Source: Malacoraja senta
Taxonomy: Eukaryota
Direction of reading: 5' to 3'
Assembly: GCA_038087875.1 (NCBI GenBank)
Contig: CM075990.1
Coordinates: forward strand, 6,884,001 to 6,948,000
Length of the DNA stretch: 64,000 bases
In this document: positions 1 to 64,000 of the stretch, piece after piece
Numbering within the stretch: the first letter of the stretch is position 1
Layout of the letters: the number at the start of each line of letters is the position of its first letter
The notes under the pieces: generated by a model
What the model was told of the DNA's origin: nothing
What the model saw: only the letters and a program-made list of their open reading frames with translations
Database searches by the model: none
Translations under genes and position numbers: made by a program

Positions 1-62
1 CACAGTGGGGGCTGTGCCATCCTCAATCCAGTCCCTCACAGCTTCTCAGCCTTTAGTTTAGA

Positions 63-262
63 NNNNNNNNNNNNNNNNNNNNNNNNNNNNNNNNNNNNNN
101 NNNNNNNNNNNNNNNNNNNNNNNNNNNNNNNNNNNNNNNNNNNNNNNNNNNNNNNNNNNNNNNNNNNNNNNNNNNNNNNNNNNNNNNNNNNNNNNNNNNN
201 NNNNNNNNNNNNNNNNNNNNNNNNNNNNNNNNNNNNNNNNNNNNNNNNNNNNNNNNNNNNNN
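63..262. other. Assembly gap (200 N)
   Basis: Run of N in the sequence. Confidence 0.99.
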
Positions 263-411
263 AGGCTCAGGTCCCTGTGTGCAGTGGGGGAGAGCATTTT
301 GTCTATTAGCTTTGTCGTTGGAGAAGTGGGAATCGAACCCTGGTCTTTAACACGGTGGGGGGCATATACCCCCCCCCCCCACCTCATTAGTCTACAGTAC
401 GACGCATTTAC

Positions 412-510
412 CAAGATTTGGGGGTCGATTTCAGGCAGGTATCCTGGTGCCGTTCTGCACATCCTCATGGTGACTTCAGGGGGAGCTCCCCGTAGGAGAT
501 GAAGCACCTC
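412..510 (-). CDS. FRMPD2: Exon, PDZ3 C-terminal part ([33 protein letters not shown])
   Basis: tttcaacag acceptor, gtaaat donor, 99 nt, phase 0/0. Confidence 0.9.
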
Positions 511-1805
511 CTGTTGAAAGGGAGATAAGAGTTGAGCAGGAATCTCGATCCGATACCATCTACTTACAAGCGCTCGGAGCGGTAGCTGTGAGCGCCGTGG
601 TAAAGGTGCACAATCATTCACGGAGTAGAACTACAATCCCTTCAATTAATCACACTGATTCTTTCAGCGGCACGTCGGAGAACTGCTGTAGAAGACAGAA
701 CGTAGTGGAGCAGGGCACCATTAAAGTGTTGACAAAGACATAACGCTGGAGTCAAAACAGGACAAGTAAGTTAAAAGTGAAATGCAGTATCATTAATCTT
801 AGCTTAGCTAGTCAGTGACCTCGGCAAGAAGGTTAAACCCTTTCACTAAAGAAAGGGGGTTGAATAGATTAGATGACAACTCTCCCCCGCAGAAAATTAA
901 TGTTTTAATGGCCGATTGGATAGATATTCCAATATCAATACCGTTGCCATTAATAGGCTCATATGTCTCAACTCACTGCCTTATCCTCCTGCGGTTAAAG
1001 GTCAGTGGGAATTAGTTACATGCTTCAAATACAAAGTGCAAGACCAATGCCGGGCCGAATCATAAATAAAGCAATCGCCAATGGCTCAGGTAGTCCATGC
1101 AGAACTAAAGCATGATGCAGTGTTAGAATTAGCCTCCTACTGTTATTGAAGAATCTCTATCAGAAGGAAATATTAGCGTTTCAATCACACTCATGGTGGA
1201 GTAGCACTGCTGATAAAGCTGCTACCTCATTGTTAGAGATCCGGGTTCAAACCTGACTTCGGGGCATGTCTGTGCGGAGTTTGCATGTTCTCCCTGTGAC
1301 CGCGTGGGTTTCCTTCAGGTGCCCCGGCTTTCCTCCCACGTCCCAAAGACGTGCGGGTTTGGAGGCTAATTGGCCTCTGTAAATTACCCCTAGTGTGTAG
1401 GGAGTGGATGAGAAAGTGGGATAACATGCAACTTGTGTGAATGGGTGATGGATGGTCGGGGTGGGCTGAAGGGCCTGTTTCCACGCAGTTTTACTCAACT
1501 AACTAAAATTCTGATCAGAAGTCATCAACTTTAAATGTTAGCTTTGTTTCTCTCTCCACAGATGCTGCCTGACCTGCTGAGTATTATGAAGATTTTCTGA
1601 TTTTGTTTAATGGGGTTTCTTGAATTGTCTTCGCTCCTTCCTTGGAAAAAGGTTTATTAATTTCACAAGAGGTTAGACACAAAAAGCTGGAGTAACTCAG
1701 CGGGACAGGCAGCATCTCCGGAAAGAAGGAATGGATGACGTTTCGGGTCAAAACCGATCTTCAGACACAATTTCACAAGACACTGGTTGCTGTTCAGCCA
1801 CTCAC

Positions 1806-2014
1806 CTGATACGACAGCCCCTTCACTGCCGCTCCATTGACGGCCAGGATGACATCCCCAACCTCCATCTGACCCGTCTCTTCTGCGGGCTGCCCCGGGA
1901 ACAGTCTCTTTATCCTCACCAAGCCCCCTCTGGGATCATCTGCTGACGCACACTGTAGGAAACTGAATCCCAAACCTCCGGAATTTTTCTTCATCTTCAC
2001 CTCAAACGTGTTAT
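1806..2014 (-). CDS. FRMPD2: Exon, PDZ3 ([19 protein letters not shown]...KGLSYQ)
   Basis: taacag acceptor, gtgagt donor, 209 nt, phase 1/0, GLGF loop. Confidence 0.93.
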
Positions 2015-3009
2015 CTGTTAACAATATTGCTTAGTTTAGTTCTGTTTAGTTTATTATCACTTGTACCGAGGCACAGCGAAAATGCTTTTGTTGCGTGCTA
2101 TCCAGTCAGCAGAAAGACAATATACGTATGATTACAATCAAGCCATTTACAGTGTGGAGAATTGTAGGAGTTAATTTAGGACAGTACGTTTCTATGGCTA
2201 AATCTGACCTAACTTTGTCAGGGATGTGTTTGTATGTCTGGTTTAATTCAGTTTCTAGTCAGTGGATGTATCCGGGATGCTGAGGATTAGATTTGTGCAA
2301 GGTAAAGCCAGCAAAGTCCAATCAAGGATAGTTCGAGGGTTATCTGTGAGGTAGATAGTAGTTCACCACTGCTCTCTGGTTGCAGTAGGATGATTCAGTT
2401 GCCTGCTAACAGCTGGGAAGAAACAGTCCCTGAATCTGGAGGAGCATTAATAGGCATCATAATATCCAGCAGAACAAAGACCTCAACTTTGAACACTTCA
2501 AAATCTTCCTGTCTGTCAATATTGTGTCTTAAGCATGTGATTCCTCCTTCCCTCCAATACTTTCCTACACAGATATAATTATACACTGTGTCACTAAAAT
2601 ATAATCAGATCACCACCAGTTCTTTGGAGCCAACTGTGCAATATGAGATGAAGTGCTGATTTCCCCATTATGTGTCAATTTATTCACAATTTCAGGATGT
2701 CATGAATTCATGCATGTGATGCTGCCAGGACCGTGTATCCCTGAAATATATTCATTATTCTGTATGTCTCTGTATCTGTTTGCTGTTTATGAAGACATTC
2801 GTTCCTGCAGCAACCTCACCACTGCAACTCGAATTAATTTATATTAGTGTTAAATAGCGGGAATCAGCAACTTAAAGGTTTAAATAGAAACCAGTCCAGG
2901 ACAATGAACTGGACTTTTTCTGAGACAGGATTTTTTAAACAATATCCAAGTTACAGTCTCCTGAAGGGACAAGATACAGAATAGTTCTCTCATCCGATTC
3001 GACTTCAGA

Positions 3010-3300
3010 CTTTAGAGGTACAGCGGGGAAACAGGCCCTTCAGCCCACCGAGTCCGCGCCGACTAGCGACCACCCCCACCCCGTACACTAGCCCTATCCA
3101 ACACACACTCGGGATAGTTTACTATTGTTACCAAAGCCGATTGACATACAAAGCAGCTGGTCTTTGGAGTGTGTGGGGAAACCAGAGCACCCGGAGAAAA
3201 CTCACGCGGTCACAGGGAGAACGTACAAACTCCGTACAGACAGCACCCGTGGTCAGGATCGATCCCGGGTCTCTGGCGCTGTGAGGCAGCAAATCTACAC
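3010..3300 (-). mobile_element. tRNA-derived V-SINE (HE1-like)
   Basis: Reverse complement of the SINE consensus (B-box GGTTCGA-like, V-domain GGTTTCCTCCCACA-like). Confidence 0.8.
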
Positions 3301-6300
3301 AGTGATTCAGATCACTGTGTTTCTGAGACTGTGACACCAGATGGATGGGAGATCAAATAAGGGCAGGAAAGGAAGTGTCATTCTTACACATGCGGGAAAG
3401 CTAACATCCCAAACAGCGAGGTTACTGAGCAGGCAATCGAATGAACATCCCATCACCATAAGCTGATTGTGGAATTGCCTCAGCCAATTTCCAGTTGGAT
3501 GCTCTTCAGCTGAAAGTGATTGCTGTCACAATCTAACTGGGGGTGAACTCACTTTAGTTTAGATTAGTTTAGTTTAGTTTATAGATACAGCGTGGAAACA
3601 AGCCTCTGGGCCCAACGAGTCCGCACCAACCAGTGATCCCTGCACATTAACACTATCCCACACAAGCGACAATTTTTACATTTCTACCCAACCAATTAAC
3701 CTACAAACCTGCACGTCTTTGGAATGTGGGAGGAAACATATAAACATTGAAAACATGGGCAGGAGTAGGCCATTCGGCCCTTCGAGCCAGCACCGCCATT
3801 CAATATGATCAACGCTGATCATCCAAAACCTCGTTCCTACTTTCTCCCCATATCCCTTGGTTCTGTTTGCTCTAAGAGCTATATCTAACTCTCGCTTGAA
3901 GGACAGGCAGAGAGGTTTAGAAAGTGAATTTGTGGACATTAGTGGTTCGGAACATTGATAATTGGCTGCTCTTCTTCAAAACAGCGTCAATGGGTTTTTA
4001 CATCCATATTAGAGATCAGATGGAGCATTAGGTTAAAGTCTGATTAATAACAGTGCGGCCCTCCCATGGAATCACACAGGAATCTGGGCCTAGATTTCTG
4101 GGCTCTACAGGGTGGGTTTTAGTTCAGAGATACAGCACAGAAACAGGTCCTTCGGCCCACCAAGTCTGCACCGACCAACGATCCCCGCACACTAATACGA
4201 TCCTACACACACACGAGGGATAATTTAGCTTTGTACCAAGCCAAATAACCTACAATCCTGAGCGTTTTTAGAATGTGGGAGTAAACCGAAGATCCACGCG
4301 GTCACGGGGAGAACGTACAAACTCCGTACATACAAGCACCCGGGTCTCCTGCACTGTAAGGCAGTAGCTCTACCACTGCACCACCGTGCCGCACATTGTA
4401 TCTAGATGTGTATCCAGAATCTCATTGAATCTGAAGATGGGTGTGTTACCAAAATCCTCAGGCTGACATGTAACAGGAATCAATAGACATTTAATTTGAA
4501 GAATTCCGAATGCTTGAAATATTCGACAATAAACTGGGGGGGGGGGGAAAAAAGCGTAAAAAATAACGAAGGATCCCAGCTTTCCTTTGAAATGCATCTC
4601 AGAATACAATAACTTCCTCATTCCCTTTCAATATTCCCACAGTGCAAGCTTCAGAGGGTTCCTGTTTTAATTAGCGTGTGATTACGTGTGTCCACGGATT
4701 TGATGGTTGCTTGACGCAGAATCTCAGTTTCAGCAGTGTGCGATAGTGATGCTGAGCAACTAAAAGCAAAGTGCTGGAGGAAGTCAGCGGATCAGGCAGC
4801 ATCTGACGAGGGCAATGGACAGACGATGTTTGGATCTGGATGCCTTTTGCTTTGTTGTTTTATAAACACAGTGTGGAAACAGGCCCTACAGCCCACCAAG
4901 TCTGTGGCGACCATCCATCACCCATACACTAGTTCCAAGTCTGAAGGAGGGTCTCGACCCGAAACGTCACCCATCCCTTCACTCGAGAGATGCTGCCTAT
5001 CCCGTTGAGTTACTCCAGCTTTTTGTGTCTACCTGCTGGAGAAACCCAGCAGGTCAATGACGGCAGAGTTTTGATCCAGGCTTTGTGTCGATGCCCTTCA
5101 TTGGGGCTGGGTGTGGAGAGGGCAGGACTCAGCTGGTGGAAAAAGGTGAGAGGGAGGGGTGAGGCAGGGTCTGGCAGGCGATAGGTGAACCAGGGAGATA
5201 ATGGAAAGGTAGACATTTTGTGTCTATCTTTCATCCTACACACTAGGACCAATTGACCTACAAACCTGCACGTCTTTGGCATGTGGGAGGAACCCGGAGC
5301 ACCTGGAGAAATTCTACGCGGTCACAGAGAGAACGTACCGACTCCGTACGGACAGTACCCATAGTCAGGATCGAACCGGGGTCTCTGGCGCTGTAAGGCA
5401 CAGCTTTACTGCTTCGCCACCGTGCCGCCCTGTCTGCTTCAGACTGGGGGAATTTCCAAATAACCAATTAACTTCCCAATCAGTACATTGTGTAGGAGAA
5501 AACTGGAGCACCCAGGGAAAGCCCAAGTGGTCACAGGGAGAATGGGAAAACTCCAAACAGACAGCAGTGGAGGTCCAGATGAATCTCAAATCATTGAGGT
5601 TGTACATGTCCAACATCCCACCTGAGATGAACAAGAGTTTTCTCCCGAAGATAGACACAAAAAGCTGGAGTAACTCAGCGGGACAGGCAGCGTCTCTGGA
5701 GACCTTTCGGGTCGAGACCCTTCTTCAGACTAGTTTGGGATAAGGGAAACGAGAAATATGGGAGTTTTCTCCCCCGACATCTACAGAAGACTGAAGCCAT
5801 TGTTGTCCTGCATCCTCTGTTCTCTTCTGCTGTTAATTCCTGTCACTGTCGACTGTAGCTCCCTGTAACCACGAGGGTAATATTATCTGACACCAGGTGT
5901 TTGGTCCTGGAACCTTCATCTACACCTCTATGCTGCAGGTAGCCACCCCAGTTTCTTTTTGCTCTCCTCGAACTCGAACGTGAGGCTTCTCAAAACTCTT
6001 CATAACCCAGTTCAGGTTTCGACCCGAAACGTTGCCTATTTCCTTCGCTCCATAGATGCTGCCTCACCCGCTGAGTTTCTCTAGCATTTTTGTCTACCTT
6101 CGATTTTCCAGCATCTGCAGTTCCTTCTGAAACATGTTGCAGACCAGGCCCTTCAGCCCACAATGACCGTGCCGAACATGATGTCGAGACCATCACATCT
6201 ACCCACACATGACCCATATCCTTCCATTCCCTGCAAATCCATGTGCCCATCCAAAAGTCTCTTAAATGCCACTAACACATCTGCTTCAACCCCAGCAACG

Positions 6301-6667
6301 TGTCCCAGGCACTCACCACCCTCTGTGTAAAAAAAAAACTTGCCCTGCTATCCCCTTTAAACTAAGTCTCTCACTTTAAAGTATGCCCTCTAGTATTGGA
6401 TTGTTTTTCAAAAATACGTTTCCACTGCCTCAAATGAAATTAGATTTCTAAAATTGTAATTATTACTGTACGACACAAATACACCTGTGTCAAACGCAAC
6501 TTAAACACATCTATTAAGCTTAAAAGGATGGGTTTGAAAAAGAGGCGCCTCTTACTGCAACAATTATCCACACAGACTCTATGCTGTGGAGACAGATTAT
6601 AAATTGTCCTTAACAGCCAGGAAGGCCATGCCAGTACACTGGTGACTTGCTAAACATCAGCCCCTAC

Positions 6668-6845
6668 CATCTGTCACAAAGCTGTAGTCCTTGGACATGG
6701 TAGCAGAGGTGGTTGCCATGGAGTTGTCAGGATATTCATCCAGTTTCCAGTGTAAGCTGTCGGCGTGAATGGGCCCCAGTTGGTTTCCATTGCCAGGACC
6801 TCCAGCTGCCGTCTGATGTCCCCTCTCAAGAACGAGCCGCACCAC
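6668..6845 (-). CDS. FRMPD2: Exon, end of PDZ2 and linker (VVRLVLERG...KDYSFVTD)
   Basis: cttccag acceptor, gtaggg donor, 178 nt, phase 0/1. Confidence 0.9.
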
Positions 6846-8254
6846 CTGGAAGACAGGGAGCGGTGGAGGGACAACATTTGTAGGAAGGAACTGCAGATGC
6901 TGGTTTAAATCAAAGGTAGACACAAAATGCTGGAGTAACTCGGCGGGACAAGCAGCATCTCTGGAGAGAAGGAATGGGTGACGTTACGGGTCGTGACCCT
7001 TCTTCAGACTGACAGAGTGGTGATGGGAATTGTCCGCAAGCCAGCGGCGCAAGAAGGTAAATGTCGCCACATCAGCCCTCCTCACATCCCCTCGCTTCTC
7101 TGAGTAAAAACACAAAGTGCTGGAGCAACTCGGCGGCTCAGGCAGCATCTGCGGAGGGAATGGGTAGATGTGGCGTATCTGGTCAGGACCCTTCTTCAGA
7201 CTCTCGAAGTGTCACCTGTCCATTCCCTCCACAGATGCTGCCTGACACACTTGAGTTACTCCAGTGCTTTGAGTTTGACTCAATATTCCAGCATCTGCAG
7301 TTCCTTGTGTCATCCCTGCATGATATGTAGTTGAAAATCGACAATGGGAAACAGATACAAGTGTAGTGTGCAGGAAGGAACTGCAGATGCTGGTTTACAT
7401 GGAAGATGGACACTAAAGGCTGGGGTAACTCGGCGGGACAGGCAGCATCTCTGGAGAGAAGGAATGGGTGACGTTTCAGGTTGAGACCCTTCTGCAGACT
7501 GTACATGTGGTCCTTGTTTACAGTGAAACCTGAAATGATGTGTAGATTATGACAGGTGCTTGCTGCAAATTTCTGCAGTCTGCACATTATGTGGACAAAG
7601 GAATCGGCCTTTTCCCAGTTGACCCTTTCTCCGGTTGTAGAGATAACCCTGACAATATAAATTATTTTGTGATTTCATGGGGTCGTTCACAAATGTTCAT
7701 GTGGGATCATCGGCTGACACCCACCTAATACATCTCACTCCTGACATTTGAATAAGTTAGACAGCATCAGGATCGGGGCCAAATTCCTTCCATTTATCAT
7801 TAGGTCTTGAGGGAAATCCGATTCATGTAGGTTTTTGTTTCAGAAATAGTGGAATTAATATTAATGGAGTAACATTGGAATATTTTCTTTCTTTTTTTCT
7901 GTGATGGGGATATTTTCTGAAGTTGGTGCAGTTGGAAAGGGCACGGACTTCACGAGAGGAGAGTTTTGGACGCAGAAGGTTCCTCTTGGAGCCAGCTGCG
8001 CTTCACAAAGACCGCAGGCTTAATTGAAAGGTTATCTGGCAGATCGGACACCCACAGAGCTGGGGGGAGGCAGTCCACGAGCAAAACCGCTGCGTCACAA
8101 CGTGAAAGGTATCATCAGCCTTTCACACACAACGTGAAGCTTCCCTGATCAAATTGCCGATCAGCTGCTTTAAATTTCCCAGTGTGAAAGAACATTCGCT
8201 TAACCCAGACCATATCACACCGATCCAATATCACAGACATAGACCGACACATTA

Positions 8255-8637
8255 TCATTGAAACATATAAGATTGTTAAGGGCTTGGACACACTAGAGGC
8301 AGGAAACATGTTCCCGATGTTGGGGGAGTCCAGAACCAGGGGCCACACAGTTTAAGAATAAGGGGTAAGCCATTTAGAACGGAGACGAGGAAACACTTTT
8401 TCTCACAGAGTGGTGAGTGTGTGAAATTCTCTGCCTCAGAGGGCGGTGGAGGCAGGTTCTCTGGATGCTTTCAAGAGAGAGCTAGATAGGGCCCTTAAAG
8501 ATAGCGGAGTTAGGGGATGTGGGGAGAAGGCAGGAACAGGGTACTGATTGGGGATGATCAGCCATGATCACATTGAATGGCAGTGGTGGCTCGAAGGGCC
8601 GAATGGCCTACTGCTGCACCTATTGTCTATTGTCTAT
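8255..8637 (+). mobile_element. CR1 LINE 3' fragment
   Basis: ETYKIVKG...FPMLGESRTRGH end of ORF2, 3' UTR, and (TATTGTC) tail. Confidence 0.85.
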
Positions 8638-9339
8638 TACTGGCTTTAACAGTTCCCAGCACAATCACACTGTCTAGGACATATCAGCTTAACATTCTGC
8701 ACATTGCCAGCATCTACAGTGGCTCAGTCTTCACATTGACTCCACCAGTAGTTACTAACACAGTTATCAAAGCTGTGGGTTCAATTCATAAAATTGTAAC
8801 AACTCTTCCACTTTCAGCCTCAACTATTTTCCATAATTCTGCAGTCCATAAATGTGACATTATCACCCTTGTACAGTTTTAGCAAGAGTTGCATATATTT
8901 CTACTCCACTCCTTTGCAATAAAGACCAGCGAACATTTGTCCACTTGTATCAGTAAAACGTTTGCCTGTTGACTGAACTCAACCACATCCCTTTGAGAGA
9001 CAAAAAGGAACTGCAGGAATCTTGAACCCAAATCAAAGTGCTGGAGTAACTGAGTGGGTCAGACAGCATCTGCGGAGGAAATGGACAGGCAGTGTTTTGG
9101 GTTGGGAGAGTTCTTCTTCATAAGTTCATAAGTACTAGGAGTAGAATCAGGCCATTCGGCCCACCAAGTCTACTGTGCCATTCAATCATGGCGGATCGAT
9201 CATTACCTCTCAAACCCATTCTCCTGCCTTCTTCCCATAACCCCTGACATTCGGACTATCTAAGGTAGGTTCCAAACCCGAAATATTGCCTATCCATTTC
9301 CTCCACAGGTGCTGCCTGACCTGTTCATTTTGTATTTTA

Positions 9340-10050
9340 CATCCCCATGAAATAGATTGTTTCCACCTGATGTCCTGATGTCATGAACATAGTCTGAATA
9401 CGAGGGGCCCAGTGTTGATCCCATTCATTATATCTTTCTAACAATTCTGGTTAACTTATTTATCCCATCTCTGGTTTCCCCTCATTAGCCAGTCCTTTAT
9501 CCATGCTAATATATTGTGCATAATACCTTAAGCTCGTGCACATTATTGAATGAATTTGGAAATCCAAATACACTAATTCCGATTAATCCACTCTGCTTGA
9601 TACATCCTCAAAGAACACAAATAAATTTGTCAAACATGATATTCCTTCCATAAAACCGTGATTGACTATGATTGATCAGGTTATGATTTTCTCAGCCTGC
9701 TACGGTTACAACAGATTTCAGCATCTTTCCAATGATGGATGTGAGGCTATCTGGTCTATAGATTCCTTCTTTTGGTCTCCCTCCTTAATTGAAAAGTGGC
9801 ATTGCATTCCGAGTTTTCAAATCTCCCGGGACCTCTCCAGATTCTATGGAGTTTTGGCATATCACAATGAATGCATCCACCTACTCTGCAGCTAATTCAT
9901 TTTGAACCCATGAGATATTAAAGTGGGGTCCTTATTACTCCCAGAGTAAATGACCATCTGCGCTGTTTTAAATGGGGCTTCTTTCACTCTGCCAATATCT
10001 CAGTCCATGAGCATATGTCAAATGTTGCTGTTCAACGCTCCAATGAAAGA
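9340..10050 (-). mobile_element. Old degraded CR1 RT fragment
   Basis: Near 9600-9670 the reverse strand reads HGFMEGISCLTNLFVFFEDV, a CR1 RT motif; many disruptions. Confidence 0.6.
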
Positions 10051-10119
10051 TCTCACTTCCTATTGCTATATTACATTTACATTACAATGTACATTACAAT
10101 TGTCCATCACATATGAGAT

Positions 10120-10425
10120 TTAGTTTAGATTAGTTTAGTTTAGAGATGCAGCACGAAAACAGGCCCGTCGGCCCTCCGAGTCCGCGCCGACCAGTGATCC
10201 CGGCACACCAACACTATCCTACACACACTACAGTCATACCAACCCAATTAACCTACAGACCTGTACGTCTTTGGAGTGTGGGAGGAAACCGGAGATCCTG
10301 GAGAAAACCCACGCAGGTCACAGGGAGAACGTACAAACTCCGTACAGACAGCACCGTTAGTCTGGATCGAACCCGGGTCACTGGTGCGTTAAGGCAGCAA
10401 CATTACCACTGCGCCACTGTGCCTC
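10120..10425 (-). mobile_element. V-SINE (HE1-like)
   Basis: Near full-length reverse copy with (TAAAC)n tail. Confidence 0.85.
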
Positions 10426-11499
10426 CGATTTAGGGATGGAAGTCCAAGGTTTGAACCAAAAAGGTTAGCAATCAGAAGTGGGGTGAAGCAAATTAAGGAT
10501 ACATGGCACTCAGGATTAGTGGAGGAATGTCGGGATGGAGGGGATTACATGGAATGAGATAAAAGATCTGGTAAATTCCATCAAAAGATTAAAACAAACA
10601 CCTCATGCTGTCATAATAGCAGTAGGCAGCCAATATTGCAATCCTTTCTAATAGTTATCCAAATGTCTGGTGTCACATTTCCAGTTTATTCAATATATGA
10701 AAGATCCACCATTATCAACAATACTTAATCATGTGTTTGAATCACGATGATATACCAATGTATGCAAATTTATGCATGATAACTCACTTAGGGTTTATTT
10801 TAAACACGGAATTATATTATAAAAGTCATTAATATTTAGCAATTTGCCACAGTCATGTGAAATAAACATCAAATTTTACATATAGACTAAAAATCATGGG
10901 TCTATTTCCTTGTTTAGTAAGTAGCAAGAGCAAGGTTGAGATTTAAATACTGTAAAACGCTATTTGGTTGGATAATTTGGAAGTTCAAAGCTGCCTTATA
11001 TTCATAAGGAGCTCAGATTAGTATTCAGTAGTTAGGATATGCATATTTAATATGCAAATTTAATAGAATTAACCCATAATTTAATGGAAAACCATGGGAC
11101 AAAACATAAAATGATTTACAACAGGCTTTCGGTATCAGTCGGTGATGGATTTCATTTAATTTTGGATGGATATTTCTGCTCATGGAAATGGATCGAAACC
11201 CCTGGTGATTAAGTGAATGTTTCAGCCTGTCTGTGATGGATGTCAGTCAGACACCAGGGCACATGCCAAGGGCAATAAACAGCAAAGCTTTGCATGTGCA
11301 GTGAGGTTTCCTGTTATAAAGAGCGTTGGATAATTGCACTATTATTGTTAGTTTCTTATGTGTACGTATGTGTGCATGTGTGTGTATGTATATAAATATA
11401 TATATATTATATATATGAGGCTAAATATATATTATATATATATGAGGCTAAATATATATTATATATATTATATATATGAGGCTAAATGCAAATGAGGAA

Positions 11500-11835
11500 C
11501 AGTTACTCATATTTTGCTTGGGCAGCTTACAGCCCAGTGGTAAGAATTAACTTGAAGTAACCCCGGCATTCCCTCTCTCTCCAGCCCTACCCCACCCGTC
11601 ACACCAGCTTCTCGTTCTAACCCAGCAAACAGCTAACAACGGCCAGTTTCCTTTATCGTCGTTATTTTTTTTGCATATCTTTCATTCATTGTTCTTTATC
11701 TCTCCACATCACCGTCTATATCTCTCGTTTCCCTTTCCTCTGACTAGTCTGAAGGTCCCAGCCCGAAACGTCACCCATTTCTTCTCTTCAGAGATGCTGC
11801 CTGTCCCGCAGAGTTACTCCAGCATTTTGTGTCTA
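11500..11835 (+). mobile_element. Penelope-like element 3' end with degenerate hammerhead unit
   Basis: LIFCLGSLQPSG end of ORF, pyrimidine-rich UTR, then CTGAAG...CCCGAAACGTC. Confidence 0.7.
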
Positions 11836-12389
11836 TATCGTTTATCTCAATCCATATATTGTGTATATATATATATTTACAGGCTCTCTTGACACGTCTG
11901 GCCACAACGGTGGGCAGTGCTGAACTGCCGCGCGAAAACAAAACCGCGCGAAAACAAGCAGCCCCTCCCGAGTCACGTGACCGCGGCTTCCGAATGCCGG
12001 GTTCGATACCTGCGTGCGCCAGCAGGAGCCGCTACAATATTATATATATATATATATAGACACAATATATGGATTGAGATAAACGATCTGGTAAATTCCA
12101 GATTTGGTATATATAACTATATAGACACAAAAAGCTGGAGTAACTCAGCGGGACAGGCAGCATCTCTGGAGAAAAGGAATGGGAGACGTTTTAGGTCAAG
12201 ACCGAAATATACGTATATGCGAGTATGTGTACTGAACTATTTTTAAATTTATTATATTGTTTACAGTGTACTATGATTACATATTTCGTTGTGCTGCTGC
12301 AAGAATTTCATTGTTCTATCTGGGACATATGACAATAAAATGCTCTTGACTCTTGATGAGGTTTAAACAGGCCTTGTAAACACAACACC

Positions 12390-13373
12390 CCAGCTTTTTA
12401 CAATTTATATTAATGATCTGGATGAGGGAATTGAATGCAACATCTCCAAGTTTGCGGATGACACTAAGCTGGGGGGCAGTGTTAGCTGTGAGGAGGATGC
12501 TAGGAGACTGCAAGGTGACTTGGATAGGCTGGGTGAGTGGGCAAATGTTTGGCAGATGCAGTATAATGTGGATAAATGTGAGGTTATCCACTTTGGTGGC
12601 AAAAACAGGAAAGCAGACTATTATCTAAATGGTAGCCGATTAGGAAAAGGGGAGATGCAGCGAGACCTGGGTGTCATGGTACACCAGTCATTGAAAGTAG
12701 GCATGCAGGTGCAGCGGGCAGTGAAGAAAGCGAATGGTATATTAGCTTTCATAGCAAAAGGATTTGAGTATAGGAGCAGGGAGGTTCTACTGCAGTTGTA
12801 CAGGGTCTTGGTGAGACCACACCTGGAGTATTGCGTACAGTTTTGGTCTCCAAATCTCAGGAAGGACATTATAGCCATAGAGGGAGTGCAGAGAAGGTTC
12901 ACCAGACTGATTCCTGGGATGTCAGGACTTTCATATGAAGAAAGACTGGATAGACTTGGCTTATACTCGCTAGAATTTAGGAGATTGAGAGGGGATCTTA
13001 TAGAAACGTACAAAATTCTTATGGGGTTGGACAGGCTAGATGCAGGAAGATTGTTCCCAATGTTGGGGAAGTCCAGGACAAGGGGTCACAGCTTAAGGAT
13101 AAGGGGGAAATCCTTTAAGACCGAGATGAGAAAAAACTTTTTCACACAGAGAGTGGTGAATCTCTGGAACTCTCTGCCACAGAGGGTAATGAGGCCAGTT
13201 CATTGGCTATATTTAAGAGGGGGTTAGATGTGGCCCTTGTGGCTAAAGGGATTGGGGGTATGGAGAGAAGGCAGGTACGGGATACTGAGTTGGATGATCA
13301 GCCATGATCATATTGAATGGCGGTGCAGGCTCGAAGGGCCGAATGGTCTACTCCTGCACCTATTTTCTATGTA
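12390..13373 (+). mobile_element. CR1 LINE, 5'-truncated (RT C-terminus and 3' UTR)
   Basis: [32 protein letters not shown] and FFTQRVVNLWNSLP motifs. Confidence 0.95.
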
Positions 13374-13695
13374 TCTAACACAAGTAATGCAGCAGTCCAG
13401 CAGCATCTCTGGAGAACATGCATTGTTGATGTTTCAAGTCGGGACCCTTCTTCGAACTGAAGAAGGGTCCCAACCTGAAACATCACCCATCCATGTTCTC
13501 CAGAGATCCTGCCTGACCTGCTGAGTTACTCCAGTGCTTTGTGTCCTTGAAACTTATGGAGTTGTGATTACAGATCTGGCCTTTCTCTCAAGATAGCTAG
13601 ATCTCTGGACTGATATCATCTTCTTATGAGAAACACAATGACCTGCAATTTCCAATATGCCACCTGTTGTAATGGCCTGACAAGGCAGGACTTAC

Positions 13696-13781
13696 CTGTC
13701 CAGTGTTCTTCAAACGCTCAATAGCTTGCTTATGTGTGATGTCTTGCAAGCTGAACCCATCAACCTCCTGCAGGCGATCAC
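13696..13781 (-). CDS. FRMPD2: Exon, PDZ2 (GDRLQEVDGFSLQDITHKQAIERLKNTGQ)
   Basis: gacag acceptor, gtaagt donor, 86 nt, phase 1/0. Not in the ORF track; translated by hand. Confidence 0.92.
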
Positions 13782-14064
13782 CTGTCATACAGAAGAAAGA
13801 CGTTAGGACGGACGTGACATTTATTCCATAATATCAAAGCTCTGCAACAAGGTTTTGTTTCACCTTAAGCCAAAAGTCAGAACTAATGTTAAATGCTGCT
13901 AAAGGCGAAGGATGCTAACTCAGTGTCCAACCCCACACCTGCCATGAGGATGATGCAGACCAGAACAAAGTGCCTGAGGTTAAGCCTCAGGCTTTTTCAA
14001 GGTGTTGTGGTGGAACAGCTAGTGCGTGTTGGACCTCAACAGGGGACTCGGACATTTGGGACAT

Positions 14065-14350
14065 TTCATCTTAGAATAAGGGGTAGGCCATTTAGGACTG
14101 AGATGAGGAAAATTTTCACTTCGCTGAGCTTTAGTCAGAGGGCGGTGAATCTGTGGAATTCATTGCCACAGAAGGCTGTGGAGGCCAAGTCAATGGATAT
14201 TTTTAAGGCAGAGATAGATTCTTGATTAACATGGGTGTCAGGTGTTATGGGGAGAACGCAGGAGAAAGGAGTTAGGAGGGAGAGGTAGATCAGCCATGAT
14301 TGAATGGAGAAGTAGTCTTGATCGGCCAAATGGACTAATTCTACTCCTAT
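14065..14350 (+). mobile_element. CR1 LINE 3' fragment
   Basis: LRIRGRPFRTEMRK...NLWNSLPQKAVEA and 3' UTR. Confidence 0.8.
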
Positions 14351-14719
14351 CACCTATAAACTAATGAACCATGAACTAAAACACACTTTGTGCAAGTCAT
14401 TAGTAACTCATGAGGGCCCCTCAGATCACCAACCCCCCAATAACTCAACACCCCACCAATCTGTGGCACAGTTTCAAGGCACAGTTCTGAGTCTCGCTAA
14501 CCTCCCCTCAATAGTTACAACTTTGACCCCCAATGGGAAATCATTCAGGATCCAGCTCTTGGGTGGTTCGAAGCAGGATGTGAAAGCGAATGGAGTGGGA
14601 ATGTTATCACTCCAACCTCACTAGTGTCCAGTGCAGGTAAGGTAGAGGACAACCACTGAAGCAAGCTGATCCAGAACAGTCAATTGACTCATTGAATGAT
14701 TCAGAAACCCCCTCCTTAC

Positions 14720-14813
14720 CTCTCCTGACGTGACCATCAAGATCCGCGGCCCCTCCAGGTATGATTGCCTTCACGTAGATCCCACCGTGCTTGACACTGG
14801 TGTTCACTCCTCC
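14720..14813 (-). CDS. FRMPD2: Exon, PDZ2 (GGVNTSVKHGGIYVKAIIPGGAADLDGHVRR)
   Basis: ccacag acceptor, gtaagg donor, 94 nt, phase 0/1. Closely resembles PTPN13-family PDZ2. Confidence 0.93.
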
Positions 14814-15992
14814 CTGTGGATCACAGCAGAACCTGCATTAAACAAGCCCTTTCCCACTGGAGATTTTCATGGATGGGAATATGCTTCCCTGTTGTTGGGA
14901 CATCATAAGACACAGGAGCAGAATTAGGCCATTCAGCCCATCGAGTCTTCTCTACCATTCGATCATGGTTGATGTACTTTTCCCTCTCAACCCCATTCTC
15001 CTGCCTTCTCCCTGTAACCTTTGGCACCCTTACTGATCAAGAACCTATCAATCTCCTTTTTAAAAATACCCAATTATTTTTCCTCCACGATTGTCTGTGG
15101 CAAAGAATTCCACAGATTCACCAGCCTCTGGCTAACAAAATTCCTCCTCATCTCCACTGCAAAGGTGCATTATTCTATTGTTGATATCAAATCAAGAGAC
15201 CTCCCTAATCGACTCCTTGGCATCACCTTCAATGAATCATTGGTGAAGGACAAAGCTTGGCCTCTGCTGTCGCTTGTCCTTTACTAAGTGAAGATCTGTA
15301 GTGGGTCAATTCATTATATTGATCAGCAGTTGAGAAACGGCAAGCACACTTCGTTTAATCGATATCTTTAGCAGGGTCTTCTTTCACTCATTAAATTTGT
15401 TCTACCATCTCCTGCGGCAATTGGGTCCATGTGTACCACAGTGTTTCCACCCTGACACCCAATTCCAAACGTCACCTATCCTTGTCCTCCACAGATGCTG
15501 CCTGACCTGTTGAGTTACTCCACCACTTTATTTCCCAAATAGATATCAAGTCAGAATAGTTTAAATTAAAAGTGCAAGTTGCATTATCTTGGTTTATGTT
15601 GCATTAAGTTGAGAGGTGTGAGCTGATAGGGTTACCTGATTAAGACTCTTAAAAAGTCAAAATATCATGGAAGTCTGAAGTCCATAATCCTGAGGTCCTG
15701 GGGAAAATCTGGATTGTCCTGATTGTTTCAAATAGTCATAAGGGATAGGAGTAGAATTAGGCCATTCGGCCCATCAAGTCTACTCCGCCATTCAATCATG
15801 GCTGATCTATCTCTCCCTCCTAACCCCATTCTCCTACCTTCTCCCCATAACCTCTGACCTCTGTACTAATTATAATTATGAACACTTAGTATAACAGTAG
15901 AAGATAGACACATAACGCATCTCTGGATAGAAGGAATGGGTGGCGTTTCGGGTCGAGAGTAGAACAGCGGAAGTAAATTATTTAATACTTAC

Positions 15993-16094
15993 TGTGACAC
16001 TAACTCCAAGGCTGCCCTCTGTTTTAGTCAGCTCCACGCTGTATCTGTCTCCTGGTTTCAGGTCTCGCTCCACTGGGGATATCCAACCACCAAC
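15993..16094 (-). CDS. FRMPD2: Exon, start of PDZ2 (VGGWISPVERDLKPGDRYSVELTKTEGSLGVSVT)
   Basis: tgacag acceptor, gtaagt donor, 102 nt, phase 0/0. Confidence 0.9.
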
Positions 16095-16919
16095 CTGTCA
16101 ACGAGATCACAAAGTAACAATGGAGATTTATCTGTCAGATCAAACCATTATCTGATGGGCCAAATGGCCTGATTCTACTCCTATTAGTCTCTGATTTGCT
16201 ATATTCCCTCTATAATCCACAACGGGCTGTTAATAATTAACTTTCATATTAACAATTCAAAGACAGAACGCTGTGGAGGACAAGTCAATGGATCTTTTTC
16301 AGGCAGGGATAGATACAATTTTGATTAGTACGGGTGTCAGAAGTTATGGGAGAAGGCAGGAGAATGTGGTTGGAGGGAAAGATAGATCAGCCATGATTGA
16401 ACGGTGGAGTAGACTTGGGCTCCTCCTCCGCCTTTTTTCCTTTTTCCCTTTCTTCTCCCCACTCCCTATCAGTTTGAAGAAGGGTTTCGGCCCGAAACGT
16501 TGCCTATTTCCTCCGCTCCATAGATGCTGCTGCACCCGCTGAGTTTCTCCAGCATTTTCTGTGTACCGGTGGAGTAGACTTGATGGGCCGAATGGCATAA
16601 TTCTTCTCCTATCATTTACGAACCTATGAGATTGAGGATGAAGACGGCTTGGAGTTGTTTAGTTTGGCCCAGCTGTCAAGGCTGAATCAGAAGATCATAG
16701 GTTCAAGCTGGAGTGAAACACATGGCACTGTTGGGGGTACGGTCACTAGGATAAGTCTTCTATCCCAACGCCCTGCCCTCTCGGTTGCTTATGTATTATA
16801 ACACAGAAGGTTGCAATTCAGCCAGCTGATTCATGCTAACTCCTTGGGTGCAGCTCTATCAGTCCCGATTCCACCCATCTGATTTCCCTGTAATGTAATT
16901 ATGTATTTATTTTTGTTTG

Positions 16920-16959
16920 TGCTCTCCTCTCTCTCTCACCCTCTCTATTTTACCTCTCT

Positions 16960-17021
<62 letters not shown>

Positions 17022-17180
17022 CCTCTGTTTTGCTCTCTCTCTCTCTCGCCCTCTCTCCCTCACCCTATCTCTCACTCTCGCCTCTCTCTCTATTTCGCCC
17101 CCTCTCTCTCTCTCTTTTTCTTTCTCCCTCACTCTCTCCCTTTCCCCGCTTCTCTCTCTCTCTCTCTCCCCCTCTCCCTG
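16920..17180. repeat. Imperfect (CT)n/(GA)n microsatellite
   Basis: About 260 bp of almost pure pyrimidine on the + strand. Confidence 0.95.
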
Positions 17181-19247
17181 ACTATCAGCACATTTTTGGG
17201 ATGTGGCAGGGCACTAAAGCACCCGTGCAGTCACAGGGAGAACATGCACACTCCACAAAGTGAGCAACCGAGGTCAGGATCCAATATGGATGACTGGAGG
17301 CGTGAGGCAGCGGGATCTCCCATGCCATCCGTAAACCAAAGAAAAATTAGAGCTTCCAAGTAGAAAGGCAATTTAATCTAAGTGTCAATAAAAGCTGGTT
17401 AATGCCTCTTCACAGCTCCAAGGATAGTGATATGTTCATGCAGATTATACTTGCCAAATAATTTGACCAACAGCATCTGTATCCTAACCAACATTTAAAC
17501 CTTAACCAACCATTAAATCAAACATATTGGCTGCTCATTACCACATTTTTGAAAGAATGTAATGAGTTGAAAAATTATTCTCCCTTATCAATGCTATCTT
17601 TGAGAGTTTAAAACCATTAGATATAAAATCAATGTCCGACACAGGCCCGATTCATCTGTAGAATTATTCAGCACTTGTCGCCATATTTAATGAGACAACT
17701 GGGCACACTCAAACATTGCACATCGAACAGTTGTGACTGACATAAATGCAACCATTGTTCCCCCCATTGTTCCTCCCCACCCACTCAACCTCGCCAGTAA
17801 ATATTCATGATCTCCAGCTTATCGAGCAGCAAACCAGAAGGTGCAGGAAACACCCTGAAGGTCAAGCAGCAACTGTGGAAAGAAAAGAGCTACGTTTCGG
17901 GATTGGAGACTTGAAGAGTCTTTGATCTGATGCGCGAACTCTGCTTCTCCCTTCACAGATACCTCCTGACCTGCAGAGTGTTTCTGGGTTTGGATTTCCT
18001 GCATCTGTAGCTATCTTTTTGATTTTCATTCACCTTGGCATTAAGGCAAAAAATGTAAAGAATTAGTGACTAAGTGACAAAGTCCCTCGAGATTAAGCCT
18101 CCACAAAGAATTCACTGTCTGTGACATATTTTGGTATTTTCACCTTCACCAATGAACTAACCTTGGAGGTCATTGACGCCCACAACCCTGTACGGTCTCT
18201 GAGCTCCACTGAGAATAGTGGGTGACTGGAACACACCGCCAGAGATGCTGGCGGAAGAATATATGATAGTTGCATTTAAGGGGCTGTTGGATCACTGACA
18301 GGCAGAGGACATTAGCTTAGCTCGGCATCATATTCTGCACACATTGTGGGATCAAGTCTTGGTTTCTTGGTCCTCCAAAATATTCCAAATGGAATTTAAA
18401 CTGGAGGTGGAAGTGGAAAATTTTAACTGGAAGTGCCTGTTCCTGTGCTCTATGTCGATGGTCTATATCTTTCATGTTGGAGTCGCAAGTTCACAGAACA
18501 TATTCTGCGATGGTGACTTCACGGTCTATCACCAAGAGTGTCCCCACTGATCTAAGGAAACAAGCCTAATGGCCCAACGGATTCACGCAGATCAGTGGGC
18601 CCTCTACCATGTTAATCCCATCTCCCAGCACATGGTCCATACCCGTCTATGCCTCATCTACACACTTGTTCAATGTAGTCAGTAATCCCCCTTCAACCAC
18701 TCACAGGCAGCAATTCTCAAAATCCAAAAGATCAAAATAAAAAGTATTGAACTAATCCGTTTTGTAGGGCAAAGTTTGTTATTAACCTATTGGCACTTCA
18801 GTCAATGACCAGCTGGGGATGGCACCCCTGGAGGATTCTGCAATTGATCGGTTGTGGGATTAGTTACAGCAATGATCCAGATATGTTCACTGTTAACAAT
18901 GAATGGAAGCCAGTTGAAGGGTCTCGACCCAAAACGTCACCCATTCCTTCTCTCCAGAGACGCTGCCTGTTGCATCTATCTATCTTTGGTATAACACAAT
19001 TCTTTCTTTCTTTCTTTCTTAATTCTTATAGATAATTATAATATATAATATATAATTATAGATAATAACTATAGATAGATAATTCTTTCTTTCTACATGG
19101 GTTGGTGAGTTACTTTGCCAGTGGATGCAGGCGAGTGTTAGAATCAGTGCGGAGCTGATGGGAATGTGGGGGAGAACAGGGAATATAAGTAGAGATTGAG
19201 TTGTTCAAAGAACCGCCAGAGAGAGGCCAAAGTGACCTCTTTATTAC

Positions 19248-19432
19248 CGTCATCTGCGTCCTGTGGTGCTGGGTAGATGGGCTGCTGGTCTCAGGGATCA
19301 CGTCCACTGCAGGAGTATTGTGGGTCTGGCCTGTTGGACACAGGCTGGTACGGCAGCATTCCTGGGAACTCTCTCGTCTGTTCACCTTACCCTGTGATGT
19401 TGCCGTACCTTGACGAGCAGACTCTGATACAC
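19248..19432 (-). CDS. FRMPD2: Exon, PDZ1-PDZ2 linker (GVSESARQG...HHRTQMT)
   Basis: gtttcag acceptor, gtaata donor, 185 nt, phase 1/0 bridges the flanking exons. Poorly conserved linker, so the donor choice is less certain. Confidence 0.7.
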
Positions 19433-19719
19433 CTGAAACCAGGAGAGGAAGCATAGAAACATAGAAGGTCGGTGTAGGAGTAGGCCATTCGGCCCATCGA
19501 GCCAGCACTGCCATTCAATATGATCATGGCTGATCAACCAGAATCAGTACACTGTTCCTGTTTTTTCCCCCATATCCCTTGATTCTGTTAGCCCTGAGAG
19601 CTATCTGTAACTCTCTTGAAAACAGGGTGAACAGGTTACTGGGCATCTAACACACACAGAGTAAGGAAATTCCACTTTCACGCTACGTACTTCAGTCACC
19701 GGATTTACATTGTTTAATT

Positions 19720-20030
19720 TACTTTAGAGATACAGCATGGAAACAGGCCCTTCGGCCCTCCAAGTCCACGCCGAACATCTATCACCCATTCACACGAGTC
19801 CTTTGTTATTCCAGTTTCTCACCCACTTCCCACACACTTGGGGCAATTTACAGAGGCCAATTAGCCTGCAAACCCACCATCGTTGGGATGTGGGAGGAAA
19901 CCGGAGCACCCGGAGAAAACCCACGCAGTTACAGGGAGAAGGTATAAACTCCACACAGACAGCTCCCGATGTCAGGATCGAACCGGGGTCTGTGGTGCTG
20001 CAAGGCAGCAACCCTACCGCTGCACCATCG
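19720..20030 (-). mobile_element. V-SINE (HE1-like)
   Basis: Reverse copy of the SINE consensus. Confidence 0.8.
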
Positions 20031-20409
20031 TGACGCCCTGGTGCAGGTGAGATCAAAATCTGTTGGGAATTCACTGGAGTTCATCGAGCGATATTGGCGA
20101 GGGTAGTTCTCGGTCATGAAACAAATCTCAACCTGGGAAGGAACTGCAGATGTGCTTTAAACCAAAGATAGACACAAAAGGCTGGAGTAACTCAGCGAGA
20201 CAGGCAGCATCTCTGGAGAGAAGGAATGGGTGACCTTTTGGGTCCAGACCCTTCTTCAGATCCAAAAAAACGTCACCCATTCCTTCTCTCCAGAGATGCT
20301 GCCTGTCCCGCTGTCTATCTTCAGTTTGTCTATCTTTGGTTCGTCTATCTTTGGTTTGTCTATCTTTAGGTTTGTCTCAACCTGGAAGAGGCAACTTGTG
20401 AATGAATAC

Positions 20410-20526
20410 CTTTTGGTTGAGATATGATCAGTGTCACTTCATCAGGGGAATTCTGAAGAACCTCCACGGCAGTTCGGAGAGTGACTCCCTCTAGGCTTTC
20501 GTTATTCACTGAGATCAGACGTCCTC
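20410..20526 (-). CDS. FRMPD2: Exon, PDZ1 C-terminal part (GGRLISVNNESLEGVTLRTAVEVLQNSPDEVTLIISQPK)
   Basis: cttgaag acceptor, gtattc donor, 117 nt, phase 1/1. Confidence 0.92.
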
Positions 20527-20605
20527 CTTCAAGACAAGAGAAAACATTGAAGCAGAAAATACCAGACCATTAAGAAACCTCGCTGTGATTGTAAACATCT
20601 CACAA

Positions 20606-21801
20606 CTTTTTTTATTTTTTTTTATTTTTTTTTTAAATTTTTATTTATTAGAAGTACATTACATTACAACCACATACATTAGTACTCGTCATTTATATCT
20701 TCTTACAATTAATGTACTCCATTTATTTTTTACACTAGAAAAGGAAAAGATTGAAAGAAAGAAGAAAGTGAAGGAAAAAGTGAAAGTGTAGGAAATGTGA
20801 CAACAAAAAAGGACGAAGACCCTATAAGAGCAAAATTAAAAAACAAAAGAAAAAGAGTTAAGAAATAGACCCTAGGAAAGAAAGAGAAAGAGAAAGAGGA
20901 AAAAGAGAGAAACAAATATTTTTATGAGCATTACGTAAATGGGACATACCAACTCTTCAACTATCATCCCCCCTTACCTGACCTCAATTTTTTTTTTTAA
21001 AGTACTTTTGCACCCTATGTTTGTAATAATTCTATAAATGCAGACCACGTCAGGTGGAAGTGATCTGGTTTACCTGCTAGGAGGAGTCTTATCTCTTCTA
21101 GGTGTAATGTTTCAAACATATTTGAAATCCACATATTTATAGTTGGTATTGGAGCCTTCTTCCAAAATTTTAGAATTAGCTTTTTTCCAGTTATTAACCC
21201 ATATTCCATTAGTTTCTTTTGAAACACATTTAGTTCTGGACCATCTTCTGTTATACCGAAGATAATCCATTCTGCTTTGGGTATCAGTCTTGTTTAAAAT
21301 AATTTTGTAAAGATTTCAAAAATTTCATTCCAAAATTTTTGAATTTTTGTACAACAATTACAAATAAAATATAAACTCGGAAATAATCAATATTTTAAAT
21401 ATTTTCAAATATGCGACTATTTGAAAAAATATACAAAAGATCATTATAATAACCCAGTAGATGTATTGGACGAGGCAATGCAGATAAAAGCGGAATCAGC
21501 AAACTTAATATCATATTTGTATAATATTATCTTAAATGTACAAATACCATCTACAGAGGGTATCAGAAGAGACTGGGAACAAGAGTTAGCTATTAAAATT
21601 TCAAAGGAAAGTTGGAATGAATACTTATTAAACGTGCATAAATGCTCGATTAATGTAAGACACACTTTAATACAATTTAAAATTTTACATAGATTATATT
21701 ATTCCAAAACTAAAATTCATAAAATTTTCCCAAATGTATCATCTATTTGTGATAAATGTCAATCCCAAAAAGCTACTATAGCGCACTCATTCGTTTTCTG
21801 T
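20606..21801 (-). mobile_element. L1-clade LINE, 5'-truncated with 5' inversion
   Basis: Poly(A) tail (poly-T at ~20607-20634), ORF2 C-terminus on the - strand (21353-21015), preceding Cys-rich segment (KCS...FKILHRLY...CDKC...H...C) on the + strand (21354-21804). TSD ACATCTCACAA at 20595-20605 and 21802-21812. Confidence 0.9.
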
Positions 21802-21824
21802 ACATCTCACAAGTTAATCCTCAC

Positions 21825-21932
21825 CTTCTTTAATACGCCCGTCCTTATCTGTCGGTCCTCCTGGAATGATAGCTGTGATAAAGATCCCCAGATCTAATTT
21901 TCCAGTTCTCTCTCCTCCCACAACGGTAAACC
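21825..21932 (-). CDS. FRMPD2: Exon, PDZ1 (GFTVVGGERTGKLDLGIFITAIIPGGPTDKDGRIKE)
   Basis: tttgtag acceptor, gtgagg donor, 108 nt, phase 1/1. Confidence 0.93.
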
Positions 21933-22279
21933 CTACAAAGAGGATAAATAGGATCTGAGAGCCTAGACGTTCCCAGGTAATGTAGCCCAAAGCTTTCTCA
22001 TTAAACATTAGAGCAAGATAAGTGAGAGGCAGAAACAAAGAACTGCCAATGCTGGTTTATACCAAAGATGAACACAAAGTGCTGGCGTAACTTCGCGGGC
22101 CAGGCAGCATCTCTGGAAGAAAAGGAATAGGTGACGTTTCGGGTCTGGACTCTTCTTCAGACTGAAAGTAGAGGGTGAGCTTGAAGCAACTGGACGGACT
22201 GAAGTGTAGCAAGTTAAACAGCGTTGTTCAGTAATGTAACTGTACAATCAGCAGTGTCACAACACAAATGGACCCATAA

Positions 22280-22592
22280 GTTTAGTTTAGTTTAGAGATA
22301 CAGCACGGAAACAGGCCCTTCGACCCACCAAGTCCGCACCGACCAGCGATCCCCGCACATTAGCGGGTAACTTGTCACACTAAGGACAATTTACAATCTT
22401 ACCGAAGCCCACTGAGCCTACAAACCTGTATGTCTTTGGAGTGTGGGAGGAAACCGGAGCACCTGGAGAAAACCCAAGCAGGTCACGGGGAGAACGTACA
22501 AACTCCGTACAGGCAGCTTCCGTAGTCAGGATCGAACACAGGTCTGTGGCACTGTAAGGCAGCAACTGTAACGCTATGCCACCGTGCCGCCC
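22280..22592 (-). mobile_element. V-SINE (HE1-like)
   Basis: Full-length reverse copy with (TAAAC)n tail. Confidence 0.85.
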
Positions 22593-23294
22593 CTTCGAAC
22601 TATCTTACTGGACATTTTCTTGCACATTACGCAACATCTTTTACCCCCCACCCTTCCCTGCCTCACCTGAAGTCGCACCGGTTTCTCCTCCCCCACCCCT
22701 CCCTCACCTACATTCCTTCCTCTGGCTTCACAATTCACAACTCCTCAATCCTTTTGCTTCACACCTTCTGTCTTGTTATCCATTACCCTTAGTCCAACCA
22801 TCTGACGATTAAACCCTCCTTTGCGAGTGTTCACCAATTTGCCGCCAGACCTTATTCTACCCTTGACCATCCAAACCTCCAGCTTTCTTCACCCTCCCCC
22901 CACCCCACCATTAAATCTCTGAAGAAGGGTCCCGACCCGAAAAGTCACCTATTCATGTTCTCCAGAGAAGCTGCCTGACCCGCTGAGTTACTCCAGCACT
23001 CTGTGAAACCTCACCTATCCATGTTCTCCAGAGATGCTGCCTGACCCGCTGAGTTACTCCAACTCTTTGTGTCTTTGTTTGTAAACCACCATCTGCAGTT
23101 GCTTGTTTTATACAGAGAGAATGTCAACCTGTGAATGTAATGGTGGAGTCGAACAGTATGGCTTGCGACTCCGTGACAAATCATGTACGGGCCAAAGGTG
23201 GAAGTTGTTGTGGCTTCTCCACGAGAATGACAAAGCAAAGCTATTTCTCGGTCAATGTGGAAGCCATTTGCAGCCAAATCGCTTATTAACGTAC

Positions 23295-23387
23295 CGAAAC
23301 CAAATTTGGGATCTTTCTTCAGATTTACAAACACGATGTCCTCTTCAGGGACAGTCAGCTCGTCATCCATTTTGCTCTTCAATGAAT
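23295..23387 (-). CDS. FRMPD2: Exon, start of PDZ1 (DSLKSKMDDELTVPEEDIVFVNLKKDPKFGF)
   Basis: ccacag acceptor, gtacgt donor, 93 nt, phase 1/1. Confidence 0.9.
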
Positions 23388-23944
23388 CTGTGGATAAAAG
23401 GTACATGTGAGCTCATGGATAAAAAGCTGATGTCAACACTGCTGAATCTAAGTGGAATCCACTGCGTTCTAGAGAGGGCAGCACTGTGGACCCACGGGTA
23501 GTGAGTTTATCACAGCCCCAACATCTCGGGTTTGACTCTGACCATGGCTGCCATCTATGTGGAGTTTGCACGTTCTCCCTGTGACTGTGTGGGCTTCCCC
23601 GGGGTGCTCCAGTTTCCACCCACACACCAAAGACACACACACAAAATGCTGAAGTAACTCAGCAGGCCAGGCTGCATCTCTTTAGAACATGGATAGGTGG
23701 CGTTTCAGGTCAGGACCCTTCTTCAGACTGAACCTACCCACTGCCTGACCCCAGTTACTCCAGTTACTTGAGTTACTCCAGTACTTTGTGTCTCTTTTTT
23801 AAACCAGCCTCTGCAGTTCCTTGTCTCCACTGTAATAAATAAGCCTTTGTTTGGATGCAAGGGATCTTTGCAGTTCAAGAAGGCAGCTCACCACTGCAGT
23901 ATGAAAGACAATGGGGCTCCAATTGTTGTGGAGTTTGTAGCACA

Positions 23945-24365
23945 AACATAGAAACAAAGAAAATAGGCGCAGGATTAGGCCCTATTTGACCCAATATGAT
24001 CATGGCTGATCATCCAGAATCAGTACCCTGTTCCTGCTTTTTCCCCATATCCCTTAATTCCCTTAGCCCGAAGAGCTATATCTAACTCTCTCTTGAATGC
24101 ATACAGTGAATTGGCCTCCACTGCCTTCTGTGGCGGAGAATTCCACAGATTCACAACTCTCTGGGTGAAAAGGTTTTCCCTCATCTCAGTCCAAAATGAC
24201 CTACCTCTTATTCGTAAACTGAGACTCCTGGTTCTGGACTCCCCCAACATGGGGAACCTTTTTCCTGCATCGAGCCTGTCCAATCCTTTAAGAATTTTAT
24301 ACGTTTCTATAAGATGCCCTCTCATCCTTCTAAATTCCAGTGAATACAAGCCCAGTCGACCCATT
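23945..24365 (-). mobile_element. CR1 LINE 3' fragment
   Basis: ORF 24020-24364: [13 protein letters not shown]...YGEKAGTGY. Confidence 0.9.
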
Positions 24366-24779
24366 CAAGCCCAGAACAACAACGTACAAAAATGAAGTTT
24401 ACAGAGCAAAGCCTTGCCTGTAGTGAGGACACTTGGAGAATACATTGGCATTCAGGTACAAACTATATGTTTTTAACACGTGCGTCTGCATGACAGGGGC
24501 AGCTCATAATATCTACATCCCACCACTCTCCCTCCCCGCACAATACAAACTGCTGGAGGAACTCAGCTGGTCAAGCAGCATCTGTGGAGGCAAAGGGATG
24601 GTTGACATTTTGGGTTGAGATCCTCAGGTTCAGGTTCATTTTTGTCACAAAATGGCACCAAGGTACAGTGATAAGCATTGTTTACCATGCTATCGAATCA
24701 GATCAAATAATACGATAGATAAATGCAATCAAGTCAAACCTGATCCAGCATTGGGACTGAGTGTGCAGAGGGAAGATAG

Positions 24780-25445
24780 CCAATATATGGTGTGAGGGAG
24801 GGTTAGGATGGAGGCTCCCATATCATAGATGGATCCAGGGTGATGGGGTTCGATGGGAAGATGGAGCAGACGTGGTAGGGGGAGGGGAGTGTTTTGAGAC
24901 TGAGGATGGCAGATAGAAACATAAGGAAACAAAATTGGGCAGATGGAGCCAGGTGGAGTGAGGAAAGGGAGAAGGTAGTGACCGGGGCTGGAATGGGGCA
25001 TGTGGACCAGATATAGCAGGGATGATGGGCAGAATGAAAGAGGTGGGGGGGGGAAGGTAGTAAATCCAGGTGCCAGTGGGTGAGGAGGTGGGGAATGTAT
25101 AAGGTGTACAAAGGGAGAGAGAACATAGATGGAGTGGGAAAAGAAGACATGGTGTAGATGACCTGAAATTGGAAAGTTCAATGTTCATCCCATTGGGTTG
25201 TAGGCTATCTATGTGGAATATGAGGTGCTGTTCTCTTAGTTTGCAACCTGCCATGCCCTGGCAGTGGAGAAGGCCAAGGACTGACAGGCCGGGTGTGGGA
25301 ATGGGTAGGGGAGTTAAATGACATGCGACCAGATGCCCAAAACATCAACCATCCCTTTTCCCTCCACAGATGCTGCTTGACTTGCTGAATTCCTCCAGCA
25401 GTTTTTTTTTGCTCCAGATTTCAGCATCTGCAGTCTCTTGTGTGC
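24780..25445 (-). mobile_element. Degraded Penelope-like 3' fragment
   Basis: REQHLIFHIDSLQPNGMNIELSNFR endonuclease-end motif, pyrimidine-rich UTR, and an adjacent inverted terminal unit. Confidence 0.65.
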
Positions 25446-25527
25446 CCTCTCTCCCACGAGCTGAAGAGAGTGTAAGTGTCATCTTACCCCCCCCCCCCCC
25501 CCACCCTGAGCAGGCCGCTGAACTTAC

Positions 25528-25631
25528 CAACCTCATCGCCCTGGCTTGAGATTGCACTCTGCAAACCTAAATACCTCATTCTTTCCTTCAAGGCAGGGAG
25601 AATTTCAGACTGAGATACACCGCCCCTTGTG
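25528..25631 (-). CDS. FRMPD2: Exon, FERM-PDZ1 linker (TRGGVSQSEILPALKERMRYLGLQSAISSQGDEV)
   Basis: Strong pyrimidine tract and ttgcag acceptor, gtaagt donor, 104 nt, phase 2/1 reconciles the neighbouring exons. Confidence 0.75.
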
Positions 25632-25909
25632 CTGCAAGAAAGAGAGAGAGAAAGGTAGGTTTAGTTACCAGCACAGTCACACAGCAGCCCTGGGTTCAGA
25701 ATATCCCAGAGTCCAGACCCATAGTTATGCAGCACAGAAATAATCCATTTGGTCCACAAGTCCACGCTGACCATCAACCACCCATCTACTTATAGAGGTG
25801 TATAAGATCGTGAGAGGAATAGATCGGGTAGATGCACAGAGTCTCTCGCCCAGAGTAGGGGAATCGAGGACCAGAAGACATAGGTTCAAGGTGAAGGGGA
25901 AAAGATTTA

Positions 25910-26390
25910 ATATTGTATTGTTGTATATCTTTATTGTCATTTCCTGAGTATTCGCATACCCAGAGGAAACAAAAAAACGTTCCTCAACCAGTGTCCATTC
26001 CAGTGTGCAGTAAAAAATAAATAGAAGTAAAAATACATATATCATGAACAAATTAACACTCTACTCTACTAAACATCAACAGGCGTTCCGATCGGCAGCG
26101 GCACGACAGTGGCTCTGCTGCAGTGTGTCCAGGTTGGTGGTTGGTGCACGATACTTTGGCAGGGGACAAAGTCCGTTTATCAGTCTTATAACCTGTGGGA
26201 AGAAGCTGAGGAGCATCCTGCTGGTTTGGCACCTAATGCTCCAGTACCTCTTCCCAGATGGCAGGATGGAGAATATGTGATGCGATGGGTGGTAGGGGTC
26301 TTTGATGATGGAGATGGCTCTGCTGATACATCTCTTCCTGTATATGTCCAGCAGGAAAGGGAGTGGAGCACCAATTCTCCCCATGACCAA
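25910..26390 (-). mobile_element. Rex1/Babar-type LINE 3' fragment
   Basis: IIKDPYHPSHHIFSILPSGKRY...SFFPQVIRLIN, AATAAA-like end and (ACAAT) tail. Confidence 0.8.
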
Positions 26391-27247
26391 TAATCAGATA
26401 ATAGGAATCTGAGTGGTAACTTTTTCACAGTGTAGCTGCCCACCTACTAATACAACACATTCCCTTTAAACAGTGTAGAGTAATGGATCGACGGGAATTC
26501 TGAGAGAAGGTGTACTGATGCTAATCATTTAGTATTACACCTTATTCATGTGAAATGACAAACTTACCCGAGTTAGGAATCATTGATGCTGATTACAAAA
26601 TCAATGTGCCCAATTTGCTCCAGACAACATTCTCTCCTTGGTCATTTTCTCGTGGGCAATCTCATTCCAGATATTTATTAGTCCACTAATCTGATTTCAA
26701 ACTTCATTGGGAGTTTTCACATCCAATGAAGGAAGTTAATTTTACATTTATTTGAGACAGTGTTGCCTACTTCATGGAGTTTGAGAAGTAAGTACTTCAG
26801 ATTGCTGGCAGCCTCAATATTGAACACCTGAGGGCTGAACTTTGTACTTAATTTTCATCACAGAAAATTGAAAAAGCCTGTTCATTAGTCTTCCTCAAGC
26901 CCCTGTATGAGAAAACATATCTCAGAACTTAATTGACAGCCTAGAAACTTCAGATAAATGAGATGGTGATAACTGTGTTATCTGCAATATTCTACCTTCA
27001 TTCAATTTGCTTTTGTTATGGTATACAGTGACTGACTTGAATTCAGATAGGGAACTGCATACATTATTCATGCTGTCTCCATGCACATATATTGGGAGGT
27101 TTTGCCTCCAGCATAACAATAACAACCTATAATTTGTACTTTCTCGCAGCCATTCAATGAAACACCTACAGCCCCCCTGAGCGACTCTCAGTGTTACATG
27201 ACTCAGTTGGTTGTCAAGGTGCCCAAATGTTTGCCCGTGGCCATTCT

Positions 27248-27552
27248 AGGGCACGGTGGCGCAGCGGTAGAGTTGCTGTCTTACAGAACCAGAGACCGGG
27301 GTTCGAACCTGACTACGGGTGCTGTCTGTACGGAGTTTGCACGTTCTCCCCACGACCTGGGTGGGTTTTCCCCAGTTTCCTCCCACACTCCAAAGACGTA
27401 CACGCTTGTAGGCTAATTGGCTTCTGTAAAAATTGTAAATTGTCCCTCGTGTGTGTGGAATAGTGTTAGTGTACGGGGATCGCTGGTCGGCGCAGACTCG
27501 GTGGGCCAAAGGGCCTGTTTCTGCACGGTAGCTCTAAAACTAAACTACTAAA
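27248..27552 (+). mobile_element. V-SINE (HE1-like), full length
   Basis: A-box TGGCGCAGCGGT, B-box GGTTCGAACC, V-domain, (TAAAC) tail. Confidence 0.9.
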
Positions 27553-27817
27553 GCCGCAGACATTATTCATGCTGTCTCCATACACATATATTAGATATTG
27601 CCTCCAGCATAACAATAACAACCTATAATTTGTACTTTATCGCAGCTATTCAATGGTACACCTGCAACCGCTTGAGCGACTATCTGTGTTACATGATTCA
27701 GTTGGTTGACAAGGTACCCAAACATTTCTCTGTGGCCATTCTTACATGAACCTATGATGGACACAAACAGCTGGAGTGACTCAGGGGTCAAACAGCATCT
27801 CTGGAGAAAAGGAATAG

Positions 27818-27849
27818 GTGACGTTTCGGGTCGAGACCCTTCTTCAGAC
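27818..27849 (-). ncRNA. Minimal hammerhead ribozyme motif (Penelope-associated)
   Basis: Reverse complement GTCTGAAGAAGGGTCTCGACCCGAAACGTCAC; intact core. Confidence 0.7.
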
Positions 27850-27976
27850 TGGGAGTCAAGGGAGAGAGGGGACATGAGAGATATAGACGGCGATGTACAG
27901 AGATATAGAACAAATGAATGAAAAGATATGCAAACAAGTATCGATTCTAAAGGTAACAGCCCAGGAGTAAACCTAC

Positions 27977-28178
27977 CCCCAGACTTGGCTGGTTCCTGAA
28001 GCAGTCATGCCTGCCATCAGATTGTCACAGGATTTGCTCAGTGCTCCAATGGAGATGGTGTCCAGGTTAGGTCGGCTCAGGACGGTTTCTGATCGGGAAA
28101 TATTCCGCATCTCCTCAAAGTATCTGTGCTGGGAGTATTTCTCCTCGTTCGAAAGCACGGACGGAAAAACGTGTTTCT
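27977..28178 (-). CDS. FRMPD2: Exon, post-FERM linker (EKHVFPSVLSNEE...LSKSCDNL...SQVW)
   Basis: ccccgcag acceptor, gtaggt donor, 202 nt, phase 1/2. Confidence 0.82.
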
Positions 28179-29222
28179 CTGCGGGGAAAACAAAGTCACG
28201 TGAACTGCACCAACAAAGAAATGCTGAGGTGATTTTTGAATTCCCAATATCTGAATTCCACAGTGAGGGAGAACATTGCCAGCCCGATCGGTACTGATCT
28301 TAGAGATTGGCTTGTGTAAAGGATTGATAATGAGGCATTGTTACTTTACTATCTTTATTCATACTGGATCATTATACATTGCACTAGCTGTACGTGGTCT
28401 GTCACAGGAACTAGAGAGCGATCTGTGGGTGTGGAGGTTGTAGTTATACTTGTGATATGGGGAGTGGTTAGTGGGTGTGAGGTCACTATGTTAAAGGCAC
28501 ATGCATATCTCATCTACAGCTTGGGACTTCCATAGCCCGTATTCAGTTAAATCACTTGTGAAAAAAATGACACATGGCAATTATAAACTAAATTCCCAGC
28601 CAGTCTAGCTTCGTTTACACGCCAGAGACCTGGGTTCGATCCTGACTACGGGTGCTGTCTGTACGGAGTTTGGACCTTCTCCCTGTGACCGTGTGGGTTT
28701 GCTCCGGGTGCTCTGGATTTCTCCCACACTACAAATCCATACAGGCTTCTATAAATTGTAAATTGTCCCTGATGTGTGCAGGATAGTGCTAGTCTGGAGG
28801 GATCGCTGGTCGGCGCTGACTCGGGTGGGCTTGTTTCCACGCTGTATCTCTAAACTAAACTGAACTACGATACAATACAATAGAACTTTATTTATCCCAG
28901 GAGGGAAATTGATCTGCCAACAGTCATAAAACAAGATATATGAATCATGAAATTAAAGTGACGAGTGGAAAGGATTGGGGATGTGCAAAGATTTGGGGAG
29001 GTGGTGGGCGGGGGAGAGTCAGTCTACCCACTACAGAAGAGGGAGGAGTTGTACAGTTTGATAGCCACAGGGATGAAGGATCCCCATATAACCTATACTG
29101 GAGCAGAGGAAAACCAGTGAATTAAAATGAAACACACCATGTAATGTTACTTTAAAAAATCTCTTCTGCCCCATCCCTGTTTGGCCGTGCCCAACCGAGA
29201 CTCCCAGGGGTTTTCAGGTGCT

Positions 29223-29560
29223 TCTCCCTATCGGTCTGCTCCTGGGCTTTGCCAAGATGGCCATTCGCGGGTCCAGGCAGTGGGGCAGTCGACGGCCGCA
29301 CAGCGGTCGGCTGCCTGCCCCTTTTCCGGGGTTACGTCCGTGTCCCTGGAGAGGGAACACACACGCGGTGTCCACGGGGACTCTGGAGGCCTTCCGTGAA
29401 CGCTGGTCACCGCGGGAGGTCGAATGTATTGTTGATAAAAATGTTAATATTTCAATTTGATAACTTTGTTTGTAAAATGCCAATATAGGCATTCTTTGAT
29501 CGTGTTACTACTTGTAATTTTGTTTGTTCTGAATAAAAGCATTTTGTATGAGAAAAAAAA
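29223..29560 (+). mobile_element. Tx1-like (L1 clade) 3' fragment with poly(A) and 17-bp TSD
   Basis: LLLGFAKMAI...EAFRERWS...C-terminus, AATAAA at 29532, A tail, and AGGGGTTTTCAGGTGCT at 29206-29222 and 29561-29577. Confidence 0.8.
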
Positions 29561-29634
29561 AGGGGTTTTCAGGTGCTGGCGTTAGGAATGTCTCTCCTTG
29601 TCTGCAACATAGCCCTGGTGGCGTTGGCACTCAC

Positions 29635-29797
29635 CGTTTGCAGAGGCAGCCTGGCTGAGCTGGCGGGAGTTCATCTGTACCTGGAACCGGTGCTGAGCTG
29701 AGCACAGCTCGATGAGATACTTGCAGGTCTTGCTGTTTTCCGTGAGGAAGACATGTTTCTTCCCGTCCGAACTGCTTTGAACTGTAAACTTCTTTCT
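29635..29797 (-). CDS. FRMPD2: Exon, FERM C-lobe ([42 protein letters not shown]...)
   Basis: ttttcag acceptor, gtgagt donor, 163 nt, phase 0/1. Confidence 0.93.
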
Positions 29798-30126
29798 CTG
29801 AAAAGTCATGAAACAGATCACCAAGTCCGTCAGTCACAGGGTAAGAGTCAAACACTATAAAGAGTAAAATAGAAACAAAGAACTATAGAAGGGTCTCAAC
29901 CCAAAACGTCACCTCCCCATGTTCTCCGGAGATGCTGCCTGTTACTCCAGCACTTTGTGCCCTCAGTCAAGCACTCCATATCTAAGAGTATAGCAGTCTG
30001 AAGAAGGGTCTCAACCCGAAATGTCACCTTTTCCTTTTCTCCAGAGATGCTGCCTGACCTACAGAGTTACTCCAGCATTTTGTGTCTATTCTCATTTTTG
30101 GCACGTGGATACAAAGCAACATATTT

Positions 30127-30253
30127 GTCCTATAGTTAGAGCGACACTATGGTACAGATGTTAACTATAGTCCTATAGCTAGAGCGACACTATGGTACAG
30201 ATGTTAACTATAGTCCTATAGTTAGAGCGACACTATGGTACAGATGTTAACTA
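30127..30253. repeat. 43-bp tandem repeat, about 3 copies
   Basis: GTCCTATAGTTAGAGCGACACTATGGTACAGATGTTAACTATA starting at 30127, 30170 and 30213. Confidence 0.95.
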
Positions 30254-30865
30254 CACTGCAAAACAAGCTGGTTAAAAAAAACCACATTGGGAAGTTGCCC
30301 TTATTAGCCAAGGTAAATAATTGGAGTAGAGAGAAAGATAAGAAGGAATTTCTTTAGTCAGAGGGTGGTGAATCTGTGCAATTTATTGCCACAGAAAGCA
30401 ATGGATATTTTTAAGGTGGAAATTGACAAAGATTCTTGATCAGTGAGGGTGTCAAAGGTCACCAGGAGAAAGCAGGAGAATGGGGTTGAGAGGGAAAGAT
30501 CGGTCAGCCATGATTGAATGGCGGAGTAGACTCGATGGACCGAGTGGCCTAATTCTGCTCCTATGAAGCAGGCAAGTTACGTTAGAAATGCATGTACAGC
30601 AATAGTTTTGCCACAACTTTAGGACTGTGCACGGTTCTGGTCTCCACATTCCTGGAAGTATGATTGTTTTGAGAGGGGGTGAAAAGATTTCCGAGGATTT
30701 TCATACTGGAAGTCTAAAGCCATGAGGAAAGATTGAATAGGCTGGGTGGGGTTGATTTCTCTGTAACCCAGGAGGCTGCGGGGAGACTTCATTGAGGCTG
30801 GAAATGCTCATCTGAACCTGGACCCCCAATTGGCATTTTGGTCTTGAGTTTGAGGCACAACTTAC

Positions 30866-31051
30866 GTTGAACGTGATCCGTTGCATTTCCCGCCACTGAA
30901 ACCGTAGACTGGCGATCCTCGTGCTGTTCTTCACCTCGTAAACGATGATCCCTTTGGCACAGATTCCCAACGCCATGTCCTCCCCTGCAACCTTCTTCTC
31001 CCGAGACACTCGGTGGAAGAGCACCCCGTACTCTGGGAGCTGCTGGGTGAC
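30866..31051 (-). CDS. FRMPD2: Exon, FERM ([15 protein letters not shown]...[14 protein letters not shown])
   Basis: ttgcag acceptor, gtaagt donor, 186 nt, phase 0/0, LPEYG motif. Confidence 0.94.
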
Positions 31052-31160
31052 CTGCAATGTATCGTTCAATGCACCGACAGTTAGCATTTCATTCCAACTT
31101 CCCTTCGTTTTCACACCTTACCCTTCCATATCTCAGTGTCTCTCTCGCCCCTGACTCTCA

Positions 31161-31192
31161 GTCTGAAGAAGGGTCTCGACCCGAAACGTCAC
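31161..31192 (+). ncRNA. Minimal hammerhead ribozyme motif (Penelope-associated)
   Basis: GT-CTGAAGA-A-GGGT(CTCG)ACCC-GAAA-C-GTC-AC. Confidence 0.7.
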
Positions 31193-32354
31193 CCATTCCT
31201 TCTCTCCCAGAGATGCTGCCTGTCCCGCTGAGTTACTCCACCATTTTGTGTCTATTTTCCTTCACACCCTCGGCATGTCCGACAGAACCTCATTTAATCC
31301 CCATTATCCACATTCAGTCACAATCATTACCTGGGCGGGGGAGCAGTCCACAAGCAGCAACGATTCACCTAATCATCTAATCCCTAATGGTGCTTGTGGA
31401 GAGGTCAGTCTCAACCAATACATTGAATACTCCGGTCCTAATAACACAAGGTGGTGGAATATGTATGGGAATTTCAGAGAGCTGACGGCTCTAGAAGGCT
31501 GGAACTTACAGCGAGTGGTAACTGCACACATGTACTCAATACATAGCTTTGTCCATGAATATTATGCAATCATGAACATAGTCTATTATGGCACAGGAAG
31601 AGGCTCTTTGGCCCACAATATTTGAGTCGGATATGATCTCAGGACTAACTGTTCTCTGACTGCTCATAATTCATATCCCTGCATTCCCTGAATTTCCATA
31701 TGCCTGTTCTAAAGTGTCTTAAGAGTCATAGAGTCATACAGTGTGGAAACAGGCCCATCGGCCCTACTTGGCCACTCCAACCAACACGCCCCATCTATCC
31801 TAGTCCCACCTGCCTGTATTTGGCCCATATCTCTCCAACCCTATCCTATCCATAATACGTGTCTAAATGTTTCTTAAACACTCTTAAATGTCACTATCAT
31901 ATCTGCCTCCATTGGTTCAGTTTAGTTTATTATACACGTGAAAAGCTTTTGTTGCGGAAAGACAATACGTGATTACCAATCTCGGGCAGTGCGTTCCAGG
32001 CACTCACCACCCTCTGTGTAAACAACCTTGGCCCCTCACATCCCCTATCAACTTTGCCCCTCTCACCTTAAAGCTGCGCCCTCTAGTGTTTGATATTTCC
32101 ATCCTGGGAGAAGGGTTCTGACTGTCTCCTCGAGCTCTGCCTGCATAATGTGATATACTTCTCTCAGGTCTCCCTGCAACCTCCAGCATTCCAGAGAAAA
32201 CAACGCAAGTCCGTCCACCCTGGTTGCATCAGACTCAGTCAAAGGGGAGTAGATGGACACACGCATGGAGATAGAGCAGGTGAAGATATCTGATGGGATT
32301 GCTCTGCCCACTGCTGGTATACACAGGGCGAGCTGATCTCATTCTGTGCCACTG

Positions 32355-32665
32355 GGTGCAGCGGTAGAGGTGCCGCCTTCCAGCGCTTAGAGCGCCAGGG
32401 ACCCGGGTTCGATCCCGACTACGGGGCCGTCTGCACTGAGTTTGTACGTTCTCCCCGTGACCTGCGTGGGTTTTCTCCGAGATCTTCGGTTTCCTCCCAC
32501 ACTTCAAAGATGTACAGGTTTGTAGGTTAATAGGCTTGGTATAAATGTAAAATTGTCCCTAGTGTGTGTAGGACAGTGTTAGCGTGCGGGGATCCCTGGT
32601 CGATGCAGATTCTGTGGGCCGAACGGCCTGTTTCCGCGCTCTATCTGTAAACTAAACTAAACTAG
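32355..32665 (+). mobile_element. V-SINE (HE1-like)
   Basis: B-box GGTTCGATCC, V-domain, (TAAAC)n tail. Confidence 0.85.
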
Positions 32666-33072
32666 ACTAAACACTGAAGTGTAATGATTCTCAGATTCTA
32701 AGTGGCCTTGCAAACCGCTCAGGACAGTGGGCCAGTCACCCAATCTTTCCTCACATAATCTTATGTACTTCCATACTTCCCGCAATCTCCAGCGTTCCAG
32801 GGATTGTTTTAGATGGGCTGAGTTTCCCTTTAAATAAACAAGGAAACATAGAAGGGACTGAGCAGAACATTGAACCAAGGTGGTGGGGTGGGAGATTGCC
32901 ACCTTCACGTGGTCCACCCTGTTTCAATGAATACAATCTACCCGACGTGCCCAATCAAATAAGATCAAATAGGACAAGTTGTCCTACAACTTTAGGCTGT
33001 GCACGCCATACGCAAGAAGAAGAAGAAGAACCAAGGTGGCAATAATATTTTGCAGTTATATTTGCATTGTAC

Positions 33073-33225
33073 CTTCAAATACTCCATCTCGGCCTCCTCT
33101 TCGGACAGGTCAAAGTAGGTGGAGTGAAGTCGTGGCAGTTCCTCTTTCACGCACGTCATAGCCATCTTTTCCAGCACACTCGGAGGAATGTAGTGCTCCA
33201 CTCGGTAATAGTTCTTGCCATGCAC
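33073..33225 (-). CDS. FRMPD2: Exon, FERM central lobe (VHGKNYYRVEHYIP...EAEMEYLK)
   Basis: tttgaaag acceptor, gtacaa donor, 153 nt, phase 0/0. Confidence 0.93.
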
Positions 33226-34378
33226 CTTTCAAAGACAAGACAGTACTTTAGGTGTCGGAAGGAAGCGCAGATGCTGGTTTTAAACCGAAGAGAGACACAA
33301 AAAACTGGAGTAACTCAAGCAGAGTTCAGGCAGCATCTCTGGAGAAAAGGAAAAGGTGGCGTTATGGATCGAGACCCTTCTTCAGACTGAGTCAGAGGAA
33401 AGGGAAACGAGCCTTTAGGTACTGTTGTTCTTCTCCTGATGTGTGTGCCATTAGCTTTATTTGTATTTCTTCACATCTCCTCAGGTTCAGGAGGTCACTC
33501 TCAGAACCAGCATATATTGCCCTTTCCCTGGTAACTCTTGAACTGGGAGTTTTGCTCCAATGTTTCAGATCAACCACAGTGGTTAGGATGGCAGAATTCC
33601 TCCACTCAAAGATCCAGATAGGCTTTAAGGGTATCTGCACCAATGTTTTTACCTCATCGGTGACCCTCGCACTATCTTTGATTGGACTTTACTGACTTTA
33701 CCTTGCACTAAACGTTATTCCCTTATCATGTATCTATACACTGTATATGGCTCAATTGTATTCAAGTATTGTCTTTCCACTGACTGAATAGCACGCAACA
33801 AAAGCTTGTCACTGTACCTCGGTACAGGTTAAACTACTGAGTGGTTGGTTTTATCATGGCCTGCTTTGGTATATCAAAGGCCCAAGAACGAACGAGTCTG
33901 CAGAAAGTGGTGGACATCGCCAGGTCCATCTCAGGCATTGACCTCTCCGCCATCTGCAAGAAGCATTGCCTGAAGAAGGAGATAATATCACAGTGGCCAG
34001 GCCCTCAATCCAGCCACTACCATTGGGAAAGAAGTTCAGGATCCTGAGAAACGTGACCTCCAGCTTCAAGAGCTGCTCCTTCCCACAGTCTTTGTGCTCT
34101 CGAACCACCCTCCACAACTCCACCTCAGCAATGCACTCTTCTGGATTTTGGATTGTACTATGATGAGCTGGTTGCCTAGTATTACTGATAATTGATTGTA
34201 TTATTGTTTATTTTATATTTATTTGCCATGTTGCTGGATTAACCTGTCAGCAAGTCAGAATTTCATTATGGCAATTAAACGCTCTTGCCTCTCTGGGCTC
34301 TTAAAATCAGGAGCTCAAAATATGTTGTGTGCCGGCCAAGGATGAGTAATGGTGTTCTGCCACTTGCCGTTTGCTCAC

Positions 34379-34517
34379 CTCTGGAACATACTCTCCAAAC
34401 TCTGCTTGCAGTGCCAATGCGCCCAGCGACAGGGCTGTCTCATCACTGCAGTACAAGTGCTCTTCAAGGATGTCCTTCCTCAGCTGCAGGTAATACTGAT
34501 GTCTGGTTAGACTGTGC
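34379..34517 (-). CDS. FRMPD2: Exon, FERM central lobe ([19 protein letters not shown]...[12 protein letters not shown])
   Basis: ctttctag acceptor, gtgagc donor, 139 nt, phase 2/0. Confidence 0.94.
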
Positions 34518-34589
34518 CTAGAAAGCAAATACGCATTCATAACATTCAGGTATTCTATATATATACGTATATATACCTTGAGGTATATA

Positions 34590-35035
34590 TACCTGCCCAC
34601 AGCCGCAAATCACTACAGAGAATGGTGAAGGCTGCACAGCACATCACTGGCTACTGTCTCCCAACCATTCAGGACATTTTCCACCGGCGGAAGGCACACA
34701 GCATCATCAAGGACCACAGCCACCCAGCACGCAGACTGTCCTCCTTGTTACCGTCAGGCAGACGATATAGGAGCATGGCTGCACGCACCACCAGAGTTAA
34801 GAACAGTTTTTACCATCAGGCCATCAGGCTTCTGAACTCATAAACACATCATATATGTTGATTATTTTATTTATTATTGTCTTTTACCTACCAATGTCAC
34901 TTTTATCTTATCTTATTTTATCTTATTTTTATCCTTGTAATATCATTGCTGAGGTGACCCGTTGTCTTGTCAAACACATTTCACTGTACCGTTGACCCTG
35001 TGTTAACCTACATATGACAAATAAAACTGAACTGA
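34590..35035 (+). mobile_element. Rex1/Babar-type LINE 3' fragment
   Basis: LQRMVKAAQHITG...IIKDHSHPA...LLPSGRRYRS...NSFYHQAIRLLN, then UTR and (ACTGA) tail. Confidence 0.82.
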
Positions 35036-38000
35036 GGTACCTCATAACAGTTCAGTGTGCGAATGAGAAACTCCTGCCATGAACATCAAACTAGATGCCA
35101 ACCTTGTCTCACAAAGTAGCACACATCAGAATGTAGACAAAAAAAGCTGGAGCAACTCAACTGGACAGGCAGCATCCTGGGAGAGTAGGAATCAGGTCGA
35201 GACCCTTCTTCAGACAACAGGTCGGGAGTTTCAATCGACGTCTCAAGAACTGAAAATATAATCCAGCTGGTTTGTAGGTTAGTTACCTTAAATTGAAGAA
35301 TTCAATGTACATAGTGTTGGGTTGTAAGCCACCAAGTGGAATATGAGGTGTTGTTCCTCCAGTTTGCGTGTGGCCTCACTCTGACAATGGAGGAGGCCCA
35401 GGACACAAAAGTCAGTATAGGAGTAGGAAAGTTAGCAAACGGGAGATCCAGCAGACCACGTTGGACCAGTGCAAGTGTTCGACTAAATAGTTGCCAAGTC
35501 TATCGCATTTTCTCTTCTCTCCTTGCAAGCTGAAATGCCAATTGTCCCAGACAGGTACAGCTTCTTTCCAAGTATCCTTGCAGCTGGTGGAATCTAATTC
35601 CCTGTGCAGAGCCAATCACCCCAGAAGGCGTAATTGGGTTTGCTCATAGTGTCGTGCGTCACACTGAGAGGCTCCAATGTGTTCCGCTTCAATTGCAAAC
35701 TGGCTCTTTAGAGTGCAGCAACATTCATTCTGTACAACACATTCATCTGGTTTGAGTCACCTTTGGTTTTTGCCTCAATCGTGTCGCATGCAGGAAAATT
35801 GTCCATGATGATTCACTGGGCATCCTGGCTACTTTCAACAATATCTCGACAATGGAGGGATTTGGGTTATGTTTAGGTACAAGGTCTTGAAACCATGTCC
35901 GACACAAGTCTAGTGGGCAGATGAGCCTGTTCTTGTGCTAGTACTGTTCTATGTTCTACAATGTTTCGGATCGGAACACTTCTTCAGACTGATGAAATAG
36001 GGGAGGAGAAAGCTGGAAATGAGAGGTGAGTGTGAGACAAAGCCTGGCAAGTGATAGGTGGATACAGGTTAGGAAGAGATCGCCAGATGGGTGGTGTAAG
36101 TGACAATGGCTAGAGGTGAAAATAAGACAAAAGGGTGTCCGAATCTATCCGATTCACATATCACAAACCAGTAGTTTCACGCTCACAATTACTGTTTTCT
36201 TCCAGGTCCATTCAATTATTTAATTTGAACCTTTCACGTTTCCATAGTGGGATCAAACCCATGATAAGTTCATGTTCTTAAGTGATAGGAGCAGAATTAG
36301 GACATTCGGCCCATCAAGTCTACTTCGCCATTCAATCATGGCTGATCTTTCTCTCCCTCCCAACCCATTCTCCTGCCTTCTCCCCATAACCCCTGACACC
36401 CCTGATCTCTGATCTATAGAGTGTCCCAGATTATAGGCAGGGATTTGAACATCGCTAGATCGATGATATGGCCCCAGGATTTTCACCAGTTACTGTTACC
36501 TTGAGCTTACTCACAAGCTTTTTCGGAAGCTCTTCGAATTCAAAGCCTAGTTTTGAAACCCCAGCATTCCATCAGAGTGCCTTTGATTACAATCGATTGG
36601 GCACAACAGGCTCTGTCTACACTTAGCAATCAGTAAAGTCCAAAGCCAGGCAGGAAGCTGTGCTGTGCCTGAATTGGAACATTGCCCTCAATTATCTTGC
36701 AGCTCAGGCATTCAAACCTTGTTTGGGAGGCTGAACAAGATGCCACGGCTCCACGCTTAAAAAAAGCAATGGAATTCTGCAGAAAACCTGACCACAAACT
36801 ATCTCTCAATCACCACAGCAGTGTAGCTGCTCATTGATTTCACGGCTGTGTGTGGGCTTGTGATGAGTTTTCAAACAAGAGTCGTTTGCATTTTGCTGCC
36901 CTGCACAGAGCTATCAGGGAAAGGATTTATACATCGTGCCAATAATGTCCTTGTGCCAACCCGGAGGAGCGTTAACAGCCAATGCAGTACTTTTGAGCTC
37001 CGTGTATTGTTTTCCTGCAGTGGACAACGTGCACAACATCCATTGACAATAATGATGAGATGATCTGCATTTTATTAGCCATCACGGTTAAGAATGAACA
37101 AATACAACTAGGAGATGTAATAAAGGGTATCAAAAAGTCAGGTATTAAAGTGAATGTTACTGGAATGGGGGAGGGGGGGGGGGTAGTGGGAGGGGGGGGG
37201 GAGGAGATGAGTGAGCTGCTGGGCTGATGAAAAGAGAAGTCAAATGCGGGGACATTAAAATTGTGACTGAATGCTTCGATGGGTAGTGGGTTGCCATAGC
37301 GATGCACACAGGAAGTGGAACACAATTAGTCCATTCTCCTGACTAGCCGAGATACTCCTGCTCTTTGTGTTATTTTTTTGAAAACCAGCATCTTGTGTCT
37401 AGGCCAGTCGCCTCCTCCTCCTGAAGTAGGGATCTCCAGAAATCACAGGAAAAATGTGGAAAGTTTGCAACAGGGAGCTTTACGCCTGAGGCAAAGAATA
37501 GATGAGAAATAATAACTTAGCGAGACGGGACTTTTACCACACAATGGGTAAGTAGAACGAGGTTGTTAAAGCAGGTACGTTAACAACATTTAATAGGCAT
37601 TTAGACAGGTACACAGAAAGGAAAGATTTAGTGGGATATGGACTAAATGCGGGCAGGTGGGACTAGTGTAGATGGGGCATCTTGGTTGGCATGGGCAAGT
37701 TGTGCCGAAGGGCTTGTTTCTCTAATGTCTGACTGTGAGGGGGGAGGGGAAGAACAATGGACAATGGGGCGGGGGATAAAGGACAATGGTGACCAGGCGT
37801 GGGGGAACCGCTGTGGTGGTGGGGGGGGGGAGGGGGGACGAAGGGGGGAGCCGTCGTGCTTTGTAACTTTGTCAGCGCTGTAGGTGGCTGATATCTGTAA
37901 ACATTGTGTATGCAAGCAAAGAATCCCACTGTGCCTAGTCACTTGTGACAATGAAGTATTCCTATTCCTACTATGTTATTTTATTAGTTAGTGCTACAGA

Positions 38001-39395
38001 GTGGAAACAGGCCCTTCGGATCACCTAGTCTGCGCTAATCAACAATCACCACGTACCCAACTAGTTTAAGCCTACACTCTAGAGACAATTTACAGAAGCC
38101 AATTAACCTACAAACCTGCATCTCTTTGGAACGTGGGAGGAAACCCACACAGTCACAGGGATGTCTTCAAGAGTCTGACAACCGCGGAGAAGAGATGGGG
38201 CTAGATTGCGTGATGGACTGGGCTACATTCACAGCTCTCTGCAATTTCTGGCAGTTTTGAACAGAGCAGTTGCCATACCAAGCTGCGATGCATCGAAATT
38301 TGAGGCTTATTATAGAGTTGCTGTAGAAATCGGTACGAGTCTTTGGAGACATGTCAAAATTCCTTCGTCTTCTCAGGAAGTAGAGGCGTTGGTGTGCTTT
38401 CTTGGCTGTCGTTGGGGGCAGAATTTGTGGGGGAGTTGATGGGAATGAGGTGACAACAAAATTAGATTAAAGTAGGATTGTTGAAAATGGGTGCCGAATT
38501 GTTGATATGGAATGGATGGATCTGTATCTGTATTGTGTCTGTCCATGAATTCATATATAATGCCCTTGTAAATTATTCTCCCCAAATCCCCATTAATTCT
38601 CCCCGGATTCTGCCACTCAGTGACAAACACTGAGAGGAAACTAGAGCATTCATGGCAAACCAACATGAGTAGAGGAAAGAAAATGACACAAAGTGCTGGA
38701 GTAACTCAGCTGGTCAGGCGGTATCTCTGGAGAATGTGATAGGTGATGTTTTGGGTCACCCGAAACATGAACTGAAGAAGAGTCCTGGCCCGAATTGTCA
38801 CCTATCCATGATCGCCAGACGTTGCCTAACCTGCTGAGTTACTCCAACACTTTGTCCCTATTTTTGCAAGCCAGCATCTGCAGTTCCTTGTTTCTATGTG
38901 GTTACAGGGAGAACATGCAAACTCCACACGGACTGCACCCGAGGCCAGGATTAAACCTGATTTGTTGAGGCTTTGGGGCAGTAGATCTTCCTCCTGCAGC
39001 ACTGCAAGACTGAACAGTAGGAGACACACAGAAACCTCAACTATAACACAATCATGTAAGATCCCCCTAATGTTTGGTGTCCTTGCAATGGACAAGCTTT
39101 ATGGATCAAGATGCCAAAGAACTACATTGATATCAAATGTGTAGGAAAAAACTGCAGATGCTAGTTTAAACTGAAGATAGACACAAAATTCTGGAGTAAC
39201 TCAGCGGGACAGGCAGCATCTTTGGAGAGAAGGAATGGGTTTCGGGTCGAGATCCTTCTCCAGACTGATGTGATGATATCAAATTTGATGATATCAAATG
39301 TTGGTTTCAAGGCCAATGTCTACACTCAATGAATGACCACGAGGGAGAAATGCGAAGACCCCATGTTGGTGACTGCATTTTTTTTCGCTACTCAC

Positions 39396-39546
39396 TGAAT
39401 TATACTGAAGTTTTCAACAAAGAACTTGATCCGTAGAAATAACGTAAAGTTGACGATGGCTGTTTTTCTCTTGGGAGGATCCTTCCAGCCATGTGGTGCC
39501 GTCTTGTGCAACTTGGTAAAAGGGTCAAGAAAGAAAAATTCCTTCC
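39396..39546 (-). CDS. FRMPD2: Exon, FERM N-lobe (KEFFFLDPFTKLHKTAPHGWKD...LFLRIKFFVENFSII)
   Basis: gttacag acceptor, gtgagt donor, 151 nt, phase 1/2. Confidence 0.94.
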
Positions 39547-42353
39547 CTGTAACACAAACAGGACAAGGTGGTTGTTGATGAACATTAAAACAAAACAAAG
39601 CACCACTTGGCCAAAGTTAGCAAATACAAAACTGATCATGTTCTTCAATGTTTTGTTGGGTCTTTCATACTCGAAATGTTCATTGTGTTCTTGGTTTTTT
39701 TCACTGTGTTTTAAAACCAGGAGTATGAGGTGCCTGTAAGATGACAAGATTCCATGTTCCAAAAGTCTTTTGCTCCATGGTGCTGCTGTTGTATAGACAA
39801 ATCCACCATAAACTGTAAATGTATCATAAAAGATCATAGAATTTCATGCATACAAACACTTAAGAGTAGATTAACGTTTTCACGGTCTTCCTGACTGGAT
39901 TAAAAAAAAAAAAAAGATTTTCATTCTGTTCATTTCCCACGTCTCTCATTACACCATTTGAGACCTTTGAACTATTCATTGGAGACCTTTGAACTAGCTT
40001 TAAACAGACTTTATCTGACTTCCAATGTTATATCTTGCACTAAATGTTGTACTCTTTATCCGTTATCTGTGCTCTGTGGACGGATTGATTGTATTAATGT
40101 ATAGTCTTTCTTTGACTGGATAGCACGCAAACAAAGCTTTTCACTGCATCTTGGTACACGTTGCAATAATAACCTCAACTATGAAATCAGGAAATGGTTT
40201 TCAGTGTCTCCTTCATGACATTTTCACTAACGTGATCTAAGGTGGTTATTTGCCTGTGGTAATCTTATTTTCACCTATATTAATAAAACAGCACCTGTCT
40301 ATGAAGTAACACTTAAAAAAAAAAAATTGTTTAAATAGCTGCATTCTAAAACCTTACCCAATTATATAATGATAATATAATTATCTATATTATAATGTTA
40401 TGATTCATTGTAATTTTACAATCAGTGGTGCCAGATATATTAGTTGGCAAAGAGGCAGGCCATTCGCTCCATCAAGTCTGACTAGTATCATCAGTCCCAT
40501 TCCTTTGCTATTAAGGCACTGAATGGTTTTGTTTCTCCCACCCTTACAGGCAGTACATTTCCTTATAGTTCTAGTGAGTTCAAGTAGAAAGTTGAACCAA
40601 GAAATAATTTAAAACTATTGCAATTTCAAGCACTGTTTACGTCCGGTTTGCCACTAACATCAATAGAGACCACTGATTTGTTTTGTGTGTTTGGTCGGGT
40701 TAAAGTTAGTTTAAAAGTTACAGTTACCAGCAGGCTACACCCGTTTTATGTATTCTTACCAACAAAATATGGAAAAACACCCACCAATAACCTACCTAGA
40801 AATTAGAGTCATACAGCACAGAAACAGGCCTTTGGCCCACTTGGTCCACGCTGACCACAGGGTGTCAGGGGAGAAGGCAGAAGAATGGTTTGAGGGGGTA
40901 AGTTAGATCAGCCATGATTGAATGGTGGAGTACACTAGATGGGCCGAATAGCCTATTTTTTTTCTTTGGTCCTCTCCAAATCTCTTCATCGTCATTTTAA
41001 ACCTGTTCTTTGATTTTACTGGTACCTTGCAATAACAAACTTTGCCAAACACTAATTTAAAAAAAAAGAATAATGCCCCTGAATTAAATGATAAATCAAA
41101 GGAAGACATAAGTGACTGGGGCGACACAATGGCGCAGTGGTAGAGATGCTGCCTCACAGCGCCAGACACCCGAGTTAGACAATAGACAATAGGTGCAGGA
41201 GAAGGCCATTCAGCCCTTCGAGCCAGCACTGCCATTCAATGTGATCATGGCTGATCATCCCCAATCAGTACCCCATTCCTGCCTTCTCCCCATATCCCCT
41301 GACTCCGCTATTTTTAAGAGCCCTATCTAGCTCTCTCTTGAAAGCATCCAGAGAACCTGCCTCCACCGCCCTCTGAGGCAGAGAATTCCACAGAGTTCGA
41401 TTCTGAATATGGGTACTGTCTGTACGGAGTTTGTACATACTCCCCTGTGACCACATGGGTTTTTCCTGGGTGCTCCGGTTTCCTCCCACACTGCAAAGAC
41501 GTACAGGTTTGTAGGTTAATTGGCATTGACAACAACAAAAAATTGTCCCGAGTGTGCAGGATAGAGCTAGTGAAGGACTTGTGCAGGATAGTGCAGGATA
41601 GCACTATTGAAGGACTTGTGCAGGAGTGTGCAGGATAGTGCTAGTGAAGGACTTGCTTCCTCCCTGCATCTATAAACTAAACTAAAAAAAAGATTGCAGA
41701 TATTGGAATCATGAGCAAACATTAAACTGCTGCTGCAGCATCCACAGAGGCAGAGAGATGGTGATATTTAGGGTCGAGACCCTGTATCAGGATTAAGTCC
41801 CAATCATGGTGGAGTAGAGGTTGCAATACTCCGAGAGGAATAAAATGGTTATCCAAATGCCAGGTACTGTAGATGGTAGAGTAATGGCATTGAGTAACAA
41901 CTGACTCAACACATTGTGTACGTGATCACATAATGAGAATGGTCCTATAAAGACAACTCCGTCACACATTCCTCACGTTTGAATATGGTTATTTTACTGG
42001 ATTAATAACACAGAATTCAGCGTCAAATCACAGAAAGTTGTAACACGATTTAGTAATGGATGCAAACAAACAACTCCACTGAGGCAATCCAATGGCAGAT
42101 TGGGGCCAGTTCTCATGGCTTCCGTTCTAATTAACTGCAGAAGGGTCCCGACTCAAAACGTCACCTATCCATGTTTCCCAGAGATGCTGTCTGACCTGCT
42201 GAGTTACGCCAGCACTTTGTGTCTTCTCCAATTAATTCCTAGTGTTTGTGACACATAAAACTACAAAAAAAAACATTTACTGGCTTCACTGGTGTAATCA
42301 GATTCACAGGAAATGAACAAAATGAATATTCAAATATTTAAACCAGACAGGAA

Positions 42354-42535
42354 AGGGTCTGTCTCACTTGGCTGTCATTTGCGCGTCATGCAGATGGCGC
42401 GCGAAGATTTTGTACATCACAAAATCCTGCTACGCTGCGCGTCACTGCCTGTGTCATCGCGCGCGTTGTGCGTCGTGACGCGTAAATGATGTCGCATAAA
42501 TTACGCGCAAATTACGACCAAGTGGGACAGGCCCT
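42354..42535. mobile_element. MITE, PIF/Harbinger-like (182 bp)
   Basis: TIRs AGGGTCTGTCTCACTTGG...CCAAGTGGGACAGGCCCT with a 3-bp GAA duplication on both sides. Confidence 0.75.
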
Positions 42536-43524
42536 GAAGACTGTGGACACTTGATCTGTTCTCACACATTCCATACACACAACATGTGGACACACACTAA
42601 CGTGTTATTAGTACCGAGCAAAGTACAAATACAACATGAGATTCACTGGAAGGCATCACAACTCTGCCCTCAGCTCATACTCTGACCCTTCAGTGCCCTG
42701 ATCTTCACCATTAGTTCTCCTTGTTCTTTTTAGGTCGTTTATTTAGTTTAGAGATACAGCATGAAAACAAGCCCTTCAGCCCACTGAGTCAATGCCAACC
42801 AACGACCATACACTATTGTGTAGGAAGGAACTGCAGATGCTGGTTTAAACCGAAGATAGACAGAAAATGCTCAGCCTGAAGAAGGGTCTCAACCTGAAAC
42901 ATCACCCACTCCTTCTCTCCAGAGATGCTGCCCGTCCCGCTAAGTTACTCCAGCATTTTGTGTCCATCTCTGACCGTACACTCTTTCTATCCTACATACA
43001 AGGGACAATTTACAGAAGCCAATTAACCTAAAGTCTGAAGAATGGTCCCGACCCGCAAAGTCACCCACCCTTTTTCTCCAGAGATGCTGCCTGACCCACT
43101 GAGTTACTCCAGGACTTTGCGTCCATCTTTGGTATAAATCAGCATTTGCAGTTCTTAGTTTCTAACCTACAAACCTGCGTGCCTTTGGAGTGTGGGAGGA
43201 AACCCGGGGCACCTGGAGAAAACGCACACTTTCACAGGGAGAACCTGCAAACTCCACACTGACAGCACTTGAGGTCAGAATCGAACCCAGCTGTCTGGCG
43301 CTGTAAGGCAGCAGCTCTACTGCTGCACCATCATGCCAGTAGATCAGGCTGGTGTACTGTTACGTGTGGAAACACCTATTCATTCCAGTTTTCATGTGCT
43401 GTAATTTAGGTGCCATCCAGTCACGTGTGTGCGTGTTAATATAGGCAGGCATGTGTAGACTCTACACTTTGCACTCTATCTTCTCCTTTGCTCTATTGTA
43501 CATGAGTTTGACTTGATTAGTCAT

Positions 43525-43920
43525 GGTCATAGAGTCATAGATTAATACAGTGTGGGAACAGGCCCTTCGGCCCAACTCGCCCACACCGGACAACATGTCC
43601 CAGCTACACTAGTCCCACATGCCTGCGCTTGGTCCATATCTCTACAAACCTGTCCTATCCATGTACCTGCCCAACTGTTTCTTAAACGATGGGATAGTCC
43701 CAGCCTCAACTACCTCCTCTGGCAGCTTGTTCCATACACCCACCACCCTCTGTGTGAAAAAGTTACCTCTCGGATTCCTATTAAATCTTTTCCCCTTCAC
43801 CTTGAACCTATGTCCTCTGGACCTCGATTCCCCTACTCTGGGTAAAAGACTCGGTGCATCGACCCGATCTATTCCCCTCATGATTTTGTACACCTCTATA
43901 AGATCACCCCTCATCCTCCT
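43525..43920 (-). mobile_element. CR1 LINE 3' fragment
   Basis: RRMRGDLIEVYKIMRG...VWNKLPEEVV and (GACTCTAT) tail. Confidence 0.88.
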
Positions 43921-45537
43921 ACGATTGTGTTTCTGTATGGTACATCTGATCTGACTGAACAGCATGCATTGCAAAGCTTTTCACTGTACCTCGGTACACA
44001 TGGCAATAATAAGCCGAAACCTAGATAAACAGTAGTGAATGACTTTCATTGCCATTGGACCCACGACATCTTTAGTCCAATTCCAGCCTTTCCTGACTGA
44101 CCTTGTACTTGTAATTAAAACAATATAATGGGAGGAAGTTTTCTATTGTGCCATCTGGCCAAGACGGTCCTCCATCTGTGCTATCACTCTCCCCAGATGT
44201 CCCCTGCCACCCATGAAATTTAATTTTCCTGCTGGAATCTTGCCAAGCTGCAGAAAAAGACTGCCAAGCCTGGAATGTTGTTAGGAAGTGTTACAAAAAG
44301 CTTGGTTGAGAAATAGCTCTGTCAAGGTATTTTAACTTTTAATTTGAACACGGGCAACATCTGTTCACCAGGAAGAGTAAAGATGTACACTTAATTTATC
44401 CCTGCATCATTAGCGTGAGGTTGTGGGGTGTGTGTGCTGGGTCTACTATAGAATTGTCCCATCCACTGCTGCCTGACAATAAGTGTTGGACACTAAACCT
44501 TATTTTTTTACAAATTGGCTCACGTTTGATTATACAGTAAAACTCCACAGTTGCAGCCACTCACAGAACATATGTTTTGACTCGCTGTTAATTGAAGAAA
44601 TAATTTAAAAGTTCAACTGCCTTTGGATGGCGGGAATGCGACGTCAAAAACTAACATTCCATGCGATTAACCGGGTATATATTTTTAACATATAAATCAC
44701 GTCAGGGGTTATGGGGAGAAGGCAGGAGAATGGGGTTAGGAGGGGGAGACAGATCAGCCATGTTTGAATGGCGGAGTAGACTTGATGGGCCGAATGGCCT
44801 AATTCTGCTCCTATCACATGAATTTGTGAACTTGTGAAGGCAGAGCTCATAATGTTGAGGCCTATGACTAATATTAACCTCTGTTTGTTCCAGATCTCAG
44901 TGCCCCGTGGACAAACGAATACTCAATTTGCACTCGTTCCACAAATGCATTGTAACATTTTAAAGGAAAAACATTGTTGAATTGTAAGATATTACAGCCA
45001 TCCATCCTGTCTATGCTGAGTTTGCCTTGGTTCACAACTCTTCGCATCGTCAGTTTCACACGAAAAATCACCGCGTGATTGCGTAATTGTTAGGCAATTT
45101 TCTTTATTCCACTGAGATCAATAACTGGGGCCTCTTCCAAAACTGCAGAGATCAGGGACAGCTTGGGAGGAGAGGTTGGGCAGAATTGGGTGTGGGTAGG
45201 GTACATGGCAGTGAAGGGTCAGTTGAATCTATTCTAATGCAATCCATTGCGATTTTGATAGGAATCCCCTGGATCACACAAGATCTAGCCTGGGTCACGT
45301 ACGCGTTGTTTTCCTGGACCCACCACCAAAGTTAAGCTTTCACCTTTTAACCTCTAGAGTGTTCAAAATTCAAATTTCCAGCTTGACTCCAGAGGGAATC
45401 AACAGAACTTTGGAAAATATGACTCACAAAGGCTCGCAAAGATCGAACAATAAATCAGCTAAACGGTTCATATAAACAACAGGAATGACTCAGAACCAAC
45501 CAGAAAAATGATGCAAGGAGATCTTTGAAAAACGTAC

Positions 45538-45712
45538 CTTTCAGATAAGCAAGGCCGAAGTAGAAATGCTCCACGAGGTTGGTGTACGCCACGACCATGT
45601 CAAATACATCACTGCCCCTCGACTTCACGTCACATTTCACTTGCAAACATTGTCCGTTTGGTATGATGACACTGAGTTCTCGCTGTGACAGATGCACCTT
45701 CCCTTTCTTGCT
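45538..45712 (-). CDS. FRMPD2: Exon, start of FERM (SKKGKVHLSQRELSVIIPNGQ...YFGLAYLK)
   Basis: tttgcag acceptor, gtacgt donor, 175 nt, phase 0/1. Confidence 0.94.
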
Positions 45713-45739
45713 CTGCAAAGAAGAAACTCCAATACTTCA

Positions 45740-46045
45740 GTTGAGTTTAGCTAAGAGATACACGTGGAAACGGGCCCTTCAGTCCAACGAGTCCGCACCG
45801 ACCAGCGATCCCCATACACCAGCACTATCCCACACACTAGGGACAGTTTACAATCTTTCCAGAAGCCAATTAACCTACTACAAACCTGTAAGTCTTTGGA
45901 GTGTGGGAGAAAACTGGAGCACCTGGGGAAAACCCACGCAGGTCATGGGGAGAACGTACTAACGCCGTATAGACAGTAACCGTAGTCAGGATGGTACCCG
46001 GGTCTCTGGCGCTGGAAGACAGCAACTCTACCGCTGTGCCACCGT
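45740..46045 (-). mobile_element. V-SINE (HE1-like)
   Basis: Reverse copy of the SINE consensus. Confidence 0.82.
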
Positions 46046-46274
46046 TACTTGACTGTGGACTGATCACCTCAAGCCATCGTGACTCACAGAACACATCAGC
46101 TTGTCAAGCGTCAGCCTAATCACAACACGCACCCACTCTGATTGAAATCATTAATAATGGTCCAGAAAATGACACTTATTGTTTGTAAGCAATTTAGCAA
46201 TTCAGCTTCGGACAAATTTAGGAAAACCCAATTTTAACTTGGAAATATGAGCTTTTCCTTACAGTATTGCCTAT

Positions 46275-48325
46275 TAGAAACATAGAAAATAGGTGCAGGA
46301 GGAGGCCATTTGCCCCTTCGAGCCAGCACCGCCATTCATTTTGATCATGGCTGATCATCCACAATCAGTGACCCGTGCCTGCCTTCTCACCATAACCTTT
46401 GATTCCGCTAGCCCCTAAAGCTCTATCTAACTCTCTTTTAAATTCATCCAGTGAATTGGCCTCTACTGCCTTCTGTGGCAGAGAATTCCACAAATTCACA
46501 ACTCTCTGGGTGAAAACGTTTTTTTCTCATCTCAGTTTTAAAAGGCCTCCCCTTTATTCTTAGACTGTGGCCCCTGGTTCTGGACTCCACAACATTGGGA
46601 ACATTTTTCCTGCATCTAGCTTGTCCAGTCCTTTTATAATGTTATACATTTCTATAAGATCCCCTCTCATCTTTCTAAATTCCAGTGAATACAAGCCCAA
46701 TCTTTCCAATCTTTTCTCATATGGCAGTCCCGCCATCCTGCGGATTAACCTCGTGAACCTACGCTGCACTGCCTCAATAACAAGAATGTCCTTCCTCAAA
46801 TTAGGAGACCAAAACTGCACACAATACTCCAGATGTGGTCTTATCAGGGCCCTGTACAACTGCAGAAGGACCTATTTACTCCTACACTCAAATCCTCTCG
46901 TGATGAAGGCCAACATGCCATTAGCTTTCTTCACTGCCTGCTGTATCTGCATGTTTACTTTCCATGACTGGTGTACAAGGACACCCAGGTCTCCTTGCAC
47001 TTGCACTTCCCTTTTTCCTAATCTAACACCATTGAGATAATAATCTGCCTCCTTGTTCTTGCCGCCAAAGTGGATAACCTCACATTTATCTACATTATAC
47101 TGCATCTGCCATGAATCTGCCCACACACTCAAGCTGTCCAAGTCACCCTGCAGCCTCCTAGCATCCTCTTCGCAGTTCACACTGCCACCCAGCTTTGTGT
47201 CATCTGCAAACTTGCTAGTGTTACTTTTAATTCCATCATCTAAATCATTAATATATATTGTAAATAGTTGCGGCCCAAGCACCGAGCCTTGCGGCACTTC
47301 ACTCGCCACTGCCTGCCATTCTGACAGGGACCCGTTTATTCCTACTCTTTGTTTCCTGTCTGCCAACCAATTCTCTATCCATGTCAATACCCTACCCCCA
47401 ATACCATGTGCTCTAATTTTGCCCACTAATCTGCTGTGTGGGACCTTATCAAAGGCTTTCTGAAAGTCCAGATACAATACATCCACTGGCTCTCCTTCAT
47501 CCATTTTTCTTGTCACATCCTCAAAAAATTCCAGAAGATTAGTCAAGCAGTATTTCCCCTTCATAAATCCATGCTGACTTGGACCAATCCTTTTACTGCT
47601 ATCCAAATGCACCATTATTACTTCTTTAACAATTGACTCCAGCATCTTCCCCACCACCGATGTCAGGCTAACTGGTCTATAATTCCCCGTTTTCTATCTC
47701 GCTCCTTTCTTGAAAAGTGGGATAACATTAGCTACCCTCCAATCCACAGGAACTGATCCTGAATCTGTAGAACATTGGAAAATGATCACTAATGCCTCCA
47801 TGATTTCTAGAGCCATCTCCTTGAGTAACCTGGTATGCAGACCATCAGGCCCTGGGGATTTATCAGCCTTCAGTCCCATCGGTCTCCCCAATACTGTTTC
47901 TCGCCTATCGCAGATTTCTTTCAGTTCCTCTGTCTCCCTAGATCCTCTGTACTCTAGTAAATCTGAGAGATTGTTTGTGTTTTCCTTAGTGAAGGCAGAA
48001 CCAAAGTGCCTGTTCAACTCTTCTGCCATTTCCTTGTTCCCCATAATAATTTCACCTGTTTCTGCCTTCAAGGGACCCACATTTGTCTTCACTAATCTTT
48101 TTCTCTTAACATACCTAAAGAAGCTTTTATTATCCTTCTTTATACTCTTCGCCAGCTTACCCTCGTACTTCATCTTTTCACCCCCTATTGCCCTTTTTGA
48201 TACCTTCTGTTGCCCTTTGAAAGTTTCCCAATCCTCTGGCTTCCCGCTATTCTTTGCTGTGTTATACACCTTTTCTTTGAGTTTTATTCCATCCCTAACG
48301 TCCCTTGTCAGCCACGGTTGCCTCT
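46275..48325 (-). mobile_element. CR1 LINE, ~2 kb, 5'-truncated, RT domain with stops and frameshifts
   Basis: ORFs 47694-48269, 46872-47657 and 46560-46859: KSPGPDG, YLDFQKAFDKVPH, PQGSVLGP, KFADDTK. Confidence 0.95.
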
Positions 48326-48877
48326 GGTTGGGAATAATCTACCAGAACCCGTCTATCATCGTGGCAAGGTTTAATCTCAAGTTCCAACGTGTAGGTCACT
48401 CCAGTGATGGATTTCCTAGTTCCATTTGCATGAAGAATGGGCCCAAACTGGAAAGTCTTCTGTCCATTTTCCTCCACTTGTAACCAATCCAAATGTGCAT
48501 GTCATTAGGAATCTTAGCACTTACCTCACATATTAAAGCTTTCTTCAATCTTTGCATCTATGTAGATCACCAGCATAATCAAGGATGCGTCTCACCCTGG
48601 TCATTCCCCCTCTCCCCTCTCCCCTCTCCCATCAGGCAAGAGGTAGAGGTTAAGGCTAATGGAATCAAGGGATATGGGGAGAAAGCAGGAACAGGGTGCT
48701 GATTTTGGATGATCATACTGAATGGCGGTGCTCGCTCAAAAGGCTGAATGGCCTACTCCTGCACCTATTTTCTATGTTTCTATGTTTCTAGGTAGAGAAG
48801 TGTGAAATCGCATATCTCCAGATTCAGGGACGGTTTCATCCCAGCTGTGATCGGTCAACTGAACCATCCTATCACCA

Positions 48878-49365
48878 TAGAAACATAGAAACATAGAAAC
48901 TAGGTGCAGGAGGAGGCCATTCGGCCCTTCGAGCCAGCACCGCCATTCATTGTGATCATGGCTGATCGGCCCCTATCAATAACCCGTGCCTGCCTTCTCC
49001 CCATATCCCTCGACTCCACTAGCCCCTAGAGCTCTATCTAACTCTCTCTTAAATCCATCCAGTGACTTGGCCTCCACTGCCCTCTGTGGCAGGGAATTCC
49101 ATAAATTCACAACTCTCTGGGTGAAAACGTTTTTTCTCACCTCAGTCTTAAATGACCTCCCCTTTATTCTAAGTCTGTGGCCCCTGCTTCTGGACTCGCC
49201 CAACATTGGGAACATTTTTCCTGCATCTAGCTTGTCCAGTCCTTTTATAATTTTATATGTTTCTATAAGATCCCCCCTCATCCTTCTGAACTCCAGTGAA
49301 TACAAGCCTAGTCTTTTCAATCTTTCCTCATATGACAGTCCCGCGATCCCAGGGATCAATCTCGC
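48878..49365 (-). mobile_element. CR1 LINE 3' fragment
   Basis: ORF 48976-49359 and (TTTCTATG)n tail. Confidence 0.9.
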
Positions 49366-49684
49366 CCCATCCCAGGGACCACCAGCTAGAGAGCAGTCCT
49401 GACCTCATTGGAGACCCAACAGAATGTCTTTAATCAGACTTTACTGGACTTTACCTTGCACTAAACGGGATTCCCTTTAACCTGTGTCTGTACACTGTGG
49501 ACGGCTTGATTGTAATCAGGTATAGTCTTTCCCCTGACTGAATAGAACACAGCAAAAATGCTGTTCACTGTATACGTGACAATAAACTAAACTAAACTAA
49601 TCTTTCCAACCCATGTCAAACCAATGTCAATAGCCTCGTGAATGGGGGCTAAGGACTTGCACAAAGGGGGCACCAGCTAGTGTA

Positions 49685-49977
49685 GTTTAGTTTAGTTTAG
49701 AGATACAGCGCGGAAACAGGCCCTTCCACGCCGACAAGCGATCCCCGCACATTAACACTATCCTACACACACTTTTATACAAAGCCAATTGACCTCCAAA
49801 CCTGTACATCTTTGGAGTGTGGGAGGAAATCGATGATCTCGCAGAAAACCCAAGCGGTCACGGGGAGAACGTACAAACACCGGACAGACAGCGCCCGCAG
49901 TCAGGATCGAACCCGGGTCACCGGCGCTGCAAGCGCTGTAAACAAGCAACTCTACCGCTGCGCCACCTTGCTGCCCA
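49685..49977 (-). mobile_element. V-SINE (HE1-like)
   Basis: Reverse copy with (TAAAC)n tail. Confidence 0.82.
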
Positions 49978-50102
49978 AGCTACTCTGCAGAATGTGGAAT
50001 TCAGACTAGTGACAGGGGATTTGCTCTGGGCTGCTGCTTCACTCCGCCACCTTCCTGTCAGTCAGCACAGTTTACGTCACTTAAATGGTCACACAGGAGA
50101 TA

Positions 50103-50462
50103 GGCACAAAATGCTGCAGTAACTCAGCGGGACAGGCAGCTTCTCTGGATAGAAGGAATAGGTGACGTTTTGGGACGAGATCCTTCTTCAGACTCTGGGG
50201 TGAGGTTAGAGTAGGTAAGGGGAGTGGAAGAGTTGAGACAGTTGATTTCACACCTGCAGTTGGAAATAAAGTGGTCTAGAGAGGGTAGAAGGCCGCTCTG
50301 GGGAGTCCAAGAGGAGGGGGACCGGTGGAAACAGGAGAAGGGGTCATCGCTGGGTGGTGAGGACTCCTTCCCATAGAAGAAGAAAAGCTCTACGTCGTGG
50401 CGGACCCGGAACTCGTTGAGGTGGGGGCGGAGGGGACCAATGGTGAAGCCTCTGTTGTGGAC
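50103..50462 (-). mobile_element. Penelope-like ORF fragment fused to a hammerhead terminal unit
   Basis: PLRPHLNEFRVRHDVELFF...SSWTP...LDHFI resembles the pre-RT region of Penelope-like ORFs (recall) and runs into CTGAAGAAGG...AAAACGTC. Confidence 0.6.
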
Positions 50463-50488
50463 GTCACACAGGAGATTGGGTTCCTCAC

Positions 50489-50566
50489 CACAATGGAGCC
50501 GGGCAGATCTAATGCCATCGTAGGACCTCCAGCCATCCGAATAAACTCTGGCCCCGAATATCGCTG
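50489..50566 (-). CDS. FRMPD2: Exon, pre-FERM (QRYSGPEFIRMAGGPTMALDLPGSIV)
   Basis: ctctgcag acceptor (CAGCAG tandem), gtgagg donor, 78 nt, phase 0/0. GPEF...LDLP motif typical of the PTPN13/FRMPD2 pre-FERM region. Confidence 0.88.
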
Positions 50567-51209
50567 CTGCAGAGAACAGGAAACAGAACCATAGAGTCAT
50601 CACACATATACATGGAGGCCGGTCAGCCCATCGTCCCAATGCTATCCCTTCAAAAGAATGCACCAGTTAATATCACCCAGCTTTTTTCCCCCCCATAGAG
50701 GTCTTGGTGATAGAGTCATACAGCACGGAAAACAGGCCCTTCGGCCCAACTTGCCCATGCTGACCAAAATGTCTTATCTACGCTAGTCCCACCCGCCTAT
50801 GTATAGCCCATATCCCTCTAAACATTTCCTATCTGTGTACTTGTCCAAATGTCTTTTAAATGTTGTTATAGTCCCTGCCTCAACTACCTCTTCTGGCAGC
50901 TCCTTCCATACACCCACCACCTCTTGTGTGAAAAAGTTGCCCCTCAGGTTCCTATTAAACATTTCCCCTCTCCCTTAAACCTATGTCCTCTGATTCTTGA
51001 TTCCCCCTATTCTGGGTAAACAACTGTACATTCAACCTATCTATTCCCCTCATATGCTTCTGATTATTTGAATTATATACGACATACACTTTTGAGATTG
51101 AATCTGCGCTCAAGTGGTATATTCCACCTGGAACTTGTGAACATTTAACTCTTCACAGCCTTCTCCCTACGTCAATACATTAGCATTATGACATCCTCTC
51201 ACAGTGTAA

Positions 51210-51663
51210 AGGGCCTGTCCCACTTGGCCGTCATTTGCGCCTCATTTACGCGTCATATGTAAAATTGGTCGATGCGTCATCATGCTGTCTGGTGTGCGTG
51301 ACGTCATTAGAATACCTTGCGGCGCGCGGCGACGCATGGTTACGCACGGTGACATAACCATGCGACACCACGGGATACACGTGAGACGTCGGGACGCAGT
51401 GTGCGACGCCACCCGCGTCAGCGTGCGTACCCAATGTGTCAGCGTGCGCACGCGATACGTCACGCACGTGGCGCGCGAGGATTTCGCACAGTACGAAATC
51501 CTGGAACGCCGCGCGATACCGCGCGCAACTCCACGCTCCTCCACGCCTCTCCATGCGCCCGTCTCGTGCTACCCACACGCTACCTGTACGTCACATCGCG
51601 TCGACCTATTTTACATATGACGCATAAATGAGGCGCAAATGCCGGCCAAGTGGGACAGGCCCT
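51210..51663. mobile_element. MITE, CpG-rich, same family as 42354-42535
   Basis: TIRs of about 65 bp, near perfect: AGGGCCTGTCCCACTTGGCCG...CGGCCAAGTGGGACAGGCCCT. Confidence 0.85.
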
Positions 51664-51954
51664 TTTGGGTCTCAGTCACTGATTCCAAAGTAACGAAGCT
51701 AGGAGCCAAAGATCATGCACTTCACCCAAGTGACAGGTGAACCACTGCTCCCCTCTCGACTCAGGATCAAAAACATTTCTCTCGGCCGAAGCAACTGTGT
51801 GAACACAAGAAAAATAGGAGCAGAAATATAGGCTACTCAGCCCCACAATCCTGCCTCAGAATTTAATATGATGATACTGGAGGAGGCAGATATGATAGTG
51901 GTCTTTAAGAGGTTTGAAGATTGGCACATGGAAATGCAGGGAACACAAGTTATA

Positions 51955-52340
51955 GGAGTAAAATTAGGCCATTCGACCCATCGAATCTACTCCGCCATTC
52001 AATCATGGCTGATTTCTGCCAATGAATCCCATTTTCCTGCCTTCTCCCCATAACCCTTAACACCCGTTCCAATCAAGGATTTGCCTTTAAAATATCCACT
52101 GGTGGCCTCCACAGCCCTCTGTGGCAATGAGTTGCACAGATTAACTACCCTCTGACTAAAGAAGTTCCTCCGTACCTCCTGTCTAAAAGAGCGCCCTTTA
52201 ATTCTGAGGCTATAACCTCTAGTCCTAGACTCTCCCACCAGTGGAAACATCCTTTCCACATCCACTCTATCAATGCCTTCCATTATTCTGTAAGTTTCAA
52301 TGAGGTACCCCCTCATCCTTCTAAACTCCAGCGAGTAGAG
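51955..52340 (-). mobile_element. CR1 LINE 3' fragment nested in an older CR1 tail
   Basis: ORF 51999-52316 MRGYLIETYRIM... Confidence 0.85.
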
Positions 52341-52683
52341 GGATATGGATCATGTACAGGCAGATGAGATCTGCTTAACCTGGCATCATGTTCGGCACAA
52401 ACATTGTGGGCCGAAGGGCCCTTTGCTGTGCTGTGTTGTTCTATGTTCTATGGAGTTGATAGGCCCACAGCCTCAACTCTACCTCTGTACCAGTTCTCCG
52501 TAGCCATCAATTCTTCAAAATGATCTTTCCAGAATGTATCCACCCCCATCTTAAATGCTCTCAACCACCAAACCTACACAATCCTCTGGGGTCAAGAATC
52601 CCAGAGGTTTGTGGACATGAAACAACATGGGAGTGAAGACTTCTTCTTCTCAGTACTCTAGCAAAAGCAAAATGTGATCCTAC

Positions 52684-52849
52684 CTTTCCCTTTTGGTGCA
52701 AGAAGCAGGGCACAGAAGCGGCTCTCTGCGGCAAGCTCTTTGCCTCGTTCAGGAATGCAGCTGGGATGTACGAGCCTCCACTCAGTAGGTAATCACGTTC
52801 ACTCTCCAAGTGGATGCCACTGGAGTTGGTACTTAATGTACTCAAGGAC
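52684..52849 (-). CDS. FRMPD2: Exon, N-terminal linker (SLSTLSTNSSG...PCFLHQKGK)
   Basis: ttgtgaag acceptor, gtagga donor, 166 nt, phase 2/0, open frame in unique sequence. Confidence 0.7.
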
Positions 52850-53682
52850 CTTCACAAATGGAAACAGCAAGTTACGCCCAACTCCGTCAATAGCATCAAC
52901 TTACCGCTACAAGAGTTTTTTAATTCTTGATTAGATCGGGTGTCAAGGATTATGGGGAGAAGGCAGGAAAATGGGATTCAGAGGCAGAGATCAGACATGA
53001 TTGAATGGCGGAGTAGACTCGATGGGCCGAATGGCCTAATTCTACTCTTATAATTTGTGAAATTGTGAAGCACTGCCCTGGCGTTACAATTCTATCCATC
53101 TAAGTGTGAATAAGAACAAAGATGTATTTTATGAATGACCTTGAAACAGTGATTCGTCACCATTATGAATCTTGAAGATTAGACTATCTGATTAATTCTG
53201 TATTCATTCATGAATTGCCTCTTTAGTAACTCGCATAATCCAAATCAAGATGATTCTTGCCTTTTGTAAATTAATAAAATGCTGCATTGATGTATTACTT
53301 TTGATGTAAACCAAAGTGCTTTCCAACTAGTGATATGGTTTTTGAAATCTAGTCACCTCTGGATGGCATGGAATGCATAATATGGACACAGTGATGCAGT
53401 GAATACACAAATGTGGTTAAGCAATGGGTCGCTCAGAACATTGCAAATTCAAAAGCAAAATCTAATGGAATATGCATATTTGAAAATTTTGCAAATTGAG
53501 GCATCAGAGACATAATCTGTAGAGAGAGAAATAGCGCCATGTCAAGTCATGAGGGAACTCGATGATCTGACCTGAAGTGTAGGAAGGAACTGCAGATGCT
53601 GGTTTAAACCGTAGACACAAAATGCTGGAGTAACTCAGCGGGACAGGCAGCATCTCTGGAGAGAAGGAATGGGTGACGTTTC

Positions 53683-53718
53683 GGGTCTGAAGAAGGGTCT
53701 CGACCCGAAACGTCACCC
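53683..53718 (+). ncRNA. Hammerhead motif at the centre of an inverted Penelope-derived pair
   Basis: GGGT-CTGAAGA-A-GGGTCTCGACCC-GAAAC-GTC-ACCC. Confidence 0.7.
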
Positions 53719-55793
53719 ATTCCTTCTCTCCAGAGATGCTGCCTGTCTTGCTGAGTTACTCCAGGTTTTTGTGTCTACCTGACGTTAAGTATGTTTCTTC
53801 ACAGAGGATGCACAATGTGCTGGTTATATCCAACACTTTCTCTTTTTATGCCAACATTTTATATTTAACATGCTTCCTTATTGCACAGGAGGCCATATCA
53901 GCCCATTGTGTCATGTTCCTCATGTTGGTTTACTGACCACTATTTTTCCCATATTCCAACTTCTGCCAGATTCTACCACTCACTTATACATTCGGGGCAA
54001 TATGCAGTGGCTAATTCGCCTACCAGCCCGTACGTCTTTGGAACGTGGGAAGAAACCAGAGCACCCGGAGGAAACCCACACGATCAAAGGGAGATCGTGC
54101 AGACTCCACGCAGAAAGCTCCGGAGGTCAAGTTTGTAAGTTAATAAATTGCAGGAACAGAATTAGCCATTCGGCACACCAAGTCTACTCCACATTTCAAT
54201 CATGGCTGATCTATCTCTCCCTCTCAACCCCATTCTCCTGCCTTCTCCCCATAACCCCTGACACCCTTACAGCTCAAGATTGAACAAGGCTCACTGGAGC
54301 TGTAAAGGCAACATATCTACCTGCTACCCCACTGTCCTCACCTTTAAATTAGGGCCATGAAACCTTTTATAAGCAGCTGATGGCTTAACATTTGTTCCAG
54401 CTGACAGCCTTTTCAACATTACGTTGCCTAGACACTGAACTGGGAGGGAAAGCCTAGATTGTATGTTCAAGTTTCCATAATGAGACCAACTTCTGTTTGC
54501 ATGCTACAACTTAAATCAAATGACATTCTGCAACATTAATAAAATACTGACAAAATCCTGGAGTAAATTAGAACAAATAACCTAAATAACAGAATGAACT
54601 GAAGTTCAATGCGGATTACGAAAATTCACCAGGAGGATGAACGTATTAATTACTTTGTGGTCTAAAATAGTGATAACAAAATTCTACGTGAGTAAACTCT
54701 TTAACGTAACAAGATAAGGTGTTACACGCCAGTGCATTCAGACAAGATTTAACAGCGATGCCTGATGAAATATTTGGAGAGTTAATTAAATGTCTTAATG
54801 GAAGTGGTGATATTTAAGCAGAGAATTACAGAATTTAGGAGCTGGACAAGGGAAGGCATCAGCTGCCAATGATGCAGCGTTGGATATCAGGGTTGCTCAA
54901 GGAACCAAAGCAGAAAAATCAGAGGCTGATCTGGAGAGATGTGGATTATATGCAGGCAGATAAGAGTCGGGCTTGGCATCGTGTTTGGTATGGACATTGT
55001 GGGCTGAAGGGCCTGTTCTTGTGCTGTACTGTTCACTGATCTCTGTTCTATGATGCAAGCATATAGCAAAAGACAATTGACACTATTTTTCCCCCTCAAA
55101 AGGGGTGGCACGGCAGGCAGGGGTAGAGCTGCTGCCTCACCGCGCCAGAGACCCAGGATCGATCCTGACCATGAGTGCTGTCTGTATGGAGTTTGCACGT
55201 TCTCCCTGTGACTGCGTGAGTTTCCTGCGGATGCTCCAGTTTCCTCCCACGCTCATAGTTCGTACAGGTTTATAAGGTCATAAGGTCAAAAAGGAGCAGA
55301 ATTAGGCCATTTGGCCCATCAAGTCTACCCCTCCATTCAATCATGGCTGATCTATCTCTCCCTCCTAACCCCATTCTCCTGCCTTCTCCCCATAACCTCT
55401 GACATCCGTACTAATCAAGAATCTATCCATCTCTGCCTTAAAAATATCCACTGACTTGGCCTCCACAGCCTTCTGTGGCAAAGAATTCCACTTTGTAGGT
55501 TAATTTGCATCGGTAAAATTTCTCAATTGCCCCTAGTGTGTAGGATAGTGCTAGTTCACGGAGTGACCGCTGGTCAGCGCGTACTCAGTGGGCCACAGTG
55601 CCTATTTCTGCGCAGTATCTCCAAAGTCTAAATTCCAAACACTGGAATACGCTGGTAAATGATATTCATATATTTACTCTCGACTTATTATAACCTAAAA
55701 ATAAATAATTCTCACGCAGGAAGATGGCAGCAGCATTAGCTGTTAATTCCTTTCAAGGGCCAGTCAAGGGACAGAAATGGCAATGAGTGTCCT

Positions 55794-55843
55794 CTGCCTT
55801 CTTATCAAATCAGTTCAACTGCCTTCTTATCAAATCAGTTCAA
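55794..55843. repeat. Perfect 25-bp tandem duplication
   Basis: CTGCCTTCTTATCAAATCAGTTCAA x2. Confidence 0.95.
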
Positions 55844-57191
55844 CATCACAGGCTGAGAAAGTCCACCTTGATAAACCAGGAGCTGTGAACTCATCCACAA
55901 GAACTCAATGAGGCTCTTGGTCTGTTGATTGCCCTTGAAGTTTCAGTTCTGACTCCAGTGCATGCTGCAAGAGGTGATCTCCAGACAGTGTGTGAATCAT
56001 GTAACAGAACATGGGACCTGATGGTTTGGCCATCTATCCTGTCAGACCAAGAAAAGGTGCTGGTATTTTGCCTGCACTTCCTCACTAAAATGCTCTTCCC
56101 AGCGTCGCACTGACAATCTGAGCTTCATGAAGCTCAATCTCAAGGTGAGTTTAAAAGAGATGTGCGTGGCAAGTTCCTTTACACAGAGGGTGGTGAGTGC
56201 CTGGAACGCACTGCTGGGGGTGGCGGTTGAGGCAGAGACGATAGCGGCATATACGGGACTTTTGGATAGGCAGGTAGATATACAGGGAATGGAGCGATCT
56301 GGATTCTACGCAGGCAGCTAAGATTTTGTCTTGGCATCATGTTAGGTATAGAATGTAGGCCAAACAACCTGCTTGTGTGCTATACCGTTCTATGTCCTAT
56401 GATCTTTAGTCAGAGGGAGGTGAATCTGTGGAATTCTTGGCCATGGAGGCCGTCGGTGGATATTTTTAACGCAGAGATTGATAGATTCTTGATTAGTACG
56501 GGTGTCAGAACTTATGGGGAGAAGGCAGGGGAATAGGGTTAGGTGGGAGAGCCACGGTAGAGTAGACTTGATGGGCCGAATGGCCTAATTCTACAATTCC
56601 TTATGACCTTATGATCAAGCAAATGGCAAAAGGCAACGGACTGGAATAAGCTGGTAGATAATGGTCACGTGTTTACTCTGTGGAACCTAAAAAGTTACAA
56701 ACCAGAACAACGGCTTCCCCATCACCCAGCTCCACATACAATAATTACCAAATACCACCCTTATCATCTACCCCCGAACTCTGGACGTAACCTTGAGCCT
56801 CTTTACTATCCTCAGCATGCATGAAGATTATATTCCTCTTTCTCTCACATTTGTCAGTCACTGGTCCCTGGAGCTCCAACACACACCCATTGTCTCAGCC
56901 TTTCCCTCCACTCCCATAACAGTAGGGCCCACCCCACATCCATTACCAGGCAGCCTATTCCCTTGTGTTGTACCCCAGAATATTTAGTTCTCCACCTTCA
57001 CATCTCAGTAACATCTACTGGGTCTAGTTCGGTTTTAGTGTAGGAAGGAACTGCAGATGCTGGTTAAACCGAAGGTAGACACAAAAAGCTGGAGTAACTC
57101 AGCGGGACAGGCAGCATCTCTGCAGAGAAGGAATGGGTGACGTTTTGGGTCGAGTCCCTTCTTCAGACTGAAGTCTATCTTTAGTTTTAGT

Positions 57192-57500
57192 TTATAATAA
57201 TAATAATAATAATACATTTTATTTATGGGCGCCTTTCAAAAGTCTCAAGGACACCTTACAAAGTTTAACAAAGTGTAGAAACCTGTAAGCGGAATGAAAT
57301 AAATAGTAAAGACATCACGAGTACACAAATTAAAGCCAAATTAAAAATCAATCCAAAAACAAAAATCAAAAACACAATATGGAAGAGAGAGCAGCGGCTG
57401 CTAAAACGCGCCAGCGTCCACTCTCCCCTCCGGCAGCCATCTTGGACACTAAATAAAATATCATTTACAGACAAAAATCACCCCCCCCACAATGATTACC
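57192..57500 (-). mobile_element. L2-type LINE/SINE 3' end with (TTA)n tail
   Basis: Reverse strand reads TGTAAGGTGTCCTTGAG...GAAAGGCGCCCATAAATAAAATGTATTATTA, an L2-like 3' stem-loop tail. Confidence 0.65.
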
Positions 57501-57509
57501 ACTGTTTAG

Positions 57510-58140
57510 TTTAGTTTAGTTTTAGTTTAGTTTGGAGATACAGCACGGAAATAGGCCCTTTGGCCCACCAAGTCCGCACCAATCAGCGATCCGTGTACAC
57601 TAATAATATTAGGGCAGCACGGTGGCGCAGTGGTAGAGTTGTTGCCTTACAGCGCTTGCAGCGCCGGAGACACGGGTTCAATCCCAATTACGGGTGCTGT
57701 CTGTACGGAGTTTGTACATTCTCCCCGAGATCTGCGGTTTCCTCTCACACTCCAAAGACGTACAGGTGTGTAGGTTAATTCTCTTGGTAAATGCAAAAAA
57801 TTGTCCCTAGTGTGTGTAGAATAGTGTTAATATGCAGGGATCTCATGTCGGCGCGGACCCGGTGAGCCGAAGGGCCTGTTTCCACGCTGCATCTCTAAAC
57901 CAAACTATATTAACATTATCCTACACAACCGGGACAATTTACAATTCTTACCAAAGCCAATTATCCTGCAAACCTGTACGTTTTTAGAATGTGGGAGGAA
58001 ACCGAAGCACCCGGAGAAAACCTACACGGTCATGGGGCGAACGTACAAACTCCGTACAGACAGCACTCGTAGTCAGGATCAAACCCGGGTCTTTGACGCT
58101 GTTAGGCAGCAACTCTACCGCTGCGCCAACTTGCTGCCCT
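57510..58140. mobile_element. Nested V-SINEs: + copy (57611-57905) inside a - copy
   Basis: The reverse SINE is split into 57510-57603 and 57909-58140 by a forward SINE. Confidence 0.8.
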
Positions 58141-58444
58141 AATATTTAATATCCCCAGCCTGCACGGTAAATATATTGATCTGCATTTTTGTTATTATTA
58201 CAAGTATGTCAGCTTTCAGAGACAAAAAGACTATTGTAAACACTATACTATGTCCCCTGATTATGACCTTAGCTGCCGAAGCAATTATACTGTTGATAAT
58301 CCGGCTTTGAATTGTCTCTTCAGTCGTGTAACTTTACCCTTAACTGAACCCGTCGCACACCCTCTAACTTCATCTACTGCATCCGATGTTCCTGACGTGG
58401 CCTTCTATACATCGGCGACACCAAGCATAGACTCGCCGACTGTT

Positions 58445-59130
58445 CAGATTATTATCTGAATGGTGTCAGATTAAGAAAAGGGGAGGTGCAACGAGACCTG
58501 GGTGTCCTTGTACATCAGCCACTGAAAGGAAGCAAGCAGGTACAGCAGGCAGTGAAGAAAGCGAATGGCATGTCGGTCTTCATAGCGAGAGGATTTGAGT
58601 ATCGGAGCAAGGAGGTCCTACTGCAGTTGTACAGGGCCCTGGTGTGACCACACCTGGAGTATTGCAGCGTGGGTTCACCAGGTTGTGATATGATGAAATA
58701 ATGGATCGACTCGGCTTATATTCACTGGAATTTAGAAAGATGAGAAGGGATCTTATGGAAACAGGGATCTTAATGGACAGGCTAGATGCAGGAAAAATGT
58801 TCCCGATGTTGCGGGAGTCTAGAACCAGGCGTCACAGTTTAGGAATAAGGAATAGGCTATTTAGAACTGAGATGAGGAAAAACATTTTCACCCGGAGAGT
58901 TGTGAATCGGTGGAATTCTCTGCCACAAAGGCCAGTGGAGGCCAATTCACTGGATGTTTTCAAGAGGGAGTTAGATATAGCTCTTAAGGTTAATGGAATC
59001 AAGGGATATGGGGAGAAAGCAGGAATGGGGTACTGATTTTGGATGATCAGCCATGATCATATCGAATGGGGGTGCTGGCTCGAGGTGCCGAATGGCCGAC
59101 TCCTGCACCGATTTTCTACGTTTCTATGTT
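58445..59130 (+). mobile_element. CR1 LINE 3' fragment with internal deletions
   Basis: DYYLNGVRL...; ORF 58701-59036. Confidence 0.88.
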
Positions 59131-59340
59131 TCTGAACATTTGTGCTCGATCCGCCAAGGCCTTTTGGATCTCCCGGTTGCTAATCATTTTAACTCCTCTC
59201 CCCATTTCCATACTGACTTTTCTAGCCTGGACCTCCTCCATTGCCAGAATGAGACCACATGTGAACTGGAAGAACAGCACCTCATATTCCACCAGGGTAG
59301 CATGTAGCAGACTGAGCATTGAAGTCTCCAATTTTAGGTG
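59131..59340 (+). mobile_element. Penelope-like GIY-YIG endonuclease C-terminal fragment
   Basis: EHLCSIRQGLLDLPVANHFNS...LEEQHLIF. Confidence 0.75.
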
Positions 59341-59905
59341 AAGAAATTACCGTAAATACGAGTTGCTGTTACTCCAGTTTGCGTGTGGACTCTGTTTCTC
59401 GATTCCCCTACTCTGGGTGAAAGATTCTGTGCTTTCACTCTATCTATTACCTCATGAGCTTATCCACCTCAATAAGATCAGCCCCGTCCTTCCTACAGCT
59501 TTTGTTGCCAGTGGCTTGTAAGGCTGGAGGACATTATAAAATTGGGACCCCAAGCATAATCAATTAAGCTGTTAAAATGTTATATTGCTCAGAAGCAAAA
59601 CCCCCTCGAAAATCAAGAGAATTTTAGAAGTGTTTTTTCATCGAAGCAAATCCTGCATTTCAATACTCCAATTCAAACTCCAAACAGCAAAAAATAATGA
59701 GAGCGCGCCTTAAAGGCATAAGCAATTATGGCAACTGTATCCATTGATAGAAGTCGGGCTGTGTGAAATTACTACGACAGTCTATTCAGAAAGAATTGCA
59801 GGAGATAAAGTTAAGTTTAGTCTAGTTTATAGTCATGTGTACTGAGGTACAGTGGAAAGCGCTTGTTTTGTGCTAACCAGTCAATCAGCGGAATGACAGC
59901 GGAAA

Positions 59906-60228
59906 GGGCGGCACGGTGGCGCAGCGGTAGAGTTGCTGCCTTTCAGCGCTTACTGCGCCGGAGACCCAGGTTCGATCCCGACTACGGATGCTGTCTGTAC
60001 GGAGTTTGTACGTTCTCCCCGCAACCGCATGGGTTTTCTCCAAGATCTTCGGTTTCCTCCCACACTCCAAAGACGTACAGGTTTGCAGGGTAATTGGCTA
60101 TGGTATGCTGTAAGTGTAAATTGTCCCTAGTGTGTGTAGGATAGCGTTAATGTGCGGGGATCGCTGGTCGGTGAGGAGTCCGTGGGCCAAACGGCCTGTT
60201 TCTGCGCCGTATCTCTAAACTAAACTAA
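59906..60228 (+). mobile_element. V-SINE (HE1-like), full length
   Basis: GGGCGGCACGGTGGCGCAGCGGT...GGTTCGATCC...(TAAAC)n. Confidence 0.9.
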
Positions 60229-60274
60229 AAAGTAAACAATACATGATTAAAATTGAGCCATCCGCAGTGTACCG

Positions 60275-60565
60275 TTTAGTTTAGAGATACAGTGTGGAAA
60301 CCAGGTCACCAGGTCAGCAGCGACCAGCAATCCCCGCACACTAACACTATCCTACACACACTAGGAACAATTTTACATTTACACCAAGCCAATTAACCAA
60401 CAATCCTGTTGGAGTGTGGGAGGAAACCGAAGATCTCAGGGAAAACCCATGCAGGTCACAGGGAGAACGTACAAACTCCGTATCGACAGCAACTGTGGTC
60501 AGGATCGAACCCGGATCTCGGGCACTGTAAGGCAGTAGCTCTACCTCTGTGCCACTGTGCCGCCC
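60275..60565 (-). mobile_element. V-SINE (HE1-like), inverted relative to 59906-60228
   Basis: Reverse copy. Confidence 0.82.
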
Positions 60566-60731
60566 AGGAAACAGGATATGGGAATAACGTGAATTACGTT
60601 TAGTGCAAGGTTGTTTTTTCAATCTTCAGGAAAGGAAGTTCTCACAAAAATATATATATAAAGCTGTTACCACAGTTTTAGAACGTGAGAGTGAAATGAT
60701 TGTCACTTGTTCTCAGCTGTACATGGCATAC

Positions 60732-60810
60732 CTGTCGGTGAGGTGTCGGTAACGGCTTGCTATTGAATTCCTGTTTTGCGTTCTCCACTCTTCCTGCCGA
60801 TGCCAGCTCG
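60732..60810 (-). CDS. FRMPD2: Probable exon, N-terminal linker (SWHRQEEWRTQNRNSIASRYRHLTD)
   Basis: gttttcag acceptor, gtatgc donor, 79 nt, phase 1/2; joins the 52849 exon in frame (AG+G = Arg). Confidence 0.65.
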
Positions 60811-61790
60811 CTGAAAACACAAAATCCAATTACTCACAAAGTCACAATGCTCTCTGGTAACAGCAAGTAGGGCATGGCTGTTTCTTCACTCTGAGAAAAC
60901 CCTTCTGACTTGAAAGAAGGCCGTCTGACCCAGGGCAGTGCCACACTTGGGGAACTATTGGGACACATTTCAATGCTGCAGCTCGCGATGGAGAAAGGGC
61001 TCTCTCCCCACTGGAAGCATGGCTTCTATCGCTGCACCTTGAAGGTAGCCTTTAGCCTTCCTGCAAAGTGTTTTTGCTTGTCCCTCATCCAGTTCAGCAA
61101 AGCAGCCACTAAACTAAAGCTAAAAATAGCAATCCCTTTTGGCTTTGAGAATAATCCACTTAATCTTTTCATTAGTCAGCATGAGAGAGGCTAATAGTCT
61201 TTCTGCTTAAGCCACTGGTTTGTTTCTCTTGATCAAGGTCTGTGTCAAAGTTGCGCAGTAAAAAGACTTCTGGAATAGTGTTGAAGACCATACCTTTGTA
61301 ACATTAGGAGGGAGAGATGGATCAGCCATGATTGAATGGCTGAGTGGAATTGATGGGCCGAATGGTCTAATTCTACTCCTATTCCCCAAGACCTAATACC
61401 GCAGGCAAAAATTGGGAACTGTCACCGTAGCTTGAGAATAAACTTCCAACAGTCTCTCATGATATTCACTGACTTTGAAAGTAACATTGTTACCCTCTTG
61501 GAGATCTGTGGGTAGTTAATACATGCTGGGTGTTCCTTAAATAAGTACAGAGGGCAGTACTTTCCCTCACAGAGTTTTCTGGTTTACTCTTTGTACATTG
61601 TTTAGGGATACAGCATGGAAACAGGCCCTTCGGCCCACCGAGTATGCACCATCCAGCAATCCCCACACACTAACACTATCCTACACACGCTAGGGACAAT
61701 TTACAATTACACCAAGCCAATTAACCTACAAACCTGTACGCCTTTGGAATGAAGGAGGAAACTGTAGATCCCAGAGAAAACCCACGGAAG

Positions 61791-62485
61791 GGATGACGTT
61801 TCGGGTCGAGACCCTTCTTCAGACTGATGTCAGGGGAGTGGGCGGTACAGAGATAGAATGTAGTCGGAGACAGTAAGACTGGTGGGAGAACTGGGAAGAG
61901 GGAGGGGATGGAGAGAGAGAGGGAAAGCTAGGACTACTTGAAGTTAGAGAAGTCAATGTTCATACCGCTGGGGTGTAAGCTGCCCAAGCAAAATATGAGG
62001 TGCTGATCATCCAATTTGCGCTGGGCCTCACTCTGACAATGGAGGAGGCCCAGGACAGAAAGGTCAGATTGGGAATGGGAGGGGAAGTTAAAGTGCTGAG
62101 CAACCGGGAGATCAGGTAGGTTTAGGCGGACTGAGCAGAGGTATTCAGCAAAACAATCGCCGAGCCTGCGCTTGGTCTCGACACCTGGAACAGCTGATTC
62201 AGTAGATGAGGTTGGAGGAGGTGCAAGTGAACCTCTGCCTCACCTGGAAAGACTGTTGGGGTCTTTGAACGGAGTCGATGGGGGTGGTAAAGGGACAGGT
62301 GTTGCATCTCTTGCGGTTGCTGGGGAAAGTAGCTGGGGAAGGGTGGTTTGGGTCGGAAGGGACAAGTTGACCAGGGAGTAGCGGAGGGAACGGTCTCTGT
62401 GGAAAGCAGAAAGGGGTGGAGATGGGAAGATGTGGCTAGTAGTGGGAGCCTGGTGGAGGTGGCAAAAATGTCAGAGGATTATATG
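61791..62485 (-). mobile_element. Penelope-like element 3' part: endonuclease end, UTR and hammerhead
   Basis: Reverse strand encodes ...FAEYLCSVRLNLPDLPVAQHFN...QHLIFCLGSLHPSGMNIDFSNFK*, followed about 110 nt later by CTGAAGAAGGGTCTCGACCCGAAACGTC (61794-61824). Confidence 0.82.
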
Positions 62486-62559
62486 CTGTTACTGGGGGAG
62501 TGGATTGGGGTTCTGATAGAGGGATGGCTGGAGGATAGCTATGGAAGGGAGAATATCAT

Positions 62560-62910
62560 TGAAACCTACCGGATAATGAAAGGCCTAGATAGAGTGGACA
62601 TGGAACAAATGTTTCCAGTAGAGGGAGACTCTAGTACCACAGGGCACAGCCTCAGAAAAAAAGCACCTACCTTTAGAATAGAGATGAGGAGGAATTTCTT
62701 TAGCCAGAGGGTGGTGAATCTGTGGAATTCATTGTCACAAACCACAGTGGAGGCCAAGTCATTGGGTCTTTTTAAAGTGGAGATTGATAGGTTTTTGATT
62801 AGTAAGGGTATCAATGGTTATAAAGAGAAGGCTGGAGAATTGGGTAAAATAGATCAGCGATGACTGAATGGCAGAGTAGATTCACTGGGACTAATGGCCT
62901 AATTCTGCTC
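62560..62910 (+). mobile_element. CR1 LINE 3' fragment
   Basis: ETYRIMKGLDRVD...FFSQRVVNLWNSL. Confidence 0.85.
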
Positions 62911-63110
62911 CCGTCTTAAGCTGAAGTGACCATTGTCCTGGGATGGGTTGTTGTGGTTTTCTAAGTTGTGCTGAGGAGACCTTGGCCCAAAATGTTGATT
63001 CTGTTTCTCTCCTCACTAATAAGCACCTACAGCGTTTCTGATTTGGTTTTGGATTTCCAGCATCTGCAGGCTATTATCCAATTCCTCATGTAGTCCAATT
63101 CTAATGTAGT

Positions 63111-63369
63111 CTTGATTCAAACTCGGGGAATGTCCGTAGCGAGTCGGTAGGAGTCCGTAGATATTTCGTAGCGGCTCGTAATGCCAGCCGTAGGTATTCG
63201 GGGCATCGGGTAAGTCGGGACGTTTTTTCAGCATGTTGAAAAATGTCCACGATTTTAAAAAAAATAGCCCCGAGTACCTACGGCTGGCTATTACCGTAAT
63301 TCTCCGAGTTTGAATCAAGGGGAAAACTCGGAAGGATTCGTGGTAACTCGGGAAAGTGGGACAGGGGCT
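63111..63369. mobile_element. Truncated palindromic MITE with related TIR
   Basis: Right end AAGTGGGACAGGGGCT; nested internal inverted repeats (CTTGATTCAAACTCGG / CCGAGTTTGAATCAAG). Confidence 0.65.
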
Positions 63370-64000
63370 TAAGAACCTGACGAAGAAGGGTCTCGACCCA
63401 AAACATCACCTATTCCTTTTCTCCAGAGACGCTGCCTGCGCCGCTGAGTTACTCCAGCATTTTGTGTCTATCTTCGGTTTAAACCAGCATCTCCGTCTTT
63501 GAAACCAATCTCTTATGAATGCAGAATGCCCAGTAAAATCAATGAAAATCAGTGCCTTTAGTCTCCTAATCTCTGTGTGAGTCTTTGAGCCTGAATTAAT
63601 TGTACGTTAGAGGTCTTCATTTCAATTCAATGGATCATAGACCTTTGCCTAACATACACAGTGACTATCACATCAGGATCTCAACCCACAACAACGATGC
63701 ATCTATTCAAAGGCTCTGAGTCTCGAGGCTTTATGAATAATGAACTAACTGCTAATTTTAAGCCATCTGCTCACAACATTCCTAATACAGTAACAGTCAC
63801 CAGGGGACAGCCATAAAGACTGAAATCTTAGAAATGCCTCTCTCTCTCTCTCTGCGACTTCCAACGGAAGGAACAGGATGAGAATGGGTCAGGGCTGTGA
63901 TGCCGTTAGTGGAGCCGCTATTTCACAGCACCAACGACCTTGGGTCAGTCCTGACCTGTGTGGTCAGTGTGGAGTTTACATGTCCCCCCCTATGGGTTTC

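What the first reader, a model, noticed from the sequence alone, without database searches (positions are those of the whole stretch)
31161..31192. Highly repeated Penelope-derived unit carrying a minimal hammerhead ribozyme core
Seen: a ~100-170 bp unit (AGTCTGAAGAAGGGTCTCGACCCGAAACGTCACCCATTCC...GATGCTGCC...GAGTTACTCCAGC) recurs more than 30 times by eye on both strands. Cores are intact at 31161-31192 (+), 53683-53718 (+), 27818-27849 (-) and 61794-61824 (-). The motif parses as CUGAAGA, one extra A, stem II GGGU-CUCG-ACCC, GAAA, a vestigial palindromic stem III (ACGU), a GUC cleavage triplet and a short stem I. At 61791-62485 it sits just downstream of a Penelope GIY-YIG endonuclease end. 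Established: Penelope-like elements carry minimal type I hammerheads that generally need dimerisation. Inference: this is a very high-copy, largely non-autonomous, ribozyme-bearing retroelement family in this lineage.
Basis: partly seen in the sequence, partly recalled or inferred. Interest (0 to 1): 0.7.

Follow-up and report, generated by a model that had tools for sequence, protein, structure and literature searches.

The report
Skate Penelope ends carrying minimal hammerheads
The repeat is the short, mostly dead end-piece of a Penelope-type jumping gene of a skate and carries a known kind of tiny self-cutting RNA motif; the only unusual points are its great density and that most copies begin exactly at the edge of that motif.

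Summary
Observation confirmed: 52 hits in 42 insertion units across 64 kb, controls 0, all within a skate FRMPD2 gene. The motif fits the published minimal hammerhead (min-HHR) consensus of Penelope-like elements (PLEs) and lies 115 nt behind a Neptune-type GIY-YIG end. Helix I is only 2 bp but covaries against a distant Neptune family; subfamily changes avoid core and stems (0 of 22 versus 8 of 19 columns). The copies are 5'-truncated PLE insertions: two 3' end sites about 35 nt apart (the PLE 'tail') and head-to-head pairs. A separate non-autonomous family is not shown. Only 11 of 32 copies keep all catalytic boxes, the active fold is not predicted, no copy starts at the cleavage site, and there is no strand bias in the host gene. 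Unexplained: 22 of 32 copies start 0-6 nt before CUGA, and the same junction is the best-supported one in 4 of 4 public runs. The scan had noted the same kind on other shark DNA. New member of a known kind; cleavage untested.

The parts
31161..31192 (+). Minimal type I hammerhead motif of the finding (helix I 2 bp, CUGAAGA, extra A, stem II 4 bp with 4-nt loop, GAAA, palindromic ACGU, GUC; predicted cut 31190/31191)
   Evidence: consensus in PMC4209133 Fig. S3
31128..31260 (+). Whole insertion of the finding: about 35 nt of PLE 3' UTR, motif, downstream unit ending at the first 3' end site; antisense, in a FRMPD2 intron about 100 nt from an exon
61934..62488 (-). Broken C-terminal part of a Neptune-type PLE ORF (thumb end, CX2-5CxxC linker with first Cys changed, GIY-YIG endonuclease with frameshifts, stops and a deletion through the YIG motif)
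61794..61933 (-). 3' UTR and exact-match motif (61794-61824) of that PLE fragment; the unit is cut off a few bases after the cleavage site
27747..27957 (-). Copy with about 110 nt of 3' UTR and exact-match motif (27818-27849); sense to FRMPD2; used as reference for laying public runs
53578..53786 (.). Head-to-head inverted pair joined inside the motif; left arm carries the tail, right arm (exact core, C3 = 53687) ends at the first site
11494..11838 (+). Second endonuclease end + 3' UTR + motif (with a short deletion in the core) + downstream unit: links the unit to the PLE ORF
57039..57170 (-). Short copy running from the motif's 5' edge to the second 3' end site (with tail)
1668..1766 (-). 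Short copy starting 2 nt before C3, flanked by an exact 12-bp target-site duplication
39140..39267 (-). Short copy with tail and a 12-14 bp flanking duplication; cleavage triplet deleted
16470..16578 (+). Second subfamily: GUU triplet, U.G pairs in helix I and stem II
30866..31057 (-). Host context: FERM_C exon of FRMPD2 (97% to the thorny skate protein)

Best explanation
The unit is the pseudo-LTR end of skate Neptune-clade Penelope-like retrotransposons. The element's RT-endonuclease nicks the DNA and starts reverse transcription at one of two internal sites, about 65 and about 100 nt 3' of the hammerhead cut site (the 35 nt between them is the PLE 'tail'). It copies an uncleaved RNA through the motif and most often ends at the motif's 5' edge, leaving 95-135 bp dead-on-arrival insertions; priming on both strands gives head-to-head pairs with the tail on one arm. 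In the parent elements the motif is a real min-HHR kept by selection, which most likely cuts only as a dimer (ACGU pairs with ACGU of a second copy) and with help from the element's protein. The scattered copies decay neutrally and are nearly all inactive. Shown: the repeat, its link to the endonuclease, the end clusters, the covariation. Inferred: priming mechanism and protein help (by analogy with the anole PLE), the stop at the 5' edge. Not tested: cleavage.
For: Motif 115 nt behind a Neptune-type endonuclease end, and again behind one at 11547; 10 of 32 motif-spanning copies keep UTR-like sequence upstream (two weak 10-nt matches reclassed by hand). 3' ends: 18 of 52 at columns 92-103, 13 of 52 at 127-134, 6 between, 15 shorter; 6 of 7 inverted units have the tail on exactly one arm, as described for PLEs (PMC8557442 passages; PMC11167929 parts 1-2). 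No hit of 52 starts at columns 27-43 (cut after column 33), in line with unprocessed RNA being the substrate in the anole element. Descriptor: 10 matches versus shuffle mean 0.21, all in this family. A metagenome scan that fixed only the two boxes and stem II returned 80 distinct matches, 67 followed by R-U-H and 20 lying 32-172 nt behind a homologous endonuclease end; their helix I is mostly A-U/C-G where the skate has U-A/G-C (2 pairs changed on both sides; 0 of 500 shuffles; hand-picked 10 rows). Subfamily changes: 0 of 22 core/stem columns versus 8 of 19 loop/spacer columns, p = 0.0008. Protein-dependent cleavage shown for the anole PLE motif.
Against: No RT or full-length element in the window. 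Helix I is 2 bp (third pair broken in all 4 skate rows); predicted energy of the active fold is -2 to -5 kcal/mol as monomer and -3 to -7 as dimer, against -10 to -21 and -27 to -49 for the best folds. Blocks downstream of the motif are as well conserved as the core (mismatch 0.07-0.10 versus 0.07), so conservation is not special to the ribozyme. The sharp 5' start is not explained by random truncation and is absent from the metagenome family (5 of 58 versus 22 of 32). Target-site duplications are clear in few units (4 of 42 at score 8 or more; permuted mean 0.94, maximum 5). 8 of 9 Xenopus dimer elements did not cleave in vitro (bioRxiv 2026.07.22.740005).
Confidence: 0.62

Rival explanations
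1. The short copies come from a short RNA of their own that starts at the motif's 5' edge (TCAGTCT fits the initiator consensus, recalled, with +1 three bases before C3): a non-autonomous mini-PLE of 100-135 nt mobilised in trans by Neptune protein.
For: 22 of 32 copies start 0-6 nt before C3; loose ends with unrelated flank (agreement 0.32-0.35) at 27848-27851 are the best-supported ones of that kind in 4 of 4 runs from 3 coded organisms, and 12 of 15 listed joints start at 27849-27851; an exact 12-bp duplication abuts position -2 at 1668-1766. D. virilis Penelope has an internal TATA-less promoter (PMC2377424 passages). Retrozyme monomers derived from pLTRs are described.
Against: Short and long copies share the same subfamily letters; C3-U4 supply two of the initiator letters for free; in D. 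virilis the start lies well upstream of the motif; part of the count at 27851 is other UTR subfamilies, because the reference copy has a private change at 27852; no RNA end data.
Confidence: 0.2
2. The motif descends from a hammerhead but no longer cuts in this lineage; it is kept as a protein-binding or RT-stop signal, held 'off' by a hairpin in which the stem II 5' strand pairs with the bases just after the cut site.
For: 2-bp helix I; stem II probability 0.001-0.15 and helix I about 0 in 5 of 5 folded copies, with the competing hairpin as best fold in 31163, 27847 and 16474; no copies start at the cut; no depletion of sense copies in FRMPD2 introns (27 versus 25, p = 0.89; intact 4 of 17 versus 7 of 15, p = 0.27); motif mutants did not affect insertion in the anole element.
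Against: All catalytic letters and the N-U-H triplet are kept across subfamilies (GUC and GUU) and across lineages; 2-bp helix I motifs are in the published set (Culex, Drosophila, Oikopleura); nearest-neighbour energies ignore tertiary contacts and protein.
Confidence: 0.13
3. The 5' edge is a splice acceptor (pyrimidine tract + CAG) of a PLE intron, and short copies derive from spliced RNA.
For: Upstream UTR is pyrimidine-rich and ends in CAG; the D. virilis intron ends at the 5' end of helix I (PMC4209133).
Against: A spliced RNA would bring a constant first exon, but loose ends share no sequence (agreement 0.32-0.35); most copies keep the AG or CAG that splicing would remove.
Confidence: 0.04
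4. The hammerhead look is chance in an ordinary repeat end.
For: No Rfam hit; folding z-scores near zero.
Against: Matches every consensus feature of PLE min-HHRs, sits where they sit, and covaries across lineages.
Confidence: 0.01

Closest known systems
Minimal hammerheads (min-HHR) in pLTRs of metazoan Penelope-like elements (Cervera and De la Pena 2014, PMC4209133; main text parts 1-2 of 4 and supplement parts 1-2 of 3 read)
   Same: CUGANGA + one extra base, G10.1-C11.1, GAAA, palindromic 15.2-16.2, N-U-H, short helix I, position behind the endonuclease, most copies single and dispersed
   Different: No cartilaginous fish among the 56 motifs of Fig. S3; stem II (4 bp) and helix I (2 bp) at the short end of the range; density far above the 4,000-9,000 motifs per genome given for coelacanth and Xenopus
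Neptune clade PLEs (Arkhipova 2006, recalled; features as given in Craig et al. 2021, PMC8557442, passages read)
   Same: C-terminal GIY-YIG endonuclease with CX2-5CxxC linker, 5' truncation, partial tandems, inverted 5'-truncated copies, 30-40 bp tail at one end
   Different: No full-length element in the window; truncation is concentrated at one point, the motif's 5' edge
PAc, Poseidon element of the green anole (Frangieh et al. 2024, PMC11167929, parts 1-2 of 4 read)
   Same: Two internal RT start sites that define the tail, uncleaved RNA as template, both strands primed, hammerhead upstream of the start sites
   Different: Other clade; its ORF starts in stem II, whereas here the first ATG after the motif meets a stop within 17 codons; cleavage and protein dependence were measured there, not here
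Non-LTR retrozymes (Li, Clavereau, Pollet, bioRxiv 10.64898/2026.07.22.740005, parts 1-3 of 5 read; Cervera and De la Pena 2020, listing only)
   Same: pLTR-derived, non-coding, type I hammerhead, present in one chondrichthyan genome
   Different: Defined as tandem arrays with a complete motif in each unit (chondrichthyan average 363 bp); here 33 of 42 units are single, 7 inverted, 2 two-copy tandems with one broken motif each
Canonical type I hammerheads (Rfam hammerhead families)
   Same: Core letters and topology
   Different: No 6-bp helix I or loop contacts; no Rfam hit

Membership tests
PLE min-HHR | CUGANGA box, one extra base, G10.1-C11.1 opening a helix II, GAAA box | tested here: met
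   against the consensus line of Fig. S3
PLE min-HHR | Palindromic 15.2-16.2 in place of helix III, then N-U-H | tested here: met
   ACGU then C or U; R-U-H follows 67 of 80 related matches where the pattern did not require it
PLE min-HHR | Helix I closing the motif (2-6 bp in the published set) | tested here: met
   2 bp only, both pairs changed on both sides across lineages; third pair broken in the skate
PLE min-HHR | Located in the pLTR behind a PLE endonuclease | tested here: met
   115 nt at 61822, about 200 nt at 11749; 20 of 80 related loci at 32-172 nt
PLE min-HHR | Self-cleavage as dimer or with protein | not testable with these tools
   needs an assay; folding energies do not favour the active form
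Neptune PLE | C-terminal GIY-YIG endonuclease with CX2-5CxxC linker | tested here: met
   broken in this copy (first Cys changed, YIG part deleted), whole in relatives P0002 and P0003; no tree was built
Neptune PLE | Telomerase-like RT in the same ORF | tested here: inconclusive
   no RT in the window; relative P0003 has YIDD and thumb upstream of the same endonuclease
Neptune PLE | 30-40 bp tail at one end; inverted and partial-tandem insertions | tested here: met
   3' ends at columns 92-103 and 127-134; 6 of 7 inverted units with one tailed arm; tandem joints in public runs
Non-LTR retrozyme | Tandem array with a complete hammerhead in at least two consecutive units | tested here: not met
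   2 two-copy tandems in 42 units, each with one missing or broken motif; arrays elsewhere in the genome not examined
Canonical type I hammerhead (Rfam) | Rfam gathering score; long helix I with loop contacts | tested here: not met
SINE | Pol III head (tRNA, 5S or 7SL) ahead of the borrowed 3' end, and a simple-repeat tail | tested here: not met
   short copies start at the motif with unrelated flank and end without a repeat tail; no tRNA scan was run
Separate non-autonomous master element | Own clades and diagnostic changes; own transcript | not tested
   no whole genome held; no RNA ends available

The most novel reading that the evidence does not exclude
In skates the hammerhead has become the 5' boundary of a 100-135 nt mini-element: a short RNA starting at the motif's edge (or an RT that stops there by design) is inserted uncleaved by Neptune protein, on the order of a million times per genome. 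It would be the smallest PLE-driven non-autonomous element and the most abundant ribozyme-derived sequence in a vertebrate genome, with the motif acting as a start or stop mark rather than as a cutter.
Probability: 0.22. Interest if true: 0.6.

Novelty: new member of a known kind. Interest (0 to 1): 0.27.

Why it matters
What PLE hammerheads do is still open (PMC8557442 says their function is unclear; PMC11167929 found cleavage unnecessary for insertion in vitro). Skate genomes hold a very large record of insertion ends for one family: ends at the motif's 5' edge and none at the cut site bear directly on that question and can be counted on any skate assembly. About 8% of this intronic window is this unit, so it is also a major part of skate repeat content. 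The ribozyme-PLE link itself is known since 2014.

Tried and rejected
Rfam at gathering score and at E up to 10: no hammerhead family; the 13 weak hits were miRNA-like hairpins and the like. No whole genome held, so no genome-wide count or tree. Viral contigs: 0 matches. Pfam on the window's three endonuclease pieces: 0 families; the identity rests on homologs. Sequencing runs: no RNA holder listed; X17 and X19 are RNA only by guess and were not used as evidence of expression; summed contig depth is no copy number and is not used as one. Loose ends at 27785 and 27793 come from the reference copy's own changes (their consensus is element sequence) and were set aside. An extra G at the 5' junction (tables 5c and 7) was considered as a cap trace, but inverted arms give the same letter, so it is not counted. 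MFE folding and RNAalifold do not recover the hammerhead (z -0.94 to 0.57). Target-site duplications are not significant as a set. The 4-bp helix I at 53683 was rejected as a junction product. Stem II covariation could not be judged from the metagenome set because my pattern fixed it. Searches of earlier findings by sequence and by place gave nothing. Lunse et al. 2017 is not held; it is cited only through a review's passages. The supplement search of PMC11167929 gave no occurrences. Paper searches for a description of this family in cartilaginous fish found only the retrozyme preprint, whose supplements are closed; Repbase and Dfam could not be searched and may hold the family.

Full report
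Observation. The unit is real. A profile built from five window copies finds 52 hits, 27 on the minus and 25 on the plus strand, covering 4,930 bp, and none in five control sequences. Merged at 60 bp they form 42 units: 33 single, 7 inverted, 2 tandem (one merge probably joins two insertions). Copies differ from the majority by a median of 12% (range 3-33%, 44 copies). A relaxed min-HHR descriptor gives 10 matches, all in this family, against a shuffle mean of 0.21; 6 have a helix I of 2 bp or more against 0.04. Rfam has no hammerhead hit.

Setting. The exon next to the finding is FERM_C, 97% identical to FRMPD2 of the thorny skate; that protein gives 22 hits, all on the minus strand, from 60811 to 409. 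The host is therefore a skate or close relative and the copies are intronic. The stretch 62488-61937 (-) is a broken PLE ORF end: its best relatives are skate and ray proteins, and the ray protein P0003, which has YIDD, thumb, a CX2-5CxxC linker and a GIY-YIG domain, matches at E 8e-36 and over the linker at 53%. That linker marks Neptune and Nematis as against Penelope/Poseidon (PMC8557442 passages); I file it under Neptune on this feature and on its spacing, without a tree. The motif follows 115 nt later; a second endonuclease end at 11494-11547 runs through about 200 nt of UTR into another copy.

Is it a min-HHR? It meets each feature of the consensus in Fig. S3 of Cervera and De la Pena 2014: CUGANGA plus one base, G-C opening helix II, GAAA, a palindromic ACGU in place of helix III, and N-U-H. 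Helix I is only 2 bp, which also occurs in that set (Culex, Drosophila, Oikopleura). The 4-bp helix I at 53683 is a product of the inverted junction there. Two tests go beyond resemblance. First, a metagenome scan with a pattern that fixed only the two boxes and stem II returned 112 loci with 80 distinct matches; 67 of 80 continue with R-U-H, and 20 of 80 lie 32-172 nt behind an endonuclease end homologous to P0003. These loci lack the skate downstream unit; their organism was not determined. Their helix I is A-U in 58 of 66 and C-G in 55 of 66, where the skate has U-A and G-C. On ten hand-picked rows both pairs change on both sides, above 500 of 500 shuffles and all slid controls for percent paired and covariation score, while the third pair is broken in all four skate rows; relatedness inflates such counts, and there are about three independent states. 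Second, within the window, changes shared by 15% or more of copies fall in 0 of 22 non-CpG core and stem columns but in 8 of 19 loop and spacer columns (p = 0.0008), so selection acted on the motif in the parent elements. Against a special status: blocks further downstream are as well conserved (mismatch 0.07-0.10 versus 0.07).

Do the copies cut? Probably not. Only 11 of 32 copies that span the motif keep all boxes; three CpG sites inside it decay, also in the public runs. The active fold is not predicted: -2 to -5 kcal/mol as monomer and -3 to -7 as double hammerhead, against far lower competing folds, with stem II probability 0.15 or less in 5 of 5 copies. Sense and antisense copies are equally common in FRMPD2 (p = 0.89), and intact ones are 4 of 17 sense versus 7 of 15 antisense (p = 0.27). 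This fits the literature: no monomer activity and low dimer activity for a schistosome min-HHR, cleavage only with protein for the anole PLE, 1 of 9 Xenopus dimers active.

How the copies arose. 3' ends cluster at columns 92-103 (18 of 52) and 127-134 (13 of 52), with 6 between and 15 shorter. Two sites about 35 nt apart match the two internal RT start sites that define the PLE tail (PMC11167929), and 6 of 7 inverted units carry the tail on one arm only, the arrangement drawn for PLEs. No hit starts at columns 27-43, around the cut after column 33: the template was uncleaved, as in the anole element. Copies grade from endonuclease + UTR + motif to motif only, which is what 5' truncation gives. 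Target-site duplications are exact in two short copies but weak as a set (4 of 42; permuted mean 0.94, maximum 5).

The unexplained point. Truncation is not spread out. Of 32 copies that reach the 5' box, 22 start within about 6 nt of C3 (12 on unrelated flank, 9 on an inverted arm, 1 on a tandem copy) and 10 keep UTR-like sequence (two weak 10-nt matches reclassed by hand, and three of the 12 are degraded). In the metagenome family only 5 of 58 do so (p = 4e-9; that set was chosen for intact cores and includes redundant assemblies). Laying four public runs from three coded organisms on the 27847 copy gave 140,000 and 152,000 laid contigs for the two large runs; the best-supported loose ends with unrelated flank lie at 27848-27851, 1-4 nt before C3 (X1: 1,042, 1,632, 1,569, 2,313), none is listed at the cut, and 12 of 15 listed joints start at 27849-27851 (738 loose ends and 51 joints were not shown, and the 27851 count includes other UTR subfamilies). 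An RT stop at a folded or protein-bound motif is the simplest reading; a transcript that starts there is the bolder one (the letters fit the initiator consensus, recalled; D. virilis Penelope has an internal promoter but starts well upstream of its motif); a splice acceptor is unlikely because no constant first exon is seen.

Copy number. The window holds 0.66 units per kb. If typical of a genome of about 2-2.5 Gb (size recalled), that is on the order of a million copies and some 10^5 descriptor-intact motifs, against 4,000-9,000 motifs reported for coelacanth and Xenopus. This is an extrapolation from one window.

Novelty. The kind is known since 2014. Six paper searches found no description of this family in cartilaginous fish beyond one chondrichthyan genome in a 2026 retrozyme preprint, but Lunse et al. 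2017, Repbase, Dfam and that preprint's supplements could not be seen. It fails the tandem-array test for retrozymes and has no SINE head. Four earlier notes of this scan report the same kind on shark DNA, one with short copies starting at the motif; they are leads, not support. Verdict: new member of a known kind, interest 0.27, with one testable oddity, the fixed 5' edge.

Noticed in passing
window 409-60811 (-): FRMPD2 gene spans the window: 22 tblastn hits to the thorny skate protein, residues 353-1303.
   Followed up: yes
window 59131-59304 (+), 25162-25413 (-), 35318-35428 (-), 58372-58515 (+): Four more PLE endonuclease fragments; the one at 35318-35428 is followed about 100 nt later by a motif copy, apparently after loss of most of the UTR.
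   Followed up: partly
window 31175-31200 (+) and other copies: The bases just after the cut site repeat the 3' strand of stem II, so the stem II 5' strand has a second partner; this 'off' hairpin is the best fold in three of five folded copies, from two subfamilies. It could be a switch that protein or a second copy opens.
   Followed up: partly
window 57039-57120 (-), unit columns 53-60 and 111-118: Two well-conserved, complementary 8-nt blocks downstream of the motif can close a long stem around the first 3' end site; a candidate binding site for the PLE protein.
   Followed up: partly
window 16474 (+), 6015 (+) versus 31163 (+): The two subfamily forms around the cut site are the two CpG-decay products of one ancestral form; both keep N-U-H and helix I.
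   Followed up: no
window about 61600-61785 (-): A different repeat begins right after the truncated 61822 copy; from recall it resembles the 3' part of a shark/ray tRNA-derived SINE (not tested).
   Followed up: no
P0001, P0002, P0004: Public skate gene models carry this endonuclease end fused to unrelated proteins (a LINE RT, DUF4518, neuromedin-U receptor 1), most likely annotation run-ons into PLE remnants.
   Followed up: no
window 48734-48934: A hairpin-forming stretch with short tandem repeats gives weak MIR530 hits on both strands, below gathering score; probably another inverted repeat pair.
   Followed up: no
L064:551-575 (-): A metagenome locus with the skate-like 5' strand and a full 3-bp helix I, suggesting that the skate's third pair was lost.
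   Followed up: partly
window 63-262: A run of 200 N (assembly gap).
   Followed up: no
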